Positions 1 to 64,000 of a stretch of 64,000 bases of DNA are shown one piece after another; the first letter of the stretch is position 1, and every line of letters starts with the position of its first letter. The stretch lies in NCBI GenBank assembly GCA_963702005.1, contig OY969696.1:1632001-1696000 (forward strand). Reading direction: 5' to 3'. This stretch comes from Candidatus Aminicenantes bacterium. GTDB taxonomy: Bacteria > Acidobacteriota > Aminicenantia > Aminicenantales > JAFGBC01. The translations under genes and the position numbers were made by a program. The notes below the pieces were generated by a model that made no database searches, was not told where the DNA came from, and worked only from the letters and a program-made list of their open reading frames with translations.

Positions 1-1
1 C

Positions 2-553
2 GACCTCTATGAGCGCGGCCGGAAGTTCGTGGAGATCTCCACCAACGGCCAGGCCTTCACCCGGCGGACCATTCAGGCCTTGGCCGGCAAGCGCGTCACG
101 CTCTATATCTCCCTGGACGCGGCTTCGCGGGAGACCTACGCCAAAATCCGGAACGACCGCTGGGACGAGATCCTTCCCAACCTTCTCCGCCTCAACCAGG
201 AAAGGAAGACCAAGGGAAACTTGCCCAAGATCTTCATGGTCTTCATGCCGATGAAGGTCAACCGCCATGAGCTCGAGGACTATTTCCGGCTCTGCCGGAG
301 GATCGAGGCCGATTCGCTCGTCCTGCGGCCGCTACTCTATCTCTGGAACCCTCAGATCCGTGAGGAGCGGGGCGGCTATCTCTTTGACTACAAGAAAGAG
401 CTCCTGAGCCGGGATGAACTCGAGGAGATCGTCCGCCGCTGCGACGCGCTTTCGGAAAAGTACGGAGTTCCGGTGGCCAATCAGCTCGAATTCGGGACCG
501 TGCAGGGGCCCGCCTCGGAAAAGAAGAAGAGGACGCCGAGGGTATGCGCATGA
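2..553 (+). CDS. Radical SAM protein, C-terminal part (5' end outside window)
   Basis: Open from window edge (DLYERGRKFVEISTNG); ISTNG and YISLDAASRETYAKIR are typical radical-SAM barrel motifs; the CxxxCxxC motif would lie upstream and is not seen. Confidence 0.75.
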   Translation, partial: DLYERGRKFVEISTNGQAFTRRTIQALAGKRVTLYISLDAASRETYAKIRNDRWDEILPNLLRLNQERKTKGNLPKIFMVFMPMKVNRHELEDYFRLCRRIEADSLVLRPLLYLWNPQIREERGGYLFDYKKELLSRDELEEIVRRCDALSEKYGVPVANQLEFGTVQGPASEKKKRTPRVCA

Positions 554-984
554 ACAAAGAAACGGAGAAAAGTGCCGAGAAAGGGCAGGCGCCGGCCGCC
601 TCCCCTCCTTCCGCCGCCGAGGACGATCTCGGTCTCACGGACTTCCCGCTTTGCCGCGAACCCTGGGAAAGCACCTATATTTTGCGGCGCGGCATACTGC
701 CCTGTCCCTATGGAAATCCCATCGCTTCGATGTCGGAATGGGCTTCGGCCTGGAACTCCCCCCAGCTTCAGGAGATCCGTCTCGCCATCAGCCGGGGGAA
801 ACTCAGTCCCTATTGTCTGGATAATCGAGGCTGTCCCATCGTCCTGAAATACCTGCGGGAAAGGAGCGGTTCGTCCTCAGTCGATGATCCTTTCTCCGCT
901 TGGCCCCGCTTCTTAGGGACTATCAACCGGCTGCTGTTCAGGATCCCGGGGCGGTTGAGAAGGCGGTTCGCCCGGCAGAAGTAA
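550..984 (+). CDS. Stand-alone SPASM/Twitch-like Fe-S domain protein
   Basis: CREPWES..G.ILPC..G..AWNSPQLQEIR....C....CP pattern; ATGA overlap with upstream stop at 550-553. Confidence 0.65.
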   Translation: MNKETEKSAEKGQAPAASPPSAAEDDLGLTDFPLCREPWESTYILRRGILPCPYGNPIASMSEWASAWNSPQLQEIRLAISRGKLSPYCLDNRGCPIVLKYLRERSGSSSVDDPFSAWPRFLGTINRLLFRIPGRLRRRFARQK

Positions 985-997
985 GGCCCGCAGCCGT

Positions 998-3820
998 TCA
1001 CCACTTGAAGCGGAGAGTGGCCCGGGCCTGGCGGGGCTGCTGCCGCGCCCAGACCGCGCCGAAGATGGGGATATTCTCCTTGACGAACGAGATGGGCCGC
1101 TGGCTGTCGAGGAGGTTGAAGACGTCGACCCGCAGGCTCACGGCGCCGTCCCCGAAGAGGGGCATGTTCCTCAGCGCGAACGTCTTTTCCAGGCCGAAGT
1201 CCAAGTAGGCGTGGGCGGGCGATTTCCTGGACCCGCGGCCTTCGGGGTATGAGTAATACCCGCCGAAGAACGGGACGTAGCCGAGCTTCTCCCAGTAATA
1301 TCCGGAGAGCCACTCGAACGCGCTCGAGAGCGTGACGCCCCAGGGCGCAAGATAGGTCGCGTTGATCTTGACGTCGTGATCGACGGCGTAGGGCAGCTTT
1401 CCGTACCAGCCCTCGTCGCCGATGCCTCGGCCGCCTAGGCCCCCCAGCGCCCAGTCGGCCCAGGCTTTCAGCGCCGCCAGCTCGGGGATCGGCATCACAT
1501 AAAGATGATTCCCGAATAGGCCCAGGTAGTTCGTGCTTCCCTCCTCTTGCGACCAGGAGCCCGTTTCGACCTGGCCGGGGTTTGTCCCTTTTGCCGAGGA
1601 AAAGCTGTAGGAGGCGTTGAGGAGGAGGTCGTTCCCGACGGCGCCGTCGAGCTCGAGCTCAAGGCCCCAGTAGTGCCGCTTCTTGCACTCGAAGTTGTCA
1701 TAAAGGAACTTGTAGAGGGTCTTGATATCGAAGATGGCCAGGATCTCGAGGAGCTTGACTGCGTCGGCTCGGACGAATCGGGTCTTGACGGCCCAGCGCG
1801 GGCCGAGCCGGCGGTCGAACTCGACCAGGTATCTCGTCAGGAAGTTGGGCTTGACGCCCTCGGCGACCTCGAAGGGCTGGGTCTTCTGCTCGGACTCGAA
1901 CCGCCAGTTGGCCGGGTCGCGCAGGGCCGCCTCGTCCGGGTTGGACCCGCCCTGCCAGCGGTGGGTTCGGAAGGTCAGGCCGGCGCCCGAGTTGAACAGC
2001 CCGAGCGGCATCGTCGTGATCAGGTCCGAGAAACGGCCCCAGCCCAGCTTGAAGACGTTGGCGCCGTCGCCGCCGATGTCCCAGGCCAGGGTCAGACGGG
2101 GCGACAGGAAGTCGCCCAAGCCCCAGGACCAGAGCTTCCCGTGTTTGTCGTCGAGGCAGTCCTGAGTCTGGCTGCGCAGCCCGAGCATGAGGGTCACCCG
2201 GTTGAAGCTGACCTTGTCCTTCAGGAAGAGGCCGATCCCGCGGGCCGAGTTGATGAAGCTCAGCGGCCCGTACTCATAGAAGAAGGTCGGCGTTCGCAGT
2301 CCCTCCCGCCATGACGAGAAGTAGTACTTGGTGCCGGCGTCGAAGCCGTTCCCGGGGAAGAGGTCGGCGTCCTTGCCGGTGAAATCGACCGTGAAGTCCG
2401 AGCTGATGTTGTAGTACTCGAACCCGGCGATGAGCTCGTGGCGGCCGAGCCGGTCCGTCTCGAACGATTTAGTGAACTTGAGGCTCGCGTCGAGCCGCCG
2501 CTGGTTGTCGGTGACCCGGCCGTAGGAGTTGTGGATGTTGCGGGCGAGATCCTCGATGTAATACATGGACGGGCCGAGGTCGCCGTCGACGGGCTCGGTC
2601 AGGTCGTCGCGCCGGACGAGGCCCAGCCCGGCTTCGATGAAGCTCGTCGCGTTGAGAATCCCTTTGTAGTTAAGCCGGACGGCCACGTCCGTAAAAGTCT
2701 CCTTGTCGAACATCTCGGGAAACCCGGTCCCGCCCCTCTGTCCCAGCGAGGTCCGGGTGATCGAGGTCAGGGCCAGGGTATGGTTGGGCGTCAAGGCGTA
2801 GCTGAGCTTGGCGAACAGGTCGTTCTCGTGCGTCGTTTTGGCGCCGCCCGGAACGTCCAGGTAATCGACCGTCGTCGCCCGCGTCTCCTCGGAGTCCGAG
2901 TAGAGGTTGTCGGACAGGAAGAACCAGAGCTTATCCTTGACGAGCGGGCCGCCCAGGTTGAAGACGTAATTGTAATGCGAGAAATAGGAGGGCTCGCTGA
3001 CGACGGCCAGCTGAGGCTGCCGCCCGGCTTGGAAGCTCTTGTCGGAGAAGTTCAAGGCCAGCTCGCCCCGCAGGTCGTTGCTCCCGCTCTTGGTGACCAT
3101 GTTGATGATTCCGCCGTAGGCGGCGCCGAACTCGGGGCTGAATGAGTCGGACAGCACCTGGATCTCGTCGATGGCGTCGTAATTGAGGCGGACGCCGGAG
3201 TTCCGGAGCCGGACGCCCGAGATGGACAGACCGTCGATGATCCAGTTGTTGCCTTCCTCGCCCTCGCCCCGGAAGCTGGGCTGGCCTTCGCTGGCCAGGC
3301 CGCGGCGGGTGTTGACCCGGACCCCGGTGACGCCGGGCGTGAACTTAACGGCGTCGACGACGGTCCGGTTCTGGGCGGGGAGCCTTTCCAGGTCGGCGCT
3401 CGACAGGCTGAAGGAGGTGTCTCCCGAGGTCTTGTCGATGAGCGGCGCCTGGGCCGTGACGACGATCTCCTTCTCGAGGGCCGAAACCTGGAGGACGGCC
3501 TTCAAGCTCGTGACCTGGCCGAGCCGGACGACGACGTTCTCCTGGACGAGCGTGTTGAACCCCGGGAGCTTGAAGGTCAACCTATAGCTCCCGACCGGAA
3601 GAAGGGGCAGGCGGAACTCGCCGTCCCGCCCGCTCAAGACGGTTCGTGCGCCCTGGAGATTGGGGCCGGCGGCCCGGACCTCGACCCCGGCGAGGCCCGC
3701 TCCGCCCTCATCGACGACCCGGCCTTGGATTTCGCCCGTCTCGACGGCCAAGACCAACCCGACCCCCGCGACAAGAAGAAACAGACTCAGGCTTCCTGCG
3801 AATGACTTTGTTCGAGACAT
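998..3820 (-). CDS. TonB-dependent receptor (Oar-like, N-terminal carboxypeptidase-regulatory-like domain)
   Basis: Signal peptide; GEIQGRVVD..G..LAGVEV; plug motif IDEIQVLSDSFSPEFGAAYGGIINMVTKSGSN; C-terminal VFNLLD...LRFKW. Confidence 0.92.
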   Translation of the reverse strand: MSRTKSFAGSLSLFLLVAGVGLVLAVETGEIQGRVVDEGGAGLAGVEVRAAGPNLQGARTVLSGRDGEFRLPLLPVGSYRLTFKLPGFNTLVQENVVVRLGQVTSLKAVLQVSALEKEIVVTAQAPLIDKTSGDTSFSLSSADLERLPAQNRTVVDAVKFTPGVTGVRVNTRRGLASEGQPSFRGEGEEGNNWIIDGLSISGVRLRNSGVRLNYDAIDEIQVLSDSFSPEFGAAYGGIINMVTKSGSNDLRGELALNFSDKSFQAGRQPQLAVVSEPSYFSHYNYVFNLGGPLVKDKLWFFLSDNLYSDSEETRATTVDYLDVPGGAKTTHENDLFAKLSYALTPNHTLALTSITRTSLGQRGGTGFPEMFDKETFTDVAVRLNYKGILNATSFIEAGLGLVRRDDLTEPVDGDLGPSMYYIEDLARNIHNSYGRVTDNQRRLDASLKFTKSFETDRLGRHELIAGFEYYNISSDFTVDFTGKDADLFPGNGFDAGTKYYFSSWREGLRTPTFFYEYGPLSFINSARGIGLFLKDKVSFNRVTLMLGLRSQTQDCLDDKHGKLWSWGLGDFLSPRLTLAWDIGGDGANVFKLGWGRFSDLITTMPLGLFNSGAGLTFRTHRWQGGSNPDEAALRDPANWRFESEQKTQPFEVAEGVKPNFLTRYLVEFDRRLGPRWAVKTRFVRADAVKLLEILAIFDIKTLYKFLYDNFECKKRHYWGLELELDGAVGNDLLLNASYSFSSAKGTNPGQVETGSWSQEEGSTNYLGLFGNHLYVMPIPELAALKAWADWALGGLGGRGIGDEGWYGKLPYAVDHDVKINATYLAPWGVTLSSAFEWLSGYYWEKLGYVPFFGGYYSYPEGRGSRKSPAHAYLDFGLEKTFALRNMPLFGDGAVSLRVDVFNLLDSQRPISFVKENIPIFGAVWARQQPRQARATLRFKW

Positions 3821-3962
3821 CGGCCACCCCCGGATTCTCTCAATTCGATTCCTCAAACGGAGGACGGAAACGGTCGAAAAGCCCTCCCGCGGACGCTTCC
3901 TGGCCGCGGCCGACCACGGCCGATCGCGGCCGGAAGGCCCGTCCGTCCGTCCCCGGTTCGTG

Positions 3963-5093
3963 CTATTTCTTGGCCTTGGGCTTGGCGGCTTTAGGCTTGA
4001 CCTGGCCCTTCAAGGCGTACTTGGCGATGAACTTTTCGGTCAGCTCCCGCGCCTCGGTATCGGTGTATTGCCTGGGGGGAGATTTCATGAAGTAGGAGGC
4101 GGGTCCGTAGAGGGCCCCGCTGACCTTATTGTTGAGGGCCAGCTTGGCGCAGCGAATAGCGTCGATGACGACGCCGGCCGAATTGGGCGAATCCTCGACG
4201 GACAGCCGGCATTCGAGGTTCATCGGGACGTCGCCGAAATGGCGGCTCTCGATCCGCAGGAAGCAGAGCTTGTTGTCCTTCTGCCAGGGCACGTAGTCGC
4301 TCGGGCCGACATGGACGTTGTCGGGGTCGATCGTCAGGCCGCGGTTCTTGATCTGGGAGACGACGGCGTTCGTCTTGGACTTCTTCTTGGAGTCCAGCCT
4401 CTCCCGCTCGAGCATGTTCAGGAAGTCCGTGTTCCCGCCCGTGTTGAGCTGGTAGGTCCGTTCGACCGGCATGCCCCGGTCCATAAAAAGGTTGGTCAAC
4501 ACCCGGTGGAGGATGGTCGCCCCGACCTGGCTCTTGATGTCGTCGCCGATGACGGGGAGCTTCCGCTTCTCGAAGCGCCTCTGCCAGTACTTTTCGGAGG
4601 CGATGAAGACGGGGATGCAGTTGACGAAAGCGCAGCCGGCCTCCAAGACCTGCTCGACGTACCATTTGGTCGCTTCCTCGCTCCCGACCGGAAGATAGCT
4701 GACGACGACGTCGGTCTTGGTCTCGCGGAGGATGGAGACGATGTCGGCGGTCGGCCCGGGGGCCTTCTCGATGATCCGGGACAGGTATTTGCCCAAGCCG
4801 TCGTGGGTCATGCCCCGCTGAACCCTGACGTTGAGGGGCGGGACCTTGGCGAAGACGGTCGTATTGTTGGGCTTGGTCATGATGGCCTCGGCCAAGTCCT
4901 TGCCGACCTTGTTCTTGTCGATGTCGAAGGCGGCCACGAACTCGATGTCGCGGATGTGGTAGCCGCCCAGGTTGATGTGCATGACCCCCGGGATGAAATC
5001 GGTCTCCCGGGCGTTCTTGTAATATTCGACGCCCTGAATCAGGGAGCTGGCGCAGTTGCCGGCGCCGATGATGGCGACCCGGATTTTATCCAT
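3963..5093 (-). CDS. ino1: myo-inositol-1(3)-phosphate synthase
   Basis: [57 protein letters not shown] motifs. Confidence 0.96.
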
Positions 5094-5097
5094 GGCT

Positions 5098-5751
5098 TCA
5101 ATCCTCCTTCTTGCCCGCGGGAACGTTCATACTTTTTTCCGCCCGGCGGACATAGGCGATCCGCTGGATGGCGGTGATATGGGAGAAAAGCGCGATGAGA
5201 CACAGAGCGATGGCCATGGCCGCGTCGAAGACGTGAAACAGGGCGCCTAGGATAGAGGCCGTGACCAGCAGGACCATCCGCTCGGCCCGCTGCATGATGC
5301 CGACCTTGCAGTCGAAGCCGAGCCCCTCGGCCCGGGCCCGGGTGTAGCTGACCATGGTCGAGCCCAGGAAGCCGAAGAAGATGACCCACAGGACCCAGCC
5401 GGCCCGGAAATGCCAGGCCAGGCCCATCAGGATCAGGAACTCCGAGTAGCGGTCGAGGGAGGAGTCGAAGATGGCGCCGTAGCGGCTTTTCAGGTTGGAT
5501 CGAACCGCGACCTTGCCGTCGAGGATGTCCAGGATACCGCAGACGATGACGGCCAGCCCGGCCCAGACGGGCTTATTCAGAAAAAACAGAATCCCGACGG
5601 CCGCCCCGGCCGCGAGCCCGATCAGGCTCAAGGTGTTGGGCGTGATCCGGAGCCTGACGAACAGGCCGGCGATCCGCTCAAAGAAGGCGAGCGTGGCCGC
5701 AATCCAGGTCCCCGGCAGGAAACGATAGGTCTGCGGCTTCGTTGTGTTCAT
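5098..5751 (-). CDS. CDP-alcohol phosphatidyltransferase (probable phosphatidylinositol-phosphate synthase type)
   Basis: [15 protein letters not shown]...[13 protein letters not shown] signature; [12 protein letters not shown]; ends 4 nt upstream of ino1. Confidence 0.9.
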
Positions 5752-6011
5752 GGCTGCCTTCCGGCTGTGGACGCCGAAAAAGTCAAATTACCCCAAAACA
5801 GGGTGAAAAATCAAGCTCGGCCTTGAGAGACGGTTGGAGCCGCCGCGTGACATGCCGGGAAATGCTTCCTCGGGGGGCGGGCCGTAACTTTCTTAGGGAA
5901 TCTGGCGTATAATAAATGATGCTCAGGTCAGCATCGGTTGAATCTTAATGGAATAATGCCCAAGATCCGATGTATAGCTTAAGAGGTAAAACTATGCCGA
6001 GGAGCCTGCCC

Positions 6012-7313
6012 ATGAATGTTCACAAGCGGATCGCGCGGGTCTTATTGGCCGCCTTCATCCTGATCTGGGCGTCGGGCCTCATCGCCCAGGAGGAGCAGGC
6101 GGACATCGAAGCCCTGAAGAAGACCGCGCCCAAGATCTTTCTCGACTGCGGGAGCTGCGACTTCAACTTCATCAAGACCGAAATCACCTTCGTCAACTAC
6201 GTCCGAGATCGCAACGAAGCCCAGGTCCATATCCTGATCACGACCCTGCGGACGGGGGGCGGCGGCCGGGAGTACACCGTGTCCTTCCTGGGCCAAAATG
6301 AGTTCGCCGGCGTCAACGACGTCCAGAAGTACTACAGCGGGAAAATCGACACGGATGATGAGATTCGGCAGGGCTTGGTCAAAGTCCTCAAGATCGGCCT
6401 GATGCCCTATGTTGCCCGGACGCCGATCGCCTCGCGGATCGCCCTCGACTGGAGCCCGGAGGAAAAGCCCGCCGAGGGCAAGGACCGCTGGAACTACTGG
6501 GTGTTCAGCTTGAGCGGCAACGGGTATTTCAACGGCGAGTCGTCCTACAATTACCGGTCACTCGGACTGAATTTTTCGGCGAACCGGGTGACTCCCGACC
6601 TCAAGGTCGGCCTGTCCCTGTCCGTCCATCACTACCGGGATAAATTCATCTACGAAGACGAGACCATCGAAAGCCCCTCGGACAGCGCCTATTTCAACGG
6701 CCTGGTCGTCAAGAGCCTGAACGACCACTGGTCGGTCGGCGGCTACGTCGAGACCGAATCCTCGACCTACCAAAACATCCGGATCAGCACCCAGATCGCG
6801 CCGGCCATCGAGTACAACGTCTTTCCCTATTCCGAGTCCACCCGGCGCCAGCTCCGTTTCCTGTACAAAATGGGGTTCCGGACCGTCCGCTATCGGGAGG
6901 AGACGATCTACTTGAAGACCTCGGAGCTGCTCTGGGATGAATCCCTGTCGGCCAGCCTCGAGTTGAAGGAGAAATGGGGGACCGTCAGCACCTCGCTGTC
7001 GGGTTCCCATTACTTTCACGACAGACGAAAGTACAACCTGGGAATCTTCTCGATCATCTCGCTCCAGATGGTCAAGGGACTTAACCTATACATCATAGGG
7101 AGCGGCTCCCGCATTCACGACCAGCTCTCTCTGGCCCGGGGCGGAGCGAGTCTCGAGGAGGTCCTGCTCCAGCGCAAGCAGCTGGCGACGACCTATGAAT
7201 ATTTCGTATCGGTCGGCGTGAGCTTCACCTTCGGCTCCGTCTACACGAACGTCGTCAATCCCCGCTTCGGCTCGACGGGCGGAGGCGGGATGTCGGTGTC
7301 GATCGGCGATTGA
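6012..7313 (+). CDS. Secreted/outer-membrane hypothetical protein (paralog 1)
   Basis: GAGGAG RBS, signal peptide, aromatic alternating beta-strand pattern; C-terminal FGS..NVVNPRFG shared with next gene. Confidence 0.75.
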   Translation: MNVHKRIARVLLAAFILIWASGLIAQEEQADIEALKKTAPKIFLDCGSCDFNFIKTEITFVNYVRDRNEAQVHILITTLRTGGGGREYTVSFLGQNEFAGVNDVQKYYSGKIDTDDEIRQGLVKVLKIGLMPYVARTPIASRIALDWSPEEKPAEGKDRWNYWVFSLSGNGYFNGESSYNYRSLGLNFSANRVTPDLKVGLSLSVHHYRDKFIYEDETIESPSDSAYFNGLVVKSLNDHWSVGGYVETESSTYQNIRISTQIAPAIEYNVFPYSESTRRQLRFLYKMGFRTVRYREETIYLKTSELLWDESLSASLELKEKWGTVSTSLSGSHYFHDRRKYNLGIFSIISLQMVKGLNLYIIGSGSRIHDQLSLARGGASLEEVLLQRKQLATTYEYFVSVGVSFTFGSVYTNVVNPRFGSTGGGGMSVSIGD

Positions 7314-7324
7314 GGAGGATCCGA

Positions 7325-8644
7325 ATGAACATGCCGAGAATCCTTCGATCGCTGACGCGGGTCGTCCTGGGATTAGCCGTCATCGCGGGCGGCGCCGCCG
7401 CGTCGTCCGTCACGGATACGAGCCTCGTCCAGGCAACCACCGGATTCACGATTCAAACGCCGCCCCGGGTTTTTCTCGACTCCCCCGGGGCCGATATCGC
7501 GGCCCTCCAGAAGGGGATCGCTTTCGTCGAATGGGTCGCCGCGGCCGCGGACGCCCAAGTCGTCGTCTCGATCAAGGCCGAGACGGTGGCCGGCGGGGAG
7601 ACGGTCACGACGTTCGTCTTCCACGGGCAGAAGGAATTCAGCGGGGATGACGAGACGCTCAGCCATAGCGCGCCCCCCGGGGGAAGTCCGGAGGACCTCG
7701 CGGCCGGGCTGAACCAGTCTCTTAAGCTGGGCTTGATGCGCTACGTGGGCAAGACGCCCGTCGCCAAGCGGATCGATATTTCCCTGAGGGACAAGGTCAA
7801 GCCCACGGCCGTCATCGATCCCTGGAACTTCTGGGTATTCAGCCTCAGCACGGATGGCTTTTTCATGGGATACGAGACCTACAAATCCCGCTCGCTCTAC
7901 GGCTCCATTTCGGCCAACCGGACGACGTTGGATTGGAAGATCCGGCTGTCCGCCAGCGCCAGCTCGTACCGGAACGTCTACCAATACGAGGGCGAGGAAA
8001 TCATCAGCACTTCGGAAAGCCGTAGCCTCCAGGGCATGGTCGTCCGCAGCCTCGACGACCATTGGTCGGTCGGCGGCTACCTGTCGGCTCTTTCCTCGAC
8101 CTACGCCAACTACGATCTCCTCGTCAAGTTCGCCCCGGCTGTCGAGTTTGATGTTTTTCCTTATTCCCAGTCGACCCGCCACCAGCTCCGGTTCTTATAC
8201 GCGGTCGAGTTCAACCTCGTCCGCTACCGGGAGGAGACGATCTTCGACAAGATGAAGGAGAGCCTGTTCAGTCAGTCCCTGGAAGCCACGCTCGAGCTCA
8301 AACGGAAGTGGGGGACGGCCAGCGTCTCGCTCGCGGGATCGAACTACCTCCACTCGTTCAAGAGGAACCAGCTCGAGCTCTACGGCAATACCTCGGTCCG
8401 GATTTTCAAGGGCCTGTCCTTTGAAATCAACGGCGGCGGCTCGAGGATCCGGAACCAGCTCAACCTGGCCAAGGGCGGCGCCTCGCTCGAGGAAGTCATC
8501 CTGCGCAGGAAGCAGCTCGCGACGAGCTACAATTATTACTTCTCGGTCGGACTGAGCTTCACCTTCGGGTCGATCAAGAGCAATGTCGTCAACCCCCGCT
8601 TCGGCAGCGGAGGCAGCAGCGTCTCGATCCGTTTCGGCGGCTGA
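7325..8644 (+). CDS. Secreted/outer-membrane hypothetical protein (paralog 2)
   Basis: GAGGAG RBS; shares D.WN.WVFSLS, SL.DHWSVGGY, GGASLEEV, NVVNPRFGS with upstream gene. Confidence 0.75.
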   Translation: MNMPRILRSLTRVVLGLAVIAGGAAASSVTDTSLVQATTGFTIQTPPRVFLDSPGADIAALQKGIAFVEWVAAAADAQVVVSIKAETVAGGETVTTFVFHGQKEFSGDDETLSHSAPPGGSPEDLAAGLNQSLKLGLMRYVGKTPVAKRIDISLRDKVKPTAVIDPWNFWVFSLSTDGFFMGYETYKSRSLYGSISANRTTLDWKIRLSASASSYRNVYQYEGEEIISTSESRSLQGMVVRSLDDHWSVGGYLSALSSTYANYDLLVKFAPAVEFDVFPYSQSTRHQLRFLYAVEFNLVRYREETIFDKMKESLFSQSLEATLELKRKWGTASVSLAGSNYLHSFKRNQLELYGNTSVRIFKGLSFEINGGGSRIRNQLNLAKGGASLEEVILRRKQLATSYNYYFSVGLSFTFGSIKSNVVNPRFGSGGSSVSIRFGG

Positions 8645-8770
8645 TGCGGCTGAGCCGGGCGGAGTTTCCGCCCTCGGTCCGGGACGCCGTAAAGATTCCC
8701 AAACTGTAAACCGTTTTAATTGTGATGCATGTTCCGGTTTGTTCGGGTAGACTATGTTTAGATTTCTACC

Positions 8771-11700
8771 ATGCGCACCGCTTGGAAACGCCGGCTGCGA
8801 AAGGCCCTGATCCTCCTGGCCGGCCTGTCCGCCCTGTCCGCGGCCCTGATCATTCTCGCCGACTCGGGCTGGGTCAAGCGCCGGCTTATCGGCCTGGCCG
8901 ACCGGAAGCTCCGGGCCGGATTCGGGCTCTCTCTCCAGGTCGGCCATTCCAGCCTCCGGCTGTCGAGCCTTTCCGCTTCCCTCCGTGATATCCGGCTGTC
9001 GCCCGTCGACCCCGCTTCTTCCTCGGTCAGGGCGTTCAGCGCCTCCGAGGTCGCGATCAACCTTGCCTGGTCGGGCCTTTTCACGGGACACGTACATATC
9101 CAGGAAATCCGCGTCGTCCGCCCACTTATCGAAATCGCGGTCCCGGTTGTCCAGACCCGTGCCGCCCCCTCCGGACCCTCGGCGCCTTCCCGTCCCGTCT
9201 CCAGGCCGGTTTCGTTCCGCGTCGATAAGCTCGCCCTTTCGGAAGGGCGGGTGCTCTTCGAGGGGGGGGAGCGATCGTTCGCCGCCGACCTCAGCGAGAT
9301 CGGGCTCGACCTCCGCTACCTTCCGGGGGAAAAAGATCATCGGGGAACCCTTGTCTGCGGCGGCGGCCGGATCGTCTTCTCCGGGAGCGAGATCCCGATC
9401 AGGAGCGTCGAGTCCGAGTTCAAGGTCGACGAAAACAGAATCGGCGTCGAACGATTCCTGGCCAGGACGGCCTTCTCGTCACTGGGGTTCAAAGGCGCGG
9501 CCCGCAATATCCAGGGCAGCCCGGTTTTCGAAGCCGACCTGACCGCGAACCTCGACCTTACGGAATGGACGCGGCTGCTGCCCGCCATGCCGCCCGGCCG
9601 CGGCAGCCTCGTTCTCGACGGCCGGGCGGAAGGCGGGAGCGACGGGCTCCGCTTTTCAGCCCGGCTCAGCGCAACGGGACTGAAGCTCGAGGGTCTGCCC
9701 GAGGCCTCTTTCCGGGCTTCTCTCGAAGGAAATCCCCGCTTCCTCAAGCTGACCGAGTTCGTGGCGGAGGCGGTCGGAGGCCGTTTGGAGGGCCGGGGCG
9801 AATTCCGTCCGCCCGGGGAAGGGGAGTCCCGTCTCCACCTCGGCTGGAAGGATCTCGACCTCCCCCGTCTTGCCGGTCTATTGCCCGGCGTCCCGGTCCT
9901 ACTGGCCACCCTAGACGGCGAGGTCAACGCGGCCTGGGAGGATTGGCGGCCCGGAGCGATCTTCGCTTCAGGGCGGGCGACATTTCGTCCATTGAATCGT
10001 TCGCTTCCCGGCGCGGCCCTCCCCGTCGCGGGAACGATCGAATTCGATTCGTCGAAACGCGGCGTCGAGATCACCCGAGCCGATTTTCGGGCCGCGGGCG
10101 CCGATCTTTCGATATCGGGTCGTTTGGGTTGGGACCGCGATATCCGCGTCCGGTTCCGTGCCATTCTCGATGACCTGGCCGGCACGGCCCGATTGGCCGG
10201 GGCGCTCGGAGGACCGGCCTCGCTCCCCGCGATTGGCGGCCGGCTCCGTCTTGACGGTCGGCTGGAAGGGAAAATCCCGCGACCGTCCTTGCGGATTGAG
10301 CTTGGGGCGGAGAGAATCACTTTGGAAGGACTCTCCGTGGATTCGGTTGAAGCCGCCCTGTCCCTGAACCGGGACGCCGTCGACATTTCGCGGTTCAAGG
10401 CGAAAGTTGGAGAAGGGACCGTCGAGGCCGCGGGGCGACTCTCGTTCAATATCCCGGGCCGGCTCGCCGGAGCGACCTGCCGGGTTTCGTTGACCATGAC
10501 CGGTCTTCCCCTCGAAGCGTTTTCGTCTTTCCTCCCCGAAAAATTCAGGACGGCCTTCGGGGGAACCCTCGACGCCGGGGTGGAAGTCTCCGGCCGCCCG
10601 GACCGGCCGCGGTTGGACTTCAGGATCAAAGCCTCGCCGCTCGGGTTTCGAGGGCTGATTCTGACCGACGTTTCCGCCTCCGGCCGCGTCGAGCCCGGCG
10701 GCCTTGTCGTCGTTGACGAGTTCCATGTCGTCAGCGCAGGAGGGTCCGTCGACGGCGGCTTGAGCCTGGATTCCGCGCGTCGCGAATTCTCGGTCAAGGC
10801 CGGGACTTCCGGCCTCGACTTGGACGTCCTCCATCCTTTCTTTCCCGGTCAGGCGCTCTCGGGGCGAATCGTATTCAAACTCGAAGGCGGCGGCTCCTTT
10901 GAAAAGCCGATCGGTTCTTTCCGGCTTGACGCAGAGCGGATTAAAACCGCGGCGTTCTCAATTCCCGGCCTCGGCCTCAAATTGGAATCGGACGGGACAT
11001 CGGCGCGGGCGGTTGTGACAGCGGCCGATCCCGGGGTTCTGATCGAGGCCGAAGTCTCTCTCGTCGCTCCTCACATCGTAACGGGACGTCTCAAGGCGGA
11101 GCGAATCCGGCTGGATCGACTCCTGCATCCGGAGGGCGGGGCCGCCCCGCGCGAGGCTCCGGAGTTTTCCGCCGACGGGACATTCTCGCTTCCCATCGAA
11201 AACCCGGACGGAGTCGTCGCCCATCTTTCTTTTTCCGGTTTTGACCTGGGGAGCCTGGCGGCTTTCTCGGGCGGGAAGGTCCCTCCCGGCCTGGGCGGTG
11301 AAATCGAGGGACGGCTCGAGTTCAGCGGGAATCCCGCCTCGCCCGATCGGATTAAGGCCAAGGGCGAGATCGGCCGCCTTCGCCTCTCCTACGACCGCTT
11401 TGCCCTCGGAAACAAGGGGCCGATTCGTTTCGGATTCCGCGACGGCGCTTTCGAGCTCAAAGAGCTGCGCCTTGCCGCGGCCGACTCCGAGATCCGGGCT
11501 TCGGGCGTTGTGCGCGGTCTCCCGGCCCGCCCCGAGATCGAAGGCCGGCTCTCTATGGATGTCGACGCATCGCTCATCCCTCGCGACCTTATCGACGCCG
11601 TGGCCGGCGGCCGGTTCAAGCTGGCCCTGGACGTCAAGGGTTCGCTCCAGCAACCCCGCATCTCTGGCGAAGGGACGCTGGCCTCCGGATTTTTCCAACC

Positions 11701-14700
11701 CGACGATTTTCCCTTGACCGTCAGCGACGCGGCCCTGCGGCTCGAATGGAAGGACAACGTCATCATCTTGAGCGAAGGCCGGGGTTCGGCCAACGGCGGC
11801 CTTTTTGATCTCTCCGGGAGGGCTGACCTGGGAGAGGGCTTCAGGCTGAGCCGAGCCAGGGTCGAGGCCGGGTTCAAAGGCCTGCGACTAAACTTTCCCC
11901 CCGGCCTCAATACCCTTTCGGAGGGCCGGGCCGGGCTCGAAGGCGACGGCCGGACCTGGACCCTGTCGGGGGATGTCCGGGTCGTCCAGGGCTCGTTCCG
12001 CGAGGATGTCTATCCGGGCGCCGAGCTGCTGGGATTCTCCAGCCTGCCCCTGATCGTGCGGAGCGAGGAGATACCGGCCTATTATCACGACTTCAAGCTC
12101 GACCTGGGCGTTTCAACGACCGGCCCGTTCATCCTCCGCAACAACATGGCCGACCTCGGTCTCGAGGCCAATCTTCGGGTCGGGGGGACGCTCGCGGTTC
12201 CGCTCCTGTCCGGCCGGGTTCAAAACGCGGCCGTCGGCAAGATCGTCTTCGGCGAGCGGAGCTACACCGTGGAGACGGCCCGGGTCGAATTCCTGGGCAA
12301 GGATACCGTCAGCCCGGACGTCGACATCGTCGCCCACACGCCCCTGCACCACCGGTTGGATGATTTCGATATCAGGCTGAGGATCTCGGGGACGGTCCCG
12401 AAGCTGTCCTACGACCTGACTTCCTTTCCGCCGCGCAGCCGCGAAGAACTCTCCCTGCTTCTCCTGACCGGTAAAAGCCTGGACGAGATCCGGGGGAACG
12501 CCGTCAATACGGTGGGAAACCAGATGATCCTTTATTTTGCCTCCCCCCTGGCCTCTCCCGTGGCGGCGGGGCTCCGTAAGCTCCTCAGGGTGGACGATGT
12601 GACCATCGAGCCTCTCAACATCGCCTCCGAAGCGGACCCCGGCGCCCGGCTGACTTTTTCGAAAACGGTCTCGGACCGCGCCTCCCTGACCTATTCCCTC
12701 GACGTCACCCGCAGCCAGCGCCAGACCTGGCTGATCGATTACGACCTCATCCGAAATTTTTCCTTGCGGGCCTTCCGCAAGGACGATGGGAGCTACGGCG
12801 GCAGCCTCAAGCACTCGTTTTTCCTGGGCGGCCCACCGCCGCCCGGCGAAGAAGCGCGGCCGTCGGAATCCAAATCCGGAATCCTAACGGAGGTGGGCGT
12901 CGCGGGGAACCCGCGCCTGCCCGCGGCCCGTCTCGAAAAAGCCTGGGCGCCTCTGCGGACGGGCGCGGTCTTCCATGTCTCCGACCTCGGCCTCGCTGAA
13001 GACGGCTTGAACCGGCTCTACAAAGACGGCGGATATGCCAACGCCTCAGTCACTCCCGAAATCCGCAGGGATGGGGCCGGCGGCGCGGCCGTCCTGTTCT
13101 GGATCGAGGCCGGCGATCCGGTCGCCTTCGTCTTCCGCGGAGACGGGATCCCTCGGCGTCTCAAGAACAGGGTTCGCGACGCCTGGACCGGAAAGCTCGC
13201 CGAGGGCTCGAACCTCGGCGAGGCCCGGAGGATCATCCTCGAAGCCCTCAGGCGCGATCGCTATTACGCGGCCAAGGTCGGGGCGGAAGCCGTCCGTTCG
13301 CCGGGCGCAACCACGTATCTCTTTTCGGTGGCCAAGAACGGCCGCTACCGGATCGGCCGGTTCGAGGTCTTGGGAAAGGCGGCCGTTCCCGAAAAGGTCA
13401 TCCGCAAAGCGGCTTCCCAGGTTCCATTGTCCGGGAGCCGCGGTCTTTGGAACCTCGTCAATCAACCGCGCCTGGCCGTCCGCTCGGTGCTGAGGGCGCT
13501 CCAGGCTCGAGGCTACACGAAGGCCGTCGTCGATCCGCCCCGGATCGTCGAGGACAAGCAACAACGCCGGATTGACATCATCCTTCCCGTGGCGGCGGGC
13601 CCGCTCAGCCACGTTCGAACCGTGGCCTTCACCGGGGCCAGCCTGTTCGGCCGGGAGGAGCTGCGCAGCGTCCTGCAATTGACCAAGGGGCGGCCGTTCG
13701 CGCCGGACCGTTTCCCCGAAGACAAGACGGCCCTTCTCAACCTCTATCGCGGCCGGGGCTACGGGAGCGCCGAGATCGGGGCCGCGGCGATCCCGGCGGC
13801 GGGCGGGGACGATCTGGACCTGGTCTATGCCATCAAGGAAGGGGCCCGGTTCGTCGCATCCGGCTTCGAGATCCGCGGCCGCCTCCATACGCGGGAATCC
13901 TTCATCCTGAAAACGTCGGGTCTCAAGGCGGGCGAACCCCTCAGCCTGGATCGTCTCGCCCTGGGCCAAAAGAAGCTCTACGACACGGGAGCTTTCGCCA
14001 GCGTCGGCGTTTTCAGCCGCCCCGGGACCGAGGCTGGGGGCGGGGGGACCATCCGGAGACCGTCATTATCGAGGTCCGCGAGCTGCCTCCCCTGGCCGCG
14101 ACCTACGGGATCCGCTACAATTCGGCGGAGAAGTTCGAGGGATTCGGCGAGGTCGGAGTCCGCAACTTGTTCGGCGAAGGCCGGAGCGGCCTCGTCTCCT
14201 ACCGGCAGAACGCCCGCCAGCGGGATATGAGGTTCTCGCTCGAATCCCCCAGCCTTTTCGGCCTCCGGATCAACCTCCTGTCCGCTTTTTATTCCAAGCG
14301 CGACATCCAGGAATTTTTCACGACCGACGAGACGGGCTGGACCCTCCAGAGCAGCTTCCGGCTGCCCCTCCGTTCGACCCTGTCGGCCCTCTACCGCCTG
14401 GATAAGATCCACACCTTTGAGGCCGTGCCGCTCGGTCCATTCCCGTTCGATATCTCCCTCTTCCTCTCCGAGGTCGGAGCCGTCCTCGTCCGCGATACGC
14501 GGGACGACCTCCTCGACCCGCGGCGGGGATCGCTGCTGTCCCTGGCCCTGATCTATTCCCCCGCGTTCCTGGGAACGGAGCTGCCCTATGTCAGCGCTTT
14601 CGGCCAGTTCGCTTTTCAGCTGAGCTTCGGGCCCGACTTGGTCTGGGCGTCCGGCTTCCGCCTCGGCCTGGCGGACGCCTACGACCAGGTCCTGATTTCC

Positions 14701-15057
14701 AGCCGGAGGTTTTACGCCGGCGGCGGCAATTCCATTCGCGGTTTCAGGCAGGACCGGGTTGGGCCGATCGATCCCTACCTGGATACACCCGAGGGAGGCG
14801 AAGCCGTCCTCATTCTCAACCAAGAGCTGCGCTTCCCGCTCTTCAAGCCGGTGAGGGGAGCGGTCTTCTACGACGCCGGGAACGTTTTCCCGACGGCGCG
14901 CGAGATCCGCCTTTCGGAATTCCGGCACAGCCTGGGGCTGGGATTGCGGATCGCGAGCCCGCTCGGGCTCCTCCGCGCCGATTACGGCTTCAACTTAGCC
15001 CCGCGAGCGGGCGAACCCCGCGGGGTCTTCACCATCAGCGTCGGACAGGCGTTCTGA
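8771..15057 (+). CDS. TamB-like (AsmA/DUF490) + POTRA + Omp85 barrel fusion protein, about 2095 aa, with a one-base frameshift near 14036-14047
   Basis: N-terminal membrane anchor, long beta-taco region, POTRA repeats (LYRGRGY..A, KLYDTGAFASV); the -1 frame continues DHPETVIIEVRE...RNLFGEG into the barrel with RFYAGGGNSIRGF and C-terminal SVGQAF. Confidence 0.85.
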
Positions 15058-15084
15058 GGCCGCCCCGTCCGCCGGGCCCGGTGG

Positions 15085-15753
15085 TCAGCGTTTGAGGAGG
15101 TTCAGGAAGTTTCGGACCTGCGGAGCTTCCGGAGCCAACGGAGCCAGGGTCAGGAACTTTTCCAGATGGACGATGGTCAGGTCCTTGCGCTTCTTTTGAT
15201 TATAGGCAAGGCCGAGATTGTAGTGGGCGTAGGCATGGAGGGCGTCGAGCTCCAGACATTTTTCGAGGGCGGCGACGGCCGCGTCCGTGTTCTTTAAATA
15301 TCCCTGGACGATGCCCCTCTGGTAGTAAGCCTCCGCGCATTTGGCGTCGGCGGACAGGGCCGCCGTGATTTCTTTCTCGGCTTCCGGATAATTTGTTTTT
15401 TTGATCCAGACCTGAGCCAGCCCGGCGTGGCCCAAGGCGTAATTGGGCTGCTTGGAGAGGGTCGCGCGGAAGTCGCCGAGGGCGGCATCGCTGTTGCCGA
15501 GCTGAAGCCAGGAGACGCCGCGGAAATAGAGGATGTCCAGGTTCTTGGCGTCCTGGGCCAGAGCCGTCTCAAAGCTCACCTTGGCGTCCGCGGGCTTGCC
15601 CTGGAGCAGAAGGGCCTTGCCGCGGGCGAAGGGCTCCTTGGGAAGCTCCTGGAGCGCGATCAGGCCGGCCGCCGAAACGGCCAGAGCGAGAAGAACGGCC
15701 GGGACGAATCCGATTCCCGGTTTTTTCGAGAACGCGAGCCTGCTTAGGGTCAT
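15085..15753 (-). CDS. Secreted tetratricopeptide repeat protein
   Basis: Signal peptide; repeated TPR helices (AEAYYQRG, AYAHYNLGLAY). Confidence 0.85.
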   Translation of the reverse strand: MTLSRLAFSKKPGIGFVPAVLLALAVSAAGLIALQELPKEPFARGKALLLQGKPADAKVSFETALAQDAKNLDILYFRGVSWLQLGNSDAALGDFRATLSKQPNYALGHAGLAQVWIKKTNYPEAEKEITAALSADAKCAEAYYQRGIVQGYLKNTDAAVAALEKCLELDALHAYAHYNLGLAYNQKKRKDLTIVHLEKFLTLAPLAPEAPQVRNFLNLLKR

Positions 15754-15840
15754 GTCGGTCCTCCCTTTGTGGGGATTTCTTTGACCTGTTTATCATATCA
15801 TAGAACGGCCTTTGTGAAATCACGGCACCACGGGCCGCGG

Positions 15841-15869
15841 TTGACATCGTGCCGCCCGGGAATTAACAT
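15841..15869 (+). promoter_or_regulatory. Putative sigma70 promoter
   Basis: TTGACA-17 nt-TAACAT upstream of serine hydrolase RBS (GGAGGAG). Confidence 0.45.
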
Positions 15870-15922
15870 CTGTCTAAAGTAAGGAGCGGGCCCGGACCCG
15901 CGGCGATCGGAGGAGACACGCT

Positions 15923-17518
15923 ATGATCCATAGGATGTCCGTCGTTAAAAAATTCTCCGTCTTTATCCTCGCCCTTGGACTTCTTATCGCGCCGCTGGCG
16001 GCGAAGGACCCGGCCAAGGTTCCGGCTTCGCTGCCGCCCGACCTCGATGCCGCCCTGGCTAAAATTATGAAGTCGTTCGAAGTGCCCGGCATCGGGGTGG
16101 CCGTCGTCAAAGACGGCCGGGTCCTGGTCGCCAAGGGCTACGGCGTACGGAAACTGGGCGAAACGGCGCCCGTCGACGCCCAAACCCTGTTCGCCATCGC
16201 CTCCAACACGAAAGTGTTCACGGCCACCGCCCTCGGCCTCCTCGTCGAGGAGGGGAAGCTCGAGTGGGACGGGCCGGTCGTCCGCTATCTGCCCTGGTTC
16301 CAAATGGCCGATCCTTACGTGACGCGGGAGCTGACCGTCCGCGACCTCCTCGTCCACCGGAGCGGCCTCGGCCTCGGCGCCGGAGACCTTCTCATCTGGC
16401 CGCCCTCGACCTATGATCGGACGGAGATCGCCAAACGTCTCCGCTTTGTTCCTCTGGCGACGAGTTTCCGGAGCGCTTACGCTTACGACAACGTCCTCTA
16501 CATCGTGGCCGGGGAAGTCATCCGGTCCGTTTCGGGCCGGACTTGGGAGGACTTTGTATCCGAGCGCATCTTGAAAAAGGTCGGGATGACGGGAACGACC
16601 GTGCGGCAAGCGGACTTCGATCGCGCGCCCGACATCGCCGCCGCCCACGCCTCGATCGACGGCGTCGTCCGCTTGGTCAAGCCGTTCGAGACCGACAACA
16701 TGAGCCCGGCCGGGGGCATTTGTTCGAGCGCCGCGGACATGGCCAAGTGGGCTCTGGTCCTTCTCGGCGCGGGGCGCCTCGGCGACGGTTCGCGCCTCTT
16801 CTCGGAGCGGACGGCCCACGAGCTGACGTCGATCGTGACGCCGATACCGATCAGCGAGCCGCCCGCCGAGCTCGCCGCCCTGCGCAGGAATTTCAGCGGC
16901 TACGCGCTCGGTCTGGGCGTCCAAGACTACCGCGGCCGCAAGATCGTGACCCACACCGGGGGGCTGTCGGGTTTCGTCTCCAAGGTCACCTTGGTTCCGG
17001 AGCTGGGGCTGGGCATCGTCGTCCTGACCAACCAGGAATCGGACGAAGCCTACATGGCCGCCACCTATCATATCCTCGATTATTACCTGGCGGCGCCCCA
17101 GACCGATTGGACCGCGGCCTATCTCACCGTTCGCGACCGGCAGAAGGTCCAGTCGGCCGAGACCGTCGGCAAGGCGGCCGCCGCCCGCGACGCATCCTCC
17201 CGTCCCTCCCTTCCGCTCGCCCGATACGCCGGCGTCTACACGGACGCCTGGTACGGCGAGATCGCGATCGCGGAGGAGGGCGGCAAGCTCGTCGTCCGCT
17301 TTTCCCATTCGCCGAGCCTGGTCGGGGACTGCGAACACTGGCAGCACGACACGTTTGTCGTCCGCTGGCGGGACCGTGAGCTCAGGGCCGACGCCTTCCT
17401 GACCTTCGCCTTGAACCCGGACGGGACGATCGACCAGGCCAAGATGGCGCCGGTCTCGCCCGACACGGACTTCAGCTACGACTTCCAGGATCTTCTGCTC
17501 AAGCCGGCCCGGAAGTGA
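15923..17518 (+). CDS. Serine hydrolase, beta-lactamase class C/AmpC family with C-terminal DUF3471-like domain
   Basis: FAIASNTK (SxxK), YAYDN (YxN), HTGG motifs; LARYAGVYTDAWYG. Confidence 0.9.
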   Translation: MIHRMSVVKKFSVFILALGLLIAPLAAKDPAKVPASLPPDLDAALAKIMKSFEVPGIGVAVVKDGRVLVAKGYGVRKLGETAPVDAQTLFAIASNTKVFTATALGLLVEEGKLEWDGPVVRYLPWFQMADPYVTRELTVRDLLVHRSGLGLGAGDLLIWPPSTYDRTEIAKRLRFVPLATSFRSAYAYDNVLYIVAGEVIRSVSGRTWEDFVSERILKKVGMTGTTVRQADFDRAPDIAAAHASIDGVVRLVKPFETDNMSPAGGICSSAADMAKWALVLLGAGRLGDGSRLFSERTAHELTSIVTPIPISEPPAELAALRRNFSGYALGLGVQDYRGRKIVTHTGGLSGFVSKVTLVPELGLGIVVLTNQESDEAYMAATYHILDYYLAAPQTDWTAAYLTVRDRQKVQSAETVGKAAAARDASSRPSLPLARYAGVYTDAWYGEIAIAEEGGKLVVRFSHSPSLVGDCEHWQHDTFVVRWRDRELRADAFLTFALNPDGTIDQAKMAPVSPDTDFSYDFQDLLLKPARK

Positions 17519-17552
17519 GGAGTTCCGCCGGAGGGAGGCCGGGAGGATTTCG

Positions 17553-19409
17553 TCAGGCTTCGCCGTAATCGGGCGGCTTGAAATTGGGGTCGGAGGAGGA
17601 TATGGCTCGGCCGTGGACCGTGTAGTGCCCTTTGACCAGGACCCGGTAGGCCCGGCGCCCGGATTCGACGAGGATGATGATCGAACAGGCCATGATGACG
17701 GCGGTCAGGGAAACGTTGATGACGCCGAGCAGTCGCTGGCCCGGCTTCGAGACAAGCGGCAGGAAGCCGTCGAAGATGTTCCGCCAGCCGGCGTAAAGGG
17801 TCGTCACGGAGATGAAGGCCAGCGGGATCAAGCTCACCCAGACATAGCGGACTTTTCCCGCATTGATGATGGCGGCCGTGACGATCGCCAAAGCGACACC
17901 CGCCAGTAGTTGGTTGGCCGTGCCGAACATGGGCCAGATCGTGCTGATGTTTCCGGTCCAGATGAAGTAAGCCCAGGAGAAGACCACGAAGAAGGTGGCG
18001 GCGAGCGAGCCGGGCAGCCAGTGGGTTCGTTCGAACGGCTTCCAGATCCGGCCGGCGAATTCCTGAACGAGGAAACGGGCAACCCGCGTCCCGGTGTCGA
18101 TGGTGGTCAGGATGAAGAGCGCCTCAAACATGATGGCGAAATGGTACCAGTAGGACATGAGCGTCTTCATGCCCGGGAGGGACGAAAAAATCTGGGCGAA
18201 TCCCACGGCCAGGGAGACGGCGCCGCCGGGCCGGCCCACGACGTTCTCGCCGACCTCTTTTGACAACTCGGCCAGATTGACCGGATGCAGGCCCAGGGCC
18301 GCGAACTTGTCGGGGCTCAGGTTGATGGCGAAGTAGTCGCCGGGGAAAAGTGAGCAGGCGGCGATGAGGGCGATGACGCTGACCACGGATTCGACGAGCA
18401 TGGCGCCGTAGCCGATGAGGCGGGCGTCCCTCTCCTTGGAGATCATCTTGGGGGTCGTGCCGGACGAGACAAGGGCATGGAATCCCGAGACCGCGCCGCA
18501 GGCGATCGTGATGAACAGGAAAGGAAAGACCTTGCCGGGAATGATCGGGCCTCCGCCATGCAGGTAGGGAGTAAAAGCGGGCATCTTGAGGTTGGGATGG
18601 ACGATGAACACTCCGACAATGAGGGCGATGATCGTCCCGATCTTGAGGTAAGAGCTCAGATAGTCGCGCGGACAGAGGAGCATCCAGACGGGCAGGACCG
18701 AGGCGACGAATCCGTAAGCCGCGATGGCCAGGATGATCCCTTCGCGGGGGAGGGTGAATATGGCCGCCAGAGACGGGGAACGGGCCACGACGTTCCCGAG
18801 GATCACGGCCGCGAATACGCCGACGACCCCGATCAAGCTGGCCTCGACGATCCGGCCCTTCCGGATCCGGTACATCCACAAGCCTACAAACAGCGCGATC
18901 GGGATGGTCATGGCGATGGTGAAGGTTCCCCAGGCGCTTTCGCTCAGGGCGTTGACGACGGCCAGTCCCAGGCCAGCCAGGGCGACGACGATGATGATGA
19001 GGATGGCCACCGAGGCGACGGCCCCGCCGAGCGGGCTGACCTCGTACCGGGCGATCTCGGCCAGGGACTTGCCCTTGCGCTTGATCGAAGCGCCCAAGAC
19101 GAGGAAGTCGTGGACGCCGCCCGCGATGACGGCCCCGAGCAGCATCCAGAGGAGCCCGGGCGCGTAGCCGAATTGGGCGGCCAGGACCGGGCCGATCAGC
19201 GGGCCGGCGCCGGAGATGGCCGCGAAGTGGTGGCCGAACAGGACCCATTTATTGGTGGGATGGTAATTGGATCCGTCGTTCAGAGTCAGGGCCGGAGTCG
19301 GCCGGTTGTCATCGAGCGCCAGGATCTTGGCCGCGATGAATGCGCTGTAATAACGATAGGCGAGGGCGAAGAGAAGGAGAGCGCTGACGACGATGGGGAC
19401 GGCGTTCAT
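17553..19409 (-). CDS. cstA: Carbon starvation protein A family peptide/pyruvate transporter
   Basis: [47 protein letters not shown] motifs. Confidence 0.95.
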
Positions 19410-21217
19410 CGGGAAGTGATGGGGTCCTTAGCCCAAAGCCTGTTGATGACGCGGAGCAGGACGAACCCGCTGACGACGAAAACCGCCGCCAGGGCGATCG
19501 CGTAGCTCCATCGCCTGTAGAGAACATTTCCGACCGTGAACAGGGCCGACCAGATCGTGAGCGATCCCGATACCCAGCCGACCAGGGCCAGCGGGAAGCT
19601 CTCATGGGTTGCCTTAGCCTCGGTTTCGGAGATCCCCGCCTCCTTCCGGATCGCCCTCCAGCCGGGGCCGAAGGGGCGGACCTTTTTATAGAACTTGATC
19701 AGGGTTTGACGGTCCGTCCGCGGCCCCAGGAAGGCCGTCAACATCCAGCAGATGGTCGTTCCCGCCACGGTCAGGATCAAAGCGTAGTGAGTGGGGATGA
19801 CGACGCCGGCCTTGCGGAGGATAAGGATCAGGATGGAGAAGGCAAAGGAGCTGATCATGGCGTTGACCTCGCACCAGGCGTTGACGCGCCACCAGAACCA
19901 GCGGACGAGATAGAGGAGGCCCGTCCCGGCCCCGACCTGGAGGATGATGTCGAAGCTGTCCTTGGCCGTCTCCAGGACGAAGACCAAACTCCCGGCGGAC
20001 ACGAAGAGGAGGATGGTGGCCAGCCGTCCGACCATGACATAGTGCTTCTCGGTCGCATCCTTCTTTAGGAAGCGCCGGTAGAAATCGTGGACGAGGTAAG
20101 ACGCCCCCCAGTTGAGGTGGGTCAGGTTCGTCGACGAGTTGGCGGCGATCAGGCCGCCGACCATGAGGCCGATGAATCCGACCGGCAGGAACTTGAGCAT
20201 GGCCGGATAGGCGATGTCGTGGCCGAGCAGGCTCGGATTCAAGTGAGGGAAGGCCTTTTGGATATCGGAAAGCTGGGGGTAAATGATGAGGGAGCATAGA
20301 CCGACCAGGATCCAAGGCCAAGGTCGGAGGACGTAGTGGGCGATGTTGAAGAACAGGACGGAGCCCAGGGAGTCTTTTTCGGACTTCGAGGCCAGCATCC
20401 GCTGGGCGATGTAGCTCCCGCCGCCCGGCTCGGCCCCCGGGTACCAGACGGCCCACCACTGGACGGCCAGCGGCATGATGAAGATGGCGATGGCCAGGTC
20501 CCAGTTGCTCCTGAAATCGGGCAGCATATTCAGGAAGTGGACGCCGTTGGGTCCCGTCGTCGCCGAGAGCTTCGCGATCAGAACGTCCATGCCGCCGACG
20601 GCCTTGACGGCGAAGTAGGCGGCGGCGATGACGGCCGTCATCTTAATGAAGAACTGGATCATGTCGATAACCAGCACCCCCCACAGCCCGGTTACGGTCG
20701 CGAACACGACGTTGAGGAGGCCGACCAGAAGGAGCGTCTGCCAGCGGTCGAGGCCGAATAGGATGGCGGCTATCTTACAGGCGGCAAGGTTGACGGTGGC
20801 CATGATAATGCAGTTGAACAAGAACCCCAGATAGACCGAGCGGAAGCCGCGGACGAAGCCGGCCGCTTTTCCGGAGTAACGAAGCTCGTAGAACTCGAGG
20901 TCGGTCATGACCTCGGAGCGGCGCCACATCCGGGCGTAGAAAAAGACGGTTGCGAGGCCGGTCAGGGTGAATGCCCACCAGACCCAGTTTCCGGCGACGC
21001 CGTTCCGGCGGACGATGTCGGTGACCAGATTGGGCGTGTCGCTGCTGAAGGTCGTGGCCACCATGGACAGGCCGGCCAGCCACCAGGGGACGGCCCGGCC
21101 CGAGACGAAGAACTCCGAGGTGTTCTTGCCCGACCGCTTGCCGAAGAACAGGGCGGGCACGAAGCAGATGAGGAGGCTGGCGAAAACGATGACCCAATCG
21201 ATGGTGTGGAGATGCAT
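19406..21217 (-). CDS. Sodium:solute symporter family protein
   Basis: [41 protein letters not shown]; many TM helices; ATGA overlap with cstA. Confidence 0.92.
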
Positions 21218-21390
21218 GGTTAGCGTCCTTTCTCCGGAAGGAATGGACAGCGCATAGGGTTTTTATTATAGGAAGATTGGCAATCCGAGACAAGTCGTGC
21301 CCGGCTTGGATGAGGTTTTACCGCAAATGGCGTTTGACAGACCCGGCCGGGCAAGGAATAATCAAGCTAGTCTCGATGAGAGGTGAGCGC

Positions 21391-23064
21391 ATGACCCAGC
21401 CTTTCCGGAAAAGACTCCTGAGAACGCCCGTCCTGACCGTCCTTGTTTTTATTTCGGCCTTCCTGTTCGCCTCGGCCAAGAGGACGGGCGCCCCGTCCAA
21501 GGCTTGGCCCGAGGAGCTCGACGGCTGCACATCCATCCAGGTCGGCCGGCTGGCCAGCCTGGACGGATCCGTCATCACCTGCCACACCTGTGACGGGCCT
21601 TACCGTCAATGGCTGACTATCGTCCCGCACCAGACCTGGCCGGCAAACACCAAAACGGAGATCTTCTCGGGCAAAATGCACACCGAGACCTCGACCGACC
21701 TGCGCGGGCTGATCAAGACCGGGGAGATCCCCCAGGTTCCCGAGACCTTCCGGTTCCTCAACACGGCTTATCCCTGCCTCAACGAGTACGGCCTGGCCAT
21801 CGGCGAGACGACGATCGGCGGCCGCAACGAGCTCTACAACTCCGAGGGCATGTTCCTGATCGAGGAGGTCGAGCGGATCGTCCTCGAGCGCTGCAAGACC
21901 GCCCGCGAGGCCATCAAGCTGGCCGGCGAGCTGGTCAAACAGTATGGCTACGGCGACTACGGGGAATGCATCACGATCGCCGACGGCAAGGAGGTCTGGC
22001 AGTTCGAGATCTTCGGGGCCGGCCCGCTCGAGAAGGGCGCGGTCTGGGCAGCCGTCCGCATCCCCGACGACCAGGTCGGGATCTCGGCCAACATCCCGCG
22101 CATTGGGGAGCTCGACCTCAAGAACCCGGATCGCTTCCTGGCCTCGGAGAACGTCTTCCAGGTCGCCCAGGATATGGGCTGGTGGGATCCCAAGGGCGAC
22201 AAGCCCTTCAAGTTCTGGGAGGTCTACAACGGCCGGAAGCCCTATTCGCAACGCGAATATTTCGTCTTCAACACCCTGGCCCCGTCCCTGAAGCTCGACC
22301 CGAACGCGGCGGAGCTGCCCTTCTCGGTCAAGCCCGACAAAAAGGTTTCGGTCCGGGACATCCTTAGAATCTACCGGGATCCCTTCGCCGGGACCGACCT
22401 GGACATGACCAAGAACCTGCTCGTCCCGAAGCGCCAGCCCCGGCCGAGGCCGGATGCTCCGGCGGCGACTCCACCCGCCGAGCCCGAGATGGTCAAGAGC
22501 CCCATCGTCAGCCCCTGGATGCCCCGCGACATGATGATTCTCATCAACACCCTCAAGCCCGGGACGATTCTGCCGGCTCGGACAATCCCCATCGCCGGCT
22601 GTTCCTACGCAACGGTTATCCAGGTCCGCGGCTGGCTGCCGCCGGCGGTGGGCGCGATCTGCTGGTTCGCCTTCGACAACCCGGCCATGAGCGCCCGCAT
22701 CCCGATCTTCGCCGGGACGACCGCGCTCCCTCCCAGCTTCGAGAACTGCGCCCAGCACCGTTACCGGATGGACTCGGCGGCCTGGGCCTTTCGCCGGGCC
22801 AATCGGCTGGCCACGCCGAAGTGGGGCGAGACGCAGAAAATCGTCGAGGAGACCGTCGCCGAATTCGAGGAGAAAGCCTTCACCGACCTGCCCGGCCTGG
22901 AGAAGAAGGTCCAGGACATCCTGGCCAGCAAGACGCCGGACAAAGAGCCCTTCACGGTCGAGAAGTACTTGACAACGTACACGAACGATATGGCCCGCGC
23001 GGCCATCCAGCGCTACCTCGAGCTGGGCGACCAGTTCTGGATGCTCTGGGCCCGCGGCTATTGA
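21391..23064 (+). CDS. Peptidase C69 (secernin/dipeptidase A) family, secreted
   Basis: Catalytic N-terminal CTSIQVGRLASLDGS; NEYGLAIGETT; RCKTAREAIK; IADGKEVW. Confidence 0.88.
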   Translation: MTQPFRKRLLRTPVLTVLVFISAFLFASAKRTGAPSKAWPEELDGCTSIQVGRLASLDGSVITCHTCDGPYRQWLTIVPHQTWPANTKTEIFSGKMHTETSTDLRGLIKTGEIPQVPETFRFLNTAYPCLNEYGLAIGETTIGGRNELYNSEGMFLIEEVERIVLERCKTAREAIKLAGELVKQYGYGDYGECITIADGKEVWQFEIFGAGPLEKGAVWAAVRIPDDQVGISANIPRIGELDLKNPDRFLASENVFQVAQDMGWWDPKGDKPFKFWEVYNGRKPYSQREYFVFNTLAPSLKLDPNAAELPFSVKPDKKVSVRDILRIYRDPFAGTDLDMTKNLLVPKRQPRPRPDAPAATPPAEPEMVKSPIVSPWMPRDMMILINTLKPGTILPARTIPIAGCSYATVIQVRGWLPPAVGAICWFAFDNPAMSARIPIFAGTTALPPSFENCAQHRYRMDSAAWAFRRANRLATPKWGETQKIVEETVAEFEEKAFTDLPGLEKKVQDILASKTPDKEPFTVEKYLTTYTNDMARAAIQRYLELGDQFWMLWARGY

Positions 23065-23086
23065 CCGGCGCCGGCAGCAATCTCGG

Positions 23087-23665
23087 CTATTTAAGCGTGA
23101 CCGCAACCTCGCCGGTCAGCTCGGGATTCTTCTTGTCCCTGACCCTGATGATGAGGGTATCCCCTTTGGCAAAGCCCGGATTCTTGAAGTAGCACTTGGT
23201 CCTGAACCCGATATGATCGGTCATGGACCCCTGGTCGGCGGCCAGCGGGGCGGTCTGAGTCAAGGGCGGGAAGAAATCCGATCCCTTGGGGAACTTGTAG
23301 AACCTGATCCAGGACGAGATGATCCCTTCCTTCCCCAAGTGGCGATAGAAATCGATGTCGCGGATTTCGCCCCCGTAGTTCTTGCGGAGCTCCTCGACCG
23401 ATGGAAGCGGGTATTCCTTGCCCTTGTAGATCATGACCACGCCGCCGCGGGCGACCGTAATCTCCTGGCTTTCTCCCTTGGCCGCCATGTACAGGATAAA
23501 CATGCTGTAGGTGTTGTCCGTATGCAGGTTGACGAGGCCGGCGTCAACCGCCAGTATGATGGGACCCTCGTCGTTCGAGAAAGCGCCCATACCCAGGTCT
23601 TTCGTCTGCGGATAGGCCGCCGCGCACAGGATGAAAAACAAGCAAACCGCCTTAAGCATCTTCAC
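23087..23665 (-). CDS. Secreted hypothetical protein
   Basis: AAAGGAG RBS, signal peptide, coding-like composition. Confidence 0.7.
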   Translation of the reverse strand: MKMLKAVCLFFILCAAAYPQTKDLGMGAFSNDEGPIILAVDAGLVNLHTDNTYSMFILYMAAKGESQEITVARGGVVMIYKGKEYPLPSVEELRKNYGGEIRDIDFYRHLGKEGIISSWIRFYKFPKGSDFFPPLTQTAPLAADQGSMTDHIGFRTKCYFKNPGFAKGDTLIIRVRDKKNPELTGEVAVTLK

Positions 23666-23868
23666 GGTTGTCTCCTTTCAAAGACACGTGTCCTCTTTTC
23701 CCGGAGGATCTGTCGCACACGTTAAATCTCTAATAGCCTGATTACATATTGCGATCTAGGCTTACTCCAACTCCCTTAGTGCAACCGGCGTGCCAATTTC
23801 GGTTCAACTGCTTTTCTTGCCTTGATTCGAAGTGCGGTCGCGGCTTATGATTCCGGCAGGAGGCAACG

Positions 23869-24996
23869 ATGTCCAGAGCGCGTATGGTTGTGTTGATTCT
23901 TGCCATGTTGGCCAAGGGTTTGTCGGCCCAGTTTTTGGTCGACACGCTCACCAAGCTCGGAGACTATGAGTCCCGGCGGACCTCAAGCTATGACCGGACC
24001 GGCTCCAACGGGGACTACCGGCACCTGAAAGCCGGGGAGACCTTAGAACTGTTCGCCGAGGCCGGCCCCGCGGAAATCCGGCACATCTGGATGACCATGG
24101 CCAGCGGCGAAGTCTATCACCTCAAAAAAGTCGTGCTGCGTATGTACTGGGACGGCGAGCCCGAGCCGAGCGTCGAAACGCCCATCGGCGATTTCTTCGG
24201 ACTGGGGCTGGGGACTTACACCGTGTTCCATTCGGCGCTGATCGCGGTGGCGCCGGACAAGGCCCTGAACGCCTACTTCCCGATGCCGTTCGCCCGGCAG
24301 GGCCGCATCACCGTCAGCAACGAGGGGACCCAGGACATCACGGATTTTTACTGGAACATCGACTGGGTCAAGCTTCCTTCGCTCGCTCCGGAGACGGTCT
24401 ATTTTCACGCCCAATACCGCCAGTGCGCGCCGTGCCGGGGCTGGTACAAGGGCAATTTCTACGGAAACGATTTCAGCGAGGCGCGGCGCGACCCGCGCTG
24501 GCTCAATGCGTCGGGAGCGGGAAACTACGTGTTTCTCGAAACCCGGGGGGACGGCCATTTTGTCGGCGTGACGCTTTCGGTCTTCCAGAATCAGTGGGGA
24601 GGCTGGAACGAGGGAGACGAGATGATCTGGATCGACGGCGAGGCCGAGCCGCGGATTCACGGCACCGGCGGCGAGGATTATTTCAACGGCGCCTGGGGCT
24701 TTTCCGCCCTGTATTCGTTCCCCCTGGTCGGGCTGACCGAGTTTCATCAATGGGAACCGGGCTCTCGATTCTCGCACTACCGCTTCCACCTGGAGGCTCC
24801 CGTCCGTTTTCACAAGTCGATCCGGGCGACGATCGAAGACGGGCACGCCAACCTGCGCTCGGACAACCTCTACTCGGTGGCCTACTGGTACCAGAAGGAG
24901 CCCCACGCGGGGTTCCCGGCGCTTCCGCCCGCCGAAGAGCGCATCCCGAAATTCGTGTACACGGGCGGACCCGGCCAAGACAGGAAGATGAAATAG
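23869..24996 (+). CDS. DUF2961 / glycoside hydrolase family 172 protein
   Basis: IRHIWMT, LRMYWDGE..PSVETPIGDFFG, EGDEMIWIDGE, HGTGGEDYFNGAW, YSVAYWYQ. Confidence 0.92.
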   Translation: MSRARMVVLILAMLAKGLSAQFLVDTLTKLGDYESRRTSSYDRTGSNGDYRHLKAGETLELFAEAGPAEIRHIWMTMASGEVYHLKKVVLRMYWDGEPEPSVETPIGDFFGLGLGTYTVFHSALIAVAPDKALNAYFPMPFARQGRITVSNEGTQDITDFYWNIDWVKLPSLAPETVYFHAQYRQCAPCRGWYKGNFYGNDFSEARRDPRWLNASGAGNYVFLETRGDGHFVGVTLSVFQNQWGGWNEGDEMIWIDGEAEPRIHGTGGEDYFNGAWGFSALYSFPLVGLTEFHQWEPGSRFSHYRFHLEAPVRFHKSIRATIEDGHANLRSDNLYSVAYWYQKEPHAGFPALPPAEERIPKFVYTGGPGQDRKMK

Positions 24997-25035
24997 TCGG
25001 TTTTAAAGGAAAGAAATATCTGTCGGGAGGAAGGT

Positions 25036-27006
25036 CTAGTGCCGCGGATCGATTTTCACTTTGGTCGGCGAATCCGGCACAACCAGCAGGGGACCGGGCT
25101 TGCGGACGTTGCCCGCCGCCTGGCCGATGAGATCCAGTTGGAAGTGCTTGTCGGCCGAAGCTTGCGGAATGACGCCGGAAATTGACCAGGTCATCATCAG
25201 CGCGTCGAGATCGACATCGATGCTCATGTCCGCGTAAGCGCCATTCTTGTCAAACCCGAAGAATTTCCGCCACGCTTCGAGATCGAGCCGGAGGATCGTG
25301 CCCGCATCGGGAATCCAGTTCAGTCCGCGCCCCAGCGACTGGGTCTCATCGCGCGTTTCGCCCCAATCTCTCGTGTAGAGGTTGCCGTCCGCGGTGTTGT
25401 CGCCATTGGAGAAATCGATGGCCTTGCCGCAGCGGAAGAAAATGTTGTTCAAGACCTTGTTCCGACGCGTGGTGCCACCCCGCCCGCTCACGATCCGGCT
25501 TTCGATGTTTCGAAATTTGACGGCGGCATCCTGGGTACAGCCGATCAGGTTATGGGCAATGACCGTCTGGTCGCTTCCATCCACGGTGATGCCCCAGCCG
25601 CCGTGGGGCGGCATGTTGTAGGACCCGCCCCCCGCGCCTTCGGTCGCCTTCCAGATGATGTTGTTATCGATCATGTTGGCATCGTGCGAGGCTTCGAGAT
25701 AGATGCCGCCCCGCAGGGTTTCCAGCGCGTCACCCATCACGTTTCCGGTCACGCGCGTATTCGTATTCTCGTAGTCGAGCCAGATGGCCTCGGCATGGAC
25801 GGTGTGGCGGATGACGTTATGGATGAGCAGGCAGTTCTTGGTCAGATGCAGCTTGATCCCGCCTGTTTCCCAGGCCAGCTCCACGTCCTGGTAACCCACC
25901 TGCTCGATCAGATTGGAATCGATGAGAGTGTTCTGCACGGCCGCTCCGGCGATCCCGCAGACGCCCACGTCGTCGATATGGTTGCGGCGGACGATGGCGT
26001 AGCCGATAAGGGCGGGCGGCTCCATGTCCCAGTCCTGGGCGCCAATGTCGAGCGCTACGCCGTTGGCGTGCCGCAGGATACAATCCTCGATGATCCAGTG
26101 ATGGCCCCGGCTCATGGAAACCAGCCCGCGCTGCGGGACCGGGAAGCCGTTGGCCGCGTGCTCGAAGGTGATCCCCTTGACTCGGATGTAACCCAGCTCT
26201 TGCGTCCGGGGCGCGAAGACCTGCTCCTGGATCGCGAGCTCCACCTCGTGCTGAGCGGGATCTGCGTCGCCGGGAAGGCGCACGTGGATCGTGAGCCCGT
26301 CCTGCTCACACCAAAAGGCGCCGTCTTTCCCGCTGAGCTTCTGGTAAAGCTCGACCTGCTCGAGGCGTTGCCCGTCCATGAAAACCATCCCGCGCCGTTT
26401 GAGATGCCGCCACAACTCTTCCGGCTTAGGCATCAGGTAGACGCGGTTATGCATGATGCTGGCCATACCGAAGGGGTTGTAGCCCTGGAAATCGAGATCG
26501 TCCAGGCGGCGACGATAGATCTTCACTTTGGCGCGAGCCGCCGCGGGCAAGTCGAGCTTGAAATCCGTCGAAGGCTCCCAACCGGCCTTGACCGTCCGCG
26601 AGCCCTTGACGATGACGCTCGCCCCGGGCGCCGCCTCGTAACTGATCATCTTGTCAGGGCCGCTGCCGCCGCGCGCCGGATCGATATGCTCGCGATAGAT
26701 GCCCGTCATGATAACCACGCGCTCGCCCGGCTGTAACACCTGAGCCGCTTTGTTAATGGTCAGAAAGGGGAGTTCCTTCGTGCCCGCATTCGAATCCGCG
26801 GCGCGAGGATTCCGGTTATCCACATAATATGTTCCGGCGAACTGAAGCGGCTGCTCCCAGGAAATAAACTCGCGCCCGTCAGGCAACAGAACTCCGGTTC
26901 CGTTTTCTCCACCCGAAAATGAACCGGTCACGAGGCCGATCAGGCACAGAGCCGTGGTGAGCAGTGCCCGCCGGATCAGAGGGCCGGATGAAAGTTCATG
27001 TCTCAT
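25036..27006 (-). CDS. Right-handed beta-helix glycoside hydrolase (GH120 beta-xylosidase-like)
   Basis: PFLTINKAAQVLQPGE.V.I.TGIYRE.I.PARGG, GHHWIIEDC, ETGGIKLH, IWLDY. Confidence 0.75.
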   Translation of the reverse strand: MRHELSSGPLIRRALLTTALCLIGLVTGSFSGGENGTGVLLPDGREFISWEQPLQFAGTYYVDNRNPRAADSNAGTKELPFLTINKAAQVLQPGERVVIMTGIYREHIDPARGGSGPDKMISYEAAPGASVIVKGSRTVKAGWEPSTDFKLDLPAAARAKVKIYRRRLDDLDFQGYNPFGMASIMHNRVYLMPKPEELWRHLKRRGMVFMDGQRLEQVELYQKLSGKDGAFWCEQDGLTIHVRLPGDADPAQHEVELAIQEQVFAPRTQELGYIRVKGITFEHAANGFPVPQRGLVSMSRGHHWIIEDCILRHANGVALDIGAQDWDMEPPALIGYAIVRRNHIDDVGVCGIAGAAVQNTLIDSNLIEQVGYQDVELAWETGGIKLHLTKNCLLIHNVIRHTVHAEAIWLDYENTNTRVTGNVMGDALETLRGGIYLEASHDANMIDNNIIWKATEGAGGGSYNMPPHGGWGITVDGSDQTVIAHNLIGCTQDAAVKFRNIESRIVSGRGGTTRRNKVLNNIFFRCGKAIDFSNGDNTADGNLYTRDWGETRDETQSLGRGLNWIPDAGTILRLDLEAWRKFFGFDKNGAYADMSIDVDLDALMMTWSISGVIPQASADKHFQLDLIGQAAGNVRKPGPLLVVPDSPTKVKIDPRH

Positions 27007-27134
27007 TTTTGCTTCGTCCTTCTCAGTACCATGGATGATAGATCGCGGTTTGTCAGGATGTCAACCGAAGCTCGTAAGACATATAGTATAAGACATATAC
27101 TGACGAGTTTTTTTGCAGCGTCCTTGAAATAAAA

Positions 27135-27218
27135 TGCCCAGGGCGGGACTCGAACCCGCATGGCCTTACGGCCGCGACATTTTAAGTGTCGTGCGTATGC
27201 CTATTCCGCCACCTGGGC
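27135..27218 (-). tRNA. tRNA-Leu (anticodon TAA)
   Basis: Reverse complement GCCCAGGTGGCGGAATAGGCATACGCACGACACTTAAAATGTCGCGGCCGTAAGGCCATGCGGGTTCGAGTCCCGCCCTGGGCA folds into a full cloverleaf with long variable arm; CCA not encoded. Confidence 0.93.
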
Positions 27219-27680
27219 TCTTTTTCTGCTACGATGCGTAGGCCTCAAGCTATGACAATTAGGACATAATATTCTTAAATTTTCCAGACGATTATCATTT
27301 CTATTGCCGTTGATGTGGTCCAATTCCAGCGGCAAATATCCATTTTCGGATAGCACGGCCCAGCCGCATTCCTCACAATGCTTTGGCTTCAAACCGGCGT
27401 TGAACAATCTGTTTTTGAGCTTAAAGCTTTGAACCGAACTGCCTAGGATTAACACGTTTGATAGAGGAATTCGAGGCTTTCCTTTGCCTTTAATACCTCT
27501 GTTCCATCCATGCCCTTTGAAATGTTTGATATTGAGTCCATGTTCCTTTATGTACTTTTTTATCTGTTCGTAATTTCCCCCCGCTCCTTTTAAGTTCAAT
27601 TTCTGGAGAACCTGCCTATAACTCGTAGAAGTTATGACGGCATTCTCCAAGTCACTCAGCTGCCATGACCTCCTTCTCAT
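27201..27680 (-). CDS. HNH endonuclease (Zn-binding)
   Basis: CEECG...LELDHINGNRNDNRLENLRILCPNCHS; AT-rich; last codons (AQVAE*) overlap the tRNA 5' end. Confidence 0.92.
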   Translation of the reverse strand: MRRRSWQLSDLENAVITSTSYRQVLQKLNLKGAGGNYEQIKKYIKEHGLNIKHFKGHGWNRGIKGKGKPRIPLSNVLILGSSVQSFKLKNRLFNAGLKPKHCEECGWAVLSENGYLPLELDHINGNRNDNRLENLRILCPNCHSLRPTHRSRKRAQVAE

Positions 27681-27686
27681 GGCATG

Positions 27687-27715
27687 ATTATATGATATGG
27701 AAGTCGCCAAGACAA
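27687..27715 (-). promoter_or_regulatory. Putative sigma70 promoter giving a leaderless HNH-tRNA transcript
   Basis: Minus strand TTGTCT-17 nt-TATAAT, 6 nt before ATG at 27680; no SD. Confidence 0.55.
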
Positions 27716-27760
27716 TTAATTTATTAACGCGTTTACCCTTTAAGAAAGATATAAGCCGAG

Positions 27761-27810
27761 AATCCCTCGGGGCGTAAGCTCCGTGCCGGTTCGAGCCCGG
27801 CCCCCGGCAC
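27761..27810 (+). pseudogene. 3' half of a tRNA-Leu gene (anticodon loop to acceptor stem); att-like remnant
   Basis: AATCCCT-CGGGGCGTAAGCTCCG (variable arm)-T-GCCGGTTCGAGCCCGGC (T arm)-CCCCGGCAC; no matching 5' half seen nearby. Confidence 0.8.
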
Positions 27811-27845
27811 TCACACTATCTACGGCCGCTGTTCGACGGCCTCCC

Positions 27846-29039
27846 TCAGGACTTGCCGTCCGTCACCCGTTTCCAGACGCGGAGGAAATTTTCCCCCATG
27901 ATCTTCTTGACGTCGGCGTCGCTGTAGCCCCGGCGTTTCAACCCGCGGGTGATCAGCCCGTAATCCTGGGCTCCTCGGAGCCCTTCGGGCGTAGGCGTCC
28001 GCGGGTACATGTCCGCTCCCAGCCCGACATGGTCGATCCCGGCTGTCTTCACGGCGTGATCGATATGATCGAGGATGTCCTCGATCGTCGGCTTCCCCTC
28101 GAGCGGCCAATCCCGGCCCTGGCTGAGGTGCTCGACGGCGATCCGCAAGTCGAGGTCCTCGATCGGAGGAACTCTCTCGAAAATCGGCCGGCTGATCGCC
28201 CGGAGTTCCTCGGCGGCCTTGGCATAGCCGGCGGAAAGATAGGTGAGCTCAAAGACGATGCCGATCACGCCGTCGTTTTTGGCGAGAGCTCGCAGCATCT
28301 CGTCGCTGACGTTCCGGCGGTAGGGATTGACGGCCCTGCATCCGGAATGCGAGAGGATGACGGGATCTCGGCTGACCTCCAAGACGTCGAAGAAGGTCTT
28401 GTCCGAAACGTGGGAGACATCGATGACCATGCCGAGCCTGTTCATCTCCCGGACGACATCCCGGCCCAGGGCGTTGAGCCCGTTCCAACGGGGCTTGTCG
28501 GCGCTGGAATCGGCCCAGCCATGGCTGATGTTATGGGTCAGCGTCATCGAGGTCACTCCGAGTCGCCGGAACTCCACCAGCAGATCGAGGCGGTCCTCGA
28601 TGGCGTGGCCGCCCTCGATGGCCAACGGCATTGCGATTTTTCCCGAGGCGACGATCCTCTCGATATCGGCGCCCGTTCGGGCCAGCTCGACACATCGGGA
28701 ATTTTTTTCGATCGCCCCGGTCATGGCCTTCAGGAGCTCAAAGGCCTGGCGGGCGGCCTTGTCGGGATAAAGATAATTTTGGATGAATAAGGCGACGACT
28801 TGGACATCGACCTGTCCCTCTTGGAGACGGGGAATATCGACCTGCCCGGCGGGCAAGCGCTTCCCGATGTCCAGCCCCTCATAGAGGACCCGGTAGGCCA
28901 GATCGTTGTGGCAGTCCCAAACCAGGGCCTCCCGATGGAGCCTGGAAACGGCGTCCTCGGCCGATTGTGCTCGGGCCGGCTTAGGGCCGATCCCCGCCAA
29001 GGCCAGGGCGGCCAGAAGAGCCGATAGCCGCATGATCAT
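27846..29039 (-). CDS. Membrane dipeptidase (peptidase M19 family), secreted
   Basis: DCHND, AIEGGH, MTLTHN, DVSHVS, SHSG, HIDH..GIDHVGLGAD, KIMGENFLRV; own AAAGGA RBS and signal peptide. Confidence 0.9.
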   Translation of the reverse strand: MIMRLSALLAALALAGIGPKPARAQSAEDAVSRLHREALVWDCHNDLAYRVLYEGLDIGKRLPAGQVDIPRLQEGQVDVQVVALFIQNYLYPDKAARQAFELLKAMTGAIEKNSRCVELARTGADIERIVASGKIAMPLAIEGGHAIEDRLDLLVEFRRLGVTSMTLTHNISHGWADSSADKPRWNGLNALGRDVVREMNRLGMVIDVSHVSDKTFFDVLEVSRDPVILSHSGCRAVNPYRRNVSDEMLRALAKNDGVIGIVFELTYLSAGYAKAAEELRAISRPIFERVPPIEDLDLRIAVEHLSQGRDWPLEGKPTIEDILDHIDHAVKTAGIDHVGLGADMYPRTPTPEGLRGAQDYGLITRGLKRRGYSDADVKKIMGENFLRVWKRVTDGKS

Positions 29040-29052
29040 GCGGGCCGATCCT

Positions 29053-30062
29053 TTAAAGCTTGGAGGCGACCAGGATTCCCAATCCCACCAGGTAGAACAA
29101 GAACATCGCGGCCAACAGCTTGTTCGTCCCGGCCGGAGCATCCTTGAATTCTTTCCAGATGAAGACGCCCCAGAGGGCGCCGACCATGGTGGCGCCCTGG
29201 CCCAATCCATAAGACAGGGCGGGACCGGCCGCGTTCTGGCGATGATGCTGAAGGACATCCCGAGGCTCCAGATGACTCCGCCCAGGATTCCGATCAGGTG
29301 CAAGCGGGGGTTGCCCTTGCTGAAGTAGTCGCGGAACGGCACCGGATCCCCCGAGAGCGGCTTGGCCATCATGATGCTGTTCCAGAGAAAGTTGGAGACC
29401 AGAACTCCGACCGAGAACAGGACGATCGCCGTATAGGGACTCAACTTCCCCGGCTCAAGAGCCCGGCTGGCCGGGTCGATCCTGCCCAAGGCGTTGGCGA
29501 CATAGCTGTAGAAGAATCCCATCAACACGCCGGCGACGACGGAAAGAACGATGCCCTTGAGCGGTGTCTTTTGGGCTTGGGCCGCTCGTTTCTTATAGGC
29601 CAAGGCGTCGAGGATGATGGCGACCAGGACGCCGGCGACGCCCAAGGCCAGCATCGGCACGTTGCCCTCGGGCTTCTTCAGATAGGTCGTGATGACACCC
29701 AGGGCCAGGGCCAGGCCGACGCCAACCGGGAAAGCCACGGCCAAGCCGGCGATATCGATGGCCGCCACCAGGAGGATATTCGACAGGTTGAAAATGACGC
29801 CGCCCAGGAAGGCGGAGCCCAGCCAGGCGCCGTCAGCCTGCCGCAGATCGGCCAGAAAGCCGCGTCCGGCCCCGCCCGTGCTGCCCAGGGTGAAGGCCAG
29901 GACGAGAGACAATAGCAACACGCCGATCGCGTAGTCCCAATAGAAGAGCTGGAACCGCCATTCCTTGCTGGCCAGCTTCTGGGTGTTCGCCCAAGATCCC
30001 CAGCAGAGCATGGTGATGACGCACATCGCAATCGCGACGGGATAGGAAGCGACGATGATCAT
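29053..30062 (-). CDS. GRP/DMT-family sugar transporter, one-base frameshift near 29236-29240
   Basis: MLCWGSWANTQKL, FQLFYWDY, AGLAVAFPVG; the alternate frame resumes NAAGPALSYGLGQGATMVGALWGVFIWKEFK to TAA at 29053. Confidence 0.82.
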
Positions 30063-30160
30063 GCCGTTCTCCTTTGCTTTCCCTGCCGGCCGAGCCCGAT
30101 CCGCCGGCCGCGCCGCGGGAATGTTATATCGCGAGCGTCGAGGCTGTCAAGGCGACGAGT

Positions 30161-32041
30161 TTATCTCCCCCGTCCGGCGTCGATCGCGGCGACGGACAGG
30201 GCCGGTATCGTTACGAGACCTCCGGCCGACCCGTCCCATTTCAATTTCGTCCGCGCAATCCGGTTGGGGCCGGCAAAGCTGTTAATGACGTCGATTTGTC
30301 CCCTGTCTTGGCCGTCGCAAACGACCTCTCCGCCCTTGACAGCGAAGGCGGGGTCGAAGCCGGAAAGATCCAGGTCGAGATCGACGGCTTCATTACGAAG
30401 ATTGACGACAAACAGGCAGAGCAAGGAGTGGTCCTCGGCCGCGCAGGCTGATAGATCGACCAGGACGGGGACATCGGCGGCCACCCGAAGCGGAATCGGG
30501 AGCGAATGCCTCCGATACAGGGCCATGACGTGGAAGCTGGGCGTCCGGTACAGCTCGGCCGCATTCGTCTGAATCGTTCCGCCGCAGAAGCTGTTGGTCA
30601 GGTTGGACCGGCAGGCAAGCGTCACGGCGTCCGAATGCCGATGGAGGACGTTCAGGAACTGGGCCTCGAATAGGGCGCAGCCGAGCGTGTTGAGCTTGCC
30701 CCGCCCCAACCCCCAGTTCCCGGCGTTGATGTTCCATTCCGTGACCCCGATCTTGATCCGGCCGGCTCCGCTCGAGGTCTCGATCCAGCCCTTAATCGTC
30801 GTCAGATCGGAGGCGACGCCGTCGAGGTCGGCCTGGTAGTAATGAGGGCAGACGATGTCCGCGTTCCCGCCGGCGCGATCGATCAGCTCGCGGGTCGGGA
30901 ACGAGGAAAGAACCACGGCGCCGGGGTCGGCCTTCTTGATGGCCCGGGCCACCGCCATGAATTCCCCGGGGTAGTCGGGGCGGTCGATTTCATTTCCGAC
31001 TTGCCAGTATTTAACGGCGTAGGGAAGGGGACGGCCCTGGGACGCTCGTTTCCGGCCCCAATCGGACTCCGGGGGACCGTTGAGATACTCGACCATCTGG
31101 GCCGCGCTCTCGGCTCCGTCGGCCAAGCTGACGCATATGAGGGGCTCGGCCTCGACGGCGCGGCAGAATTGGACGAACTCCTCGACGCCGACGTCATTCG
31201 AGTCCCGTCGTCCCCAGGGAGAGTTCAGGAACGGAGATCGCAAGTCCCGATCGCCGATCGCCGCCTTCCAGCGGTAATGACCGGGATCGACCGCCGATCC
31301 TCCCCAACGGATGATCGGTGGAGCGAGCTCCTTGGTCGTCTCCACGACGTCTTTCCGCCAGCCCTGGATGCTGTCCTCGGGCATCAAGGATAATTTGTCC
31401 AGCCAGAGATGCCCCTCTCCCTTGGCCTCAACCTCGAAGACGGCCCGGTCGGTCGTTCCCCGAGACAGGAATCGGCCTTCGAACTTCTTCCAGCCGGAAC
31501 CGGGGCGGGGAAGGTCGAGGACCGCCAGCGTCATCCAGGATTCATCGGGCGCCAGGACCCTAAGCGCAGTCTTTACCCCCAGGGAGGCGGAATCGCCGCG
31601 GTAGTACCCGCTCAGCCGATAGCCCATTCCCTTGCGGACCGCGATGCGGCTTTGCGTCAGCCGCGCCGGCCGTCCCGTCGAGGAGGACAGCCGAGCGGAT
31701 TGATCTCCGTTGAAGGGCCGTTCCCCGTCGTATGCCCAGTCGTCGCTCCGGTCCCAGTCCCGGTCGCAAAGGTTGAGCTCGCCCCGGAAATAGCACCACT
31801 TCGCGGTGGGAAGGATGCCTTCGAAACCGCGGTCTCCGAGCATTTCCGCCCACATCCCGGGCACGACATCGTCGAGAAGCTCGACGAAGCCTCCGTAGAG
31901 CATCGGGCTGATCCGTCCCGCATGGAGGGGCTCGGATCCGACTTGGATACGGACTCTGGCCGCCGCCTCCGACCGGACGGGCGCGATCCCCAATCCGATG
32001 AAGAGCGCGATCAGAGAAGCCTGTCGTTGTCGTTTGATCAT
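30161..32041 (-). CDS. Alpha-L-arabinofuranosidase (GH51)
   Basis: ISPMLYGGFVE, IRWGGS, GVEEFVQFC, KYWQVGNE (acid/base), VTEWN (nucleophile). Confidence 0.9.
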   Translation of the reverse strand: MIKRQRQASLIALFIGLGIAPVRSEAAARVRIQVGSEPLHAGRISPMLYGGFVELLDDVVPGMWAEMLGDRGFEGILPTAKWCYFRGELNLCDRDWDRSDDWAYDGERPFNGDQSARLSSSTGRPARLTQSRIAVRKGMGYRLSGYYRGDSASLGVKTALRVLAPDESWMTLAVLDLPRPGSGWKKFEGRFLSRGTTDRAVFEVEAKGEGHLWLDKLSLMPEDSIQGWRKDVVETTKELAPPIIRWGGSAVDPGHYRWKAAIGDRDLRSPFLNSPWGRRDSNDVGVEEFVQFCRAVEAEPLICVSLADGAESAAQMVEYLNGPPESDWGRKRASQGRPLPYAVKYWQVGNEIDRPDYPGEFMAVARAIKKADPGAVVLSSFPTRELIDRAGGNADIVCPHYYQADLDGVASDLTTIKGWIETSSGAGRIKIGVTEWNINAGNWGLGRGKLNTLGCALFEAQFLNVLHRHSDAVTLACRSNLTNSFCGGTIQTNAAELYRTPSFHVMALYRRHSLPIPLRVAADVPVLVDLSACAAEDHSLLCLFVVNLRNEAVDLDLDLSGFDPAFAVKGGEVVCDGQDRGQIDVINSFAGPNRIARTKLKWDGSAGGLVTIPALSVAAIDAGRGR

Positions 32042-32255
32042 GAAGCCTCCTTGCCGGTTTCTCCGGTCCGCCATCGAAACGGCGGAATTTTCGGGCGCCG
32101 TAAGCCTGTTATTCGCGGTATCCCTTCTTTTGATATCACGCGATTTCCCGACAAGTCAATCTTGGAGGGTGGACGGACAAGCGCCTTGACCCGTTCGCCG
32201 AGGCTCAGGGTTACCCCTATACAAGCCCGCGCCTGATGGCTGGGGTGTTGAGGGG

Positions 32256-32285
32256 TTGACAGTCTCTTGCTCAAGAACGTAAGAT
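32256..32285 (+). promoter_or_regulatory. Putative sigma70 promoter
   Basis: TTGACA-18 nt-TAAGAT upstream of 32363 gene. Confidence 0.4.
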
Positions 32286-32362
32286 GTCTCCCTCGATCCT
32301 TCCCATCGGACGGAAATGGAACCTGAACGCTCTGGCCGCGGGGGACGGAGGTGAGTCGGAAC

Positions 32363-34975
32363 ATGAGCGGGAAAGCGAAACCGACCGGGAAGCCCGGGCT
32401 GAGGGCGCTGGCTCTGGCCGTGGCGGCGATCTTGTTCTGGGTCGGAGCCGGCCTCGCCGCGACGCGTCTGCCCTCCTATTACGCCCATCCGACCGTGGAA
32501 GACGCCCACGGCGTTATCGCCCCCTGGTACCGGGGTTTGAACGGCCAGTTGGACGAACGCGTCCTGATTGCGGTCAACGTCCTGAAACGATACCCCTGGG
32601 TGGACAAGCCCAAGGCCGTCCTGGCCGCACCCGACCTGATCTACAATTCCCACTGGAGCATCGCGCCCGACGGAACCATCCGGATTCCGCCCACCAACGA
32701 CTGGATGTGCGGGGATCTCTGCCAGCGGGCCTGGAGCATCATCAAGGGATTGACCGCTTACTATCAGTACAGCGGCGATCCGATCGCTTTCATCTATATC
32801 CCGCTCACGGTCGATTACATCCTCGATTACGGGCTGACCGACGAGCGGGCCGATTGGCCGCTGTTCCCGATCAGCACGCCGACGCTGGGCAAGGCCTACG
32901 GGAAGTGCGACCCTCGAGGGCGCAACCAGCTCGACCTGTGCGCCATCATCGGCATCGAGGTCCTGCGAGCCCATAAGCTGACCGGGAATCCGCGCTACTT
33001 GACGATGGCCAGGCACTGGGGGGATGTCTTCGCCGCCCACGCCCAATTCGCCGAGGCGGATCTCTCTCCCTGGAATCGCTACGTCGATCCCTCGGTCGTC
33101 GGATGGTCCGATGTCCTGACCGGGACGACCTCGATCATCGTCGACTTCCTGGAGGAGCTGATCGCCTGCGGCGGACGGGGAAGGGACGGCCTATGGGTCA
33201 AGGCCCGGGACGCCGGCCGCCGCTTTCTCAACGAGAAGATGTTTCCGGCCTGGTGGCTGAACGACACTTGGGGCCGCACCTACTGGGACTGGGACAACCC
33301 GATGATGTGCGGAATGGTCTCCATGTGCGCCGATCACTTCATGACCTACCCCCGGGTCTATCCCGGCTGGCGGAACGATCTTCGCAACATGCTCTCCCTT
33401 CTCTGGAATCGAAACGGAGCCGACCCGGCCTCGCGGGGCGACGCCTACAGCGGGGCCTGGGCGTTCCCGGAATCCTCGGTCTGCTGCGGAACGTCGCTCT
33501 CCTACAACCAATACACCGCGGGCCCGACCCTGATCCGCTACGGCGTCCTGGCCGACAGCGAATGGGCGCGGGAGATCGGCCGCCGGATGATGATCATGGC
33601 CAGCTACGACAGCTTACCCAACGGAGTCGTCAAGGACGGGCTGCTGGGCGAGCAGGTCGCCACGGGAGATTGGTCGAACCTCGCACACCCCTGGCCGTTA
33701 TGCCGGACCCTGGATGCCATCGCCTGGCTGCCGCGGGAGTTCGGGCCGAACCGGGAAAACCATATTATGCGCTCCGCTTCGGTCGTCAACGAAGTCCTCT
33801 ACGAAAAAGGCCGCATCGCCTACTCGACCTTCGACGCTCCTCAGGGCGGTCGCGATGTCCTGCGGCTGGCCTTCCGCCCCGCCTCGATACGCGCCGACGG
33901 CGTCCGGCTGCGGGAGCGGGTCGACCTCGAAGGCGATGGCTACATCGTGGATCCTCTTCCCAACGGGGACTGCCTGGTCACGATCCGGCACGACGGCCGG
34001 ACCGGACTTGTGGTGGAGGGCGACGATCCTCAGGATGTCGCCGATGATGCGTTCTTCGCCGTGACCGGCTCCTGGATGAGCGTCGAAGATGCGGCGGCAT
34101 GGGGAGGCTCCTATCGCGCGGCCGACCAGGCCGACGCCGCCCTGACCTTCGTGTTCAACGGCAACCGGGTGTGCCTGACGGGCATCGTCGGACCCGAGGG
34201 CGGCTGGGCGGATGCCTACGTCGACGGCGTCAAGGAGCCCACCGTGGTCGAATGCTGGAATCCCACCGTCCGCCGCCGCCAGCCGATCTTCGTCAAGAAG
34301 GGACTGGAGAACGGATCCCATGAGCTGAAGATCGTTCTGCGGGGAGCGGGGAATCCTCTGGCGCGGGGGATGCGGATCATGGTCGACTCGGCCCAGGTCT
34401 CGGCGGCGAGCGGAGAGGCGGGAACGGGTTCGGGCGGAGGCCCCCGGGAAGCCCAACGGCTCATCTTCGGCACGACCGAACGGCGGGACTACGTCGACGG
34501 CGGCGGCAACGCTTGGCGGCCGGGCACAGAGTTCGTGACCCGTTCCGGTAACGGAGCGGACACCGTCGCCCGCTGCTGGTGGAACTGCCGCCGGAGCATG
34601 TACATCGGCGGGACCAAGGATGAAGAGATCTACCGCTACGGGGTCCATGCGCCCGAATTCTGGGTGAACCTCACCGTGGCGCCCGGCACCTACTTAGTGC
34701 GGCTGCACTGGGCCGACACGCCCGAGACGCCCTGGATGGAACGAGAGGGCGAATGGGAATCCGTCTCCCGCCCGACGACCGTCGCGATCAACGGCGTTAC
34801 CGTCGTCGAGAACCTGAATGTCCGGAAAGAGGTCGGGACGTTCCGCGCCTACGTCCGGGATTTCCCCGGCATCGTCCCCCAGAACGGTGTCATCGAGCTC
34901 CGCTTCACATCCACGCCCGGCCACGAGGCGATGATCCAGGCCGTCGAGGTCCTTCCGGCCGGCGCCGAACGCTGA
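32363..34975 (+). CDS. Large secreted protein: putative helical-barrel glycosidase-like domain + carbohydrate-binding module + malectin-like domain
   Basis: Signal peptide; W/Y/D-rich helical N-half; LTFVFNG..GWADAYVDG..HELKIV module; IGGTKDEEIYRYG..YLVRLHWA..AMIQAVEV malectin-like tail. Confidence 0.7.
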   Translation: MSGKAKPTGKPGLRALALAVAAILFWVGAGLAATRLPSYYAHPTVEDAHGVIAPWYRGLNGQLDERVLIAVNVLKRYPWVDKPKAVLAAPDLIYNSHWSIAPDGTIRIPPTNDWMCGDLCQRAWSIIKGLTAYYQYSGDPIAFIYIPLTVDYILDYGLTDERADWPLFPISTPTLGKAYGKCDPRGRNQLDLCAIIGIEVLRAHKLTGNPRYLTMARHWGDVFAAHAQFAEADLSPWNRYVDPSVVGWSDVLTGTTSIIVDFLEELIACGGRGRDGLWVKARDAGRRFLNEKMFPAWWLNDTWGRTYWDWDNPMMCGMVSMCADHFMTYPRVYPGWRNDLRNMLSLLWNRNGADPASRGDAYSGAWAFPESSVCCGTSLSYNQYTAGPTLIRYGVLADSEWAREIGRRMMIMASYDSLPNGVVKDGLLGEQVATGDWSNLAHPWPLCRTLDAIAWLPREFGPNRENHIMRSASVVNEVLYEKGRIAYSTFDAPQGGRDVLRLAFRPASIRADGVRLRERVDLEGDGYIVDPLPNGDCLVTIRHDGRTGLVVEGDDPQDVADDAFFAVTGSWMSVEDAAAWGGSYRAADQADAALTFVFNGNRVCLTGIVGPEGGWADAYVDGVKEPTVVECWNPTVRRRQPIFVKKGLENGSHELKIVLRGAGNPLARGMRIMVDSAQVSAASGEAGTGSGGGPREAQRLIFGTTERRDYVDGGGNAWRPGTEFVTRSGNGADTVARCWWNCRRSMYIGGTKDEEIYRYGVHAPEFWVNLTVAPGTYLVRLHWADTPETPWMEREGEWESVSRPTTVAINGVTVVENLNVRKEVGTFRAYVRDFPGIVPQNGVIELRFTSTPGHEAMIQAVEVLPAGAER

Positions 34976-35012
34976 GGATGATCGGAACGGTCTCCATCGC
35001 GTCAAGAGAGTC

Positions 35013-36251
35013 ATGTCCGCCGATAAGCTTCGGGGCATCCAAGACTTATGGGAGAGACACGCCCGGCAGGACCCCCTCTGGGCCATCCTGTCCGACCCCG
35101 CCAAGAAAGGCCGGAAATGGGGGTTGGCCGAGTTTTTCGAGACGGGGCGGCGCGAAATCTCAATCCTTCTTTATCGGCTGGAGAGCCTGGCCATTCTTTT
35201 CGGCAGGGAAGGGGCGCTCGATTTTGGCTGCGGCATCGGCCGCCTGACGTTGGCGCTGGCGCCTCACTTTGAGCGGGTGGCCGGCGTCGACGTCTCGGAG
35301 ACCATGATCCGACTCGCCGAGAAGTTCAACCGGTTTCCGGACAAGGTCCGCTACCATGTCAATCCGGAAGCCCACCTGAAAATTTTCCCGGACGAGACTT
35401 TCGACTTCGTCTACACGAACATCGTCCTTCAACACATCCAGCCGGAGTTGTCTTTGGCCTACCTGGGAGAATTTCTCAGGGTCCTGCGGCCCGAAGGGCT
35501 CCTGGTCTTCCAAGTGCCGTCTCACCTCCGCGACAAGAGCTCCCTGCCCCTCGACGTCGGGCCGATGAGCGACGCGGCCTATGCCTCCGCAATCAGGCTG
35601 GAGGATGTGCCGGCGGCGCCGCTCAAGCCGTCCGCCGAGTTCGTCCTCAAGGTCTACATCCGGAACGCGAGCCGCGAGGACTGGGTCCGGAACGAGGCGG
35701 CCCCGATCCGCGCCGGCAACCATTGGCTGACGCGGGACGGAGAGACCATGCTCATCCAGGACGACGGCCGGACGCTCTTGCCGAGGGTTCTCGCCGCCGG
35801 CGATGAATGCCTCGTCTATTTGGCCGTCCGGGCGCCCGGCCGGCCGGGCGTGTATCTCTGCGAGGTGGATCTCGCCCATGAGTCCATATCCTGGTTCAAG
35901 GACAAGGGCGCCGCGGCCGTCCGCTTCCCCGTCGAGATCGGGGGAGACGATAGCCGGGCGATCGACCGGGCGTCGCTGCCTTCCGGAACTCAAGATCTTT
36001 TTGATCTCACGCCGTTCCCATCTTCGTCCCCCGACGAGGCCGCCCTCGGGGCGCTGGACGAACTCTATCGAGAAGAACCGGGCGCGGCCCCTGAACCCGG
36101 GGATTTTCCGATGCACGGCATCCCCAAGGACCGAGTCGTGGATTTTCTGGTTTCGAAGGGGGCTTTCATCATTCGCATCGAAGAGGACGAACACGGAGGC
36201 CGGGAGTGGGTCGGCTTCCGGTATTTCGTCCGCCGTCGTTCGGCCGATTGA
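35013..36251 (+). CDS. Class I SAM-dependent methyltransferase with inserted Ig-like domain
   Basis: ALDFGCGIGRL, GVDVSETMI, FDFVYTNIVLQHI, RVLRPEG. Confidence 0.88.
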   Translation: MSADKLRGIQDLWERHARQDPLWAILSDPAKKGRKWGLAEFFETGRREISILLYRLESLAILFGREGALDFGCGIGRLTLALAPHFERVAGVDVSETMIRLAEKFNRFPDKVRYHVNPEAHLKIFPDETFDFVYTNIVLQHIQPELSLAYLGEFLRVLRPEGLLVFQVPSHLRDKSSLPLDVGPMSDAAYASAIRLEDVPAAPLKPSAEFVLKVYIRNASREDWVRNEAAPIRAGNHWLTRDGETMLIQDDGRTLLPRVLAAGDECLVYLAVRAPGRPGVYLCEVDLAHESISWFKDKGAAAVRFPVEIGGDDSRAIDRASLPSGTQDLFDLTPFPSSSPDEAALGALDELYREEPGAAPEPGDFPMHGIPKDRVVDFLVSKGAFIIRIEEDEHGGREWVGFRYFVRRRSAD

Positions 36252-36468
36252 CCGGCCCATGCTATACTCATCACGGATAATAAAGGCAGCAGAATATTTG
36301 GCCGATTTCGCCCACCTATTGTTACTGCACCCAGGGGTGGACCAAGGCCGTCTACGCGGCGCTGACCGGAAAGCCGGTCCGCGTCGCGCTCCGCGCCTCG
36401 ATCAAGCGCGGCGACCCCAAGTGCCTCGTCGAGGTCGATCTCGCCTGAGGGCCGCCCGCGCCGCTCGA

Positions 36469-38886
36469 TCACCGAGAGCGGGCCCGGTTTTTCTTCCAGC
36501 GGAGGCGCTGGGCTATCCCCATTAAAATGTAGAGCGGGCCGTATAAGCCGGCCGCGACGGCCGTGGCCCCGATGTTGCCGCCCTGGAGGAGCGAAACCCA
36601 CAGCCCGAACTGCTGGTCGCTGATGAGGTAGGTCCAGGTCGAGGATGGCCCGCGCAGGCCCATTCGGTCCAGGTCGAGCCGGTCCGGATCGGCGGGAAGC
36701 GATCGGAATGATCTCAGGATTCCGGTTTCGATCTTGGGCTCCAGCTTGACGAATTCCTCGTTGGCGATCCTTTGGAATTCGGCGATCGGAGACCGTCCCC
36801 CCACGCTCTCCAGGTGGATGCCCTCGCGGACATAGGCCAGGACGGCCAAGTGCTCCATCCAGGCGCGGTCGATCTCGCGGAGGGCGATCCGCCGCTCGAT
36901 CTCGGCCCAGGCGTCCGGAGTCATCCGTGAGCGATGGCCAGCCCCGATCCGGCGGACTTTGGCCTCCAGCGGATCCGGCAATCCGTCACCGCCCAGGATC
37001 TCCTCGCGCCAGCCCTGGATGATTTGGCGCTGCTTCTCAATAAGGTAGGCGTATTTCCAGAGGGTTTTGCGGATTTCGAAGTTTTGACCCTCGATGATCC
37101 GCTGGCCCCGAGCGATCTCGCGGGCGACCAGGGGATTTTCAAGCGGGCCATTCCGCCGTAGCGAGCGAAGGCTTTTGGGCAGGAGGTTCCGGAGACCGTA
37201 CTTCTCGACGAGCGGATCTTCGAGGCTGACGAAAAAGCGGGACGAACCGGGATCGCCTTGGCGCCCCGCCCGCCCCCGGAGCTGCCGGTCGATCCGCAGG
37301 TTTTCGTGCCGGTTCGTGCCGATGACGTAAAGGCCGCCCCTGCCGACGACCTTGTCCCGCTCCTGCTCTTTGTCTCCGCCGAGTTTAATGTCAGTCCCCC
37401 GGCCGGCCATGTTCGTCGAAATGGTCACGGCGCCGGGGCGGCCCGCCTGGGCGATGATCTCGGCCTCGAGCTCGTCGTTCTTGGCGTTGAGGACCCGGCA
37501 GTCGATGTCTTTCCCCTGCAGGGCGGCCGCCAGCTCCTCGGACTCCTTGATGCTGGCCGTGCCGACCAGGACCGGCCGGCCGACGGCATGCAGGCATCCG
37601 ATCTCCTCGATCAGGGCCTCGGCCTTGGCCGCCTTGTGCGTGAAGACCGCGTCCGGCAGATCCTTCCGGATGCAGGGACGGTGCGGGGGAATGACGACGG
37701 TCCTCAGCCCGTAGAACTCGTGGATCTCGCCGGCGGCGCTTTGCGCGGTTGCGGTCATTCCGCCGACCTTGGGGTAGAGGCGGATGAAGTGCTGAAGGGT
37801 GATCGAGCCCAGGATGGATCCGCCAGCGCCCGGCCCGAGCCGTTCCTTGGCCTCGACCGCGGCCTGGAGGCCGTCGGGCCAGTGGCGGTCTTCGACGACG
37901 CGGCCCGTGAATTCGTCGACGATCTCGGCCTTTCCGTCGCGGACGATATAGTCCACGTCGCGCCGCAGGAGATACTCGGCATGGAGGGCCTGATGAACGC
38001 CGGTCAGGATATCGATGGCCCCGGGCGCGTGGAGGTCCAGACCGCCCAGCCTGCCCTCGATTCTCCCCAAACCCTGGTCGGTCAGGACAAGGTTGCGCTC
38101 CCCTTCGTCCGTCTCGAAGTCGAGGCCGGACCGGAGCCCTTTGACGACCTCGGCCAATCCGACCGGGACGGCCGTCTCCGCCTCCAGCCGGCCGGCGATG
38201 ACGAGCGGGACGCGGGCCTCGTCGATGAGGATGGAATCGGCTTCGTCGACGACCGCGCAATGAAACGGCCTTTGGACGAGGTCGGCCCGGGCGTAGCAGA
38301 GATGATCGCGGAGGTAATCGAAGCCGGCCTCCTTGGCCGTCGCGTAGGTGATGTCCGAAGCGTAAGCCCTTTTCCGGTCCGTCTGAGGCATCCCTTCCTG
38401 TACGCAGCCGACGCTCAGGCCAAGGAATTCGTAGATGGGCCCCATCCAGGCGGCATCCCGGCGGGCCAGGTAATCGTTGAAGGTCAGGATGTGGACCCCT
38501 CGTCCGGTCAGAGCGTTTAGGGCGCCCGGAAAGACCGCGGCCAGCGTTTTACCCTCGCCGGTGTTCATCTCGACGACGCGGCCTTGATGAAGGGCGATCC
38601 CGGCCATGACCTGCTCGTCGAACGGCTTGAGCCCGATTCTCCGCCAGGCCGCTTCCCGGACGAGGCCGAACGCCTCGACCAAGAGAACGTCCGCAGCCTC
38701 GCCTCGGCAGGCCCGCTCCCTCAACCGCGCCGCTCTTTCTTGAAGCTCGCCGTCCGCCGAGCGGCCGAAGTCGAGGCGGCCGATCGCCGCCAGCGTTTTT
38801 CGATAGCCGGCCAGATCATATTGAATGGGAATGCCGCGCGTCCTGTTCCAGAAATCCTTAATCCGGGTCTTGGCGGGTAAAATCAT
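36469..38886 (-). CDS. secA2: Accessory protein translocase ATPase SecA2
   Basis: EMNTGEGKT (Walker A), VDEADSILIDEARVPL, STNMAGRGTDI, QLRGRAGRQGDPG; short (805 aa), no C-terminal Cys Zn motif; SD GGAGAGGAG 5 nt before ATG. Confidence 0.88.
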   Translation of the reverse strand: MILPAKTRIKDFWNRTRGIPIQYDLAGYRKTLAAIGRLDFGRSADGELQERAARLRERACRGEAADVLLVEAFGLVREAAWRRIGLKPFDEQVMAGIALHQGRVVEMNTGEGKTLAAVFPGALNALTGRGVHILTFNDYLARRDAAWMGPIYEFLGLSVGCVQEGMPQTDRKRAYASDITYATAKEAGFDYLRDHLCYARADLVQRPFHCAVVDEADSILIDEARVPLVIAGRLEAETAVPVGLAEVVKGLRSGLDFETDEGERNLVLTDQGLGRIEGRLGGLDLHAPGAIDILTGVHQALHAEYLLRRDVDYIVRDGKAEIVDEFTGRVVEDRHWPDGLQAAVEAKERLGPGAGGSILGSITLQHFIRLYPKVGGMTATAQSAAGEIHEFYGLRTVVIPPHRPCIRKDLPDAVFTHKAAKAEALIEEIGCLHAVGRPVLVGTASIKESEELAAALQGKDIDCRVLNAKNDELEAEIIAQAGRPGAVTISTNMAGRGTDIKLGGDKEQERDKVVGRGGLYVIGTNRHENLRIDRQLRGRAGRQGDPGSSRFFVSLEDPLVEKYGLRNLLPKSLRSLRRNGPLENPLVAREIARGQRIIEGQNFEIRKTLWKYAYLIEKQRQIIQGWREEILGGDGLPDPLEAKVRRIGAGHRSRMTPDAWAEIERRIALREIDRAWMEHLAVLAYVREGIHLESVGGRSPIAEFQRIANEEFVKLEPKIETGILRSFRSLPADPDRLDLDRMGLRGPSSTWTYLISDQQFGLWVSLLQGGNIGATAVAAGLYGPLYILMGIAQRLRWKKNRARSR

Positions 38887-38891
38887 CTTGA

Positions 38892-38960
38892 CTCCTCTCC
38901 GGTTCATAAACCCGATGACGATTCGAACAGACTTCAGGGGAAATAGTTAGAGGAGAGGAG
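38892..38960 (-). promoter_or_regulatory. Anti-SD/SD pairing between leader-ORF 3' end and secA2 RBS
   Basis: mRNA CUCCUCUCC (38960-38952) is the exact complement of SD GGAGAGGAG (38900-38892). Confidence 0.65.
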
Positions 38961-39189
38961 GGCTTCTGGGCGAGGTAGTTCCCAGAACGTATTGCGGGAC
39001 TAAAAAAGAGCGTCGCTTGGATGAAACGGGCGCGCCGGCAAGATTTATGCTAAGAACCCATACCAAAAGCAAGAGCAGGGGAGGGACGATCAGCCCGACG
39101 AGGAACAGAAGCGGCAGCCAGAGGGCCAAGAACCCCCCCCGATCGGGCGCGGTCATTTTCGTCCAAGCCGTCCGGGATGTTTCGATCAT
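38947..39189 (-). CDS. Putative secretion-monitor leader peptide (TM segment + C-terminal RSPP)
   Basis: Hydrophobic stretch at about residues 20-48, ends SPRSPPLL*; co-oriented, 60 nt upstream of secA2. Confidence 0.7.
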   Translation of the reverse strand: MIETSRTAWTKMTAPDRGGFLALWLPLLFLVGLIVPPLLLLLVWVLSINLAGAPVSSKRRSFLVPQYVLGTTSPRSPPLL

Positions 39190-39219
39190 TATTTACGGCG
39201 TTTCCTGCTTCAAGAGGAA

Positions 39220-39248
39220 ATAATAAGCCGCCGCCTCGGCGTTGTCAA
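39220..39248 (-). promoter_or_regulatory. Putative sigma70 promoter for leader ORF-secA2
   Basis: Minus strand TTGACA-17 nt-TATTAT, 30 nt before leader ATG. Confidence 0.55.
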
Positions 39249-39360
39249 TGAACGGGGGAGCCGAGATCTCGTCGCCGCCGCGAAGCCGGAGGCTGAGCCT
39301 CGGTTCCATTTGCGGCGGCCCCGCCTTCCGGGGTATGATCTTCCTGAAAAGGAGGACGCC

Positions 39361-40647
39361 ATGCCCACCCGAAAGCGGCTTCTCGTTTTCATCGCCGTTC
39401 TCACCTTAACTTTCGTTTTGGCCGCCGCGGCGGATTTTCCTCAAGGAAATTCCCGGGAGCTCGGATTCGACCCGGTACGGCTGGGGCGGGTTGACGCCCT
39501 GTTCGAAGGATTCATCGCCCAGGGGAAGCTCTCCGGCGCCGTCGCCCTCGTCTTGAAGGACGGCAAAGCCGTTCTTTATAAATCCTACGGCAAGATGGAC
39601 CGGGAGGCCGGGATTCCCATGCCCAAGGACGCCGTCTTCCGGATCGCCTCTATGTCAAAAGCCCTGACCGCGGCTGCGGTCATGATACTTTACGAGGAGG
39701 GCCGATTCCTCCTCCAGGACCCCGTCGTTAAATTTATCCCGGAATTCGCCGAGCCATCCGTGGCCGTGCCCCTTCCGGTCGGCGTTCAATCCGCGGCCAA
39801 ATACTACCTGGAAAAAGCGCATCGGCCCATGACCATCCATCAGCTTTTGACCCATACCTCGGGCTTAACCTACGGCTACGACATCTCCCAGGACGCTTGG
39901 AAGGAAGCGGGCATCCAGGGCTGGTACCTGGCGGCCCGTAATGAGACCATCGGCGACGTCGTCAAACGGATGGCCAAGCTCCCCCTCGACGGCCACCCCG
40001 GCGAGAAATGGCTCTACGGCTATTCGTCCGACGTCCTGGGATATCTCGTCGAGGTTGCCTCGGGGATGCCGTTCGACCGCTTCTTGGAGGAGCGCCTCTT
40101 TAGGCCGCTCCGGATGACCGACACATCCTTCTGGATGACCAACGGCAAGGCCGCCCGCTTCGCGCCCGTCTACGGCCTTTCCCCGGAGGGCGTCCTGACC
40201 AAGAACGAGGACAACGCCAAGACCGATTACCTCAAAGGCCCCAAGAAGTGTCTCTCGGGGGGAGCCGGGATCCTGTCGACGGCCGTCGATTACGGCCGAT
40301 TCCTCCAGATGCTCCTTAACGGCGGGGTCCTCGACGGCGTCCGCGTCCTCAGCCCCAAGTCGGTGGAGCTCATGCATGTCAACGCGACACGCGACCTCTA
40401 CCGCCGCGACGGCTGGGGACGGGGGGAGACCTTCGGATTGGGCTTCTGGGTCAGGGAGGATATCGGGACCTACGGCGAGCTCGGCTCGAAAGGAGCCTTC
40501 GGCTGGGGGTCGGCCTATTATCCCATCTACTGGGTCGATCCCGAGCAAAGGCTGGTCGGCCTGTTCATGACGCAGCTCATGCCGGCCGCGGATCTTCCCC
40601 TCAGCCGGCAGTTCCCGGTCATGGTCTACCAGGCCCTGGTCCGCTGA
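39361..40647 (+). CDS. Serine hydrolase, beta-lactamase family (EstB/esterase-like)
   Basis: FRIASMSK, LLTHTSGL, PGEKWLYG, SGGAGILST, FGWGS. Confidence 0.9.
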   Translation: MPTRKRLLVFIAVLTLTFVLAAAADFPQGNSRELGFDPVRLGRVDALFEGFIAQGKLSGAVALVLKDGKAVLYKSYGKMDREAGIPMPKDAVFRIASMSKALTAAAVMILYEEGRFLLQDPVVKFIPEFAEPSVAVPLPVGVQSAAKYYLEKAHRPMTIHQLLTHTSGLTYGYDISQDAWKEAGIQGWYLAARNETIGDVVKRMAKLPLDGHPGEKWLYGYSSDVLGYLVEVASGMPFDRFLEERLFRPLRMTDTSFWMTNGKAARFAPVYGLSPEGVLTKNEDNAKTDYLKGPKKCLSGGAGILSTAVDYGRFLQMLLNGGVLDGVRVLSPKSVELMHVNATRDLYRRDGWGRGETFGLGFWVREDIGTYGELGSKGAFGWGSAYYPIYWVDPEQRLVGLFMTQLMPAADLPLSRQFPVMVYQALVR

Positions 40648-40685
40648 TGATGGGCCGGAATGTTCCAAATTCAAAGGGGGTTCCG

Positions 40686-41465
40686 ATGACCTTTGACCTC
40701 AAAAAGTGTTCATGGGTTCTGATCTTTCTGGCCTTCGTCTCATGGGGCCGCGCTTTCGCGCAGGCCGCCGCGGAGATCCCCGATGATCAGGCGAAGGAAC
40801 GGTTGGGCTATATCGAGAACGCCCTCGGCACGGCCCAGCCGCGCGCCAGAACCTGGTGGTACGGTTGGCTGGCCGGCTATGCGACCGCGACCGCGGCGCA
40901 GTGGGGCCTTTCCGCCGCCCATTGGAACGACGTCAAGCCGGCCGATGATTCGCCGAATGCTCCCAAAGTCCGCGACCGCGAGTTCGCCCAGGATATGCTC
41001 GTGGGCGGGGCGACCACGGCCCTCGGCGTCGGCGGCCTGTTGATGGACTCCTTCCTGCCGGCTTACGGCGTCAAAAAATTGAAATCCTTTCCGGACGGCA
41101 CGCCCGAAGAGCGCCGAGTCAAGCTCGCTGAGGCCGAGGAGCTTCTTCGCCGCTGCGCCGAGCGGGAGAAAGCGGGGCGAGGCTGGACCACCCATCTCCT
41201 CAACCTAGGCGCCAACGCGGCGGCCGGGATCGTGACCGCGGCCGCCTTCAAACGGCCTTGGAGCGACGGGCTTATCACCTTCGCCATCGGAGAAGCCGTC
41301 TCCCTGGCCAATATCTTCATCCAGCCGCGCCGGGCGATCCGCGATTGGAATAATTATCAAGTCCGCTACCTGGGCAAGGAAGGAGCGCTCCTTCCCGCGC
41401 CCGCCGAAAGCCGCTGGTCGCTCAGCGTCTTTCCGGGCGGGCTGAGCCTCTCCCTTCAATTTTAA
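40686..41465 (+). CDS. Exported/membrane hypothetical protein
   Basis: Signal peptide, hydrophobic Gly/Ala helices, C-terminal GLSLSLQF. Confidence 0.7.
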   Translation: MTFDLKKCSWVLIFLAFVSWGRAFAQAAAEIPDDQAKERLGYIENALGTAQPRARTWWYGWLAGYATATAAQWGLSAAHWNDVKPADDSPNAPKVRDREFAQDMLVGGATTALGVGGLLMDSFLPAYGVKKLKSFPDGTPEERRVKLAEAEELLRRCAEREKAGRGWTTHLLNLGANAAAGIVTAAAFKRPWSDGLITFAIGEAVSLANIFIQPRRAIRDWNNYQVRYLGKEGALLPAPAESRWSLSVFPGGLSLSLQF

Positions 41466-41476
41466 CTTGCCGCAGC

Positions 41477-43195
41477 TCAGTCGCTGAGTAGCTTGAGAAC
41501 GGTTTTTCTCTTTTCTCGAAAGGCGGGGACGTTGATATCGTATTCGGTGAAGCTGTAGACGACCTGCCGCGCCAGCTCTTTCGCCTCCTCGGGGAGCTTT
41601 TCCGCCAGCCGGCAGAGGAGCTCGTGGTCGACGATCCCGTCCCGCATCGTCTCGAGCCGGATCGAGGGGAGGACCCGGCCCTGGGCCGGATAGACGATCC
41701 AGGAGTCGCCGGCCGGTAGGACCAGCCCGGATTCGGTCTGGATCCGGGTCGTCTCGTAGAAGGGGTCGTCCGTCCACCAGTTGAATCCCCAATGAAGGTA
41801 GCCGGGTGAGCCGTAGCGGAAATTGATCCAGTGGAGGAGGCGGGCCTTGATCAGGGGCTGCTCGATGAAGCGGTTCGCGTATTCCCCCTGGGGAAATACG
41901 CACGTGTAGAACCAGACTTCACCGCCCTTGGCCGCGGTCTCGGCATAGAAGGCGTTGTCGGTGTCGAAGAAGTTGAGCTGGGGCACCCAGATGTCGAGCA
42001 GGTCGGCCAGGTTCCGGGTGTGGCAGGCTTCGATGATTTTCAAGCCGGGGGCGTATTGCTTGACGAAGCGGGCGATCTCGACATAGGAAGCGAAATTCTC
42101 CTCGATCGGCTCGTCGGCCAGATGCTGCATGTAGATGCCCGTCCAGCCTTTCTCGTTGAGGTGGGCGACCAGGGCCGGCAGGAACTGAGAATAAAAACGG
42201 ACGGCCCGTTCGTCCGAGATCGGATATCTCCGAAATTCGACCGCGCCGGCGCCCACGACCTCGGGGACCGAGACGACAAACGGCGTGAGCCAGGTGCCCT
42301 CCCTTCCTCCGATATGGCCGCCCTCGATCCGGCCGATGACGCCCTCCTCGATGAAGATCCCGACCATCCGGTCGAACCGGGCGAAATCGAAGCCGTAGCG
42401 GCCGTTTTCCAGGGTATAAGTCGCGAGCTCGAGCGGGGAAATGAGCGCGACGTTTTGGCGGTACTCGGCCATGGCCCGGGCCAGCGCCCGGATGAGCTCC
42501 CAGTAGCGTTCCGAGTAAGGCTCGACCGGCCGGCCCCCGTTCATCAGCTTCAGCTTTTCAGGGTCCGTGGCGAACCAGTTGGTGACCCACAGCCGGGTCC
42601 GGTCGATGACGGGCGGGTAGACGCGGACCGCGCACTCCCGGGCCGTTCGGAACCTCCGGCCTTCCAGGGTGCCGGTCAGGGCGATCGTTCCTTTATAGAG
42701 ACCGGGCGCCGCGTCCTTGGGCACCGGCACGCTGACCCAGATCGGCTGAGTGGTCAGGGGCGGAAGCTCGGCCGGGGGCGCGGGCAGGATCGGGTCGGGA
42801 TAGAATCCGGACGGCGAGCAAAGCCTGTCCCGGCCCGACTCGGCGATCGTCCGGCCCATCCTGATATAGCCGACATAGCCGATCCAGGCCGTGCCGAGCC
42901 GGCCCTGTTCCGACTTGAATTCGGTCGCCTCGGCCCGAAGGTCCCTGAGGGCTCCGGACGAGCGGAGCGCGAATTGGAAGCTGGCGTGTTCGCCGCGGGC
43001 GACGTCGGCCTCGGCCGCGGAGCGCGGGAAAAAAGCGGTCTCACGGAAGATCTTTTCGAGGGGATCGACCGCATCGAAGACGAGACGGCCCGGCAGGTTT
43101 TCGCTCCGGACCCGCAGCTGGGAACATCCCGAAAGCAATATGAAGGCGGCAGCGAGCAAACCGGCCGGGATTGATAACGAACGATGAGCTTTCAT
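41477..43195 (-). CDS. DUF4091 / GH123-like glycoside hydrolase lipoprotein
   Basis: Lipobox LSGC; QPIWVSVPVPKDAAPGLYKG; ADEP; VWFYTC; GYLHWGFN; SIRLETMRDGIVDHE. Confidence 0.82.
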   Translation of the reverse strand: MKAHRSLSIPAGLLAAAFILLSGCSQLRVRSENLPGRLVFDAVDPLEKIFRETAFFPRSAAEADVARGEHASFQFALRSSGALRDLRAEATEFKSEQGRLGTAWIGYVGYIRMGRTIAESGRDRLCSPSGFYPDPILPAPPAELPPLTTQPIWVSVPVPKDAAPGLYKGTIALTGTLEGRRFRTARECAVRVYPPVIDRTRLWVTNWFATDPEKLKLMNGGRPVEPYSERYWELIRALARAMAEYRQNVALISPLELATYTLENGRYGFDFARFDRMVGIFIEEGVIGRIEGGHIGGREGTWLTPFVVSVPEVVGAGAVEFRRYPISDERAVRFYSQFLPALVAHLNEKGWTGIYMQHLADEPIEENFASYVEIARFVKQYAPGLKIIEACHTRNLADLLDIWVPQLNFFDTDNAFYAETAAKGGEVWFYTCVFPQGEYANRFIEQPLIKARLLHWINFRYGSPGYLHWGFNWWTDDPFYETTRIQTESGLVLPAGDSWIVYPAQGRVLPSIRLETMRDGIVDHELLCRLAEKLPEEAKELARQVVYSFTEYDINVPAFREKRKTVLKLLSD

Positions 43196-43203
43196 GCGAA
43201 TCC

Positions 43204-44850
43204 TCACCCGCCCAGGATGGAAAGATCGGCGACGGGCAGGAACTTGGGCGGCCGGCGGGCTTTGACGGCCTGCTCGAAGGCGTAGGCGATTGCGATCAGG
43301 GTCGGCTCGCTCCAAGCCTTGCCGAAAAAGGACAGGCCGACCGGAAGCCCGAAGACGAACCCGGCCGGGACCGTGATGTGGGGATAACCCGCGACGGCGG
43401 GGGGCGTCGAACAGCCGCCCCCTACGAAGTGATCGCCGTTGACGAGGTCGGTCGTCCAGGCCGGGCCTCCGGTCGGGGCCACCAGCGCGTCGAGCCGATG
43501 CTTGTCCATGAGGGCGTCGATCCCTTCCTTCCGGGTGAGGCGATGGTTCTTGGCCAGGGCGTCCAGGTAGGCTTTGTCCGTCAAGGGGCCCTTGGCCTCG
43601 GCCTGGAGGAAGAGCTCCTGACCGAAGTAGGGCATTTCCTTGTCGCGGAGCCTCTCGTTGAATGCGATGATCTCCTTGAGGCTATGGACCGGCGCGGACG
43701 GATCGAGCCGGGCCAGGTAGGCGTTGAGGTCGGCCTTGAATTCGTAAAGGAGCACCTCGAACTCCGAATCGTCCACTCGCTTTTTCTTGTCGAAATCGGC
43801 CGGGTCGATGAGGACGGCGCCGAGCTTCTTGAGGTCTTCGAGCCGAGCTTCCATGATTTTATCAACCATGTCATGGAACTTGAAGAAGCCGCGGACGACG
43901 CCGATCCGGGCCCCCTTGAGGCCGTTCGGGTCCAGGGCCTTCGTGAAGTCCGGGGAAAGGGGGGCGCGGGCGTCCCGGGTCGCGGGGTCGTTGGGGTCGG
44001 GGCCCGCCAACGCCAACAACAGGGCCGCCGCGTCGGCCACCGTCCGGGCCATCGGGCCGGCCGTGTCCTGGCTGTGGGCGATCGGGACGACGCCGGACCG
44101 GCTGACGAGTCCGAGCGTGGGCTTGATCCCGACGATCCCGTTGGTCGCCGAGGGGCAGACGATCGAGCCGTCCGTCTCGGTCCCGACCGCGGCCGCGCAG
44201 AGGCTGGCCGCGGCGGCGGCGCCCGAGCCGGAGCTCGAGCCGCAGGGATTCCGGTCCAGGGCGTAAGGGTTTTTGGTCTGGCCGCCCCGCCCGCTCCAAC
44301 CGCTCGTCGATCGGGAGGACCGGAAGTTGGCCCACTCGCTCAAGTTCGTCTTCCCCAGGAGGACGGCCCCGGCCTCGCGAAGTCTCCGGACCAGGAAGGC
44401 GTCCTCGGGCGGCACCGACCCTACCAGGGCGAGCGAACCGGCCGTCGTCTGCATCAGGTCGCGGGTGGCGATGTTGTCCTTGATCAGGACCGGGATGCCG
44501 TGAAGAGGGCCGCGCGGACCCTTGGCCTTCCGTTCGGCGTCCAGGGCGTCTGCGATCGTCCGCGCTTCGGGATTGACCTCGATGACCGAGTTGAGGCCGG
44601 GTCCCTTCTTGTCGACCTCCTCGATCCGGGCGAGGTACAGGTCGGTCAGGGCGCGGGCCGTATACCGTCCCGAGCCCAGACCGGCTTGGAGGTCGGCGAT
44701 GGTCGCCTCCTCGAGTTCGAATGGTCGGGCCGGGGCAGACCCGGGCGGGGGAGGGGCCGAAGGGGATTCCCCGGACCGGCAGGCCGTGTTTCCGGCGGCG
44801 GCCAAGGCGCTCCCCGCCAAACCGTAATGCAGGAATTGTCTTCGTTTCAT
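43204..44850 (-). CDS. Amidase (amidase signature family), Tat-exported
   Basis: MKRRQFL Tat motif; IKDNI, GKTNLSEWANF, GSSSGS, GTETDGSIVCPS. Confidence 0.93.
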   Translation of the reverse strand: MKRRQFLHYGLAGSALAAAGNTACRSGESPSAPPPPGSAPARPFELEEATIADLQAGLGSGRYTARALTDLYLARIEEVDKKGPGLNSVIEVNPEARTIADALDAERKAKGPRGPLHGIPVLIKDNIATRDLMQTTAGSLALVGSVPPEDAFLVRRLREAGAVLLGKTNLSEWANFRSSRSTSGWSGRGGQTKNPYALDRNPCGSSSGSGAAAAASLCAAAVGTETDGSIVCPSATNGIVGIKPTLGLVSRSGVVPIAHSQDTAGPMARTVADAAALLLALAGPDPNDPATRDARAPLSPDFTKALDPNGLKGARIGVVRGFFKFHDMVDKIMEARLEDLKKLGAVLIDPADFDKKKRVDDSEFEVLLYEFKADLNAYLARLDPSAPVHSLKEIIAFNERLRDKEMPYFGQELFLQAEAKGPLTDKAYLDALAKNHRLTRKEGIDALMDKHRLDALVAPTGGPAWTTDLVNGDHFVGGGCSTPPAVAGYPHITVPAGFVFGLPVGLSFFGKAWSEPTLIAIAYAFEQAVKARRPPKFLPVADLSILGG

Positions 44851-44930
44851 GATACCTCCTCGCTTCGGGATGAACGTATCACGCCCCCCAATTCCGGTCA
44901 AGCCGACGGCTCGGGGCGATGGATTGAGTT

Positions 44931-44958
44931 AAAAAACGAAGGACGGTTCCCGCCGTCC
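44931..44958 (-). terminator. Putative intrinsic terminator
   Basis: GGACGG/CCGTCC stem followed on the minus strand by TTCGTTTTTT, just after the stop at 44962. Confidence 0.4.
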
Positions 44959-44961
44959 GCT

Positions 44962-45465
44962 TCAGCTGTTGCCCATTTTGGCGCCGACGCTGTTGAAGAT
45001 GATCTTCAATTCCTGGGTCTTGCTCGTGTTATAGACGGCGATGGAGACGTTGAGGCCCCGGTAGATCAGGTAGCTCTTGCCGAGGTTGAGCGTCACGGTC
45101 TTGTTGGCGCCGTACCATTTCCCCTTGACGTCCTTGACGAAAGCGCCGCCGTCCCAGAGAGCGACGTCATCAAAGTAGGCATTCGCGTTGGGAGTGTTGA
45201 AGACGATCTGGATCTGGCTGACCGAGTAACCGTCCAAGGCCTTGTTGGGGATCGGGAAGTGGATCCAGGCCGACTTCCCGCGCTTGAGCTGAAATTCGAG
45301 GCCCCAACCCAGGTGGGCGTATTAGACGCAATTGGCGACGGCGTCCTCCTGGAGGACGGCCGCGGTTCCATGGGCGAAGAACCACTCGGCCCGGGCCGGC
45401 GCCGCCGTCAGGACCAGGACCGTGGAGACCGTTAGGATGGAGAATACGCGGAGCGGGACTCTCAT
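44962..45465 (-). pseudogene. Secreted DUF6623-like protein with in-frame TAA at codon 48 (45322-45324)
   Basis: MRVPLRVF...AEWFFAHG...NCV*YAHLGWG..WIHFPIPN..WDG..YRGLNVS aligns end to end with the 45695-46189 paralog. Confidence 0.75.
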
Positions 45466-45694
45466 GGGAATGGCTCCTTGTTTCTAACTTGAAGCCAAGC
45501 TAGCACGGCAGGCGGGCCGTGTCAATGTAGACCCCTCCCCATGAAGAGGTCTTTTCGATTTGCGGTCGGGCCCGGCTCAGGCCGGACGCCGAGGGATTAA
45601 TTTGCCCGCCGAGCCGGGCGGGCGGCCGCCTACCGGCTTCCTTCACTCGCGGCGGCGGCGAGCCCGCTCGAAAAAGTGTTCAGAACGATTTCAC

Positions 45695-46189
45695 CTATTT
45701 GTCGGTCATATTGGCGCCGACACAGTCGATGCCAAAGAATAAATCTGACCCGCCGGTCACGACCGTCGTCATGGTGATGTTAAGACCTCGATAGATCTTC
45801 CATTTTGCTCCCAGGTTGAGCTTGATGAGCTTGGCATGTCCGGACCACTTGCCGGTGATCGTTTTAAATTTAGTGGCGCCGTCCCAGACATCAACCTGAG
45901 TGATCTTGGCGTTGGCGCCGCCGGTCGAACAGTAGATCCAGATCTCAGAAACCGTCCAGTTGTTGTTGGCGGGGTTGGGGATAGGGACTTGAAGATAGCT
46001 GGTCGTGCCTTTTTTCTGCGTGAAGACGAGTCCGTTTCCGAAATATCCGGAGCTGACAATGTTGGTCATCTCCTGAATATGGCCGCCGGCCCCATGCATG
46101 TAAAACCAATCAGCTTGGGCGGGCGCGGCCGCCAAAGCTAAAATCCCGAGAAAAGCGAAAGCCAGAAAACCCTTCGACAAACGATTCAT
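45695..46189 (-). CDS. Secreted DUF6623-like protein
   Basis: Signal peptide AQA-DWFYMHG; VPIPNP; VDVWDG; YRGLNIT; VGA; the family name is a tentative recognition. Confidence 0.7.
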   Translation of the reverse strand: MNRLSKGFLAFAFLGILALAAAPAQADWFYMHGAGGHIQEMTNIVSSGYFGNGLVFTQKKGTTSYLQVPIPNPANNNWTVSEIWIYCSTGGANAKITQVDVWDGATKFKTITGKWSGHAKLIKLNLGAKWKIYRGLNITMTTVVTGGSDLFFGIDCVGANMTDK

Positions 46190-46311
46190 TGTATATCCCT
46201 CCCGGATATTGAAGTTGACCTCAGGTTAGCACGGAACCGGTCTGAAGTCAACCGGGAATGAAATCCGAGGGGAGGAGCGCGTTTGCGGCCCGCCGGCTCG
46301 GGCCCGGGGGA

Positions 46312-47175
46312 TCAGCGGCTCTTGATATCGCGGCCGACGGCCCGGAGGCGGTCTCCGGCGAAGGTCAGTTTGATGAAGGAGCCGTCCAGCCAGAAATAGA
46401 GGAAATGCCGCCCCCCGCCGTCTCCCGCGAGGATCAGGTTGGGCGTTCCCATGACCTTGACGGTCTCGGCGACCGGAAGCCCGGCCGCGCCCGTCCGCAG
46501 TCCGTTGATTCGCGCTTCGAGGCCGGACGGGGAGGAGGCCGCGACCGCGCCGCGTAGCTCGGACCACTTCGGCCGGGGGACCTCCGCGATCAGGGCGTCG
46601 GGGGCGAGGACGTAGGCGAGGCTGGCCACCCGCTCCGACTGTTCGGCGCCGGCCGGGGCGGTTTCCCAGGCGACTTTGAGCAGGACGCATTCGGCCGGCC
46701 TGAAGATTTCGCAGGCGGGCGGGCGGCAATTCAGCGGGGCGGACAGGACGGGATCGGCCAGGGGGTGGCCGTAGAGAGAAACGAGCTCCGCTCGAAATTC
46801 ATTTTTGGCCCGAGGCTCGGCCGGGGTCAGGATTATTGCCGTCAGGAACTCATAGGGCCGATCGTCCCCCGAAGCGCGGGCGGCTTCGGGCTGGATGTTC
46901 TTGGAAACCGGGACGCTCTTGAACAGGAGCTGGACATTGGTGAAGGCGCCCCGGTTTGCGTATTCGAGGCTTCGTGCCCCCTCAAGGCCGGGCGGACCCC
47001 AGGCATCCACGACGGCCTCTTTGGCCATGCCCAGGGTGAGGCCTTCGAACTCGAACCCGAGAGGGTGGGGAGGGGGGCCCGCGTCCAAGGAAGGAGACGA
47101 CCCGCTGTCTCCGGATGAGCAGGACGCCATCGCGACGGCGATGACGCCCGCCAAAGCCAGAGCGCGAGCCTTCAT
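46312..47175 (-). CDS. Hypothetical lipoprotein
   Basis: Lipobox MASC after hydrophobic signal; SmpA/OmlA-like repeats (VVDAWGPP, VKVMGTP). Confidence 0.7.
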   Translation of the reverse strand: MKARALALAGVIAVAMASCSSGDSGSSPSLDAGPPPHPLGFEFEGLTLGMAKEAVVDAWGPPGLEGARSLEYANRGAFTNVQLLFKSVPVSKNIQPEAARASGDDRPYEFLTAIILTPAEPRAKNEFRAELVSLYGHPLADPVLSAPLNCRPPACEIFRPAECVLLKVAWETAPAGAEQSERVASLAYVLAPDALIAEVPRPKWSELRGAVAASSPSGLEARINGLRTGAAGLPVAETVKVMGTPNLILAGDGGGRHFLYFWLDGSFIKLTFAGDRLRAVGRDIKSR

Positions 47176-47369
47176 ACTCCCTCCTTCTCTCATCGCGAAC
47201 GAACCGGGGCGTCGAGACGGACCGCCGAAACTTCAACGAGTGGCTCTTATATCTTGGCGGCGCCCTGTCCGACCCCTCTCGGTTACTTTTACTTTATACC
47301 AGACCGAATCGATGATGTCAACCGGCCCCCGCTTCAGGCGCGGCCGTCCTTAGTAATTACCAACTCATC

Positions 47370-47397
47370 TTGACGCGGGGTTCGTTCCTGATAGAAT
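47370..47397 (+). promoter_or_regulatory. Putative sigma70 promoter for the dms operon
   Basis: TTGACG-16 nt-TAGAAT with extended TG. Confidence 0.45.
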
Positions 47398-47409
47398 GAA
47401 TTATCGAGC

Positions 47410-48072
47410 ATGGCTAAAACCCGATCTCGAGCGATTTTGGTCGTTCTGTTCTGGGGCGGGCTATGGGGGCTTGCTGAAGCCATGCTGGGGCACGCCCTTC
47501 ATCTCCTCCGTATCCCCGGCCTGGCCGGCTGGATTATGTTTCCGGTCGGTTTCTGGACGATTAGGCGCGCTTACCGGCAATCTGGCCGGGCCGTCGTTTT
47601 AGCCGGGGTTCCGGCCGCGGCGGCGGCCGTCAAACTGGCGGATTTCTTGCTCCCCATATCGGATCCCTTCATCGTCATCAATCCGGCCGCGGCCATCCTG
47701 TTGGAAGGATGCGCCGTCGCCGTACTGTTCCTCCGGCTCAAGGGGCGGACGCCTTCGTTGGCCTCACTCCTCGCGGCCGCGGCGGCGTGGCGGGCCGCCT
47801 ATTTCGGCTGGGGCATAGCCGCCTCGGCTTTTCTCCAAGCTTCGAATCGATTCGGCCTGGCCGGCTTCGACCCCTGGAGCTATTTCGCCGCCGATTCGTT
47901 GATTAACGCGGCGCTTATTCGAGCTCCTTTCGAAGTCGCGAAGCGCGGGGCGTCGGGCAAGCTCCGCCCCCGGTCGCTCGGATGGCTGGATCTGATGGCG
48001 GCGAACCCGGCGCTGGCCGTTTCGGCCGTCCTCTTGGCCGCCGCGGCCGAGATCCTGCTGAGGCGAGGTTGA
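47410..48072 (+). CDS. Integral membrane protein (ECF S-component-like)
   Basis: GGLWGLAEAMLG..LH, INPAAAILLEG; about 6 TM helices. Confidence 0.65.
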   Translation: MAKTRSRAILVVLFWGGLWGLAEAMLGHALHLLRIPGLAGWIMFPVGFWTIRRAYRQSGRAVVLAGVPAAAAAVKLADFLLPISDPFIVINPAAAILLEGCAVAVLFLRLKGRTPSLASLLAAAAAWRAAYFGWGIAASAFLQASNRFGLAGFDPWSYFAADSLINAALIRAPFEVAKRGASGKLRPRSLGWLDLMAANPALAVSAVLLAAAAEILLRRG

Positions 48073-48085
48073 CGGTCCAACGTCC

Positions 48086-50527
48086 ATGACCGTAGATAAA
48101 AGGATCAAGAAAAAGATCGAGACATCCTCGATGTCCAGGCGGAGCTTCCTCCATTGGAGTTCGCTCGTCGGAGGCTCCGCCTTCGCCGGGCGCAAGCTGG
48201 CGGGAAGGGTTAAGAGCGTCCTTGCCGGCGCCCGGACTTCCTTCCGAAAGCATCAAGCCGCCGCCGACGCCGCCGGGTCGGTCCGGATCGTCAGGACCGG
48301 ATGTCCGTCCCACAACTGCGGCGGACGCTGCCTGCTCAAGGTCACCGTGAGCGACGGCCGCATCGTCCGAATCGAGGGCGACGACCGGCCCCTTGACTCC
48401 GTCGAGGATCCTCAGCTCAGGCCCTGCGTTCGGGGACGGTCCTATTTGCGCCGGCAGTACCATCCCGATCGGCTCAAATACCCGATGAAGAGGGTCGGGA
48501 AGAGGGGCGAGGGCCGGTTCGTCCGCATCTCCTGGGATGAGGCCGTCGGCATCTTGGCCGCCGGATTGACCAGGATCAAGAACGCCCACGGAAACGCGGC
48601 GATCTATATTCCCTACGGCACCGGGAGCTACAACCAACTCAACGGCCGGCAGACAGCCCAGCGCCTTCTCAACCTGTTCGGCGGCTCGCTCGGCTTCTAC
48701 AATTCCTACTCCTGGGCCGCCATCTCGAACGCGACGCCGACCGTCTACGGGACCGCGGTCACCGGGAACCAGCGCCAGGATTGGCTCAACGCACGCTGCA
48801 TCCTGATGTGGAGCTGGAACCCGGCCGAGATGAGGGACGGGACGAACTCCGAGTACTTCGTGCGCATGGCCCGCGAGAAGGGCGCCCGGGTCGTCTGCGT
48901 CGACCCGCGAATGACGCTGAGCGCCGTCGCCCTGGCCGACGAATGGATACCGATCCGGCCGGGGACGGACGCGGCTATGATGACGGCCATGGCCCATGTC
49001 ATGATCAGCGAGAACCTTTATGACGCCGCCTTTGTCCGAAGCCACTGCATAGGTTTCGATGAGAGCCAGATGCCGGACGGCTGCGAGGGCGCCGAATCAT
49101 ATAAAGATTACATCCTGGGGACGAGGGATGGGACGCCCAAGACGCCCGCCTGGGCCGAGAGGATCACGGGCGTCCCGGCCGAGACCATCGCCCGGATCGC
49201 CCGCGAATATGCGACGATTAAACCCGGCGTCCTTTACCAAGGGTATGGGATGCAGCGGCGCGCCTACGGCGAGCAGGTCGTCCGGGCCGGCTGCGTCCTG
49301 GCCGCCCTGACCGGGAACGTCGGCGTCCCGGGCGGCTGGGCGAGCGGGATCGCGCTTCAGGCGCCGGACGGAGGCCCCTTCTGGCTCGTCTTCCCGACCG
49401 GGAAGAATCCGGTCAAGGCCGCCATCCCTTCGTTCTTATGGACCGAGGCCGTGCTCCGCGGCAAGGAGATGGGGCCGGCCGACGGGGTCGTCGGCGTCGA
49501 GAAGCTCGGGACGAATATCAAGCTCATCTGGGCGGTTGCTTCGAACGCCCTCATCAACCAGCATGGCAACATCAACCGGACGGCCCGCATCCTGGCCGAC
49601 GAAAGCCTCGTCGAGCTTCTGGTCGTTCAGGACAATTTCCTGACGCCGACAGGCCGCTTCGCCGACCTCCTCCTCCCGGCCTGCACGCAGTTCGAGACCT
49701 GGGGGCTCGAGGACGGCTGGAAATACGGGGACGAGGTCCTTCTGATGCCCAAGATCGTCGAGCCGCCCCACGAGACGTTGAGCGATTACGCCATCTGCGC
49801 CAAGGTCGCCGAACGGCTCGGCCTGGGCGAGGCCTACACCGAAGGCCGCTCCGAGCGGGATTGGGTCTCCTGGGCGATCGAGGAATACCGGAAGACGCGT
49901 TTCCCGAACATCCCGGCTCTGGACGAGTTTGAAGCCTCGAACGCCGGCGTCTACAGCCTTCCGGTCACGACGCCGGCCGTGGCCTTCGCCGATTTCCGGC
50001 GCGATCCGGTCCGCCACCCGCTCCCGACGCCCTCGGGCCGGATCGAGATTTTCTCCAAGTGCCTCCATGACCTCGGCCGCCCCGACGAGATCCCGGCGGT
50101 TCCCAAATACGTCCAGGAATGGGAGAGTCCGTTCGGGCCGGAGGCGGCCCGATTCCCGCTCTCGGTCATCGGACATCATTACCTGGCCCGGGTCCATTCG
50201 ACGATGGACAACGTCGATTGGCTTATGGAGGCGTTCCCCCAGCGCGTGTTCATCAACCCGGCCGACGCCGAAGCGCGCGGCCTCCGGGACGGGGACGAGG
50301 TCCGGGTCTTCAACGAGCGGGGGGCGACCGTCCTTCCCTGCCGCGTCAGCAAGCGGATCATGCCCGGCGTCATCGCCATTCCCCAGGGCGCCTGGTGGCG
50401 GCCCGACGCCGGCGGCATCGACCGGGGCGGTTCGGTCAACGTCCTGAGTTCGGAGCGCTGGACGCCGCTCGCCTTCGGGAACGCCCAGCATACGATCATG
50501 GCCCAGGTGGAGAAGGCCCGGCCATGA
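48086..50527 (+). CDS. dmsA: DMSO/selenate reductase family molybdopterin subunit A
   Basis: Tat SRRSFL; CPSHNCGGRC...C; PDRLKYPMKRVGKRGEG; YNSYS (Ser ligand position); FADLLLP; INPADAEARG. Confidence 0.9.
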   Translation: MTVDKRIKKKIETSSMSRRSFLHWSSLVGGSAFAGRKLAGRVKSVLAGARTSFRKHQAAADAAGSVRIVRTGCPSHNCGGRCLLKVTVSDGRIVRIEGDDRPLDSVEDPQLRPCVRGRSYLRRQYHPDRLKYPMKRVGKRGEGRFVRISWDEAVGILAAGLTRIKNAHGNAAIYIPYGTGSYNQLNGRQTAQRLLNLFGGSLGFYNSYSWAAISNATPTVYGTAVTGNQRQDWLNARCILMWSWNPAEMRDGTNSEYFVRMAREKGARVVCVDPRMTLSAVALADEWIPIRPGTDAAMMTAMAHVMISENLYDAAFVRSHCIGFDESQMPDGCEGAESYKDYILGTRDGTPKTPAWAERITGVPAETIARIAREYATIKPGVLYQGYGMQRRAYGEQVVRAGCVLAALTGNVGVPGGWASGIALQAPDGGPFWLVFPTGKNPVKAAIPSFLWTEAVLRGKEMGPADGVVGVEKLGTNIKLIWAVASNALINQHGNINRTARILADESLVELLVVQDNFLTPTGRFADLLLPACTQFETWGLEDGWKYGDEVLLMPKIVEPPHETLSDYAICAKVAERLGLGEAYTEGRSERDWVSWAIEEYRKTRFPNIPALDEFEASNAGVYSLPVTTPAVAFADFRRDPVRHPLPTPSGRIEIFSKCLHDLGRPDEIPAVPKYVQEWESPFGPEAARFPLSVIGHHYLARVHSTMDNVDWLMEAFPQRVFINPADAEARGLRDGDEVRVFNERGATVLPCRVSKRIMPGVIAIPQGAWWRPDAGGIDRGGSVNVLSSERWTPLAFGNAQHTIMAQVEKARP

Positions 50528-51138
50528 GCCGCCTGGGATTTTTCTTGGACGCAAGCGCTTGCTCGGGCTGCAAAGCCTGCCAGGCCGCCTGCAAGGACAA
50601 GAACGGCCTTCCGGTCGGGGTCCTCTGGCGCAGGGTCTATGAGGTCCAGGGCGGGGCCTGGCGGAAGGAGGGCGAGCTCTGGCGGCCGGCCGTTTTTGCC
50701 TACAACGTCTCAATCGCCTGCAATCACTGCGAGGAGCCCGTCTGCCGCACGGTCTGCCCGACGGCCGCCGTCGTCCAGCGCGAGGACGGGATCGTGACGA
50801 TCGACCGGGCGCGCTGCATGGGCTGTCGCTACTGCGAATGGGCCTGCCCCTACGGCGCCCTTCAGTTCGACGAGCCCCAAGGCCAGATGACGAAATGCGA
50901 CTTCTGTCTGGATGATCTCGAAGCGGGGCGGCCCCCCGCCTGCGTAGCGAGCTGCCCGATGCGGGCGCTCGACTTCGGCGAGGTCGATGAGCTCCGCGCC
51001 AAGCACGGGACCACGGCCGCGATTTTCCCCCTTCCCAAACCCGACATCACGAAGCCGGCCCTCGTCATCAAGCCCCACCGGGATGCGGCGCGGGCCGAGT
51101 CCGAGGGCGCCGAGGTCGCCAACTGGGAGGAGATCTGA
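50524..51138 (+). CDS. dmsB: DMSO reductase iron-sulfur subunit B
   Basis: CSGCKACQAAC, CNHCEEPVC..VCP, CMGCRYCEWACPY, KCDFC...PACVASCP. Confidence 0.93.
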   Translation: MSRLGFFLDASACSGCKACQAACKDKNGLPVGVLWRRVYEVQGGAWRKEGELWRPAVFAYNVSIACNHCEEPVCRTVCPTAAVVQREDGIVTIDRARCMGCRYCEWACPYGALQFDEPQGQMTKCDFCLDDLEAGRPPACVASCPMRALDFGEVDELRAKHGTTAAIFPLPKPDITKPALVIKPHRDAARAESEGAEVANWEEI

Positions 51139-52029
51139 GTGGCGCGGCGGGAGTGGCCCCTCGTCGCCTTCACGCTTCTGGGACAGACCGCCGTCGGCGC
51201 GTTTTGGCTGACGGCTGTTCCGCTGTCCCTCTCGCCGCGGCGCGCTCTCGAGGCGGGCGATCTGTCGGCCGGATTCTTGGTCTATGGCGGGATCGCGGCT
51301 CTTCTGGGAATCGCGGCCGCCATTTCCTTCTTTCATCTGGGTCGGCCCTGGCGGGCCATCCACGCCTTGCGCAATATCGGGGATTCCTGGCTAAGCCGCG
51401 AAATCTTCGGCGAGCTCGTCTTTCTGTTCCTGACCGCGAACCTCGCCTTCCTGGAATGGATCATGCCGGGCTGCACGGGCCGGGCCGCCATCCTCCAGGC
51501 CGCCGTCCTCTTCACCGGCGCGAGCGGTCTGCTGTTCCTCTACGGGATGGCCCGTCTCTATATGCTCAAAACGATTCCGGCCTGGCGCGATCCGTATACC
51601 CCGGCTTCGTTCTTGGCTACGGCGCTCCTGCTCGGGGCCTTGGCCTCGGCGGCGTTCCTGAGCTCGGCTGGGATGGGCCGGGAGGGGCAAGGATTCCCCT
51701 CGATCCGCTCTCTGACCCTGATCGCGTTCGCGGGCACGGTCGTGGGGCTCGTCGTATCCGTTTTATTGACCCCTCAGGTCGGGATCTTCGGGACGAGGGT
51801 CGCGACGCTCTTGGCGCCCTCGGCGCGGAAGGTCATCCCCTTCCTTGTGGCTCGGGGATTCCTTCTGGCCGGGGCAGGAGCGGCCGTCTTGATGTACGGG
51901 GCTCGCCTGAAGGCCGTTCCCGCGGCGACGGGCAATCCTTTCCTCGGGTTGGCCCTCGCTGGGGGAGCGGCCGCCGAACTCGCGGGCCGCTGGCTGTTCT
52001 ATACCCTCTACAGCCGCTTGGGCGTCTGA
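51139..52029 (+). CDS. dmsC: DMSO reductase membrane anchor subunit C
   Basis: EWPLVAFTLLGQ, SFFHLGRP.RA, SWLSREI, ELAGRWLFY. Confidence 0.9.
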   Translation: MARREWPLVAFTLLGQTAVGAFWLTAVPLSLSPRRALEAGDLSAGFLVYGGIAALLGIAAAISFFHLGRPWRAIHALRNIGDSWLSREIFGELVFLFLTANLAFLEWIMPGCTGRAAILQAAVLFTGASGLLFLYGMARLYMLKTIPAWRDPYTPASFLATALLLGALASAAFLSSAGMGREGQGFPSIRSLTLIAFAGTVVGLVVSVLLTPQVGIFGTRVATLLAPSARKVIPFLVARGFLLAGAGAAVLMYGARLKAVPAATGNPFLGLALAGGAAAELAGRWLFYTLYSRLGV

Positions 52030-52069
52030 ACGCCGGAGGATGAATGCCGCGCGGCGCCGGTCCGGTTTT

Positions 52070-52567
52070 TTATTCGGCGTATTTAAGCTCGAGGACGACT
52101 TTGAAGAAATCCGCGGCGAGCAGGTTGGTCCAGTCCGTTTCCTCGATGAGCTTGCGGGTCGTCGCGAACGAGCAATAGGGCTTCCATTCCTGGAGCGACG
52201 TCGGATGGGCGACCTGCACGGAGAAGACAATCCGGTCGATGGTCTTGAATGTCCTGTAGAGCTCCCGGATCTTGGGGGCCATCTCGACGCCGATGTCGTC
52301 GTTGATCTCGGACATCTGGTCCGTGTAGAAATGATAGGAGATCTGAAGTTCACCTTCGGCTTGGTCCAGGTCGAAGAGCCCCGATGTTTGATCTTCGGCC
52401 CTGCCGAGGACGGCGGACACGGCGGCGAGGTCGACGACCTCGGCGGCCGGGGCCGCGGTTTCTTCCTTGGGGCTCGATTTGCAGGCGGATATGAACGCAA
52501 GCGCCAGGAACGCTAAGGCGATCACCCCGAAAAGAGCCATTGTCTTGAGTCTGAGTTTTTGATTCAT
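52070..52567 (-). CDS. Hypothetical lipoprotein
   Basis: GGAGGT RBS; lipobox ISAC; acidic soluble domain. Confidence 0.7.
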   Translation of the reverse strand: MNQKLRLKTMALFGVIALAFLALAFISACKSSPKEETAAPAAEVVDLAAVSAVLGRAEDQTSGLFDLDQAEGELQISYHFYTDQMSEINDDIGVEMAPKIRELYRTFKTIDRIVFSVQVAHPTSLQEWKPYCSFATTRKLIEETDWTNLLAADFFKVVLELKYAE

Positions 52568-52645
52568 ACCGACCTCCATCGCTACAAGGAAATATTCCAC
52601 AGCTTTCCGCCCTTGTCAAGGACGGCCCGCCGCCCCTTGCTTGAA

Positions 52646-53257
52646 CTATTTGCGGTTTCCGCCGCGCGCCTTGAGCGACCCCAGGAAACGGGCGTAATCC
52701 TCGGGCGTGTTGAGATTCTTGAGCCAGGATGGATCTTCGAGGGGAATCGTCCGCGTCTTGCACATGGAGAAGAGAGGGATGAGACCGTTCTCCCCCGACG
52801 CGACCAGCCGCTCGACGGCGGGCAGGACGGATTTCTTATAAACGGCGAAGAGCGGTTCGAATTCGCCCCGGACCGTTACGGGGACGGCGATCTCGTGCCC
52901 GGCGGCGGCCCGGATCAGGCGCCCCAGAAAGCCGAGGTCGATGTCGGGGATGTCGCAGGCGATAACGGCCGAGGCTTCGTTGGACGCGGCGCCGAGTCCG
53001 CGCCGGATGCCCTCGATCGGACCGCGGCCGTCGATCTCATCCTCGACCTGCCGGCAGGGGAGGCCGGGAAGGGTCCGCCCCCTCGAGACGGAGATCAGGA
53101 CTTCGTCGAAGCGGCCCTTGAGCTGGGCCAGGACGCGGTCGATCAGGGGACGGTCGGGGGCGGGGAGGAGGGCTTTGGCCGTTTTCATCCGCCGGCTTTG
53201 GCCTCCCGCTAGGACAACGAGGCTGACCGGTTCTCCGTCGTAACGAAACATAACCAC
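52646..53257 (-). CDS. mobA: Molybdenum cofactor guanylyltransferase
   Basis: VLAGGQSRRM...KALL, GPIEGI, IACDIP, EPLFAVY, NLNTPED. Confidence 0.92.
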   Translation of the reverse strand: MVMFRYDGEPVSLVVLAGGQSRRMKTAKALLPAPDRPLIDRVLAQLKGRFDEVLISVSRGRTLPGLPCRQVEDEIDGRGPIEGIRRGLGAASNEASAVIACDIPDIDLGFLGRLIRAAAGHEIAVPVTVRGEFEPLFAVYKKSVLPAVERLVASGENGLIPLFSMCKTRTIPLEDPSWLKNLNTPEDYARFLGSLKARGGNRK

Positions 53258-53265
53258 ATTATATC

Positions 53266-53340
53266 AGGGTCAAACCTACACTTTGTCACTAAGTGTAAAA
53301 CCGTTGGTTTGAATTTGTGACAAAGTGTAGGTTTGACCCT
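53266..53340. repeat. REP/REPIN-like inverted repeat (24-bp perfect arms, 27-nt spacer)
   Basis: AGGGTCAAACCTACACTTTGTCAC (53266-53289) / GTGACAAAGTGTAGGTTTGACCCT (53317-53340). Confidence 0.85.
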
Positions 53341-54628
53341 AATCCTCGAGGGTTTCCTGGATGATGTCCTTGAGGGTGATGATTCCCTGGAGCCGGTTGT
53401 CCCGGTCCACGACGGGCAGGGCCATGAATTTGTATTTCTTGAAGAGCTTGACCACGTCCTCGATGTCCTGGTCGGGCTCGACCGTGATCAAGCGCGGGTT
53501 CATGAACTCGGCCACCGGCGTGCTCTTGTCGCAGATGATCAGGTGGCGCAGGGTGGACACGCCCAGCAGGCGCCGGTCCTTGTCCGTGACATAAATGTAG
53601 GCCACGGAGTCCATGGGATAAGTCGTTTTGCGGAATTCCTCGATGGCCTGGCCGATGGTCTGATCGCGATCCAGGGAGATATAATCCTTGGTCATCAGGC
53701 TTCCGGCCGTGCCCTCCTTGTGCCGGAGCAGCTCGACCAGGGCGTCCCGGGAGGGCTTCTCCATGGTCCGGATCAGGCTCTGTTTTTGCTCCTCGGGCAG
53801 GTCGGACAGAAGGTCGGTGGCCTCGTCCGGGGCCATCTCCTCCAGGATGTCCGAGGCACTCTCGGCCGGAGCCGCTTCGAGCAGCCGGATCTGCAGCTCG
53901 GGGTCGACTTCCTCCAGAGTTTCGGCCGCGGTCTCCACGTCCAGGGACTTGAACAGGCGGTCGCGGTTGACCCGGTCCAGATCCTCCAGGATATCCGCCA
54001 GCTCCGAGGGATGGAGGTCGCGGATGTTGCTGCCGGCGACGTTCAACTTAAGGTCCTGGTTGTGCACGTCGCTGAGCAGGGGCTGGACGTTTTTCCAGGA
54101 GATCAGCTTTTCCTTGATCTGGAAGGAGAAAAAGAATCCGGTGAAGGCATCCACGGCCTTCAGCCATCCCAGCCGGCGGATGAGCCCCCGCAAGCCGAAA
54201 TCGACGTGGACGACGTGGAGGTCCTTGTTGACGACCAGGAGATGGATGTCATTAACCCTTTCGATCTTGGCCCCGAAGGTATCGACCACCTGCCTGTCCA
54301 GGAGCTCCTCGCGGAGGAGAATCTCGTCGGCGCCGACCTCGAGGGTATGGAAATGCTCCTCGGCGCCGGGCTGAAGGCTGATGCGGTTGCCGGTGACGGA
54401 ATCGACCTGGGCCCAATCCAGCTCCACCGGCCTTTTCTTCCTCCTGGGCTTGATGACCAGAGACGACATCTTGGGGAAGAGCTCGCTCAGCCGAACCTTC
54501 ATGTCGGCCAGCTTGCCCACGGACCGGCCCCGGGCGTTCATGACCGGCCGGTCCAGAAACCGGGAGAGGTAGACGAACATCTTCAGCCCGGGCTCCTGAA
54601 GGACTTTTTCCGGCTGGATACTGGCCAT
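53339..54628 (-). CDS. MgtE intracellular-domain protein (PRC barrels + MgtE-N + CBS pair), no TM domain
   Basis: LLDRQVVDTFG.K.ERVND, LHPSELADILEDL, TAGSLMT, KYKFMALPVVD..GIIT.KD. Confidence 0.88.
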   Translation of the reverse strand: MASIQPEKVLQEPGLKMFVYLSRFLDRPVMNARGRSVGKLADMKVRLSELFPKMSSLVIKPRRKKRPVELDWAQVDSVTGNRISLQPGAEEHFHTLEVGADEILLREELLDRQVVDTFGAKIERVNDIHLLVVNKDLHVVHVDFGLRGLIRRLGWLKAVDAFTGFFFSFQIKEKLISWKNVQPLLSDVHNQDLKLNVAGSNIRDLHPSELADILEDLDRVNRDRLFKSLDVETAAETLEEVDPELQIRLLEAAPAESASDILEEMAPDEATDLLSDLPEEQKQSLIRTMEKPSRDALVELLRHKEGTAGSLMTKDYISLDRDQTIGQAIEEFRKTTYPMDSVAYIYVTDKDRRLLGVSTLRHLIICDKSTPVAEFMNPRLITVEPDQDIEDVVKLFKKYKFMALPVVDRDNRLQGIITLKDIIQETLED

Positions 54629-54639
54629 GATCTCTGCGG

Positions 54640-55905
54640 TTACCTCTTAAGGGCGCTCAGCAGCGAATCCAGGAGCAGCACCGCCGTCAGGGTGAACAGG
54701 ACGATCGTCCCGGTCCAACCGACGACGTTCTGGAACGTGTTGTTGACGTGTTCGCCCATGATCTTCCGGTTGTTGACCATGCGGATCATAGAGTAGAGGA
54801 CGACGGGCAGGAGCATGGCGTTGAGGACCTGCGTCCAGATGGTGATGGCGATCAGGGGCGCGCCGGGAATGAGGATGATCAGGACCGAGACGGTCATGAT
54901 GAAGGCGAACAGGGCGTAGAATTGGGGGGCTTCCTGGATTTTCTTATTGATGCCGGCCTCGAAGCCGAAGGCCTCGCAGACAAAAAAGGCCGTGGCCAGG
55001 GGGAGGATGGTCGCCGAAAAAACGGAAGCGATAAACAACCCGAAGGCGAACAGCTGGGCGGCGAAGGCCCCGGCAAAGGGCTTGAGGGCCAGGGCCGCGT
55101 CCTTGGCTTCGTTGATCACCAGCCCGTTTTTGTTCAGGGTCGCGGCGCAGGCGACCATGATGAAGAAGGCCACGACCACGGTGGCCGTGCATCCGATGAT
55201 GACATCCCACAGGGCGAATTTGTAATCCTGGATCTTGATCCGTTTCTCGATGACGGCCGATTGCATGTAGAACTGCATCCAGGGGGCGACGGTCGTTCCG
55301 ATGATACCCAGGACCATGCTCAAGTACGCTGTGTCGAAATGCATCTCGGGCCGGATGACGGCTTGGCCGATCTCTCGCCAATCCGGCTTGGCCAGGGCGG
55401 CCGAGATGATGTAGGACAGGAGGCAGAAGCTGAAGAAGAGGAAGATGCGCTCGGCGGTCTTGTAATCCCTTTTGGTCACCAGCAGCCAGACGCCGACCGC
55501 CACCAGCGGGACCGAGATGTATTTGCTGACGCCGAAGATCATCAGACTGCCGGCCACCCCGGCAAATTCAGTGGCCGTATTGCCGATATTGGCGGTTACC
55601 AGCCCGATGAAGATGAACAGGGTTACCTTGACCCCGAAGTTTTCCCTGATCAGGTCGGCCAGGCCCTTGCCGGTGACGATCCCCATCCGGGCGTTCATCT
55701 CCTGGACGATGATCAGAAGCAGGAACGAGGGGAGAAGCGTCCAGATGAGCCTGTAACCGTAGGAGGCGCCGGCCACCGAATAGGTCGTGATCCCGCCCGC
55801 GTCGTTGTCCACGCTTCCGGTGATGATGCCGGGGCCGAGGACGGCCAGGAAAAGGAGGAAACTCCTGACGCGGGGATTCTGCTTGATGGCGGTGAAGACG
55901 CTCAT
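54640..55905 (-). CDS. NRAMP-family (NRMT-like) divalent metal transporter
   Basis: GPGIITGSVDNDAGGITTYS, QEMNARMG.VTGKGL, GTTVAPWMQFY. Confidence 0.9.
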   Translation of the reverse strand: MSVFTAIKQNPRVRSFLLFLAVLGPGIITGSVDNDAGGITTYSVAGASYGYRLIWTLLPSFLLLIIVQEMNARMGIVTGKGLADLIRENFGVKVTLFIFIGLVTANIGNTATEFAGVAGSLMIFGVSKYISVPLVAVGVWLLVTKRDYKTAERIFLFFSFCLLSYIISAALAKPDWREIGQAVIRPEMHFDTAYLSMVLGIIGTTVAPWMQFYMQSAVIEKRIKIQDYKFALWDVIIGCTATVVVAFFIMVACAATLNKNGLVINEAKDAALALKPFAGAFAAQLFAFGLFIASVFSATILPLATAFFVCEAFGFEAGINKKIQEAPQFYALFAFIMTVSVLIILIPGAPLIAITIWTQVLNAMLLPVVLYSMIRMVNNRKIMGEHVNNTFQNVVGWTGTIVLFTLTAVLLLDSLLSALKR

Positions 55906-56060
55906 GATATTACGCTTCTCTCCGGTCGTTCTCCGGATGGCCGGCCAAAGAACGGCAAGGGTGCTTATAGCACAGGCGGAAATTCGTGTCAAAAGATTTC
56001 GGCGGTTGTCGCTGAAAGGCTTCGGGACTATAATCCCGTTCGCGAGCATGCGGTGATTCC

Positions 56061-56984
56061 ATGACCGGCGAACCTAGTCACCCGGACGCCCTGAGCGGGG
56101 TCGAGGCCCGCTTTCCCGGCCTGGTCGACCGGGTCCGCCGCCTGATCGAGGAATCCGAGCGGGCCTACAACGGCAAAACGCGGGACGAGGGCTCGAGCTT
56201 CCTCTGGGAGCATACCGTCCACGTCGCGTCCTATGCCCAGCGAATCGCCCTCGCCGAAAAGCGGGACCCCGTCCCGGACGTCCTGGCGGCGCTCTTTCAT
56301 GACGCCGGCAAGTTCCGGGGCGGACGGTATCATCCCGGCCAAGAGCCGGAGGAAGAAGCGGCCGCGGCCGCCGCCCGGATGATCCTCCCCGAGTTCGCCG
56401 TCCCCACGGGCCTGATCGAGGACATCGTCTCGGGCCTGAGAACCCTCTACAAAGAGAAACGGCCCGCTCATCCTCTGGCGGCGGTCGTCCACGACGCGGA
56501 CTTCCTCTCCAAGTCCGGGTCGCTCGGCGTCGCCCATTTCTTCGTCAAGTCCACGCTCCGGGGCCGGACCCTGCGCGACGCGGTCATGAACACCCTGAGC
56601 AAGGAGCTGACCTACGCCGCAGTCCTTCCGCTCAACATGAGGACCGGCGCCGGCCGCGCCCTGGCCCGGATCAAGTCCCGGGACGCGCTCCGCTTCTTCG
56701 ACCGCTTCCTGGTCGAGCTCAACGAGGCCTCTCCGCCCGGCTTCCGAGTCGAAACGTTAAGAATTCGGGGGACACATGACTTAATTCGGGAATTAAGTCA
56801 TGTGTCCCCCGAATTCATCAAGGTACGGCTGGTCGTTCCGACGGCCTGCGAGCGATGCGGAGGGCCGTGGGCATTTGAGCCGTCGGTCGCCGAGGGCGTC
56901 AAGTGCCGCGAGCTCCGCGTCCTTATCCACTGCCGAAGTTGCGATAACAGGTCCGAGATCTCCTTCTGCCTGCCCGAGCTGTAA
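56061..56984 (+). CDS. HD-domain protein with C-terminal Zn ribbon; contains in-frame palindromic insert
   Basis: WEHTVHV...LFHDAGK...HDAD; CERC...CRSC. Confidence 0.82.
   Translation: MTGEPSHPDALSGVEARFPGLVDRVRRLIEESERAYNGKTRDEGSSFLWEHTVHVASYAQRIALAEKRDPVPDVLAALFHDAGKFRGGRYHPGQEPEEEAAAAAARMILPEFAVPTGLIEDIVSGLRTLYKEKRPAHPLAAVVHDADFLSKSGSLGVAHFFVKSTLRGRTLRDAVMNTLSKELTYAAVLPLNMRTGAGRALARIKSRDALRFFDRFLVELNEASPPGFRVETLRIRGTHDLIRELSHVSPEFIKVRLVVPTACERCGGPWAFEPSVAEGVKCRELRVLIHCRSCDNRSEISFCLPEL
56761..56816. repeat. Intragenic perfect palindrome, copy 1 (27-bp arms, 2-nt loop)
   Basis: GAATTCGGGGGACACATGACTTAATTC-GG-GAATTAAGTCATGTGTCCCCCGAATTC. Confidence 0.92.
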
Positions 56985-57176
56985 CGAATAAAATTCATTA
57001 TGGAAACATCGCGAGTTCTGTGATTTCCGGAACGATGGAGCGAGGACCGCTTTTAAAACCCTCCCATCACATAAAAAGAGATGCTTACATCCATTATATG
57101 GATCTTGTTTCCCCCCGCTAGATGGACGATAATGAACCTTCATGGCTGAGCCGCCAAGGTTCTGAAAGGAGTCCTC

Positions 57177-58475
57177 ATGTCTATATCCCGCCGCAAGTTC
57201 ATTCGGAACGGAGCGCTAAGTGTGGCCTCCCTCGGCCTCGCTTCGAAAAAAATTCTGGGGACACACGACTTAATTCCTGAATTAAGTCGTGTGTCCCCAG
57301 AATTACGGTCCGGAGAGAGCTCTCTTCAGAACATGGTCGCGGGCGTCGTCCCGATCGCTCCCGAGGATTACGAGAAGCGTCTCGAAAGGGCCCGGCGTCT
57401 CATGGCCGACAACGCCATCGACGCCCTGTTCGTGGGCGGCGGCATGAACCTCGTCTACTTCACTAAGGTTTCCTGGTGGCTGAGCGAGCGCCCGTTCGGG
57501 ATGGTCCTCGGCCGTAAGAAGCCGCCCATCTGGATCTCGCCCGCCTTCGAGTTGCCGCGGGCCCAGGAGCTCATCCCCTCCGGCCAAGAAATTCGCGTTT
57601 GGGAAGAGCACGAAAATCCTTACAAGTTAGTTGCCGGGATCTTAGCCGACTTAGGCGCGGGATCGGGCCGGTTCGCCCTGGCCCCCGACCTCCGCTCCTT
57701 CGAAGTCTTCGGCCTGCGGACGAACTGCGCCCCAACCGAAGTCGTCAACGGGGCGGTCGTCACCGAGGGATGCCGCGGCGTCAAATCCGAGAAAGAAATC
57801 GCCTTCATGGACCTTGCCAACAGGATCACCAAAATCGCCTACCGGGAAGGATTCAAGAGCCTCCGCGGGGGAATGAGCCCGCGCGACCTGGCCGGCGCGA
57901 TCGCGGCCGCCCACCAGACGCTCGGGGTTTCGGGCGGCGGCGGGCCCCAATTCGGGCCCAACACGGCCTACCCCCACGGCTCCCAAGTGGCGCGGACGCT
58001 CCAGCCCGGCGACGCCGTCCTTGTCGACGGCGGCTGTTCCGTCGAGGGCTATCGATCGGACATCACGCGGACCGTCGTCTTCGGAGCGCCCTCGGACAAG
58101 CACCGCCGCGTCTGGGACGTCGTCAAGCGGGCCCAGACGGCCGCCCTCCAGGCCGTCCGTCCGGGCGCGACCTGCGAATCCGTGGACCGGGCCGCCCGCA
58201 AGGTCGTCGAGGACGCGGGGTTCGGCCCCGATTATAAGTTTTTCACGCATCGGCTCGGCCACGGGATCGGGATGGAGGGGCACGAATACCCCTACCTCGT
58301 CCGCGGCAATACGCTCAAGCTCGAGCCGGGGATGACCTTTTCCAACGAGCCCGGGATCTACATCTACGGCGAATTCGGGATCAGGATCGAGGACTGCATG
58401 GTCGTCACCGAAGACGGGGGCCGCATCCTGGGCGGCATGTCGGCCGTCTCCCTCGAACAGCCCTTCGGCGACTGA
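57177..58475 (+). CDS. Xaa-Pro peptidase (M24B), Tat-exported; contains in-frame palindromic insert
   Basis: SRRKFI Tat motif; PHG, VDGG...GYRSDITRT, HRLGHGIG..GHE, SNEPGIY, GIRIED. Confidence 0.93.
   Translation: MSISRRKFIRNGALSVASLGLASKKILGTHDLIPELSRVSPELRSGESSLQNMVAGVVPIAPEDYEKRLERARRLMADNAIDALFVGGGMNLVYFTKVSWWLSERPFGMVLGRKKPPIWISPAFELPRAQELIPSGQEIRVWEEHENPYKLVAGILADLGAGSGRFALAPDLRSFEVFGLRTNCAPTEVVNGAVVTEGCRGVKSEKEIAFMDLANRITKIAYREGFKSLRGGMSPRDLAGAIAAAHQTLGVSGGGGPQFGPNTAYPHGSQVARTLQPGDAVLVDGGCSVEGYRSDITRTVVFGAPSDKHRRVWDVVKRAQTAALQAVRPGATCESVDRAARKVVEDAGFGPDYKFFTHRLGHGIGMEGHEYPYLVRGNTLKLEPGMTFSNEPGIYIYGEFGIRIEDCMVVTEDGGRILGGMSAVSLEQPFGD
57251..57304. repeat. Intragenic perfect palindrome, copy 2 (26-bp arms, 2-nt loop)
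   Basis: AATTCTGGGGACACACGACTTAATTC-CT-GAATTAAGTCGTGTGTCCCCAGAATT. Confidence 0.92.
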
Positions 58476-58491
58476 GCGGTCGGTTTCTTCG

Positions 58492-61194
58492 ATGAGGACC
58501 GGGCGGCCGTTTGAGCGATCCGGCACCCGACTCCCGGCGCGTTTCCTCGGATTTCTTGTGGCAGCCTTCTGCGCGGCCGGCCTGCTCGCGGCCGTTCCCC
58601 TTGCGGCCGTCGAGATCCCGCCGCCCAAAACGGTCGCGGCCGTCCGGGCCGCGGGCCCGATCCGAATCGACGGCGTCCTGTCCGAACCGGCCTGGAAACG
58701 TCCCGGCGACGACGCCTTCACCCAGACCGACCCGAACGACGGGGCGGTGCCCAGCGAGCGGACGACGATCTGGATCGCCTACGACGACGACAATCTCTAC
58801 GTCGCGGCCCGTCTCGACGATTCCCGGCCGGCCGGGATCATCGGCCTCCTCGGCCGGCGCGACGACGGAGTCGATTCGGATTGGTTTTACTTCGGGATCG
58901 ATCCCTACCTCGACCGGAGGAGCGGCTTTTTCTTCGGCATCAACCCGGCCGGCTCGATCATCGATGGAACCCTCTACAACGACGTGAGCACGGACGCGAC
59001 CTGGGACGGCATCTGGGAGAGCGCGGCCGGCCGGGACGATCGCGGCTGGACCGTCGAGCTCCGCATCCCCTTCGACCAGCTCCGTTTCAAAAAGCGGAGC
59101 GAGTATGTCTGGGGCGTCAACTTCGAGCGGATCATCAAACGCAAGAACGAAGACGACTTCTTCGCCTGGAAGCCCAAGGAGGAGAGCGGCCTGGTCTCCC
59201 GGTTCGCGACGCTGACCGGTGTGCGGGGAATCAATGCGGGCCGGCCCGTCGAGATCTGGCCCTACGGCATGGCCGGCGCCGGTTTCAGCCCCGAAGAGCC
59301 GGGGAATCCCTTCCGGACGGGGCGCGAGCTTTCGGCCAACGCCGGACTCGACCTTAAAGCCGGCCTGCGGAGCAACCTGACCCTCGACGCCTCGATCAAC
59401 CCCGACTTCGGCCAGGTCGAGGTCGACCCGGCCGTCATCAATATCTCCGATCAGGAAACGTACTACAAGGAAAAGAGGCCTTTCTTCATCGAAGGCGCGG
59501 ACATTTTCCGCTTCGGGACGGGCGGCGCCACGAGCGACATCAGCTTGGGCTGGACTCCGCCCGGCTTTTTCTACAGCCGGCGCATCGGCCGCCAGCCTCA
59601 GGGGAGCGTCAACGCGCCCGGCTTCGCGGACAGTCCCGACTGGACGACTATTCTGGCCGCCGCCAAGATAACGGGCAAAGTCGGCCGGGATTTCAACCTC
59701 GGATTCGTGAGCGCGTTCACCGGCCGGGAATCGGCCGAGCTAGATCTGGCGGGAGTCCGTTCCTCGCGGGAGGTCGAACCCTTCACGTACTACGGCATCC
59801 TCCGCGGTCTTAAGGAGTTCGGCGGAGGCAAGCGCGGGCTGGGATTCATCGCGACCTCCGTCCTCAGGGACCTGGACGGCGGGGAGCTTGAGGCCATGCT
59901 CAGCCGGAGCGCCTTCGCCCTCGGCTTTGACGGGTGGACGGCTCTCGATAAGGCCAACGGCTGGGCTTTGACCGGCTGGCTGGGAGGAACGTTGGTGGCG
60001 GGGAGCACCGAGGCTATGACTAGGCTCCAAACGTCGGCCCTCCACTACTTCCAGCGGCCCGACCAGGATTACGTCCGGGTCGACGAAAGCGCGACCTCGC
60101 TCTCCGGCTGGGCGGGACGGCTTTACCTTAATAAACAAAAAGGGAACGTTGTTTTCAACGCCGAGCTCGGGGCGCAGTCGCCCGGGTTCGAGGCCAACGA
60201 CCTCGGCTACCACGGCCGCGGCGATCTCATCAACGGGCATGTCCAGCTGGGCTACCAGACTTTCCACCCCGGCCGTCTGTTCCGGCGCTGGGTCGGCCTG
60301 CTCAGCTACTACCGGACCCTCGATTTCGGGGGGAATCGGATCGGCGAATACTGGTACCTGGACGGCGAGGCCCAGCTCCTCAACTACTGGACACTCGGCC
60401 TCCATCTGGATTACGAGCCGCCCAAGTACAGCCATTACCTGACCCGGGGCGGTCCGATGGCTTATTATCCCTGGGGACAGACCGAGCAGATCATGATCGA
60501 GAGCGACAACCGGAAGCCCCTGGTCGCTGCATTCCAGGGTCACTACCGGACCCATCCCGATGGCGGCTACAACTGGTCCTTAAGCCTATCTCTGACCTGG
60601 AAGCCGGGGGAGAGGATCAGCCTATCCCTGGCATCCGGCTATACGTTCCGCTACTCCCAAGGGCAATGGGTGACGAAGGTCCAAGACGAGTTGAAGACCG
60701 AGACCTACGGCGTACGTTACGTCCTGTCCGACATCATCGAGAAGACGTTCCCGATCGAGATCCGCGCCAACTGGACCTTCACGCCCCGCCTCAGCCTTCA
60801 GGCCTATCTTTAGCCCTACATCGGGACGGGAGATTACCGGCTGTTCAAAGAGCTGGCCGCAGCCCGGACTTTCCGGTTCAACGTCTTCGGACAGGCCGAC
60901 GGATCGACATTGGATTTCAAGAATGGGGTTTATACGGCGGACCCGGACGGCCCCGGCCCGGCCCGCCCGTTTTCGTTCGCCGATCCCGACTTCAGCCTCA
61001 AGTCGCTCAGGGGAACGATCGTCCTGCGCTGGGAGTACCGGCCGGGCTCGATGCTCTACCTGGTCTGGACCCAGAGGAGGGCCGACGGGAGCGATCCCGG
61101 CGATTTCAGCCTGTGGCGCGATCTCGAGGATCTCTGGGACGCGCCCGGCGACAACATCGTCCTCCTTAAATTCTCCTACCGGTTCCAGATTTGA
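58492..61194 (+). pseudogene. CBM9-like + DUF5916 outer-membrane protein (about 900 aa) with in-frame TAG at 60811-60813
   Basis: IRIDGVLSEPAW, AYDDDNLYVA, WTVELRIPF, INPDFGQVEVD, EKRPFFIEG, FYSRRIG; the same frame continues PYIGTGDY...LRWEYRPGS.LYLVW...LKFSYRFQI. Confidence 0.8.
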
Positions 61195-61318
61195 TGAGTG
61201 GCTGCCGGGCCGGCGACCATCGACCGGCACCGATTCCATTAGCCGATCCGATTGCCGTCGCGGGAGAAATTGAGTACAATAATTCCGGGTGACAGGTCGT
61301 CCGGGAGGTGAGCGTCCT

Positions 61319-62197
61319 ATGAAGAAGGCGCGCTGTTTTCACGTCGTTGGCGCCTCCCTGGCGGCCGGGACGGCCTTGACCTTGCTTTCGGGCGCGGGCC
61401 CCCGGCAATCCGTTCCCGACCAGAGACTGGCCAGAATTCTGGCCATGACGAAAGTCTATTGCCAGCGGCTGGAAAAGGCGGCCCTGGATTTCGTCTGCAT
61501 CGAGGATATCAAGGAAGAGATCTTCAATCTTCCCCAGATCGAACCCGACGTCATCCTGCCCGGCGGGCAGACGACGAGCTGGTCGTTCTCCTACCGGGCT
61601 CCCAGGCGGGGATTCGTCAGGACTTACGTCCATGACTATCAATTTATCCGCAAGGCGGGCCGGAGTGTCGAGAGACGGACGCTCATCAAGGAGGACGGGA
61701 TTCCCAGGAAGGAGGAGAACGCCCAGCTGACGACCCTGACGGTCCGGGTTGAGAACGCCCTGTTCGGCCCGGTCGGCCTGCTCGGAGGGGAGCGGCAGTC
61801 CCAGTACGACTACAAGATCGTCGACGAGGAAACCATCAAGGGCCAAAAAGCCTTCCTTATCGACGCCGTCCCCGGGCCGTCGTTAGCGGGAGCACACTGC
61901 AACGGCCGGATCTGGGTCCTTGAGGAGGACGCCGGCATCATTAAGATCGAGTGGAATCAGACTTCGGTCGGGAATTTCCAGATCATCCGCGAGATCGCCG
62001 AGAAACTGAAGGCCGAGCCGGCCCTGGTCTCGATCACGGAGTACGATGTCGTCAAAAACGGGATCCGGTTCCCGAGCCGCGACACGACGGAAGAATCCTA
62101 TCTCTTAAAAAAGAATAAAAAGTTCGTCCGCTCGATGACGACGATCGTCTACAAGGACTATAAGTTCTTCACCGTCGAAACGGACGTTCGGTTTTAA
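61319..62197 (+). CDS. Secreted hypothetical protein
   Basis: Signal peptide; GRIWV....IIKIE, GIRFPS, YKDYKFFTVET. Confidence 0.75.
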   Translation: MKKARCFHVVGASLAAGTALTLLSGAGPRQSVPDQRLARILAMTKVYCQRLEKAALDFVCIEDIKEEIFNLPQIEPDVILPGGQTTSWSFSYRAPRRGFVRTYVHDYQFIRKAGRSVERRTLIKEDGIPRKEENAQLTTLTVRVENALFGPVGLLGGERQSQYDYKIVDEETIKGQKAFLIDAVPGPSLAGAHCNGRIWVLEEDAGIIKIEWNQTSVGNFQIIREIAEKLKAEPALVSITEYDVVKNGIRFPSRDTTEESYLLKKNKKFVRSMTTIVYKDYKFFTVETDVRF

Positions 62198-62221
62198 CGC
62201 AAGCGGATAAGAGGCTGAGGC

Positions 62222-63322
62222 TTATTTTAGGGTAAGGGAAAAATCGTTACGTCTGAGATATTCGTTTCCCGAATCGTCGGTTTCGACAAAATACATCATC
62301 TTCCCGGAGATAAAGAGCGGAATCTGCACCAGAGTCGTTGAGCCGAAGAACTTGCCTTGAGAGGAAAAGACATCGACGGGGACGGCGCTATCTTCGCGGG
62401 TGATATCCTGGGCGAAGCGAAAAACAAAAACATATTGTGGCGAGATCCGGACAGCCCTGATGAGCGTTTTGACCTCCGGGATTTTTTTTGTGAATTCCCG
62501 GGCGATCGGCCCGGGCCAGCCTCGGGCGGCGACGATATCTCGAATTTCCCGTTCCAGATAGGCCTTCTCCGCGCCGCTGATCTTTCCCGGCCTCACGTCT
62601 CTTTGAACGGACCCGACGATCCGTCCGCTTTCGTCCAGCAGGGTCAGGTCATAAAGGTCGCTGATTCCGACCAGGGCCATTCCTCCGCCATAGCCGAATA
62701 GGAGTTCGGGGACATAGACATCGGAAGAATAGTTGAACCCCACGGCCTGGCCGGTCTCGTCGCTAAGGGTTGTCATGAAGGTATCCATCGGCTGAGTGTG
62801 GAATGTCGCTTTGATATTGTTTTGTCCGTCGACCATCATCTGTCGCCGGCCGGCGGGCTGCCAATCCCAGCATAAAAACCGATCGGGGCCGATATAGCTG
62901 AGTCCTAAACGATCGCCGAGGTTGAGCCGCCTGATAAATGTCCCGGCGGTTTTAAAAAAGGAAACATAGAAATTTTCGAGGACCGCGATTTCGGCCCGAG
63001 TCGTAAAGACGATAAAACTTGGGGACTGGAAATCGCCCGGTCCTTGCCCTTTCCCTCCGAATTTATGGAGCAGCCGGCCTTCGGGGGAAAATTTAACAAC
63101 CTTGAATTCCTTGTCGTCCAGGACGTAGAAAGATCCTTCGCTATCTTCGCAAATCGAGGCGATGGATCCGAAGAATGATTCTTGACGGCCGATTTCGAGC
63201 GACTTCCCGAGATTAATTTCGACCCGTCTTTCCGCCGGAGCGAGGGCGGCCATGAGCCCGAGGAGCGAAAAAATAACAGCCATCACGAATCGACTATATC
63301 GTCGGCCGCGGATCTTTGTCAA
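62222..63322 (-). CDS. 6-bladed beta-propeller protein, secreted
   Basis: DSEGSFYVLD....VKFSPEGRLLHKFGGKGQGPGDFQSP; start could be ATG at 63283. Confidence 0.85.
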   Translation of the reverse strand: MTKIRGRRYSRFVMAVIFSLLGLMAALAPAERRVEINLGKSLEIGRQESFFGSIASICEDSEGSFYVLDDKEFKVVKFSPEGRLLHKFGGKGQGPGDFQSPSFIVFTTRAEIAVLENFYVSFFKTAGTFIRRLNLGDRLGLSYIGPDRFLCWDWQPAGRRQMMVDGQNNIKATFHTQPMDTFMTTLSDETGQAVGFNYSSDVYVPELLFGYGGGMALVGISDLYDLTLLDESGRIVGSVQRDVRPGKISGAEKAYLEREIRDIVAARGWPGPIAREFTKKIPEVKTLIRAVRISPQYVFVFRFAQDITREDSAVPVDVFSSQGKFFGSTTLVQIPLFISGKMMYFVETDDSGNEYLRRNDFSLTLK

Positions 63323-63448
63323 TAAACGCGCCCGGAATTATTCTCCAATCTCGTCCCGGGTCCGGAACCCCGGGACCGGACGGCTTGAGGTTTGACGCCG
63401 GATATGCTCAGATAAGGATATCGTGGAAATCCTAACGAGGAGGCGGCC

Positions 63449-63781
63449 ATGATAATTAAGGATGTCCCCTTTACGGTCACCGATTGGAGCCGTCTCCCGG
63501 CCGTCGAGCATAAGGGGGAGACGGGGGTGTCGGTCTGGAAGACGGTCGAGGCGAGCGGAATCCGGGTCCGGATGGTCGAATACTCGCGCGGATTCAAGGC
63601 CGATCATTGGTGCGGCCGCGGCCATATACTTCTCGTCCTGGACGGAGAAGTTGAAATCATCGTCCTGGGCGGCGACGCCCACATCCTGAGATCGGGTATG
63701 GGGTTCGAAGCCGGGGACGACAACTCCCGCCCCCATCTCGTCCTGAGCTCGAAAGGCGCCCGGGTTTTTATCGTCGACTAG
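63449..63781 (+). CDS. DHCW-motif cupin fold protein
   Basis: EHKGETG, RVRMVEYS.GF.ADHWC.RGH, GARVFIVD. Confidence 0.9.
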   Translation: MIIKDVPFTVTDWSRLPAVEHKGETGVSVWKTVEASGIRVRMVEYSRGFKADHWCGRGHILLVLDGEVEIIVLGGDAHILRSGMGFEAGDDNSRPHLVLSSKGARVFIVD

Positions 63782-63788
63782 CCCGCTT

Positions 63789-63998
63789 TCAATCCCGGGC
63801 TGCCGCCTCCATGAGCAGAAAAAAGGCCTGGCCTTCGGTGGCGACGCCGGGCGCCTCGAACGTCGGCGAACCGCAGACGTTGCGGACGTAGCCGCGATCG
63901 TCGACTTTGGTTTCCGCGGCCGCGCGCATCCTGTCCGCCCGGGGTCGATACGAGACGTCCAGCCAGCCGGCCTTGATGCCGCGGTAGATCGAGTAGGC
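63789..63998 (-). CDS. GH88/GH105 unsaturated glycuronyl hydrolase, C-terminal part (absent from ORF track; 5' end outside window)
   Basis: AYSIYRGIKAGWLD...VDDRGYVRNVCGSPTF..PGVATEGQAFFLLMEAAARD*. Confidence 0.72.
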   Translation of the reverse strand, partial: AYSIYRGIKAGWLDVSYRPRADRMRAAAETKVDDRGYVRNVCGSPTFEAPGVATEGQAFFLLMEAAARD

Positions 63999-64000
63999 AA

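Follow-up and report, generated by a model that had tools for sequence, protein, structure and literature searches.

The 64-kb stretch of DNA analyzed here (the window) carries an AT-rich cassette in which an HNH nuclease gene is followed directly by a complete tRNA-Leu(TAA) gene. Beside the cassette, on the opposite strand, lies the 3' half of a second Leu tRNA gene. We consider it probable (roughly 0.6) that the cassette encodes a free-standing homing endonuclease, which would bind Leu genes at the D arm and cut them close to the anticodon loop while bringing along a substitute tRNA, and that a deletion reaching A37 removed the rest of the resident Leu gene. The observations that speak for this mechanism are a fixed gene order, an overlap between the two genes, a paired D-arm-like motif in leaders of the family, purifying selection, and broken Leu genes beside several copies of the cassette.

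An AT-rich segment carries an HNH gene and a complete tRNA-Leu(TAA) gene

The segment from 27060 to 27760 has a GC content of 43.1%, the lowest of the window, compared with a window mean of 62.9% (700-nt windows; SD, 3.7%). From the cassette back to the start of the window, the GC content stays near 0.6. The original prediction described an AT-rich segment of ~700 bp with an HNH nuclease and a complete tRNA-Leu(TAA) that has a CGACA/TGTCG anticodon stem, and the composition together with ARAGORN, Rfam, and Pfam matches bears out this description. The tRNA-Leu(TAA) gene (27135 to 27218, minus strand; Rfam, 58 bits) is the only tRNA that ARAGORN finds in the window. UUA codons are present in host genes (35 of 1862 Leu codons), so a tRNA with the UAA anticodon is needed.

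The HNH gene (27201 to 27680, minus strand) encodes 159 aa, with a helix-turn-helix (HTH)-like N-terminal domain, a linker, and a C-terminal zinc-binding HNH domain. Its open reading frame (ORF) spans 27201 to 27710, and the start of its relatives corresponds to the ATG at 27680. The last 18 nt of the gene overlap the 5' end of the tRNA, with the HNH stop codon inside the Leu D arm. The protein matches Pfam HNH and HNH_3 (HNH_3, E = 4.5e-8), phrog_10822 (E = 6.7e-42), and PADLOC HEase (E = 1.3e-21), and the catalytic and zinc residues are intact (invariant H122 and N134; cysteines C102, C105, C139, and C142). In the predicted structure (pLDDT, 85), the N-terminal domain is made up of three helices, and the HNH domain is of the zinc type. 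Foldseek gave no match to this model at an E value of 0.001; the best structural match, a weak one, was to an HNH domain (Z, 5.4; rmsd, 3.5; 77 aligned), and the HTH rows had Z scores of 4 or less.

The HNH gene is a stand-alone ORF with its own predicted promoter and does not lie inside an intron or intein. A group I intron in tRNA-Leu was rejected: no Rfam intron family was found between 26500 and 28500 (E values up to 1), and no Leu 5' half that could serve as a 5' exon was found on the plus strand of the window. Membership in ZorE (23.6 bits versus a curated cutoff of 600) and in IscB (OMEGA; 15.3 bits versus a curated cutoff of 175) was also rejected, with only the HNH core matching in each case.

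To the left, the limit of the foreign DNA is the promoter of a neighboring host beta-helix gene (27035 to 27064, minus strand), where no Leu 5' half is present. This host-type gene has 119 relatives at 78 to 94% identity among the matches listed. The proposed assignment of the left gene to GH120 was not confirmed; it matches only beta-helix families. Between this promoter and the tRNA lies an AT-rich trailer (27066 to 27134, minus strand) that contains a direct repeat of 11 nt and could form a weak hairpin (z, -0.56); only ~15 nt of it are shared with L001, an independent Aminicenantes genome introduced below. The repeat units (27075 and 27089) fall within the hairpin directly behind the tRNA (27071 to 27107), which could be a terminator or a binding site. 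To the left and to the right of the cassette, the flanking sequences of the window and of L001 are different. None of the 47 ORFs of the 64-kb window matched an integrase, recombinase, transposase, or phage family, in agreement with the expectation that the window holds no integrase.

Other features of the neighborhood were observed. A sugar/ureide permease-like ORF (27846 to 30062, minus strand) reads in frame into an M19 dipeptidase through a frameshift near 29,200. The proper end of the permease is in another frame, which would fit a sequencing indel or a pseudogene. A SecA-family ATPase of 812 aa (36469 to 38907, minus strand) lies among accessory genes and is probably a second SecA paralogue. 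Carbohydrate-active genes (DUF2961, beta-helix, arabinofuranosidase-like, malectin-domain, and GH123) are clustered around the cassette at 23869 to 34975 and 41477 to 43315.

The cassette adjoins the 3' half of a second Leu gene

As predicted, a tRNA 3' half that starts in the anticodon loop lies on the strand opposite the cassette. It occupies 27761 to 27809 (plus strand), runs from A37 to the discriminator A, and has a host-like GC content. It keeps A37-A38, the stem strand TCCCT, a paired variable arm, the T arm, the acceptor 3' strand, and the discriminator A, so that 2 of the 7 bases of the anticodon loop are left while the rest of the 3' half is intact and its arms still pair. Scored as a fragment in general models, the remnant stays low (Rfam tRNA clan, 13.9 bits, E = 1.3; Leu HMM, E = 0.11). 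Over 29 nt, it is 79% complementary to the 3' end of the intact carried tRNA, in inverted orientation, and a short CCGAG/CTCGG inverted repeat marks the junction between the AT-rich leader and the remnant (27756 to 27770). Both the remnant and the carried tRNA are Leu genes.

Because just two loop bases survive, the anticodon of the remnant cannot be read. We take A37-A38 to be compatible with a UAA or a CAA anticodon. The claim that E. coli leuZ has an AGGGA/TCCCT arm proved correct, and the identity of the remnant stem with that of leuZ favors a UAA anticodon. A blastn search of the remnant against plasmids and phages returned T-arm matches only, which did not reveal the anticodon, and apart from the intact gene, no Leu 5' half was found on either strand of the window. 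At a canonical tRNA attachment (att) site, the 3' piece is a direct repeat of a reconstituted gene and keeps the whole 7-nt loop. A canonical site was rejected here: the 3' piece is not a direct repeat of a reconstituted gene within the window, and 2 of the 7 loop bases remain.

HNH-tRNA-Leu(TAA) cassettes form a large chromosomal family

We found 5693 relatives of the HNH protein at an E value of 1e-5, and a genome scan confirmed 115 loci, the best 80 of which were analyzed. By record title, these best 80 of 115 are mostly Patescibacteria, with 6 Elusimicrobia, 8 loci titled Gammaproteobacteria, and 1 Aminicenantes (L001, 80%). L001 comes from an independent Aminicenantes genome and has the same cassette at 73% nucleotide identity. 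Leu(TAA) lies directly behind the HNH gene on the same strand in 78 of the 80 (best 80 of 115), at -102 to +36 nt from the stop codon, and the two genes overlap in 44 (best 80 of 115). The linkage of HNH homologs to tRNA-Leu, for which the original prediction proposed a survey, is thus strongly borne out. Two loci are exceptions: Leu(TAA) is cut by a run of N in L069 and is upstream in L076. The latter (9857 to 10460; Phe-Gly-Leu-HNH) is the only one of the best 80 of 115 with Leu(TAA) upstream of the HNH gene and none behind it.

Upstream of the cassette, a Cys gene was found in 48 of the best 80 of 115 loci and a Gly gene in 4 more, which is the order of E. coli glyW-cysT-leuZ. The GC content of the HNH gene is below that of its flanks in 79 of 80 (best 80 of 115). 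All 80 loci (best 80 of 115) have intact HNH and zinc motifs, but this count is biased, because the scan itself used those motifs. The tails of 54 of 120 relatives read into a tRNA; the pattern used was written from those tails, and this number is descriptive only. Several relatives (P0121, P0030, P0123, and others) match in two or three separate stretches. These are apparently tandem units or N-terminal domains in repeated copies, and such proteins could recognize tRNA motifs that are longer or of another kind.

The window groups with L001 and ten metagenomic proteins in a single 12-row clade (SH-aLRT, 99) of a quick, unrooted tree. This clade sits among mostly Patescibacteria rows, and Elusimicrobia fall into two groups. 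From this tree and the GC content, we infer the direction of transfer. The HNH proteins of the Gammaproteobacteria-titled loci (L011, L016, L025, L054, L055, L059, L061, and L070) fall among Patescibacteria, and their labels may be wrong; L025 and L011 are syntenic with a Magasanikbacteria contig.

A D-arm-like motif pair straddles the -35 box of the HNH promoter

A sigma70-type promoter (TTGTCT-17 nt-TATAAT; 27687 to 27715, minus strand) with 10 of 12 matches lies directly before the ATG, in a region conserved in L001. The HNH-tRNA transcript is therefore probably leaderless, and the tRNA apparently depends on the HNH promoter. Two D-arm-like motifs straddle the -35 box of this promoter. The left copy (27729 to 27740, minus strand; 11.6 bits) is a putative operator and may also be all that is left of the 5' part of a Leu gene into which the element had inserted. 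The right, inverted copy in the promoter spacer (27696 to 27707, plus strand) is degenerate (0.1 bits) and was recognized by its position.

With a matrix built from tRNA D arms alone, the left copy (at about -60) was found in 45 of 80 leaders (shuffle mean, 0.5; maximum, 4; wrong strand, 1) and the inverted copy, at about -28 and reaching 8 bits, in 46 of 80 (shuffle mean, 0.4; maximum, 3; wrong strand, 0), both among the best 80 of 115 loci. The pair occurred in 39 of 81 leaders, compared with 9 occurrences elsewhere in 1.13 Mb. The window and L001 are both below the threshold for the paired motif, and covariation of left and right copies within loci was not significant (P = 0.36).

The homing endonuclease I-TevI binds a target-like operator that overlaps its own promoter (PMC2988022). 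By analogy with I-TevI, the motif pair can be read as a putative operator and therefore as a pointer to the target of the nuclease. At the level of the family, a target-like site of this type overlaps the nuclease promoter; in the window, the right copy is degenerate. The leader motif thus makes the D arm, and not the anticodon stem, the likely binding site. The D-arm motif is common to all Leu isoacceptors.

Broken Leu genes and filled and empty alleles occur in relatives

Clear same-strand Leu 5' fragments precede the HNH gene in L003, L005, L007, L037, and L052, where they end 46 to 52 nt before the ATG and score 32 to 46 in local alignment, compared with shuffle maxima of 22 to 26. Alignment of the whole 5' fragment beats shuffles in only 21 of 80 leaders (best 80 of 115), clearly so in these five. 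A same-strand 5' fragment is the usual scar of the family, and an inverted 3' half was seen only in the subclade of the window. In L030, the carried tRNA is followed after 18 nt by another Leu 3' half, as would be expected if the HNH gene and a whole tRNA had inserted into a resident gene; Rfam did not recognize this L030 3' half as a tRNA. Duplicated tRNA 3' ends that resemble ordinary att scars were also observed downstream of the cassette in L041 (~130 nt behind Leu(TAA)) and L022 (11693 to 11731).

The N-terminal extension of the relative P0003 (HNH identity, 75%) differs from the antisense of the remnant by 3 base changes in 15 codons; of 98 intact Leu genes, none would need fewer than 8. 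The P0003 frame is open where an intact anticodon loop would give a stop codon, so this copy is broken at about the same place as that of the window. A second protein search with P0003 found no further tRNA-antisense extension among the proteins compared. In L001, the last 14 nt of the remnant occur in the same orientation 310 nt upstream. This match was reached in 2 of 1,000 shuffles, yet 1 other of 75 real tiles also reached 14 nt, and as a counterpart of the remnant it is only suggestive. In the region from 1826 to 2062 of L001, an extended -10-like box precedes what may be a host Leu gene that has collapsed, and an ORF fragment of 38 codons, without an NCBIfam match, runs into the HNH leader. 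That a host tRNA promoter lies before the L001 remnant is a guess that a scan for promoters did not bear out.

Phage relatives (250 records; ~40% identity) were sampled in five regions picked by hand from spread lists. Four of the five lie in tRNA clusters, and L083 is without a tRNA. Phage EcSzw-2 has the first 11 nt of an Sf15-type Leu(TAG) gene, then the HNH gene, and then another Leu(TAG) allele; this tRNA is the same allele as in BPSELC-1 and JLBYU32 and hence is no replacement relative to those two. In LCK69, the HNH gene stands in place of a CCA-anticodon tRNA that is present in both of two empty alleles, and the tRNA 3' end is left. Presence and absence at homologous loci were seen for these two phage relatives only. 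L089 (661 to 734) and L090 (Pakpunavirus) have an unannotated CCA-anticodon tRNA-like gene (Rfam, 28 bits) that is missing where the HNH gene is present.

The unit is maintained by selection and changes in place

Between the window and L001, the HNH gene has a dN of 0.13 and a pS of 0.87, and the carried tRNA has 1 difference in 84 nt while the HNH synonymous sites are saturated. Both genes are therefore maintained by purifying selection. The arms of the remnant still pair although the synonymous sites of the gene next to it are saturated, which suggests that loss of the resident gene was recent or repeated. Syntenic clades inherit the element vertically, namely, Elusimicrobia and L002/L011/L025, and this leaves room for domestication. 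L011 and L025 are syntenic yet have different Leu(TAA) alleles. In L002 (9246 to 14900), compared with L025 (8035 to 12229) and L011, the cassette is inverted between the same two gene blocks. The allele change and the inversion indicate that the unit changes in place, a precedent for the inverted layout of the window.

The AGGGA/TCCCT stem was found in none of the 79 linked Leu(TAA) genes (best 80 of 115 loci), which may be a lineage default; the bases before the loop are CA in 65 of the 79 and the canonical GA in 12 (best 80 of 115 loci). Linked D arms score modestly lower than those of other Leu genes (10.3 versus 13.2 bits; P = 0.018 for sequences that are not independent), but the D arm of the carried tRNA scores like that of E. 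coli leuZ (10.7 versus 11.0 bits). Two earlier proposals thus stood in part. That the carried copy is diverged fits the missing AGGGA/TCCCT stem, and this copy may be immune to the nuclease, though its D arm scores like that of leuZ. That a resident Leu gene was broken and replaced fits the linkage in 78 of 80 loci (best 80 of 115) and the recurrence of broken Leu genes, but the motif indicates the D arm and not the anticodon stem that had been suggested.

A replacement tRNA model and its alternatives

In the mechanism that we favor, a minimal free-standing homing element of ~0.65 kb would consist of a promoter with its operator, the HNH gene, and a complete tRNA-Leu(TAA). The HTH domain would bind the Leu D-arm motif, and the HNH domain would cut ~10 nt further on, near the anticodon loop; repair would then copy the element in or delete the target. 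The cell would survive because the element transcribes its own Leu(UAA) tRNA, and binding at the motif pair would repress the element's promoter. An ancestor of this Aminicenantes-like host probably acquired the cassette from Patescibacteria, beside the resident Leu gene and facing away from it, and the resident gene would then have lost its promoter and its 5' half up to A37. More tentatively, such cassettes may be integrase-free chromosomal elements whose nuclease destroys the resident UUA-decoding gene and whose tRNA, under the element's own autorepressed promoter, is the sole replacement. The host could then not lose an element that is widespread in Patescibacteria and would have crossed into Elusimicrobia and Aminicenantes, where it would have rewritten tRNA-Leu; the target of such an element could be deduced from its putative operator.

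The remnant might instead be an ordinary att scar, left where an island or prophage had entered the anticodon loop; the integrase and the other end would be more than 27 kb away or decayed, and the HNH-tRNA pair would be passive cargo at the island end, possibly with tRNA-dependent integration. A 3' half that starts in the anticodon loop is a textbook scar, a short inverted repeat lies on the junction, and the window covers 64 kb out of the 4.31 Mb of its contig. Cores that are short and do not reconstruct the tRNA are also known (PMC10865867). We nevertheless think this unlikely, given that none of the 47 window ORFs belongs to an integrase or phage family, 2 of 7 loop bases are left though the remainder is intact, the left neighbor is a host-type gene with GC near 0.6 to the window start, and P0003 has the same junction at 75% HNH identity. 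An assembly artifact, in which a Patescibacteria fragment was joined to the genome through tRNA similarity, would account for the sharp GC step, and the nearby frameshift suggests some sequence error, but this explanation is hardly credible for a 4.31-Mb contig when the cassette recurs, at 73% nucleotide identity, in a second Aminicenantes genome of independent origin and the subfamily forms one clade of 12 rows in the unrooted tree (SH-aLRT, 99).

Other explanations need little or no homing. The cassette could have arrived by chance transfer and made the resident Leu gene redundant, which was then lost through ordinary deletions without a nuclease. The nuclease activity is a predicted one, the leftovers differ among the window, P0003, and L001, and tRNA loci are unstable anyway, as the differing flanks of the window and L001 illustrate. 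Strong purifying selection on the HNH gene, a remnant that is still paired despite saturated synonymous sites (suggesting recent or repeated events), and breaks at about the same loop position in the window and P0003 make this neutral course quite improbable in our view. A domesticated regulator, that is, a vertically kept repressor of its own HNH-tRNA transcript that tunes the UUA-reading tRNA with little or no homing, would fit the vertical inheritance in Elusimicrobia and in L002/L011/L025, the conserved motif pair, the apparent dependence of the tRNA on the HNH promoter, and the lack of clear immunity of the carried tRNA. We consider it very unlikely: all of the 80 loci (best 80 of 115, in a scan that itself relied on these motifs) retain HNH and zinc motifs, the HNH gene is present at some phage loci and absent from their counterparts, the Leu(TAA) alleles of the syntenic loci L011 and L025 differ, and the L002 cassette is inverted.

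Relation to known systems and significance

As far as the window shows, the cassette is not a member of the integrase-based systems. By analogy, the proposed homing mechanism would act as SegB does and would in addition supply a replacement, as happens in tRNA-dependent lysogeny and with fungal mobile ORFs. T4 SegB and T5 F-TflI, -II, and -IV are described as free-standing homing endonucleases in tRNA clusters; SegB recognizes a conserved tRNA motif, spreads with flanking tRNA genes, and excludes those of the recipient (PMC2330249). The cassette resembles SegB as a free-standing nuclease gene in a tRNA cluster that would spread together with a tRNA. In that account, however, SegB is a phage-borne GIY-YIG enzyme that reads the T arm and cuts many tRNAs (PMC2330249), whereas the cassette encodes an HTH-HNH protein in bacterial chromosomes, with one isoacceptor, a D-arm-like motif, and an overlap with the tRNA. 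With I-TevI, as described in PMC2988022, it shares a target-like putative operator over the nuclease promoter and modular binding and cutting domains. I-TevI is intron encoded and has a single operator; the cassette has an inverted pair, and its promoter would also drive the tRNA.

In tRNA-dependent lysogeny, the host loses a tRNA gene to an element that brings a whole tRNA to replace it (PMC10865867), and in both respects the cassette would be similar. The lysogeny described there is reversible and involves a tyrosine integrase and a prophage, and neither tyrosine integrase nor prophage genes, which it needs, were found among the 47 window ORFs. Fungal mitochondrial mobile ORFs (Allomyces atp6, Glomus) combine an endonuclease with a substitute gene end and leave the native piece behind (PMC3630166). 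As described, they concern protein genes, C-terminal pieces, and LAGLIDADG or GIY-YIG nucleases in mitochondria, whereas the cassette carries a whole tRNA in bacteria. Membership among these gene-end-replacing ORFs was rejected: the cassette has an HNH gene and a tRNA and no LAGLIDADG or GIY-YIG ORF with an in-frame replacement protein end, though it would work alike.

Pope is said to have reported HNH genes in cluster M phages in 2014. HNH genes are common beside tRNA genes in mycobacterial tRNA arrays and cluster M phages, where they have been proposed to shape tRNA repertoires; the passages of that source concern association only, with no fixed isoacceptor, operator, or remnant (PMC5966550). 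In the literature searched, which included few subscription journals, we found no description of chromosomal HNH genes that form a family tied to Leu(TAA) and have an operator resembling the D arm.

Homing endonucleases that target tRNA genes have been characterized in phages. Here, a large chromosomal family is tied to one isoacceptor, and its putative target is written in its promoter. If the proposed mechanism is true, essential tRNA genes would be replaced across phyla without an integrase, the cassette could be used to trace the exchange of genes between Patescibacteria and other bacteria, and its nuclease would be a very compact modular enzyme.

Follow-up and report, generated by a model that had tools for sequence, protein, structure and literature searches.

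We report an 80-amino acid (aa) open reading frame (ORF) directly upstream of an accessory secA2 gene, which we consider likely to be a RAPP-like translation-arrest leader that would control secA2 translation and induce it when membrane insertion or secretion falters. The leader belongs to a peptide family spanning 7 families of the order Aminicenantales, the order that we take to correspond to "Candidatus Aminicenantes."

The window (i.e., the whole stretch of DNA analyzed, 64,000 nt) carries on its minus strand the layout described in the initial annotation: a promoter-like site, an 80-aa upstream ORF (uORF) ending in RSPPLL-stop, a spacer of 60 nt between the leader stop and the secA2 ATG (38886), and then secA2. 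The features are listed below in the order in which they would be transcribed, with those internal to an ORF placed after it.

39220 to 39248, minus strand: sigma-70-type promoter-like site TTGACA-17-TATTAT, 11/12 matches, directly 5' of the leader ORF.
38947 to 39189, minus strand: leader ORF (uORF), 80 aa plus stop, with a short N-terminal tail, one long hydrophobic segment, a linker of ~25 aa, RSPP, two Leu, and the stop.
39043 to 39129, minus strand: hydrophobic (transmembrane-like) segment assigned by hydropathy, residues 21 to 49, holding the family-invariant Pro36 (39082-39084).
38956 to 38967, minus strand: candidate arrest motif Arg75-Ser76-Pro77-Pro78, with R, P, and P invariant in 48/48 peptides.
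38952 to 38960, minus strand: anti-Shine-Dalgarno (anti-SD) sequence CUCCUCUCC, within the Pro77-Pro78-Leu79-Leu80 codons (second base of Pro77 to first base of Leu80).
38892 to 38900, minus strand: Shine-Dalgarno (SD) sequence of secA2, GGAGAGGAG, 5 nt before ATG 38886.
36469 to 38886, minus strand: secA2, accessory SecA paralogue (TIGR04221), 805 aa plus stop.
36472 to 36606, minus strand: conserved SecA2 tail, the last ~45 residues, hydrophobic and Gly-rich with a basic end.

The promoter-like site is the sole one within 38500-39700, where shuffled sequences lead one to expect 0.2. A comparable TTGACN-17/18-TAnnnT is found at a matching distance 5' of the uORF in 43/48 loci, with at least 10/12 matches in 38 of these, and we propose on this basis that leader and secA2 share a promoter of their own. 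A same-genus genome keeps the secA2 start codon at ATG 38886 only, having none at the upstream ATG 38907. Since the internal Met12 of the leader is unconserved in the same-genus genome, the leader's first ATG is the conserved start. The leader ORF is small, co-oriented with secA2, and directly 5' of it, an arrangement that is one of the Fujiwara 2024 criteria.

The downstream product is readily recognized as SecA2. It scores 807.3 bits against NCBIfam TIGR04221 (accessory SecA2; cutoff 725), contains SecA Pfam domains, and has the SecA2 chains 6t4h, 6sxh, and 4uaq as its nearest solved relatives. A separate canonical secA, 48% identical and lying in a 944-aa frame, is present in the same genome (G000:C1:2541574-2543991). 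The SecA2 tail is kept in all 34 complete orthologues listed.

Leader and secA2 occur together. SecA2-type matches were found in 52 of the 121 Aminicenantales genomes, and a leader profile (A1) matched 50 of the 121, with one strong match each. These 50 are 49 of the 52 secA2-bearing genomes plus G106, where the uORF is followed by a frameshifted secA2; the other 68 genomes gave no match. A frameshifted leader remnant ending in LRGPPA precedes secA2 in G016, while in G102 and G063 the uORF match and a 5'-truncated secA2 are on different contigs. The initial annotation had proposed looking upstream of homologous secA2 genes for uORFs combining a transmembrane (TM) segment with an R-[A/S/G]-P-P motif. 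Conserved uORFs of this type, with S, G, A, or D as the second residue, are indeed present in almost all genomes of the order that carry secA2. Scripted examination of orthologous loci found uORF homologues 5' of secA2 in 28/29 and 16/18 of them. Loci L063 and L148 have no uORF, and in L161, where the piece examined lacks the SecA2 N terminus, the profile later matched a uORF inside that piece. Outside the order, no R-x-P-P uORF was found at the SecA2-like loci L071, L073-L077, and L117, nor at the more distant L090, L132, and L143. When a 301-genome sample of the phylum was searched with the profile, there were just five weak matches outside the order; the three inspected (L169, L170, and L173) are spurious, with no secA2 nearby.

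The family is not easily found from one member. A single-sequence search with the 80-aa peptide returned 1 clear homologue in 60 relatives and 3 database clusters, and homologues were collected by anchoring on secA2 loci and then with profile A1. No NCBIfam family matches the leader peptide at E ≤ 0.1, its homologues have no precomputed Pfam domain, and its database members are named only "hypothetical protein." A search of 38700-39400 against Rfam gave no match at E ≤ 1.

Among 48 distinct peptides, with a mean column identity of 30%, the only invariant residues are Pro36, Arg75, Pro77, and Pro78. Position x of R-x-P-P is occupied by S in 33 of these peptides, G in 8, A in 6, and D in 1. The same picture was seen in a search of 1.84 billion database representatives, where R[SGAD]PP lies at most 8 residues from the C terminus in 78/78 matches (S 45, G 22, A 10, and D 1 at position x). 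S, G, A, and D are the arrest-permissive set reported for this position in the RAPP peptides ApdA/ApdP (PMC12992588). RSPP placed in ApdA/ApdP reportedly supports arrest only partially, and since RSPP is the majority form in our family, we count this against an arrest leader. The motif codons vary synonymously, Arg being written with five codons and each Pro with four, and the invariance of the amino acids despite this turnover supports selection on the motif at the protein level. By analogy with the ApdA/ApdP structures, the stalled ribosome would be expected to have Pro77 at its P site while Pro78-tRNA occupies the A site. The combination of features is also rare: among the 21,551 six-frame ORFs of 40 to 160 aa that the 4.3-Mb genome contains, 55 have R[AGSD]PP at most 10 residues from their end, and the leader is the only one of the 55 that also has a strongly hydrophobic 19-mer (Kyte-Doolittle [KD] ≥ 2.0).

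The top KD 19-mer reaches 2.83 in the window leader and at least 2.24 in 48/48 peptides, each of which has, judged by hydropathy only, a single hydrophobic run of 26 to 44 residues (median 32). Pro36 is invariant in the 48 peptides of alignment A1 and is P in 76/78 database representatives. The initial annotation had put 27 to 30 residues between the TM segment and RSPP, which was borne out: the run ends 29 residues before the P-site Pro77. The family median for this distance is 25 residues (interquartile range 23 to 25). Measured in this way the spacer is shorter than the >30 residues that Fujiwara 2024 asks for from the localization signal to the motif's end, which we also count against an arrest leader, although its length varies with the end that a predictor assigns to the TM helix and comes to 41 to 43 residues when taken from the mid-segment Pro. 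That mid-membrane Pro precedes the P-site Pro by 41 residues in 34 peptides, 42 in 5, and 43 in 9 (n = 48), even though the linker sequence itself is unconserved. Such fixed spacing between TM segment and motif would speak for force coupling of arrest release. Its topology does not follow from the charges within 15 aa on either side of the segment, which are +0.9 for the N flank and +1.3 for the C flank.

Since the hydrophobic segment, with its invariant Pro and F-P-P-L-L-like core, is conserved beyond targeting needs, the peptide may serve some purpose in its own right as well. This opens another explanation, in which secA2 would simply be translationally coupled, constitutively, to a small, stable membrane protein (e.g., a partner of the membrane-associated SecA2 tail). 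The anti-SD at the 3' end of the leader would then do no more than tie secA2 translation to that of the leader, and the Pro-Pro pause beside the stop codon would prolong the open state while sensing nothing. Several observations suit such coupling: the core is conserved beyond mere hydrophobicity (Pro36 invariant and Leu38 >90%), the peptide lengths cluster tightly at 61 aa (11/48) and 78 aa (18/48), and the conserved hydrophobic SecA2 tail could meet such a partner. Coupling leaves unexplained, however, why R-x-P-P (x = S/G/A/D) should be invariant at the extreme C terminus amid variable neighbors and why its distance to the membrane segment should be fixed. Moreover, tail-bearing SecA2 relatives outside the order (L073, L074, L075, L077, and L117) have no leader peptide, and the leader is therefore not an obligatory SecA2 subunit. 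We judge constitutive coupling unlikely, and proceed with the arrest leader as the preferred reading.

How might a stalled ribosome affect secA2? A 9-nt complementarity between the end of the leader ORF and the secA2 SD had been noted initially, and it is exact, CUCCUCUCC being the perfect reverse complement of GGAGAGGAG. The interpretation built on it is supported, with some caveats. In a fold of 38870-38990, SD and anti-SD pair in both the minimum free energy and the centroid structures, but the stability is ordinary (z = -1.1, with 29/200 shuffles as good). Likewise, a CCUCC lies near the motif in 39/47 loci, beginning at 0 or +12/+15 relative to the first Pro codon, but its placement in Pro-Pro-Leu-Leu codons is limited to this genome and some relatives. 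(Locus L065, with a run of N in the spacer, was left out of the RNA counts, hence n = 47.) CCUCC is found in the Pro-Pro codons only in 18 loci, just after the stop only in 15, in both places in 6, and near the motif not at all in 8. Where the Pro-Pro codons are written CCG/CCC, the anti-SD is found directly after the stop codon instead. These post-stop copies (+12/+15) also suit constitutive coupling, because a terminating ribosome would be no worse than a stalled one at opening the stem.

The ordinary stability of the local fold would also suit an ORF that arose by chance, its 9-nt complementarity being equally fortuitous in a spacer rich in GC and pyrimidines, all the more so as CCUCC-like words are common in a 60% GC genome and the same word recurs in the hydrophobic region of the uORF. 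We give chance next to no credence and rejected it, since it is contradicted by the invariance of the motif, by conservation over 7 families with synonymous turnover, by motif-terminated sequences in all 78 database clusters, by strict co-occurrence with secA2, and by a combination of features unique among the genome's small ORFs.

Modeling across loci points to the arrest leader acting through this pairing. The median duplex energy with the SD region is -15.6 kcal/mol for the true anti-SD window, whereas two further uORF windows and shuffles give -11.6, -11.3, and -11.4, and the true window scores best in 37/47 loci. A median of 99% of the modeled SD pairing is directed to -3..+26 around the first Pro codon (94% in the window). 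The median probability that the SD is unpaired is 0.03 in free RNA, 0.21 with the footprint of a stalled ribosome, 0.02 when the ribosome is placed 36 nt upstream, and 0.16 after shuffling of the anti-SD segment. In silico, then, the downstream SD is predicted to be sequestered in a structure that a motif-stalled ribosome would disrupt. The predicted unmasking is modest. The SD is more than 0.5 unpaired under the footprint in only 1/47 loci, often taking other pyrimidine-rich partners, and it is poorly masked in L038, L039, and L072 (0.40 to 0.50 unpaired). In our window, the SD is unpaired with a probability of 0.13 in free RNA, 0.21 under the stalled ribosome, and 0.20 once the segment is shuffled, which amounts to weak modeled unmasking. 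A fold of the whole leader (38860-39230) is no stabler than shuffles (z = +0.32), and we therefore restrict the structural claim to the anti-SD/SD stem.

That the putative stall site overlaps the anti-SD would also be expected if the leader sensed polyproline translation capacity (EF-P activity or prolyl-tRNA supply) rather than membrane traffic, with a slow Pro-Pro bond setting secA2 expression, and Pro-Pro is the classic EF-P-dependent dipeptide. Such a sensor has no role for the invariant Arg or for the conserved, precisely spaced hydrophobic segment, and it leaves the exclusive linkage to a Sec paralogue unexplained, on which grounds we rejected it as very improbable.

The arrest leader that we favor would work as follows. 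In free mRNA, the secA2 SD would be paired with a CCUCC-type anti-SD within the Pro-Pro codons or no more than ~15 nt 3' of them. During translation, the hydrophobic segment would leave the ribosome while the ribosome arrives at Arg-Ser-Pro-Pro, where bond formation between P-site peptidyl-...Arg-Ser-Pro-tRNA and A-site Pro-tRNA would be slowed or prevented, as happens in ApdA, ApdP, and SecM. A ribosome parked on the motif would cover the anti-SD, freeing the SD so that SecA2 is made. Arrest is probably released by membrane insertion: prompt insertion of the nascent hydrophobic segment would pull on the chain and end the arrest, translation would terminate one to three codons further on, the stem would re-form, and secA2 expression would stay low. 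If MifM-YidC2 and VemP-SecDF2 are a guide, the leader would probably report primary insertion/secretion capacity and induce a back-up paralogue. More tentatively, and with rather more doubt than confidence, we suggest an order-wide monitor for a membrane-tethered SecA2 that couples RAPP-type arrest to a MifM-like geometry of one N-terminal membrane segment set at a constant 41 to 43 residues, senses YidC/SecYEG insertion capacity, and turns on a back-up SecA paralogue, with the Pro-Pro codons doubling as anti-SD and a post-stop CCUCC being selected when the Pro codons drift.

Arrest-peptide monitors are the main known route of bacterial feedback on the protein-localization machinery, and the regulation and purpose of accessory SecA2 are poorly understood outside Gram-positive pathogens. 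If the SecA2-monitor reading is true, it would be the first time that control by an arrest peptide is described for a SecA2 system, and the design would be a hybrid between "Sec-type" and "YidC-type" monitors. The family offers a testable handle on when uncultivated Aminicenantes deploy SecA2, and its 48 + 78 natural RSPP/RGPP/RAPP/RDPP variants with fixed membrane-segment spacing would be useful for studies of force-sensitive arrest. It also illustrates dual coding in evolution, with Pro-Pro codons serving as anti-SD and a compensating element appearing after the stop.

The initial annotation knew of no described monitor for this SecA2 clade, which agrees with our searches of main texts: these retrieved no publication that connects SecA2 or Aminicenantes with an arrest peptide. 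Apparent mentions of "SecA2" in the main texts of PMC10987492 and PMC10951299 turn out to be "secA" with superscript citation numbers attached. "Aminicenant" and "Acidobacteriota" do not occur in the main text of PMC10987492, which names only Pseudomonadales, Myxococcales, Bacteroidales, Desulfurobacteriales, and Fimbriimonadales among its uA groups; all 19 groups are listed in its Supplementary Fig. 1a. The leader group may already be listed in those supplements (Supplementary Fig. 1a, Data 2-4), in which case the value of our findings would lie in confirmatory detail rather than discovery.

How does the Aminicenantales leader compare to known systems? Among the closest is the RQH family of RAPP-like arrest peptides 5' of secA/secDF (uA_RQH_*, uDF_RQH_*; Fujiwara et al. 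2024, PMC10987492), as described in the main text: a small unannotated uORF directly 5' of a SecA homologue on the same strand, which has a membrane/targeting segment at its N terminus and, at its C terminus, an R-x-P-P that a single bacterial order conserves. The query motifs of that study included RSPP, and it also shows, for uDF_RQH_Enterobacterales, an SD-sequestering stem opened by the stalled ribosome. Compared with the RQH peptides described there, the Aminicenantales leader would regulate an accessory SecA2 rather than housekeeping secA, has RSPP as its majority motif, and has a short, nearly invariant spacer, whereas uA/uDF spacers are typically longer and variable.

With ApdA/ApdP, found 5' of secDF in Actinobacteriota and Alphaproteobacteria, the family shares the R-A-P-P core at which arrest occurs with P-site peptidyl-RAP-tRNA and A-site Pro-tRNA; exact RAPP is present in 6/48 leaders and RGPP in 8/48. 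Phylum and downstream gene differ, and our searches indicate no similarity in sequence beyond the motif. In SecM-SecA of Enterobacteria, SecM is a 170-aa protein with a cleavable signal peptide, a long spacer (medians 131.5 and 71), and RAGP, acting on the essential SecA, while the Aminicenantales leader has a membrane-type segment, 61 to 80 aa, and RSPP, and precedes a non-essential paralogue. We rejected membership in the SecM family because no NCBIfam family matched at E ≤ 0.1, the motif is RSPP and not ...GIRAGP, and the N-terminal segment is long and of membrane type. MifM-YidC2 (Bacillus) and VemP-SecDF2 (Vibrio) share the plan of a monitoring leader that induces a back-up paralogue of a localization factor, but they arrest on unrelated sequences that are not of RAPP type and regulate other genes. 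MifM, which has one membrane segment at its N terminus and a spacer that is short and varies little (median 54), comes nearest in geometry to the Aminicenantales family.

The leader lies on the minus strand of the window, where the elements follow one another in the order promoter-like site, leader ORF, 60-nt spacer, and secA2. The initial annotation had read this arrangement as a candidate RSPP secretion monitor gating SecA2 via an anti-Shine-Dalgarno (anti-SD) switch, and every detail of its sequence observation was borne out: the promoter-like site, the ORF, the spacer, the SD of secA2, and its 9-nt complement. CUCCUCUCC also pairs with the SD in both the MFE and centroid folds of the window locus.

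Features of the leader-secA2 locus in the window
39248..39220, minus strand: promoter-like TTGACA-17-TATTAT (11/12 matches), the sole such site within 38500-39700
39189..38947, minus strand: leader ORF of 80 codons, with a short N-tail, a hydrophobic run, a linker, and Arg75-Ser76-Pro77-Pro78-Leu-Leu-stop
Leader residues 21-49, minus strand: hydrophobic run (29 residues)
38960-38952, minus strand: anti-SD CUCCUCUCC within the Pro-Pro-Leu-Leu codons, exact complement of the SD
Between leader and secA2, minus strand: spacer of 60 nt
ATG at 38886, minus strand: secA2, 805 codons, with the SD GGAGAGGAG at 38900-38892 before the ATG
39310-40647, plus strand: beta-lactamase-fold protein
40647-41465, plus strand: 272-aa protein with no Pfam match

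These last two genes (39310-41465) separate a GH123-family glycosidase gene from the leader in the window; in a genome of the same genus (locus L006), the glycosidase gene lies directly upstream of the leader on the same strand. The leader is unique in its genome: of 21,551 small six-frame ORFs, no other has both a strongly hydrophobic segment and an R[AGSD]PP close to its end.

The downstream gene encodes an accessory SecA2. The protein contains the SecA Pfam domains and scores 807 bits against NCBIfam TIGR04221 (curated cutoff 725), its closest solved structures are SecA2 chains, and a canonical secA is also encoded elsewhere on the single 4.3-Mb contig. The closest public record that bears a name comes from a MAG labelled "Candidatus Aminicenantes bacterium" (85% SecA2 identity), and more distant records carry the labels Aminicenantes or Acidobacteriota. 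Past the TIGR04221 model, the C terminus bears a conserved extension of ~45 residues (36472-36606, minus strand), in which a conserved polar motif is followed by a Gly/Ala-rich hydrophobic stretch and a Lys/Arg-rich end. This tail, which looks like a membrane-association element (hairpin or monotopic) and is seen at loci L035-L063, is kept in 34/34 complete orthologues compared and also occurs in leader-less relatives outside the order (L073, L074, L075, L077, and L117).

The initial annotation had proposed inspecting the regions upstream of homologous secA2 genes for similar uORFs, and these were found. Of the 121 genomes sampled from the order, which we take to be Aminicenantales in GTDB, 52 have SecA2-type matches (53-86% identity over full length, clearly apart from SecA1 matches at ~48%). 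In 28 of the 29 secA2 loci inspected from the genome search, and in 16 of 18 fetched additionally, the gene is preceded by a small ORF in the same orientation that has a single hydrophobic segment and carries R-x-P-P at its C terminus. Three other sequences, each distinct and from a named MAG, completed a set of 48 different leader peptides, which we aligned and turned into a profile (A1). The profile finds a single strong match in each of 50/121 genomes of the order, namely 49 of the 52 SecA2 genomes (in G102 and G063, leader and secA2 sit on different contigs and are putatively adjacent) and G106, where the uORF is followed by a frameshifted secA2; there is no match in the remaining 68. Among the SecA2 genomes lacking a match, G016 has a frameshifted leader remnant retaining the end LRGPPA, while G087 and G069 have no leader. 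The secA2 matches of G106 (L162, G106:C5:1735200-1738400) and G016 (L163, G016:C10:64600-66200) are split over several frames, as is the leader reading frame in G016; these splits could reflect pseudogenisation or assembly indel errors.

Outside the order, no uORF was found upstream of secA2 in the tail-bearing relatives, and in a 301-genome sample of the phylum strong A1 matches were confined to genomes of the same order. Searching 1.84 billion cluster representatives with A1 returned 78 proteins of 60-145 aa; the 10 matched clusters that we looked up are named "hypothetical protein" only. Unrelated ORFs were seen upstream of secA matches in Terriglobia/Acidobacteriota MAGs (L079, L080, and L087) and a Bryobacterales MAG (L094). 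Each has a signal-like segment at the N terminus and ends in RAPP and 4-6 further residues; the pre-motif sequence is conserved among L079, L080, and L087. They look like a RAPP-type leader family of their own, preceding secA in other Acidobacteriota.

What is conserved in the leader is its motif and its geometry. A1 columns average 30% identity; the congener's peptide is 63% identical to that of the window and all others 14-34%. No variation occurs in four columns, Arg75, Pro77, Pro78, and Pro36, the last in the middle of the hydrophobic run. Five codons are used for the motif Arg and four for each Pro, so selection acts at the peptide level. At the second motif position, Ser occurs in 33, Gly in 8, Ala in 6, and Asp in 1 of the 48 peptides (45, 22, 10, and 1, respectively, in the 78 database representatives), and the motif lies at most 8 residues from the C terminus in 78/78 representatives and 1-3 residues from it in 76. 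In ApdA/ApdP, replacing the Ala of RAPP by Gly gives full or enhanced arrest, and Ser, Asp, or Pro give partial arrest; bacterial proteomes are depleted of RSPP and RDPP (PMC12992588). The natural variation of the leader, confined to Ser, Gly, Ala, and Asp, thus agrees with the residues found permissive by experiment.

The invariant mid-segment Pro precedes the P-site Pro by 41 (34 peptides), 42 (5), or 43 (9) residues (n = 48), across a linker whose sequence is not conserved. A fixed ruler of this kind, set between membrane segment and stall site, is in our view what force-coupled arrest would be expected to leave, and it is hard to explain otherwise. A1 also contains two length classes: 11 sequences of 61 aa, whose N-tail has 3-5 residues, and 18 of 78 aa, with an N-tail of ~17-20; this distance is equal in both. 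The charges on either side of the segment leave the topology unfixed: +0.9 in the N flank, and in the C flank +1.3 when 15 residues are counted or +2.9 for the linker as a whole.

For the RNA switch, we examined anti-SD placement instead of covariation because the SD core must match 16S rRNA and cannot covary. In 39 of 47 loci, a CCUCC starts at the first Pro codon (CCU CCN) or at +12/+15, directly past the stop: 18 loci have it at the Pro codons only, 15 past the stop only, 6 at both, and 8 at neither. Several of the latter show other complementarity on inspection, such as CCUCUG versus CAGAGG in L070. The positional histogram of CCUCC peaks at 0-19 nt (46/102 occurrences). Duplex energy between the 33-nt motif window and the SD region has a median of -15.6 kcal/mol, compared to -11.6 and -11.3 for two other uORF windows and -11.4 for shuffles, and the motif window is the strongest of the three in 37/47 loci. 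We give no weight to Wilcoxon P values for folding and duplexes, which overstate independence because the loci are related.

In partition-function folds of free mRNA, the SD has a median unpaired probability of 0.03, with a median 99% of its pairing within -3..+26 of the first Pro codon. Since a ribosome footprint (-12..+15) forced at the motif brings this probability to 0.21, and shuffling the anti-SD segment to 0.16, the modelled effect of a stall would equal that of anti-SD removal, with modest absolute unmasking; the same footprint placed 36 nt upstream gives 0.02. Other pyrimidine tracts can replace the anti-SD as SD partner in the models. At the window locus, the modelled change with a stalled ribosome is small (0.13 to 0.21), and neither the local anti-SD/SD fold by itself (z = -1.1) nor the whole-leader fold (z = +0.32) is statistically remarkable. 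A TTGACN-17/18-TAnnnT promoter-like site is present in 43/48 loci at a distance that tracks uORF length, which indicates that leader and secA2 form a putative self-contained transcription unit.

The leader is thus real, and its interpretation as an arrest leader, put forward in the initial annotation, is well supported by comparative sequence evidence, with the steps of the mechanism predicted. Known RAPP-type arrest is EF-P-resistant. With the geometry of known arrest peptides, Pro77 would occupy the P site at the stall, so that the anti-SD (+1 to +9 from the Pro77 codon) would sit inside the stalled ribosome and the SD, ~60 nt downstream, would remain clear of it. Assuming that the exit tunnel accommodates roughly 30-40 residues, ~20-30 residues of the hydrophobic run would have emerged from it by then. 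Membrane insertion could then pull on the nascent chain and end the arrest, the released ribosome terminating 1-3 codons later. By analogy with MifM-YidC2 and VemP-SecDF2, we favour a leader that would monitor the primary pathway and induce SecA2 as a back-up; autoregulation by SecA2 itself would fit the data equally well.

A back-up SecA2 under an arrest leader would follow a well-known design, which the leader shares with SecM, ApdA/ApdP, and the "RQH family" defined by Fujiwara et al. 2024 (PMC10987492). There, uORFs of BLAST-defined SecA, SecDF, or YidC homologues were sought across 30,175 annotated genomes of GTDB r202, with RSPP among the query motifs. The method required the small ORF to be annotated by NCBI and a spacer of >30 residues, and could in principle have caught SecA2 paralogues. 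The main text of the study describes no Aminicenantes or Acidobacteriota group (the full list of 19 groups sits in the supplements) and never mentions SecA2. Apparent "SecA2" hits there were rejected, being "secA" followed by reference superscripts. Our literature search found no paper linking an arrest peptide to SecA2 or to Aminicenantes, and the leader is new, or at least not visibly described, in main texts. It departs from the published groups in several ways: it precedes the gene of an accessory SecA2 whose hydrophobic C-terminal tail is conserved, RSPP is the predominant motif, peptide length is small (61-80 aa), and the Pro-Pro codons also serve as the anti-SD. Its short, nearly invariant spacer resembles the YidC-monitor class more than the long, variable spacers reported for secA/secDF leaders. 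While another RAPP-like leader would not surprise a specialist, the points of note are SecA2 as the target, a ruler fixed at 41-43 residues, and the compensating placement of the anti-SD.
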